Below, in pieces: positions 1 to 20,000 of a DNA stretch of 20,000 nt. Below the pieces are notes generated by a model. It had not been told where the DNA came from. It was given only the letters and a program-made list of their open reading frames with translations, and did not search any database. The first letter of the stretch is position 1; every line of letters starts with the position of its first letter. Origin of the DNA: Malassezia furfur (Eukaryota); NCBI GenBank assembly GCA_052055015.1, contig JBQJIT010000016.1; one strand, 5' to 3'. Made by a program: the position numbers and the translations under genes.

Positions 1-399
1 GCAAACGCTCTCGGCTCGTTATTCAGACCTAGGTAATCTGCGATAGTTGCGCACGTTGCGCAGTCGGCGCCCCCGACTGCAGGACCAGGGGCTTATCTGC
101 AGCTCAGGTATCACGAGAGCAGGCACGTGTTTTTGCGCAGACGCGTCAGCGCGGCCAAGCCAGGCTGTGATTGTAGGGAAATCGCGTGCAGTATGCAGCT
201 TCTAATTTCGAACGAGGCGTCCGCCGTTATCACGATCTTATAGTCTTATTGGGATACGCGCGGCGCGATTAATTAGGTGTGCAATCTAGCAGGGGGTAGG
301 TGGCCTGTTTCAGTGCTTCCAGGGGGAGACCGCGTGTCGCTTACGTCCTTGCACTCGTTGCACTCGCGCGCTCGTACCTCAGGTACTGAGTACGCAGCG

Positions 400-1383
400 A
401 TGGCACCGAAATCGTCGGGCGCCCCCGCTCGACCACCATCCAAGAGATGGTCGTCCATTATCAGCCAGCCTTCCATCTTCCGAAAGTCCTCGGCAGACAA
501 TACCCATCGCTTTTCCACCGTCGACCCGGCTGGTCCGGGCTCGGACGTGATGCGCATGTTTCGCCCTAAACGCTTCATGTCCTCCGACCATGCGGCTCTC
601 GACGATGCATGGGAAATCCGCTCGTCTTCATGCTGCGAGTTCGACCGTCTCCGGAAGAATCTGGCTTTAGACGACGACCCTATCTGTCTCGAGTCGCTCT
701 TTTGCCGTTTGATCGATTTCAGCTTGATCCCAGACCCGCAGGAGAAGCCGGAATTGAACTCAGACGCAGAAACGCTCTCTTCGACCGACGACGACCAGAG
801 CATGGGCGATATCAGTCTGCCGTCTCCTTCTCTCGAAGGTCCAAAACCGGGCGCACGCCTCCCGACAAGCGCCACTATGCCTACCATCATTGCTCCTGAA
901 GCACCGCCCAAGCCGCCGCGGTCCAGTCTTCGACCCAAATACACTCAAACGCCGGCGGCGCGCCCCACGCTGAACAAACTTCCTTTAATGGAGCTGTCGC
1001 TTTCTCAGAGCAGCTCACAGCGTGCATCGCCAGCGCCTTCGGGGCTCGAGACGCCTCCGTTGGAGCCCAGTCGGAGTGGTCCCTACCTCGGCGACGCAGG
1101 GCACTCGAGCCGTGGCACGCTGCCTGGACTCGACTCCACATCCGAGTCTGACTGGTACACTGGGTTCATTCGTTCGTCGTCGTATGCGACGCTGAGTGTG
1201 AGCCCGAGTGCTGACTGGTCGGGTGTGCGGCGGCCTGAGTTGCCGAGCCCACTGCGCGAGAAAAGCGCTGCCCATTACGCACCTGCATCCAAGTCGGGAC
1301 CGATTTCGGACGACTATTTACACGAAATTGCACGGCTCGATACGCATCTCCTTGTGGAGCCGCCCCGTTTTGTTCGCGGATAA
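400..1383 (+). CDS. Hypothetical Ser/Pro-rich, largely low-complexity protein (~327 aa from the first ATG)
   Basis: Open frame 277-1383 with the first in-frame ATG at 400 (MAPKSSGAPARPP...). The composition is typical of a disordered fungal protein and I recognise no domain. An upstream exon cannot be excluded. Confidence 0.6.
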   Translation: MAPKSSGAPARPPSKRWSSIISQPSIFRKSSADNTHRFSTVDPAGPGSDVMRMFRPKRFMSSDHAALDDAWEIRSSSCCEFDRLRKNLALDDDPICLESLFCRLIDFSLIPDPQEKPELNSDAETLSSTDDDQSMGDISLPSPSLEGPKPGARLPTSATMPTIIAPEAPPKPPRSSLRPKYTQTPAARPTLNKLPLMELSLSQSSSQRASPAPSGLETPPLEPSRSGPYLGDAGHSSRGTLPGLDSTSESDWYTGFIRSSSYATLSVSPSADWSGVRRPELPSPLREKSAAHYAPASKSGPISDDYLHEIARLDTHLLVEPPRFVRG

Positions 1384-1956
1384 TGCCGCGTTCTTGTGCT
1401 CACTACCTTATTTGGCCTGACTCACCGTGCCATGCATCCCGACGCTGACATCCATGGGACGTGGCACATCGGTCGGTGATAAGGTCCTTGTTGCATTCTG
1501 CTCGGTTGAATGGGACTTGGCCATGTATGAATGCTGGCTATCGTTCTCTCCTACCAGCGCATCTCACTACTTGCATGTGCCCTAGATAAAGACATTCGTT
1601 CGATTTTGTAATATACCTCTTCCAATTCCCCGCGCGCGCGACAATCACACGAGCAGTGGAACTGCCGCACTCATCTGACGTCGGATTAGTCATCTATAGC
1701 TGTTACGCGCCATCGCCTCCAAAAACGGTCTCATCGATCGCGGCTCGTGTACGATTTGGAAGGAGGCGCAGAAACCGTCTTTTCCGAAGAAGAGCCGAGG
1801 CGTGATACTTGACGTTTTTGTGTACCTGTATACGGTCCTATATTCGCGTTGGTTTTTTTCCCCAAACAGGCCAAGCGTATTTGGACCAACGTCCCTGAAA
1901 GAGAAAAACAGAATTGCAACCGCGTAACGTTCGCCAGAACGATCTAGTTCGGCAAC

Positions 1957-4900
1957 ATGTTTGTGCGTATCCGCTGAGATGACGTTGTTTGTTACTAACA
2001 CACCTCCAGTGGCGTTTTGGCGTGGCTCCGGTCTCGACACTGACCACGCTGCTGGAAAAACCTGATATTACCGTCGAGGATGTGTTGAACGAGCCCGACC
2101 TCCTGCAGGAATGCAAGTCGAACAACCACAAACTCGTTGCATACCTCCAGCAGCCTGAGGTCCTTCAGCGGCTGCTCGACTACGTCATCGGCGCTGTGGA
2201 AGTGGAAGATGTCTCGGACAGTTCCAACCAGGAAAAGATTGCCTTCAAGTACGTCCCAAGTCGTTGTCGCGCATACTAACCACAGATATCCCTACTTTGC
2301 TTCTGAGGTGCTTAGCAGCGAGATACCCGAGATCTCCCTGGTTCTCTTTCAAAACGCACAGGCGCTGCTCGCGCCCTTCTGGGATAATTTCCTCTCCACT
2401 CCCTCGGATGCATTTGAGCGGCCCATGCCGCTGCATGCCCATCCCCTCACTTCGGCAACCTACGTCAAGTCGGAGGTGGGCGGCCCTAGCGATGACAACG
2501 AGGAGAAGAAGCAGGAGGAGAAGTCGACCGGCGAGACAGTCAAGTACTCGGGCCGCTCGCATGGTCCTGGGCACACGGTGTTGGCTGGGTACTGGTCCAA
2601 GGTGAACATGGCGTTGCTTGAAAAGCATCCGCAGGAGATGCTGGCGTTTGTGCAGACGCTGCCGACAGCCGTCGAGGGGCTTGTGTCGCACTTTGAGACG
2701 TCGTCGGTAGTCGACCTCTTGTTCCGCCTGATCCAGACGGAAGATTCCGTGCCGGATGCCGGCATCATCCAGTGGTTCGCCGACAACGACCTGATTGCGC
2801 GTATCGTGGCGCTACTGTCTCCGCATGTCTCGACCGAGCAGCACAAGGCGGCGGCCGAGTTCCTGAAGGCGATCATCTCGCTGTCGGCGCCGTCGCCCTC
2901 GGCCCTCAACCAAATTACCATGCAGGAGACCTTTGGCGGACCGGGCGAGATGCTGATGGGTGCCGGTGGTGTCAACAACCTGCTGGTGCGCGAGCTCGCA
3001 AGCGAGGAGACGGTGAACAAGATGACCTACTTCATGCTGGACTTTAAGCCGACGTTCAAGCCGTTTGCGAGCGGCAGCGGCTCCGAGGGCGCAGCGTCGC
3101 GCAAAGCATCGATGCGTGGCACGCTCGACTCGTCGCTGCCTGCGCTGCGCGAATCGCTCTCATCGGATGAGTCGGCGGTCGAGGAAGAAGAAGACGACGA
3201 CGATGATGACGAGTGGCAGTTGCGGCTTAGTTTCAAGAACCGCCGCATGTCGCTCGCGCAAGGGATGAACGGCGGCCGCGGCCCGGCGCACCGCGACTCC
3301 ACGGCGACGGTGCGCCCCTCCGACCTACGCCGCGACAGTATTGTGCGGCAGGGCCCCTCGCAAGCCGCCATCACCTCGTCATTCACCAACTGTGCCGGAG
3401 TGTTTATCGAGTTGATCCGCAAAAACAACAGCGACTACTTTGAGCAGCACCTGTTCCACACGCTGCGCAACTACCTGCTCCTCCGGCAGCAGGAGGTCTC
3501 TGGAAAGCGCCAGCAGGAGCGCCTCGCGCAAAAGACGGCCGAGGGGCAATCGGACAAGCAGGACCTGACGCTGGAGGACCTTCCATTCGAGGACGACGAC
3601 GACGTTGAGGGCATGGAGGAGGCCATGGCCGAAGTCGCTGAAAAGATGGGCATCGTCCACCTTGGCCCGCTGCTCCAGGTTCTCTCTAACAGGATACCCG
3701 ATTTGCAAGAGATGATGAAGAGCCCCAAGTTGGCGGTGCCGTTTGTCTCGACGACTCTAGGCCAGATTGAGCCGCTCACGCAGACGCGCTACTGCATCGC
3801 CGAGCTCTACGCCGAGATGCTGCACTGCTCCAACATGGTCTTACTCAACCGCGAGCCCAATGTCGGGCCGCAGTACTCGCCAACAGGCACGCTGCTAGGC
3901 GGCATCGAGGGCCTTCAGCGGCTCGCGCGTGCGCTTCAGGGAGACGACGGCGGTCCGCTGTTTGAGTCGAACGAGCCGTCGAGCAGCGCCCCGCAGCACA
4001 GCGCCCCGCAGCCTGAGCTGCACGTCGAGTGCTCGGACGACGACGAACCGCCCGCCGGGGTGCCGACCACCTCCACTTCGAGCGACCGGCTGGCGGCGCC
4101 GCAGCCGGGGAGCGCCAGCGGGCACAGCAGCGAAGGCGAGTCGTCCGACTCGGAGGCTGACAACGCCGCGGACGATGAGGACGCCAAGAGCATTGCGTCA
4201 GCGCTGTCGAGCATGTCGCTGGCCGACCTCACGGCGCAGTTTGCGAGTCGGCCGCCGAGTGTCAACGACGACCACCTGTATGCGACGGTGGGCGACTACC
4301 TGAAAAAGCAGTTCTACGACTTCCAGGTGGTGCCGACGCTCGTCGAGCTCTTCTTGAACCATCCGTGGAACAACTTCCTGCACAACGTCGTCTACGACAT
4401 TATCCAGCAGCTCTTCAACGGCGACATGGACGCCGGCATCAACAAGAAGCTCACCATCGCCACGTTTGAGCAGGCCGGGCTCATCGACGCCATCCTCGAG
4501 GGCTCGCGCCGCAACCAAGAGTCCAGCAGCCAGCTGCGCCACATCCGCCTCGCGTTCATGGGCCACCTCAATCTGATCGCCGAAGAGGTCATCAAGCTCA
4601 TGGAAAAGTACCCCGCGGCCGTCGGCGAAAAGGTCAAGAACTGCTTCCCGCAGCCCGATTGGGACACGTTCGTGAACGACGAGCTGCGCGTGTCGCGTGT
4701 CAAGGAGGCCATGCCGCTCGCCGGTGGGCGCCCCAACGCCAATGCCAGCAACGACCAGAGCTGGAACAAGGACTCGGACAACTGGTATGCGGACTCCGAG
4801 GGGAACAACACTTTCGCACGCTACCTCTCGTCGCAGATGCGCAACGAGTCCACGGAGGACGAGGCGCAGGAGAACGACATCCTCGCACAGCTCGAGGAGC

Positions 4901-5574
4901 GCACCATCGGCTCGTTCCCGGGCGACGACGAGGAGGGCGACGAGGACGAGTGGGGACCGTTCTCCGACTCGAACCGCGCCTCCGACTTCAACTTCATCTC
5001 GACGGGCGCCATTGCTCGTGCACAGGCGAACGCCGGGAGCTCGGTGCAAGAAAACCTTACCCCCGCCGACTGGGCCGCCGAGTTCCGGCGCGGGGGGATG
5101 GGTGCCATTCCGTCGGACGATGCGGTCGACAACGACTCGGACTCGGACTCGGCAGGCAGTGGCCGCAACCGCGACGACAAGGACGGCACGGACTCGGACG
5201 ACAACGGCGCCGACGACTCGCCGTTCGTTGACCTGCACAAGCCGGCGACGCTGCGCCAGCGCGCTCAAACCAGCGAGTCGCTTCCGACGGCACGCAGCCC
5301 CGAGGCCATGGAGGAGGTCATGAAAAACCAGGGCGAGCGCTGGCCGGCCGCCGAAGCCGCCAAGCACGTGCGGTCGCTCAGCAGCGGCAGCGAGGACCGC
5401 GCGCAGGACTGGGCCCTGGCTCAGCTCCCGCCGGATGTGGAGCCCACCAAGGACGGTCTGCTTCGCCGCAAGCTCTCGGACGGTACCAGCGTCACTGTGC
5501 CATTGGACGACGCCGAGCTCATGGCGACCGAGTCTGCGCTGGATATTTCGGACGACGAACAGAGCGCCTCATAG
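1957..5574 (+). CDS. SIT4 phosphatase-associated protein (SAP155/185/190, PP6 regulatory subunit family), ~1177 aa; exons 1957-1962, 2010-2248, 2286-5574
   Basis: Splicing GTGCGT..TACTAAC..CAG (1963-2009, 47 nt) and GTACGT..TACTAAC.CACAG (2249-2285, 37 nt) gives the family-typical N-terminus MFWRFG...LLQECK..N.KLV.YL...KYPY.ASEVL. Later motifs include IELIRKNNSDY, AELYAEMLHCSNM, HPWNNFLHNVVYD and FMGHL, followed by an acidic disordered tail. Confidence 0.93.
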
Positions 5575-5827
5575 TACACGTCCCCCGCAGGCGAAACGAC
5601 GTAACGCCGACCCACTTCCCTCCACCTGCCGCGATGCGCACGCGCACGACGGGCGATGCAATCCGCACGTATGCAGCGAATGACCGTCCGTACCCCACTC
5701 GGCCGAGACGGAGATTACCGGGCGGGAGGTGAGATCGGACTGCTTCAGCGCGCAGTTAGTTACCCCGCAGAGCGGTTCGGTAACTGTGTACAAGAATTAC
5801 CGGGGTTTCTTAGTTTCCTGCATCATC

Positions 5828-7012
5828 ATGACGAACGCATTCATTGTTGGCTCGAAGCGCACGGCATTTGGCTCTTTCGGTGGCAAGCTGAGCCAGATCA
5901 ACGCTGCTCAGCTTGGTGGCCACGCCGCCAAGGCTGCGCTGGCTCAAGCTAAGGCTGATACCCCCATCTCGTCGACCGTCTTCGGTGTGGTGACCCAGTC
6001 GGACTCTACGACGCCCTACCTCTCCCGCCACGTCGGCCACCACGCCGGCCTGCCCATCACGGTGCCGGCCCTCACGATCAACCGTCTGTGTGGCAGTGGG
6101 TTCCAGGCGGCGATCAACGCCTTCCAGGAGATCAAGAGTGGCGACTCCGAGGTGGTGCTCACCGGTGGCACGGAGAACATGAGCATGTCGCCCTACACGC
6201 TCCACGGTGTTCGCTTTGGTAACACGCGCTATGGCGTCGACCTCAAGCTGGCGGACAGCCTCGCGAGCTCCCTGGTCGACCAGGTGCCCGTTCCTACCCC
6301 TATGGGTGTCACTGCTGAGAACCTCGCCGTGAAGTACGGCATCACGCGCGAGCAGTGCGACCAGTTCGCGCTCCAGTCGCAGCAGCGCTGGGCCGAGGCG
6401 AACAAGAACGGTGCCTTCAAGGACGAGATCGAGCCTATCGAAGTCAAGGTGAAGAAGGCCACTGAGACCTTCGAGGTGGACGAGCACCCGCGCGCGAACG
6501 CTTCGCTGGAGTCGCTTGCGAAGCTGCCCCCGGTGTTCAAGAAGGACGGTGTCGTGACCGCCGGTAACGCGTCGGGTATCTCGGACGGTGCCGCGGCCAA
6601 CGTGATTGCCAGCGAGGATGCGCTCACGAAGTACGGCCTCAAGCCCCTTGCGCGTATCGTTAGCTACGGTGTGACGGGCTGCGAGCCGTCGCTCATGGGC
6701 ATTGGTCCCGTCGAGGCCTCGCGTGTGGCTCTCAAGCGCGCGGGTCTGACCATTGCTGATATGGACCTGATCGAGGTGAACGAGGCCTTTGCTGCCCAGT
6801 TCCTCGCGGTCCAGAAGGAGCTCGAGCTGCCTAACGACAAGACGAACATCAACGGTGGCGCTATCGCGCTCGGTCACCCGCTTGGCGCCAGCGGTGCCCG
6901 CATCATGGCGAACCTGACCTACAGCCTGCACCGCCTCGACAAGAAGTACGCTCTTGGCGCGGCCTGCATTGGTGGTGGCCAGGGTATCGCGGTTGTCCTT
7001 GAACGTGTTTAA
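5828..7012 (+). CDS. Acetyl-CoA C-acyltransferase (3-ketoacyl-CoA thiolase, mitochondrial ACAA2-like), 394 aa, intronless
   Basis: Thiolase motifs INRLCGSGFQA (catalytic Cys), GGTENMS, VTAGNASGISDGAAA, EVNEAFA, GGAIALGHPLGASG and CIGGGQG are all present. The first ATG is at 5828 and codon bias is strong. Confidence 0.93.
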   Translation: MTNAFIVGSKRTAFGSFGGKLSQINAAQLGGHAAKAALAQAKADTPISSTVFGVVTQSDSTTPYLSRHVGHHAGLPITVPALTINRLCGSGFQAAINAFQEIKSGDSEVVLTGGTENMSMSPYTLHGVRFGNTRYGVDLKLADSLASSLVDQVPVPTPMGVTAENLAVKYGITREQCDQFALQSQQRWAEANKNGAFKDEIEPIEVKVKKATETFEVDEHPRANASLESLAKLPPVFKKDGVVTAGNASGISDGAAANVIASEDALTKYGLKPLARIVSYGVTGCEPSLMGIGPVEASRVALKRAGLTIADMDLIEVNEAFAAQFLAVQKELELPNDKTNINGGAIALGHPLGASGARIMANLTYSLHRLDKKYALGAACIGGGQGIAVVLERV

Positions 7013-7173
7013 ATAGCTCTTGGAATCGCCTCGACTTGAAAACCTGAACAGATAAGAAAAGCAAAATGAGCTCGTGCGAAGACGCTGGCGGGCAGAGCGG
7101 GGTAGGCTTGGCAGCACAAAAAACGGATGCGACACGTTCTAGAGCGATCTTCTGAGGAAAGAGTCTCGAGATT

Positions 7174-7263
7174 GACTTTATAACTCAGTTGGTTAGAGTA
7201 CCACGTTAACAACGTGGAAACGGAATTCCGTGGAAGTCCCCGGTTCGAGCCCGGGTAAAGTCA
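7174..7263 (+). tRNA. tRNA-Val(AAC) with a predicted 16-nt intron (7212-7227)
   Basis: Acceptor stem GACTTTA/TAAAGTC plus discriminator A; D arm ACTC-AGTTGGTTA-GAGT; anticodon stem CCACG/CGTGG with AAC at 7208-7210; variable loop AAGTC; T arm CCCGG-TTCGAGC-CCGGG. The intron sits at the canonical 37/38 position, and U32 can pair with the antepenultimate intron base A7225. Confidence 0.9.
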
Positions 7264-7273
7264 TTCTTTTTTT
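7264..7273 (+). terminator. RNA polymerase III terminator (T7 run) of the tRNA gene
   Basis: TTCTTTTTTT lies directly after the discriminator base. Confidence 0.8.
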
Positions 7274-7292
7274 ATCCTGGTTGGGAGATGGC

Positions 7293-10057
7293 CTATTTTT
7301 TAGCGTGCGACCCGGCGAGTATGTCTTTCCAAGCCAGCAGAACTTGGAGGGTATCACGATCTGCTGGGTCGTCTTGAGGTTGAGAATGCTGTTCATGAGC
7401 ACGAATCCATTCATAGAGGGTGGATGAGACCACATTCGTGGCTTCATTCGCATAGTCGTGCGAATGGGGTACGCCAAGGTCCAGCAGCCATTCTGCATAC
7501 TCCAGCTTGTTTTTCCGGCACTGCTCATTGGGTAGCGGGAATGTGGCCGAGCGCGAAAAAAGATGCTGTGCCCAAAGGAACAGTGGCATCGCAAAGGCTT
7601 GCATGGCGACCGTAGGGTTGTGCAATTTGTCCGAAGGCAGGAACATAATGTTCCGAAAGTTTTGCAGGAAGGTGAATGCCCCGCCACAGTCTTCCAGTGT
7701 GGAAGTAGCCTCGTTAGGTGTAGAAATACAGGACAGCAACTGTTGCAAAGACGTCTCCAGCATCGAGATATCGCGGACAATTTGCACCTTTTCGTCTTCC
7801 TCGTGCAGTCGGATCAAGGTCACGAACAGAAGGAAAGCCCGCAAGACAAACTGCACCAAATCTTTCACTGCCGTCTTGACCTCGTCTAAAGCCGTAATAC
7901 GGTTCAGAACGCCGTTTCGGAGCGACGTGAGTCGTGCGTGCAACTCCAACATATATGTACTCACTGGAGCTTTGTTCGGATGGGCTCCTGGCGCCGCTCT
8001 TGCCTTTTCGAGCTTGAACCGGGACATTCGTGCCAATACGCTCACCAGCTCAGCTTGAACCGACCGACACAACGGATCCATCAGGTCCTGGTGGAGTATA
8101 CGGCTCGCCGTTCGTTCCCATTCCAAAGCCTGTTCAGAAACGTGGGCGTGAAGCGAATCGGAACGAGCGCGAAGGTCTTGTAGAAAGGCGATTAACACAG
8201 CCATCACAGCTGCATTTTGCAACTGCTGACGTGGGGGCTGCGGTTTTTGAAGTGTATACGCCAAGTCGTCGCGCGAAATTTGGGTACTCAGGTCGACGAA
8301 CATAGCATTTACCGCAGAAGAAAGTGTCTCGGCCACCCTGCTCGCCAGTCGCTCATCGGTAGCACATGCGCTGGACTCGGTCGTAACAATGCGCATCAGG
8401 GCGTGAGTCAGCGCAGGTGTGTCAGCCGCACTGCTTGGGCTGGACAGGAGGGTATGCACAAATTGTCGTCTCTCGCCCAATTCCTGGGTCACAGTCCGCA
8501 AGTACGACTGTTCAAGTTCGCCCAGCAGAGAGAGTACAGATTTGGGCCAATCCTCGTAGCCTGTCGGCACAGACGACTCGTCTGTTAGCAGTGCGATTCT
8601 CGCGAAAAGCTCCTTGAAGATGGCCAGCAGGTGAGGGTAGGTCGAAGTCACAATGAATCGCCAAAAGTCGGACTCCTCAATGCACTCGTGCACAATCATG
8701 CGAAAGTTGCGCGCAAAAGACATCCATAGCAGGTCAGTTGGCTTTTCGTGCAATTGCTGCGTAAGTATTCCGACATACGTGCATCAAGGACTCCTGGAGT
8801 GTCGCGCCTGACTTGCTGGTATGCTTGGAGCGCAGGACATACTCGAGCATGTTAATCTTGGTAAAAATGGGTGCCATCTCATCGACGATTAACGAGCGCA
8901 GCTGCGTCCATACGCCCGATGTCCACTGTTGCAGGAGTTGTGCATCCTCGGCGGTCAGTGCACGGTCTGGAAGTTGGTAATGCATCGAGAGCAACGTCTT
9001 GAAGGAGAACGATGGTGGCTGGGCTTTCCCGAGCCCCTTGCCAATGGTGTACAAATCCAAGGCCGAGCGGATGCGCTCGAGCAAGACGGCATTGAGGTCC
9101 TCGATGAAGTTCTCGACCAGGCGCGCAAGCTGGTTGCGATGTTCGGCTGCCTGAAGCGCAAGACCGAGAAGCGCGGGCGACAGGTTCCGAAGACCGTACA
9201 GTAACGTATTCTCGACCTGCTCCTGGAGCAGCTGCGACGCATCCGGCAGCAGCGCCAGGTGCGGCGCAAGAAAGTCGAGCTGTACACAGTCCTCCCGTAG
9301 CTGTTTGTCCAGTTCGTCCTCATCTTCCCAAGGCTCGAGCAATTGCTCCAACTGCTCCAGTGTGATGCAGGCAGACAGAATGTGGGTCGCCTGTTGCTGC
9401 ATTAACTTGGGATCTTGTCCGGAGCCTGCCGCTTCCGAGCCAAGAATGGTATCCATCTGAGAAGACAATCGTGTGCACAAAGCAATCATCTCTTGTGCAC
9501 GAAAAACGAGCTCTTCTCTCTCCTGCAGCGCTTCGAGGTGCGTTTGGTTTTCTTCGATGCGCCGAAGAGACGACGTGACATTCGAGCGTGCGCTGCGTCA
9601 GTTTCCATCGCACGTACGATTTCACACGGTGATGAAGCTTGTTAAACTCTTGCAAGATGTCAGACACAGAGTCACGAAGAGGCGCGACGTTGGTGATGCG
9701 CTCCAGGAACTGCGTCGAATGCAAGGTGATCTGGGATGAGATTCGCACTTACCAGACCATGAATGTCCTGGTCGACCTCAGTGATGGACACATTCAAGCG
9801 GCTCAGTGCAACACGCATGTCTGTGTCAACTGATGCTACGCGGTTCGAGACATCCAGCGTGTTCTCCGACGCCGACCCCGGGTCCTGGGGCTGCGCCGGC
9901 GAGCTCAGAAACTGACTCGCGTACGTTTGTGCATCAAAGTCATCGCGCAGAAATACAGCGTGGTCTGCGTAAGTAGATTTCACCTACCGAATGAGCCAGA
10001 TCCGGGCTTCGCCGGGGCCGAGCTTTTCTCGGAGTGGGCCAAGCTCGTGTCGGCCAT
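7293..10057 (-). CDS. COG5: Conserved oligomeric Golgi complex subunit 5-like protein, ~890 aa; exons 10057-9988, 9964-9753, 9730-9618, 9592-8779, 8756-7293
   Basis: Four GT..AG introns (9987-9965, 23 nt; 9752-9731, 22 nt; 9617-9593, 25 nt; 8778-8757, 22 nt) join the ORF-track fragments into one frame. The N-terminus (FLRDDFDAQTYASQFL...ALSRLNVSITEVD), PVSTYMLEL and LIRL.E.EK..IVRD...LE resemble fungal Cog5. The family assignment is from recognition, not a search. Confidence 0.8.
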
Positions 10058-10223
10058 GGCAGCGCACCTCCGCAATTGTCGAACGCGGAGCGTGCACGCG
10101 CACGGGCTGGGAATTATGCAAGAATGGTAGGACCCGGCATCGGCGGGGGCGGTCGGACGGGCATAGACACTGGTTGATGGTGCCTAGGCAGTGTCTATGA
10201 GCATGTTTCTGGAGAGTCGTGGT

Positions 10224-10744
10224 CTATGCTGGGGCGCCCGGTGCTTGCTTTGACCGGCTTTCAATTTCGCGCTGAATCAGCTCCTCCTGCCATTTCTGGA
10301 TTTCCCTCTCGCTGGCAACGATCCCGCGCTGGCCCAGCTCGCGCATGGCGCGGTTCCGAATGAGGTTATCATGAGTACGCTTTTCGTATTCGAACCGCTG
10401 CAGCGCGGTCTCGGCGGCAAACACCAACCCGATAGAAGCCGCTGTGTAAGTGTATAGACGTGCCTGACATAGTCAAGAACGCTTTAAAGGCCAGCGTCTG
10501 GCGTCTTCATCATAAGTAGACCGACGTACCGGAACGAAGGAAAGATGTGGTGCGACGCGAAGACACCGGTAAAACCTACGAAGCCCCACACCAAGGCTCC
10601 GCGAATGCCCGCACGCTGCATGAGCCACGCATTGCTCTTACGTACCACCTGGACCTGATGCGCATTTTTGACGTTCTCCTTATCGAACTGTCTCCGCTCT
10701 CGGTGGGTGAGCAAACCAGACGAAGACGACCCCCGCGAGTCCAT
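10224..10744 (-). CDS. Small two-transmembrane protein, HIG1/Rcf-like (probably mitochondrial), ~147 aa; exons 10744-10646, 10615-10530, 10504-10464, 10441-10224
   Basis: Introns 10645-10616 (30 nt, in frame), 10529-10505 (25 nt) and 10463-10442 (22 nt, GC-AG) give ...RAGIRGALVWGFVGFTGVFASHHIFPSFRRQTLAFKAFLTMSAASIGLVFAAETALQRFE... This is two hydrophobic helices around the P.FRRQTLAFKAFL loop seen in fungal HIG1/Rcf-like proteins. Confidence 0.7.
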
Positions 10745-10845
10745 CGCGTTCAACGTAGATCCGATCGGAGTAGCAACTCAGGGCCGGAGGCACGAATGTG
10801 GAGAAAAATGCGCCGAAAAAAAGTCATCCGGAAGCCTGCATCATT

Positions 10846-11699
10846 ATGGGCAGCTCGAAGAGTGGTGCGAATTCGAGCAGCGTAGTGGTGTCGCCAGGTA
10901 CGTGATCTTTTCCTAACCAAGACGCCCTGCGGCTGGTGTATTCCTTTCTCTATACGCATGCGAAGCCGAAGCTTGCGTCCAAGCTTGCGGATCAATACCC
11001 TAAGCTGAATTTGGAGGAAGACGCGAGTCGCGCGGAGGAGCTGTCGAACGCGCTCGTGCACACGGTGACCAGTGCGCTGGCGGTCCCCAACTCTGAAATT
11101 GCCAAGGCGCTGAACGGGGAGAAGAAGAAAGCGCGCAAGTCGGAGGAAAAGGAGTCGAAGAAGTCGAAGAAGGCCAAGGTACGTGTGCGAGATTGACCGC
11201 AGAAGAATGACGACACACCTGCTCCCGTGGTCGAGGAGCCCGATGCGGCGAATGAGTCTGTCATGCAGGTGGACACCACGGAGGCACCTGCGACGGCGCC
11301 CGAGACGGTCGCCGAGGTGTCGGTGACCGAGTCGCAGCCGACGGGCGAGACGGTCGTTACGGAAACTGTGCGCACTGAGGCCCCGAAGCCTTCCAAGAAG
11401 ACGAAAACGCCAGGCGAGCGCTTCCAGCGGGTTAAGTCGGACCAGGCGACGTTCCTAGACGACCGCTTGCGCGATATGAGCTATGCGGCCAAGGTACGTG
11501 ATGTGCTTATGCAGTCGGGTGCGGGTGACTATGGAGCGCGTGCAAATGCCGACCTGATCGTTACGCAGGGCAAGGCGTTCACGAAGGAGAAAAACAAAAA
11601 GAAGCGCGGAAGCTATCGCGGTGGAATTATTGACCAGGGGTCCCAGTACGTGTATGCACTTACACCAGCTCCATCAAATTCACGTACGATGACGAATAA
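10846..11699 (+). CDS. SRP40: Srp40/Nopp140-like nucleolar protein (SRP40_C domain), ~253 aa; exons 10846-10897, 10922-11178, 11203-11493, 11515-11645, 11669-11699
   Basis: The SRP40_C motif ERFQRVK...DYGARANADLIVTQGKAFTKEKNKKKRGSYRGG is present. Removing the 23-nt intron 11646-11668 restores the family C-terminus GSHSIKFTYDDE*. Other introns are 10898-10921 (24 nt), 11179-11202 (24 nt) and 11494-11514 (21 nt). The N-terminal LVYSFL segment is LisH-like. Confidence 0.85.
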
Positions 11700-11705
11700 T
11701 TGTCG

Positions 11706-13576
11706 TCACATGGCGCGCTCGGTGCGCTCGCCGTGGGCTATCGCCTCATCCCACATGCCAATCTCGAGTCGAGTGGCCCTGTGTGAGTAGTCATCACGTA
11801 CGTGTTCCATATTTCCTGGAGATGGTCCGTCTCTTCCACCGACGGCATCACGCGCGCGGCGCAGCGCTCGAGCATCTCCAGGGTAGACCGGACTGCGCCT
11901 TGGAAGTCGTCTCCACCGTATTCATCCAACCACGCCTCGTAGCTGGGGTCACGCGGGCCGCTCGGGGTGGGGTGCCGCTGGCGCTGCTCCTTGAGCCAGA
12001 GACCCACCTCGGCGTACCCAAATGCACACGACGCGACCGACACGAGCAGCGGGAGAATGCCTTCACGGGCCATATCCATCACGTAGCGCGTGTAGGCCAT
12101 CGTTGCGCGACTCTCTTCGGTGCGCTCGAGCTCGTCACGCGGAATGCCCGCGCGCTCACACACCGTCGCATGTACACGTGTCTCGTCAATGGCAGCCCGC
12201 GAAATAGTGAGATAGTCGCGCAAATCTTCCGGCGAGCACGTCGGATCGGAAGCCGCCGCGGCCCACACGCGGGCATAGTGCTTAAGGTACAGATAGTCTT
12301 GCCGCATGAACCACACGAACGCCGCCTTGGACAGCTTGCCTTCGCACATGCGCGCCACAAACGGATGGCGCGTGTACAAGTGCCACAGATGCCACGAACG
12401 CGCAATAAGTTTGGTTGCGAGCGGCGCCGCACACCGCGCTGTATGCATGGGAATGCCGCGCGGCATGATGTGCGAGCCATGATTAAGCGGCCCCGCACCC
12501 TTGCCAAGGTCCTCGATGCTGCTCTGCAGCGCCTCTTGCAGAAACTGGAGGCCGTGCGCCACGGCGACCCGCAGCGGAAGTCCGTGCGCATGCGCCGCAC
12601 AGATCGCCGACGACAGCGTACACCCCGTGCCGTGCGTTGCGCTTGTCGAGATCGTCGGCTTAATGAACACCGTCGTGTGCTGCGTCGCAGACTCGTATAG
12701 CACGTCGACCGTGTAGGAGGATGGGCCGACGTCAGGCAGGTTGCGGCGTAGGACACGCATGTCGCTGGGGCCACGTACGAGGAATACGTCAAGCCGTGGC
12801 GCTTGGAACGCAGATGCACCCAGCACCTGTGCAATGTCACTACGTTCGCTGCGCTCGACGCGCGTAGAGAGTGCCGCCGTGCCGTGTGCATCGCGCGTCG
12901 TCGACACGCGCGTGTCGCTGAAACCGGCGATCGCTTCGTCGTCGGTGCATAGCGGAAGCGAGACACCCGCAGCTCGGAGCGACTCTTGCAGATCGTCGTG
13001 TGCAATGGGAACGTGTCCGCCCTTGACGAGTACGTTGGCGACGCCCAGGCGCGCAATGGACTGGGCCGAGGCCATCATCTTGGCAAGGTCATTCGTCGCA
13101 GCTGGCGGGGTTACGCCGGCGTTCTGGAGGATCGCGTCGGTCTCGGGCAGATTGGGGGTGAGCAGCGTACACAGCGGAAAAAGTCCTTCGATCAGCGCGC
13201 CGATTGCGTCGCGTTGGAGCAGGAGCGAGCCCGAGGTCGAGACCATCACGGGATCCAACACGACGGGCACGGCGTGCTGCTTCTGCCACGCGGCGATGCA
13301 TTGTATGACCTCGCGAACGATGGGCGCATTGGCAAGCATCCCAATCTTGATGGCGTCGATGCGCACATCGGTCGCGACCGAGTCAAACTGCGCACGCACA
13401 AACGCCGGGTCGGGCGTGTGGACGCTCTGTACGCCCTGGGTGTTTTGGGCGGTGAGCGCGGTCAGCACCGACATGCCGTACGTCTGCAGGGCAAGGAACG
13501 TCTTGAGGTCCGCTTGGATCCCGGCGCCACCGCCGGAGTCGGAGCCCGCGATGGTCAGTGTGCGCGGAAGGGCCAT
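11706..13576 (-). CDS. THI20: Hydroxymethylpyrimidine/phosphomethylpyrimidine kinase - thiaminase II fusion (ThiD-TenA, THI20 family), ~615 aa; exons 13576-11802, 11778-11706
   Basis: ThiD motifs: [59 protein letters not shown] and [11 protein letters not shown]. TenA motifs: HPFV, QDYLYL and SCAFGY. Splicing 11801-11779 (23 nt) restores the TenA end [12 protein letters not shown]. Confidence 0.92.
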
Positions 13577-13647
13577 GGTACGTGCGGGGTAGGCAGCAGG
13601 GCTTCGGGCGCACGGCGCGCCGGCCTCCACACGCCGCCTGTTCTTCC

Positions 13648-16065
13648 ATGGCGACGGCCGATCCGTTGTCGTACGTCAGCTCGACGCGCGCGTTTGCCTA
13701 CCTGACCGAGCGCGGCGAGGATGCGCTGCATGCCGTCAAAGAGGCACTCGGCTCTGGGTCGAACAAGTATCTCGACGCCGACCCCAGCGCGATCCGCAAG
13801 CAGCTCGAAAGTGGGAGCGACGTCGAGCGCCTCGAAGGAGTCAAGCATGTGCTCGCCCTAATCTCCAAGGGGCGCGACCCGACACCGTTCCTCGCGTCGG
13901 TGTTTAAGCTGGCATCTACGACCTCGCTCGAGGTGCGCAAGCTCGTGTACATCGTCGTGCTCCGGTATGCGCGCACACAGCCCGACCTGGCCCTGCTGTC
14001 GATCAACAGCTTCCAGCGCGACCTTACCGAGCCCAACGCACTGATCCGCGGCATGGCGCTGCGTACGCTCAGTGGCATGCGTGTCAAGGCTGCCGAGTCG
14101 ATCGTGACGCTTGCTATTGGCAAGGCAGTGCGCGATACCCATCCCTACGTCCGTCGCGTCGCGGCGTATGCGCTGATGCGCAGCTACCAGGCGGACCCAG
14201 ACAATGCCGAGACGTACGTCGATCTGGTGCACACGCTCCTGCGCGATCGCTCGCCCCAGGTCCTTGGCCCGGCGCTCGCCGCATACACGGCAATCTGCCC
14301 CGACAAGTGGGACATGCTGCATCGGCACTTCCGCAAGCTGTGCTATGCGCTCAGCGACATGGACGCCTGGTCGCAGCCGGGCGCTGTCAACCTGCTTGTG
14401 CACTACGCGCGCCTGCACCTCCCGGAGCCACACGACGGGCAGGACATGGATCCCGATCTTGCGCTGCTCGTCGACCACATCGAGCCGCTGCTTGCCAGCA
14501 CCAACCCTGGCGTGGTGGCGGCAGCCGTACAGGCCCTGCTGTCTGTAGCGCCCACGGCACGGCACCGACGCGCTGTCGCGGCCCTCGTGCGTCTCGTGCG
14601 TGATACGCCGGACGTGGCCTACGTCGCGACGCTGCGTGTGCTTGCGCTGGACGCCGCCTACATCCCTCTGGTCGCGCCGATGGCCGCGCACTTTTACGTG
14701 CGTGCCGACGACCCCGAGTACTTGGCGCGCGCCAAGCTACGTGTGCTGCTCCGCGTCGCGCAGCCGAGCACGGCGCGGGCGCTGGCCGACGAGCTCGTCG
14801 TGTATACCCAGGCGGCATCCATCGCCGTAGCGCTCGACAGCGTCACGGCGCTGGGGAACGTCGCGTGCCGCTTCGACGCCCATGCAGCACACTGTCTCAA
14901 GCTGCTCATCGGCATCGCACAGGACCCAAGCAGCCCTGAGCCGGTCGCCAGCCGCGCTGTGCAGGTGGCCAAGATGCTCATGGCGATCCCCAACGTGATC
15001 GGCGACAAGGTCGTTGTGCGCGTGGTTGCACAGTTTGCGCTGCGCCTCTTTGCACCGCTCGCACGTGCGGGGAGACCCAAGGACGCGCACTTGCCATCCA
15101 TCCTGCTCGATCCGTCGTCGCGCGCCGCAGCGCTGTGGATGCTCGGGCAATATGCGCGTGCGACGCTGGTGCCGGCCACGGACACGACGCCGAGTGCGAC
15201 GCTGTGCGAGCTGCTTGTGCCGGACATGCTGCGCTGCCTAACGGCGCACTGGCACAAGGAGCACGCAAGCGTGCAGTGTGCTACGCTCACGCTCGCGGCC
15301 AAGGCCATCACGGTGCTTCCGGATGTGGGGGCCAGTGTGGCCGTACGCAGTGCGACGCTGACGCTCTACTATGCGCTGCTCGCGCTGGGCGCACAGAGCC
15401 GCGATGCGGATGTGCGCGATCGCGCTCGCTTCTACGGGAGCCTCACACGCAAGATCGCCGAGGAGCAGGCGCCACATGCGCCGGACGTCGATGCTGCCCA
15501 CGAGCAGTTCTGGGCGCAGCACCACGAGCTCGATCGGCAGCGCCTGCCGGGCGTGCGACTCCGGCGCGCACAGGTGCAGCATGTCCTCTTTGCACACGAC
15601 ACGGCCGATGCCGCGTCGATCGGCACGCAGCTTGCCCTGGATACCCCCACGTGCCCGCCCGAGGCCGTGCCGACCTTGGTCGGCCCCGTCTTCTTGCGGG
15701 GGGCCGCAGCGGCGCACGTGCCGGCGTGGCGCCCGGCGTCGGAGCTGCCGCCCGCGATCGTGCGCATGCCCGAGGCCGAGCCAGCGCACGCCGAGATGGC
15801 CAACGTGCGCTCCTTGTCGAGCGCTTCAGCGCCGCCGCCCGCGCCCGCCGTCGAGGCACGTGCGCCGGTGGAACGCGTCGTGCTGACGCCCAAAGAGACG
15901 CACGCACCGCCGCGTCCCGCGTACCAAGCGCGCTATGCGGACCTCGATGCGTTCTTTGACGAGGACGATGATGAGGAGGTCGCGCGCGTGAGTCTCGACG
16001 AGGCGGCGCCCGAGGACGATGAGTACGCGCTGAGCGAGTCGAGCGACTCGTCCGATTCGGCGTAG
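13648..16065 (+). CDS. APL6: AP-3 adaptor complex beta subunit, ~805 aa, intronless
   Basis: Adaptin-N motifs SLEVRKLVYI, DLALLSINSFQRDL..PNALIRGMALRTLSGMR, HPYVRR.AA, LHRHFRKLC..L.DMDAWSQ and DVRDRARFY are AP-3-beta type. The first ATG is at 13648 and the C-terminal tail is acidic. Confidence 0.9.
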   Translation: MATADPLSYVSSTRAFAYLTERGEDALHAVKEALGSGSNKYLDADPSAIRKQLESGSDVERLEGVKHVLALISKGRDPTPFLASVFKLASTTSLEVRKLVYIVVLRYARTQPDLALLSINSFQRDLTEPNALIRGMALRTLSGMRVKAAESIVTLAIGKAVRDTHPYVRRVAAYALMRSYQADPDNAETYVDLVHTLLRDRSPQVLGPALAAYTAICPDKWDMLHRHFRKLCYALSDMDAWSQPGAVNLLVHYARLHLPEPHDGQDMDPDLALLVDHIEPLLASTNPGVVAAAVQALLSVAPTARHRRAVAALVRLVRDTPDVAYVATLRVLALDAAYIPLVAPMAAHFYVRADDPEYLARAKLRVLLRVAQPSTARALADELVVYTQAASIAVALDSVTALGNVACRFDAHAAHCLKLLIGIAQDPSSPEPVASRAVQVAKMLMAIPNVIGDKVVVRVVAQFALRLFAPLARAGRPKDAHLPSILLDPSSRAAALWMLGQYARATLVPATDTTPSATLCELLVPDMLRCLTAHWHKEHASVQCATLTLAAKAITVLPDVGASVAVRSATLTLYYALLALGAQSRDADVRDRARFYGSLTRKIAEEQAPHAPDVDAAHEQFWAQHHELDRQRLPGVRLRRAQVQHVLFAHDTADAASIGTQLALDTPTCPPEAVPTLVGPVFLRGAAAAHVPAWRPASELPPAIVRMPEAEPAHAEMANVRSLSSASAPPPAPAVEARAPVERVVLTPKETHAPPRPAYQARYADLDAFFDEDDDEEVARVSLDEAAPEDDEYALSESSDSSDSA

Positions 16066-16132
16066 GTGCGTAGGTAGGAAGTAAGCGCCCACTTTTTTTT
16101 GTGCCTCCACCCGACGCCTTTTTTTTGTCGCC

Positions 16133-17626
16133 ATGCCGAAAGCCCCGTCGACGCAGCGGCGCGGCGCACGGCCAGCGGAAGCGCGCCGTCCGCTTGGCCA
16201 GGATATCCAGGAAGACCAGATGGTGTCGCGGTTTGGGCGTGTGCGCACGCCGAAGCAGGGCAAGCGTGCCGCGAAGCACGGCGACGACGACGACGGCGAC
16301 GCAGCGCACTCTGCCGGCCTGCGTGTCACGGGCGGACGCGCTGGGCGCACCACCGTGGACCCCAAGCTGAGCCGCAACATTCTGCGGCTCGCGCGTGAGC
16401 AGCAAGAAGAGATTGAGCGCGAAGAGGCCGAGCTCGAGGCCGAGGAGGAGGTGGCGCCGCCCGCGTTCCGTGGCGAGGCGGAGCTGGAAGACGACGACGA
16501 GGGCGACGACGAGGAAGCGTCGGTCGACAGCGACGACGCGGACGACTACGACCCGGACTATGCACAGCTCGATATCCGGCCCGAAGACCACGCGCTGCTC
16601 GAGCGGCACGACGCCGAGGAGGAGCAGGCGCTCGAGGAGATGGGCGAGGATGGCCTGCCGCGGCCCAAGACCAAGACGCTCGCGGACCTCATTATGGCCA
16701 AGATCCAGGCCGCGGAGGACGGGCAGCCTGCCGAGATGCCGATGGAGGAGAGCGACGGACGGATGATGCCGCCGGGCATCAATCCCAAGGTGATTGAGGT
16801 GTACGTCAAGGTCGGCGAGCTCCTGTCGCGCTACAAGTCGGGTCCGCTGCCCAAGGCGTTCAAGATCATCCCCTCGTTGCCCGCGTGGGAGGACGTGCTG
16901 TACATTACGAACCCCGAGACGTGGACGCCGCACGCGACGCTTGCGGCGACGCGCATCTTTGTGTCCAACTTCAAGCCGGCGCAGTGCGAGCGCTACTACC
17001 AGCTCGTGTTTTACGACAAGATCCGCGACGAGATCCGCGAGAACAAAAAGGTGTCGTACCAGATGTACGAGGCGATCAAAAAGTCGCTGTACAAGCCCGC
17101 GGCCTTCTTCAAGGGCATCCTCTTCCCGCTGTGCGACGGCGGAGGTGTGACGCTGAAGGAGGCGGCCATCATCGGCTCGGTCCTGTCCAAGGTCTCGATC
17201 CCGGTGCTTCACTCGGCCGCGGCGCTGCTGCGCCTCGCGGAGATGGAGTACAGCGGGCCGAACTCGCTCTTCATCCGCATTCTGCTCGACAAGAAGTACG
17301 CGCTGCCGTACAAGGTGATCGATGCGCTCGTGTACCACTTTTTGCAGTTCGCCGACAAGTCCAAGGGCGTCGAGGTGACGCGCACGCGTGCGGGTGTCGT
17401 GGGCGAGCGCCGCATGCCCGTCCTGTGGCACCAGAGTCTCCTCGTGTTTGCGCAGCGCTACAAGAGCGACCTGACGCCCGACCAAAAGCTCGCGCTGCTC
17501 GACCTGATCCGTGTGCAGCGGCACCCGGGGATCGAGCCGGACATCCGGCGCGAGCTGTCCACGGGCGAGTCGCGCGGCGAGCTGCTCCCCGAGCCGCTCG
17601 ACGAGGACGACGACATGTCGCTGTAG
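16133..17626 (+). CDS. ENP1: Bystin / essential nuclear protein 1 (pre-40S assembly factor), 497 aa
   Basis: Bystin motifs LSRNILRLAREQQ, LSRYKSGPLPKAFKIIP, YKPAAFFKGILFPL, IPVLHSAAAL, LLDKKYALPYKVIDALV and PVLWHQSLLVFAQRYK. Confidence 0.96.
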   Translation: MPKAPSTQRRGARPAEARRPLGQDIQEDQMVSRFGRVRTPKQGKRAAKHGDDDDGDAAHSAGLRVTGGRAGRTTVDPKLSRNILRLAREQQEEIEREEAELEAEEEVAPPAFRGEAELEDDDEGDDEEASVDSDDADDYDPDYAQLDIRPEDHALLERHDAEEEQALEEMGEDGLPRPKTKTLADLIMAKIQAAEDGQPAEMPMEESDGRMMPPGINPKVIEVYVKVGELLSRYKSGPLPKAFKIIPSLPAWEDVLYITNPETWTPHATLAATRIFVSNFKPAQCERYYQLVFYDKIRDEIRENKKVSYQMYEAIKKSLYKPAAFFKGILFPLCDGGGVTLKEAAIIGSVLSKVSIPVLHSAAALLRLAEMEYSGPNSLFIRILLDKKYALPYKVIDALVYHFLQFADKSKGVEVTRTRAGVVGERRMPVLWHQSLLVFAQRYKSDLTPDQKLALLDLIRVQRHPGIEPDIRRELSTGESRGELLPEPLDEDDDMSL

Positions 17627-17735
17627 TAGTAGTTTTCACACTTTGGCTCGTAGGATGATGCATGCATGTCATGGCACAATTTCGGGTGGCTTGTCTACAA
17701 AGGCCCGTACGGTATCTATGCTAACAATGGGGGAA

Positions 17736-19829
17736 TTAGTCGATCGACTCCATCGCCGACTCGGCCGCCGGCTCGCTCTCCTTGGGCGCCTCGGTCGCCT
17801 CGGCCTCGTTGGTGTCGAGGTCGTCGATCGAGAGACCCAGCGAGATGAGCTTGAACAGGCGGTTCGCAAACTCCTGCGGGTGCTCGAGCGAGAAGCCCGA
17901 GGTGAGCAGGCTGCTGTCGTACAGCAGGAACACGAGGTCGCGGACCGTCGGGTCGTTCTTGTCCTGCGCCATCTTGGCCGCGAGCTCCTTGATGATGGCG
18001 TTGTGCGGGTTGATCTCCATGGTCTTCTTCGAGGCCATGTACTGCGACATGGAGGTGTCGCGCAGCGCCTGCGCCTTCATGATACGCTCCATGTTCGCCG
18101 ACCAGCCGAACTGGCCCGTCACCAGCACACAGGGCGAGCCGACAATGCGGTTCGAGACGGTGACCTTCTCGACCTTGTCGCCGAGAATGTCCTTGACCGT
18201 CTTGGTGAGCTCCTCAAACTTGGAGGCCTCCTCCTCGCGCTGCTTCTTCTCCTCCTCGGTCTCCTCGAGCTCGAGGCCCTCCTTCGAGACCGAGACGAGC
18301 TTGTGGCCCTCGAACTCCTTGAGCTGCGACACGGCGTACTCGTCGATCGGGTCCACCATGAGCAGCACCTCGAAGCCCTTCTTCTTGAGCACCTCGAGGA
18401 ACGGCGAGTCCTTCACCGCCGACAGGCTCTCGCCCGTCAGGTAGTAAATGTTCTTCTGGATCTCGGGCATGCGCGTGATGTAGTCCTTCAGGCTGGTCAT
18501 CTCGTCACCGCTCTTGGTCGAGTGGAAGCGCAGGAACTCGGCGAGCTTCTGGCGGTGCGTGGCGTCCTCGTGGATACCGAGCTTGATGTTCTTGCCAAAG
18601 GCCTCGTAGAACTTGGCAAAGAGCTCCTTGTCCTCGGCGACCTCCGAGATCAGGTCGAGCGTCTTCTTGACCAGGTTCTTGCGGATGACCTTGAGGATCT
18701 TGTTCTGCTGCAGCACCTCACGCGAGATGTTGAGCGGCAGGTCCTCCGAGTCGACGACACCCTTGACAAAGTTGAGGTATTCGGGCATCAGCTCCTCGCA
18801 GTCATCCGTAATGAACACACGGCGCACGTAGAGCTTGATGTTGCTCTTCTTCTTCTTCGACTCGAACATGTCGAACGGCGCGCGCTTCGGCACAAAGAGG
18901 ATCGCCTTGAACTCGAGCTGACCCTCCACCGAGAAGTGCTTCACCGCAAGGTGGTCCTCCCAGTCGTTCGCGATCGTCTTGTAGAACGACGCGTACTCCT
19001 CGGGCGTCACCGTCTTGGGCTCACGCGTCCAGATCGGCTTGGTCTTGTTCAGCTCCTCGTTCTCGGTCACCGTCTCCTTGACCGTCTTCTTCTTCTTCTT
19101 CTCGGCCTCGTCGTCGACCTCCTCGATCTTGGCCTTCTTCTCGTCGTCCGCCTTCTCCTCCTCAGGGGCCTCGACCTCCTTCTCGACCTCCTTGGTCACG
19201 ACGAGCTGGATGGGGTACGAGATGAACTCGGAGTGCTTCTTCACAATCTCCTTGATGCGCTTCTCGTCGAGGTACTCGAGCTGGTCCTCCTTCATGTGCA
19301 GGCGCATCTCCGTACCGCGACCCAGCGAGGGGTTCTTGGTGTCCTGCGTGATGGTGAACGTGCCACCCGCAGCGCTCTCCCAAATGTACTGCTCGTCGTC
19401 GTTGTGCTTGGTGATGACCTCCACCTTGTCGGCAACGAGGTAGGCCGAGTAGAAGCCCACACCGAACTGGCCGATCATGGAAATGTCGGCACCCGACGAG
19501 AGCGCCTCCATGAACGCCTTGGTGCCCGACTTGGCGATCGTACCAATGTTGTTCACCAGGTCGGCCTTGGTCATACCCACACCAGTGTCACGGATCGACA
19601 GGATGCGGTTCTCCTTGTCGGGCGTGATGCGGATGTACAGGTCCTTGCCCGAGTCGAGCACGCTCGGGTCGGTCAGGGCCTGGTAGCGGACCTTGTCGAG
19701 AGCATCCGACGCGTTCGAGATCAGCTCACGAAGGAAAATCTCCTTGTTGCTGTAGAACGTGTTGATGATCAGGTCCAGCAGTTGACTGATGTCGGCGGCA
19801 AAGCCGAACGTCTCTTGTTTCTCAGCCAT
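17736..19829 (-). CDS. HSP90: Cytosolic heat shock protein 90, 697 aa, intronless
   Basis: Motifs [55 protein letters not shown] and [16 protein letters not shown], a charged linker, and very strong codon bias. Confidence 0.98.
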
Positions 19830-19880
19830 GATGTTTCAATGAACGGCGTACCAGTTGCGTGGCCCGCAGCGCGCAGTTGC

Positions 19881-19887
19881 TTTTATA
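19881..19887 (-). promoter_or_regulatory. TATA box of HSP90 (TATAAAA)
   Basis: The minus strand reads GCCTATAAAAG about 52-58 nt upstream of the HSP90 ATG in otherwise GC-rich DNA. Confidence 0.7.
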
Positions 19888-19909
19888 GGCGCGCGACTTG
19901 CTCCCAGCA

Positions 19910-19934
19910 ATTCTACACTTTTCTCTGTAGTTCG
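19910..19934. promoter_or_regulatory. Step-type heat shock element (three TTC units at 10-bp spacing)
   Basis: TTC starts at 19911, 19921 and 19931, just upstream of the TATA box. This matches the nTTCn(N5)nTTCn(N5)nTTCn architecture bound by yeast Hsf1. Confidence 0.6.
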
Positions 19935-20000
19935 GTGGCTGGCCTGGCGCGCCGTTCGATGCACTTCCATGTGGCCCTCCACCGAAGGTGCTGGAATCGC

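Follow-up and report, generated by a model that had tools for sequence, protein, structure and literature searches.

Probable ultra-short spliceosomal introns in four adjacent genes of Malassezia furfur, with a putative branch motif close to the acceptor

Introduction

How four neighbouring genes of Malassezia furfur are to be read depends on whether twelve segments of 21–30 nt that interrupt them are introns, and, if so, on how such small introns might be recognized. The segments lie in a 20,000-nt stretch of contig JBQJIT010000016.1 (assembly GCA_052055015.1; hereafter the window), four of them in COG5, three in a HIG1-like gene, four in SRP40 and one in THI20. Introns of about this size have been described in the genus. 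The curated annotation of Malassezia sympodialis is reported to hold 5350 introns with a mean length of 30 bp and RNA-seq support for 99% (PMC5389616), the re-annotation of Malassezia restricta used a minimum intron length of 15–20 (PMC6473144), and a review of Malassezia speaks of “very short introns” (PMC7426719).

Results

Excision of twelve short segments opens four reading frames

The coordinates and lengths given for the twelve segments in an initial annotation of the window were all confirmed. Each segment consists of a donor hexamer (mostly GTACGT), a spacer of 6–15 nt, a pentamer that fits YTNAY, two to three bases (five in one case) and AG, and each lies on the sense strand of its own gene. 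Excision of all twelve leaves open frames of 890 (COG5), 147 (HIG1-like), 253 (SRP40) and 615 amino acids (THI20), and the GC content of the pooled introns is 0.486, against 0.585 in the exons. Retention of a single segment truncates or frameshifts the protein in ten of the twelve cases, the number that had been claimed as required. The two segments that tolerate retention, 10616–10645 and 11494–11514, are stop-free and have lengths that are multiples of three. The COG5_C and SRP40_C profiles of Pfam pass from one exon to the next with adjoining coordinates, and in independently assembled genomes of related species the same positions hold inserts or breaks of the frame. Since the Malassezia orthologues taken from NCBI are also products of gene prediction, their agreement with the spliced models is only partly independent. 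The proposed gene names were borne out by Pfam for three genes (COG5_N and COG5_C; SRP40_C; Phos_pyr_kin and TENA_THI-4), and for the HIG1-like gene by the UniRef name of one orthologue only.

The COG5 coding region (7293–10057, minus strand) has five exons. Exon 2 matches COG5_N; exons 4 and 5 match COG5_C, whose profile (positions 4–136, then 143–186) continues across junction 4. The spliced model was compared with 16 orthologues, including long uninterrupted ORF calls such as P0128 (845 aa) and P0130 (991 aa), which come from Logan/ENA assemblies and involve no intron modelling. Intron 1 (9965–9987, 23 nt, phase 1; GTAGGT, CTTAC, 2 nt, AG) brings in a stop at residue 25 if retained, and its junction is gapless in 11 of the 14 orthologues that cover it, the other three being N-terminally short or truncated models. 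Retention of intron 2 (9731–9752, 22 nt, phase 0; GTAAGT, CTCAT, 3 nt, AG) causes a frameshift with a stop at residue 120, and that of intron 3 (9593–9617, 25 nt, phase 2; GTACGT, CTGAC, 2 nt, AG) a frameshift with a stop at residue 230; both junctions are gapless in 13 of 15 orthologues. The M. yamatoensis model P0120 carries, exactly at junction 2, a seven-residue insert beginning with VS, which is what translation of an unspliced 21-nt intron with the start GTnAGy would give, and P0001, an unspliced ORF call from a relative, starts right at intron 3. Intron 4 (8757–8778, 22 nt, phase 0; GTATGT, CTTAC, 2 nt, AG) shifts the frame to a stop at residue 417 when retained. Its junction is gapless in ten of 16 orthologues, and six have insertions: eight residues in P0120, P0001 and P0116, which look like read-through introns, and two to three residues in three distant orthologues, which are small real indels.

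The HIG1-like coding region (10224–10744, minus strand, four exons) owes its name solely to P0179, a 145-aa M. yamatoensis protein that UniRef calls “HIG1 domain-containing protein”; Pfam gave no match for the three HIG1-like exons scanned, nor for P0179. The two proteins are 76% identical over 132 aligned residues, without a gap at any of the three junctions. Intron 1 (10616–10645, 30 nt; GTACGT, CTCAT, 2 nt, AG) is one of the two retention-tolerant segments. It is missing from P0179 and also, judged by cluster membership only, from P0211, while the M. brasiliensis model P0178 translates it as ten residues. Four of these ten differ between P0178 and the unspliced reading of the window, whereas the exons differ at nine of 139 positions (Fisher p = 0.006), and all four differences fall in the spacer, the parts encoded by the donor (VR) and by the branch motif and acceptor (LMQ) being conserved. 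Retained intron 2 (10505–10529, 25 nt; GTACGT, CTTAT, 5 nt, AG) leads by frameshift to a stop at residue 76, and the spliced junction is gapless against both P0178 and P0179; an alternative pairing of splice sites (32 nt/27 nt), worked through by hand, runs into a stop. Intron 3 (10442–10463, 22 nt; GCACGT, CTTAC, 2 nt, AG), whose retention shifts the frame to a stop at residue 106, is of the GC-AG type. Only its GC donor reproduces the residues of P0178 and P0179; the closest GT donor lies 5 nt upstream and does not keep the frame.

On the plus strand, the SRP40 coding region (10846–11699) has five exons. Intron 1 (10898–10921, 24 nt; GTACGT, CTAAC, 2 nt, AG) gives an in-frame stop at residue 19 when retained, and exon 2 lacks a methionine, so that an independent start there is not possible. 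Intron 2 (11179–11202, 24 nt; GTACGT, TTGAC, 3 nt, AG) gives an in-frame stop at residue 108; a 27-nt form ending at 11205 keeps the frame as well. Intron 3 (11494–11514, 21 nt; GTACGT, CTTAT, 2 nt, AG) is the second retention-tolerant segment. Here the 76-position SRP40_C profile covers the end of exon 3 with positions 1–25 and exon 4 with positions 30–68, leaving four positions (26–29) for the three residues at the spliced junction, so that the seven extra residues of the unspliced form would be an insertion. Intron 4 (11646–11668, 23 nt; GTACGT, CTTAC, 3 nt, AG), if retained, changes the frame, and the protein then ends in a long unrelated tail. Exon 4 ends at position 68 of 76, with eight positions left, and the last exon encodes nine residues, too short for a profile scan by itself. 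For introns 1, 2 and 4 of this gene, support comes only from the logic of the frame and from Pfam coordinates.

The two-exon THI20 coding region (11706–13576, minus strand) contains a single intron (11779–11801, 23 nt; GTACGT, CTCAC, 2 nt, AG). The spliced model matches the NCBI protein P0183 (615 aa), a member of a cluster that holds M. furfur entries and one in which this intron is already spliced, at 608 of 615 residues (99%) and with the same C-terminus, which bears out Malassezia as the host. The exon 2 peptide is conserved in the aligned proteins of Malassezia and other basidiomycetes in the spliced reading only; without splicing the protein ends in an unrelated tail, which is the case in P0002, P0005, P0006 and P0181. 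The alignments to orthologues support exact excision in COG5, the HIG1-like gene and THI20, and the Pfam profile coordinates support it in COG5 and SRP40.

The introns share a compact and non-random set of signals

Eight of the twelve donors are GTACGT, in agreement with the claim that this hexamer predominates, and GTATGT, GTAAGT, GTAGGT and GCACGT occur once each; that the last of these, at 10442–10463, is a GC donor had gone unflagged. The A of the pentamer lies 5 nt before the last intron base in eight introns, 6 nt in three and 8 nt in one, with corresponding gaps of 2, 3 and 5 nt between pentamer and AG. This A is intron position 16–20 in 11 of 12 introns, as had been reported, and position 25 in the 30-nt intron. 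In none of the twelve does another AG occur between the A and the acceptor. A polypyrimidine tract had been described as absent, and the 2–5 bases between pentamer and AG indeed leave no room for one; further upstream, pyrimidines make up over half of the spacer in three introns. The pentamer itself is weak: the usual fungal CTRAY is fitted in three of the twelve and CTAAC in one, and N is a pyrimidine in nine, which makes the identity of the branch nucleotide insecure.

The window contains 20 copies of GTACGT, where 5.72 ± 2.47 are expected (200 shuffles, none of which reached 20). For the composite pattern GTANGT-N5-22-YTNAY-N2-3-AG there are 12 matches, compared with 0.30 ± 0.55 (maximum 3) in 500 dinucleotide-preserving shuffles. 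A YTNAY pentamer with its A 5–6 nt from the end is present in 11 of the 12 introns and in 26 of 1369 (1.9%) other GT..AG 21–30-mers of the window.

Two longer introns on the plus strand of the same window belong to a SAPS gene. SAPS intron 1 (1963–2009, 47 nt) begins with GTGCGT and has a perfect TACTAAC whose A lies 11 nt before the intron end; the tail after this motif is rich in C and T. Excision of the intron joins ATG-TTT to a frame that begins WRFG, presumably the usual beginning of SAPS proteins. SAPS intron 2 (2249–2285, 37 nt), with the donor GTACGT and a TACTAAC whose A lies 6 nt before the intron end, is among the matches to the composite pattern, and its removal fuses two frames to give a single frame of 1184 aa, with the SAPS Pfam domain downstream. 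The position of the A in the 47-nt intron means that an anchored branch is not a rule for all introns here.

Discussion

We put at roughly 90% the probability that all twelve segments are true introns of the U2-dependent spliceosome and belong to the ultra-short Malassezia class, 11 GT-AG and one GC-AG, excised to give the mRNAs of COG5, the HIG1-like gene, SRP40 and THI20. Sequences, frames, colinearity with orthologues, motif excess and fixed motif placement are direct observations; that splicing is efficient is an inference. Each intron is little more than three signals, the donor, the branch pentamer and AG. Such an intron might be recognized as a single unit, by intron definition: the pentamer would pair with U2, its A would attack the donor to form a lariat loop of about 16–20 nt, and the first AG past the branch would serve as acceptor, making a pyrimidine tract unnecessary. 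On the evidence of motif placement, the A of YTNAY is probably the branch nucleotide. The adapted spliceosome of the initial annotation, in which the use of U2AF, BBP or SF3b would be altered, is a hypothesis.

It is extremely improbable that the segments are not introns at all but indels introduced by assembly or sequencing, products of pseudogene decay or places where translation shifts frame. Ten of the twelve do alter the frame, on its face like indel errors, but errors or decay would not yield inserts of 21–30 nt that start with G[TC]ANGT, end in AG and carry YTNAY 5–8 nt from the end, nor the excess of the composite pattern, the consistent sense-strand location and the recurrence at the same positions in independent assemblies. 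A less remote alternative, though still an unlikely one, is that some segments are facultative, chiefly 10616–10645 and 11494–11514, a sizeable share of the mRNA retaining them and giving isoforms longer by ten or seven residues. These two leave the frame undisturbed, the NCBI model P0178 reads through the first, and ultra-short introns of microsporidia are reported to be spliced inefficiently, with a median of about 25% (PMC13644364). Against this, none of the signals (GTACGT, YTNAT, GC and AG) is missing from either of them, the ten-residue read-through differs between two close species as a non-coding spacer would, P0179 lacks the segment, and the spliced SRP40 fits the coordinates of its profile.

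The pentamer could instead belong to an extended acceptor signal that a protein or U5/U6 reads, with branching at another A or in an unusual manner. With a pyrimidine at N of YTNAY, as in most of these introns, the base beside the bulged A would be mispaired in the duplex with U2, and the degeneracy of the pentamer favours this view. We nevertheless regard it as improbable: the two SAPS introns have a perfect TACTAAC at the equivalent place, all but one of the twelve introns hold the A 5–6 nt from their end, and where Yarrowia, Trichomonas and Giardia show this arrangement it has been read as an anchored branch site (PMC2483917).

The reading as genuine spliceosomal introns of 21–30 nt in Malassezia thus stands, and they are ordinary for the genus, their class being already published. 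Like the introns here, those of M. sympodialis ATCC 42132 (Zhu et al. 2017, PMC5389616) are from the same genus and of the same size class, and M. restricta KCTC 27527 (PMC6473144) needed unusually low minimum-intron settings; the present host belongs to the M. furfur group, unlike these two annotated species. The intron passages of PMC5389616 and PMC6473144 do not describe donor or branch motifs or branch-to-AG spacing, and the word “branch” does not occur in one supplementary PDF of the former.

The layout with a branch “nearly fused” to the acceptor, as the initial annotation put it, is neither new nor universal in this organism. Branch sites anchored before the AG, at 2 nt in Yarrowia lipolytica and 4 nt in Trichomonas vaginalis and Giardia lamblia, without a pyrimidine tract, are described by Irimia and Roy (2008, PMC2483917). 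The likeness lies in the missing 3' pyrimidine tract and the near-fixed short gap. However, those species are described as intron-poor, with a strong ACTAAC-type branch and mostly longer introns, whereas here the pentamer is degenerate and twelve introns fall in four adjacent genes; the unanchored 47-nt SAPS intron departs from their layout as well. Tiny introns are also reported from Paramecium (about 25 nt), Stentor (15–16 nt), microsporidia, dicyemids, myxozoans and type-B introns of Trichomonas (23–25 nt) (PMC13644364, PMC12316389, PMC5014332, 10.1101/2021.08.05.455221). Ciliates, microsporidia, dicyemids, myxozoans and Trichomonas are unrelated to Malassezia, but the shared length range poses the same steric question, that of recognizing donor and branch on about 20 nt. 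The exception list of PMC13644364 (2026) names ciliates, Microsporidia and Dicyemida and leaves out Malassezia, a word with no occurrence there. Malassezia is described as culturable and transformable (PMC7426719, PMC5654937).

The remark that gene finders often set minimum sizes above such lengths is borne out by the public models of these genes, which conflict with one another. Tiny Malassezia introns routinely mislead automatic gene prediction.

Gene content and origin of the window

The window has a GC content of 61% and carries densely packed eukaryotic genes. Pfam profiles identified SAPS (2089–5571, +), thiolase (5684–7009, +), COG5 (−), SRP40 (+), THI20 (−), adaptin (13507–16062, +), bystin (16085–17623, +) and HSP90 (17739–19835, −). 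A small gene lying between COG5 and SRP40 is referred to as HIG1-like after the UniRef name of its orthologue, 'HIG1 domain-containing'. Pfam returned no match in the three scanned HIG1-like exons, nor in P0179, the 145 aa orthologue from M. yamatoensis, and the 'HIG1' designation therefore derives from the UniRef name only.

P0002, an unspliced open reading frame (ORF) call, shares 99% identity with the THI20 exon and belongs to a 90%-identity cluster in which some NCBI proteins are labelled Malassezia furfur. Two NCBI proteins with labels beginning 'Malasse' are 83–85% identical to the exon; the better of these two matches (P0003) and the M. brasiliensis protein P0178 are encoded on one contig. 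Judged by these THI20 identities, the window is nuclear DNA of a Malassezia yeast, belonging to the M. furfur group. For the HIG1-like exon, the identity is 95% with M. brasiliensis and 79% with M. yamatoensis.

Fourteen introns are spread over five of the approximately ten genes; twelve measure 21–30 nt, and the remaining two 37 and 47 nt. The frames of thiolase, adaptin, bystin and HSP90 appear to be intron-free. Between the 3′ ends of thiolase and COG5 lies a tRNA-Val(AAC) gene (7173–7264, +; 92 nt), the size of which could accommodate a tRNA intron; the COG5 stop codon is 29 nt away. Spacing is similarly narrow elsewhere, with 166 nt from the HIG1-like stop to the COG5 start codon (10057–10224) and 101 nt between the divergent start codons of HIG1-like and SRP40 (10744–10846). 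The convergent stop codons of SRP40 and THI20 are 6 nt apart (11699–11706), so the 3′ untranslated regions of these two genes must overlap.

Removal of twelve short segments reconstructs four genes

The initial annotation reconstructed COG5, HIG1-like, SRP40 and THI20 by removing four, three, four and one segments, respectively, all of 21–30 nt and located within 8757–11801. The coordinates and lengths of all twelve proved correct, and their removal opens frames of 890 aa (COG5), 147 aa (HIG1-like), 253 aa (SRP40) and 615 aa (THI20). Ten introns had been described as necessary for the frame, and single re-insertion indeed produced a frameshift or an in-frame stop in ten of the twelve cases. 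The exceptions, 10616–10645 in HIG1-like (30 nt) and 11494–11514 in SRP40 (21 nt), are both stop-free multiples of three. Thus the earlier observation held in every particular, except that the GC donor of the HIG1-like intron at 10442–10463 had been overlooked. We consider the twelve segments to be real introns with a probability of about 0.9. The NCBI Malassezia proteins used in the following comparisons are themselves predictions.

COG5 orthologues were collected with exon 4 as the query of a HMMER scan against 1.84 billion representatives, which gave 64 matches; 16 of the longer ones were aligned. A word-index search of the 'longer' proteins with the same exon returned a single match owing to crowding, and the full-length orthologues were therefore taken from the HMMER scan. 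Spliced COG5 aligned without gaps at its four junctions in 11 of 14, 13 of 15, 13 of 15 and 10 of 16 sequences that cover the respective site. Several of the 16 orthologues are long ORF calls made on assemblies, e.g. P0128 (845 aa) and P0130 (991 aa), which are uninterrupted and therefore free of any intron model. Where Malassezia-clade sequences do carry inserts, these fall precisely on the intron sites. P0120, the COG5 model of M. yamatoensis, contains a 7-aa insert starting with VS, and 8-aa inserts are present at the last COG5 junction in P0120, P0001 and P0116. Going by their sequence, these inserts match what read-through of introns that start with GTnAGy and have a length divisible by three would give. 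P0001, an unspliced ORF call, starts directly after the intron at 9593–9617. A metagenome scan with COG5 exon 4 yielded 96 pattern matches and no relative.

The domain profiles likewise pass from exon to exon. Pfam COG5_C matches with positions 4–136 on exon 4 and 143–186 on exon 5, and SRP40_C with positions 1–25 at the end of SRP40 exon 3 and 30–68 on exon 4. Since the profile coordinates carry on from one exon to the next, both domains continue across the junctions, which for SRP40 supports the removal of intron 3. The basis for SRP40 introns 1, 2 and 4 is frame logic: in-frame stops, an exon 2 that lacks a methionine, and a frameshift. A candidate alternative acceptor of SRP40 intron 2 lies 3 nt further downstream, likewise in frame (11179–11205, +); its use would lengthen the intron from 24 to 27 nt at the cost of one lysine within a lysine-rich stretch.

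Spliced HIG1-like aligned with M. yamatoensis P0179 without gaps over all three junctions. It also matched P0178 of M. brasiliensis across two junctions; at the third, P0178 reads through the 30-nt intron. When this read-through was compared with that of the window, four of ten residues differed, all of them in the spacer, as opposed to 9 of 139 in the exons (Fisher p = 0.006), while the residues encoded by the donor and by the branch and acceptor parts were identical. An alternative model of HIG1-like, in which a 32-nt and a 27-nt intron with GT donors would be used, was worked through by hand from the sequence and runs into a stop codon; the GC donor therefore remains.

The last exon of THI20 consists of 24 codons. 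In the alignment, the encoded peptide is conserved among proteins of Malassezia and other basidiomycetes, smut-fungus, Cryptococcus and rust sequences included. The unspliced reading instead produces an unrelated tail. This same tail is found in the ORF calls P0002 and P0005, which come from the same or a close species, in the NCBI model P0006 from a M. psittaci contig, and in P0181 (612 aa, labelled M. furfur). In contrast, the NCBI protein P0183 (615 aa), a member of the same cluster of at least 90% identity, agrees with the spliced model in 608 of 615 residues, the entire C-terminus among them. The THI20 intron is thus already present in a public protein model of a cluster with M. furfur entries. 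A metagenome scan with the alignment of Malassezia THI20 proteins, made for the DNA of relatives, returned 80 loci (28–61% identity over short parts of the query, mostly the conserved end of the kinase domain). These were taken to be bacterial ThiD-type genes and rejected; none of the 80 was a Malassezia locus.

Splice signals and their occurrence by chance

Eleven of the twelve introns have GT-AG termini and one, with the donor GCACGT (10442–10463), has GC-AG termini, all of which fit major (U2-type) introns. Every donor hexamer conforms to G[TC]ANGT, predicted from its sequence to be of the type that pairs with U1 and U6 (GTRNGT). As initially described, donors are mostly GTACGT (8/12); the others are GTATGT, GTAAGT, GTAGGT and GCACGT, and the +4 position is C in nine of twelve. 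Minor (U12-type) introns are characterized by the donor motif /RTATCCTT and the branch motif TCCTTAAC. Neither motif occurs in any of the twelve donors and 3′ regions, and the minor class was rejected. The intron GC content is 0.486, compared to 0.585 in the exons.

A putative branch pentamer, YTNAY, is situated close to the end of each intron. The distance of its A from the final intron base is 5 nt in eight introns, 6 nt in three and 8 nt in one. Counted from the donor, this A is at position 16–20 in eleven introns and at position 25 in the 30-nt intron, in agreement with the initial annotation. The gap between pentamer and AG is 2 nt in eight, 3 nt in three and 5 nt in one of the introns, and since only 2–5 bases are available there, no polypyrimidine tract is possible, which bears out its reported absence. 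No AG occurs between the putative branch A and the acceptor in any of the twelve, i.e. the acceptor is always the first AG downstream. The central N of the pentamer is T in six, C in three, G in two and A in one, hence a pyrimidine in nine of twelve. The usual fungal CTRAY fits three pentamers, one of which is CTAAC. Reverse-complementing a frequent branch word, ACTTAC, gives the classical donor GTAAGT, and several introns therefore bear a donor-like word on the opposite strand.

These signals exceed chance. GTACGT occurs 20 times in the window, compared to 5.72 ± 2.47 in 200 dinucleotide-preserving shuffles, none of which reached 20. A composite pattern (GTANGT, 5–22 bases, YTNAY, 2–3 bases, AG) was found 12 times, compared to 0.30 ± 0.55, with a maximum of 3, in 500 shuffles. 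The 12 matches comprise ten of the claimed introns, the 37-nt intron of SAPS and a full intron-like match at 10446–10472 (+), which is the antisense image of the HIG1-like GC-AG intron at 10442–10463 and was rejected as an intron. Another intron-like match, at 13671–13710 (+), was discarded as it lies within the adaptin frame and removing its 40 nt causes a frameshift. YTNAY with its A 5–6 nt from the end is present in 11 of the 12 introns, versus 26 of 1369 (1.9%) other GT..AG stretches of 21–30 nt in the window.

The two SAPS introns (both +) are longer. The intron at 2249–2285 (37 nt) has a GTACGT donor and a perfect TACTAAC with its A 6 nt from the end. In the one at 1963–2009 (47 nt), which has a GTGCGT donor, the A of a perfect TACTAAC is 11 nt away from the end, and a C/T-rich stretch follows. 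Tight branch–AG spacing is therefore not universal in the genome; it goes with intron shortness.

Branch identity and a possible mode of recognition

The features of the twelve segments are those of ordinary major-type introns that have shrunk to their signals. In all of them the first AG after the pentamer is the acceptor, a pattern suggesting that nearness to the branch, and not a pyrimidine tract, may determine where the 3′ site is found. With a branch at position 16–20, the loop of the lariat would measure 16–20 nt. The donor hexamer and the pentamer are separated by 6–10 bases (15 in the 30-nt intron), a spacer too short to accommodate U1 and U2 particles next to each other in the arrangement described for yeast and human. 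An altered use of U2AF, BBP or SF3b, as the initial annotation had proposed for an adapted spliceosome, is a reasonable though putative idea for Malassezia.

This reading depends on the A of YTNAY being the branch nucleotide, and the true branch might lie elsewhere. Because the pentamer is degenerate, with all four bases at its centre and CTRAY in only a quarter of the introns, we give this alternative some weight. The position of the pentamer is nearly fixed; overall, a branch outside it seems to us improbable. With the pentamer A as the putative branch, a wider proposal can be framed for the genus: Malassezia would be a yeast that can be cultured and transformed and whose introns are mostly 21–30 nt long, with the branch anchored 2–3 nt before the AG and about 16–20 nt from the donor, a preference for C at +4, and a pyrimidine-rich pentamer (CTYAY). 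We offer this generalization tentatively and think it more apt to fail than to hold. No paper within the literature searched describes that combination of intron traits.

Relation to known short-intron systems

Ultra-short introns are a known property of the genus, and the lengths of 21–30 nt fall within the Malassezia class of about 20–40 nt. In its curated annotation, M. sympodialis has 4493 genes and 5350 introns, whose mean length is 30 bp and 99% of which are supported by RNA-seq (PMC5389616); the re-annotation of M. restricta set the minimum intron length to 20 and 15 (PMC6473144); and a review ascribes 'very short introns' to Malassezia genes (PMC7426719). The initial remark that Malassezia is known for short introns is thus in line with published work. 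Older annotations gave mean intron lengths of 65–79 bp.

The anchoring of the branch to the AG is likewise a known architecture in other organisms. Irimia and Roy reported that Y. lipolytica, T. vaginalis and G. lamblia have no pyrimidine tract and that their branch site is held at a set distance upstream of the AG, either 2 nt or 4 nt (PMC2483917). The window introns resemble these in having no 3′ pyrimidine tract and a short, near-fixed branch–AG gap, the 47-nt SAPS intron being the exception. However, Yarrowia, Trichomonas and Giardia have a strong, near-invariant ACTAAC consensus and few introns, whereas in the window CTAAC is seen in one of twelve and 14 introns are distributed over five of about ten genes. 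The pyrimidine in the middle of the pentamer (9/12) also differs from the usual fungal CTRAY, and the two longer SAPS introns use TACTAAC. At the donor, the C at +4 in nine of twelve differs from the situation in Saccharomycotina, where +4 varies as an A/U switch tied to METTL16 and SNRNP27K (PMC10581693); a C at this position may be usual in basidiomycetes.

The cases of tiny introns cited in recent papers are ciliates, microsporidia, dicyemids, myxozoans and a 23-nt intron of Trichomonas. A 2026 paper on the shortest animal introns makes no mention of Malassezia, and the genus is also missing from recent reviews of very short introns. Within the literature searched, we found no account of branch sites, tiny introns, donor preferences or splicing factors in Malassezia. 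A systematic description for the genus, and its use as a model for the splicing of tiny introns, may be new.

Implications for annotation and for splicing in Malassezia

The immediate practical value of these introns is a warning for annotation. Many gene finders have a default lower limit above this intron size, and public protein sets are damaged as a result. The problem that the initial annotation anticipated for gene finders is evident in the public models of these very genes, which disagree with each other, fuse neighbours or miss introns. A single THI20 cluster of at least 90% identity contains both the unspliced 612-aa model P0181 and the spliced 615-aa model P0183, and the same intron is missed by P0006 from the M. 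psittaci contig. In M. brasiliensis P0178, HIG1-like is fused to the middle of COG5 (exon 4) and the 30-nt intron is kept, and the 639-aa COG5 model of M. yamatoensis, P0120, keeps two intron-sized inserts. In a study of intron evolution in fungi, M. sympodialis was treated as intron-poor; the genomes used there came from Ensembl Fungi release 34 (PMC8476143), in which the species may have been represented by an annotation other than the curated one.

The sequence rules observed here (a donor that is mostly GTACGT, a YTNAY placed 5–6 nt before the intron end, and use of the first AG as acceptor) could guide both annotation and splicing experiments. Malassezia is easier to grow and to engineer than ciliates, microsporidia or myxozoans. 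Should the pattern hold genome-wide and be accompanied by changes in U1/U2 bridging factors, in U2AF/SF1 or in the U6 m6A system, Malassezia would offer a tractable model in which to study spliceosome assembly on introns too short for adjacent U1 and U2 snRNPs.
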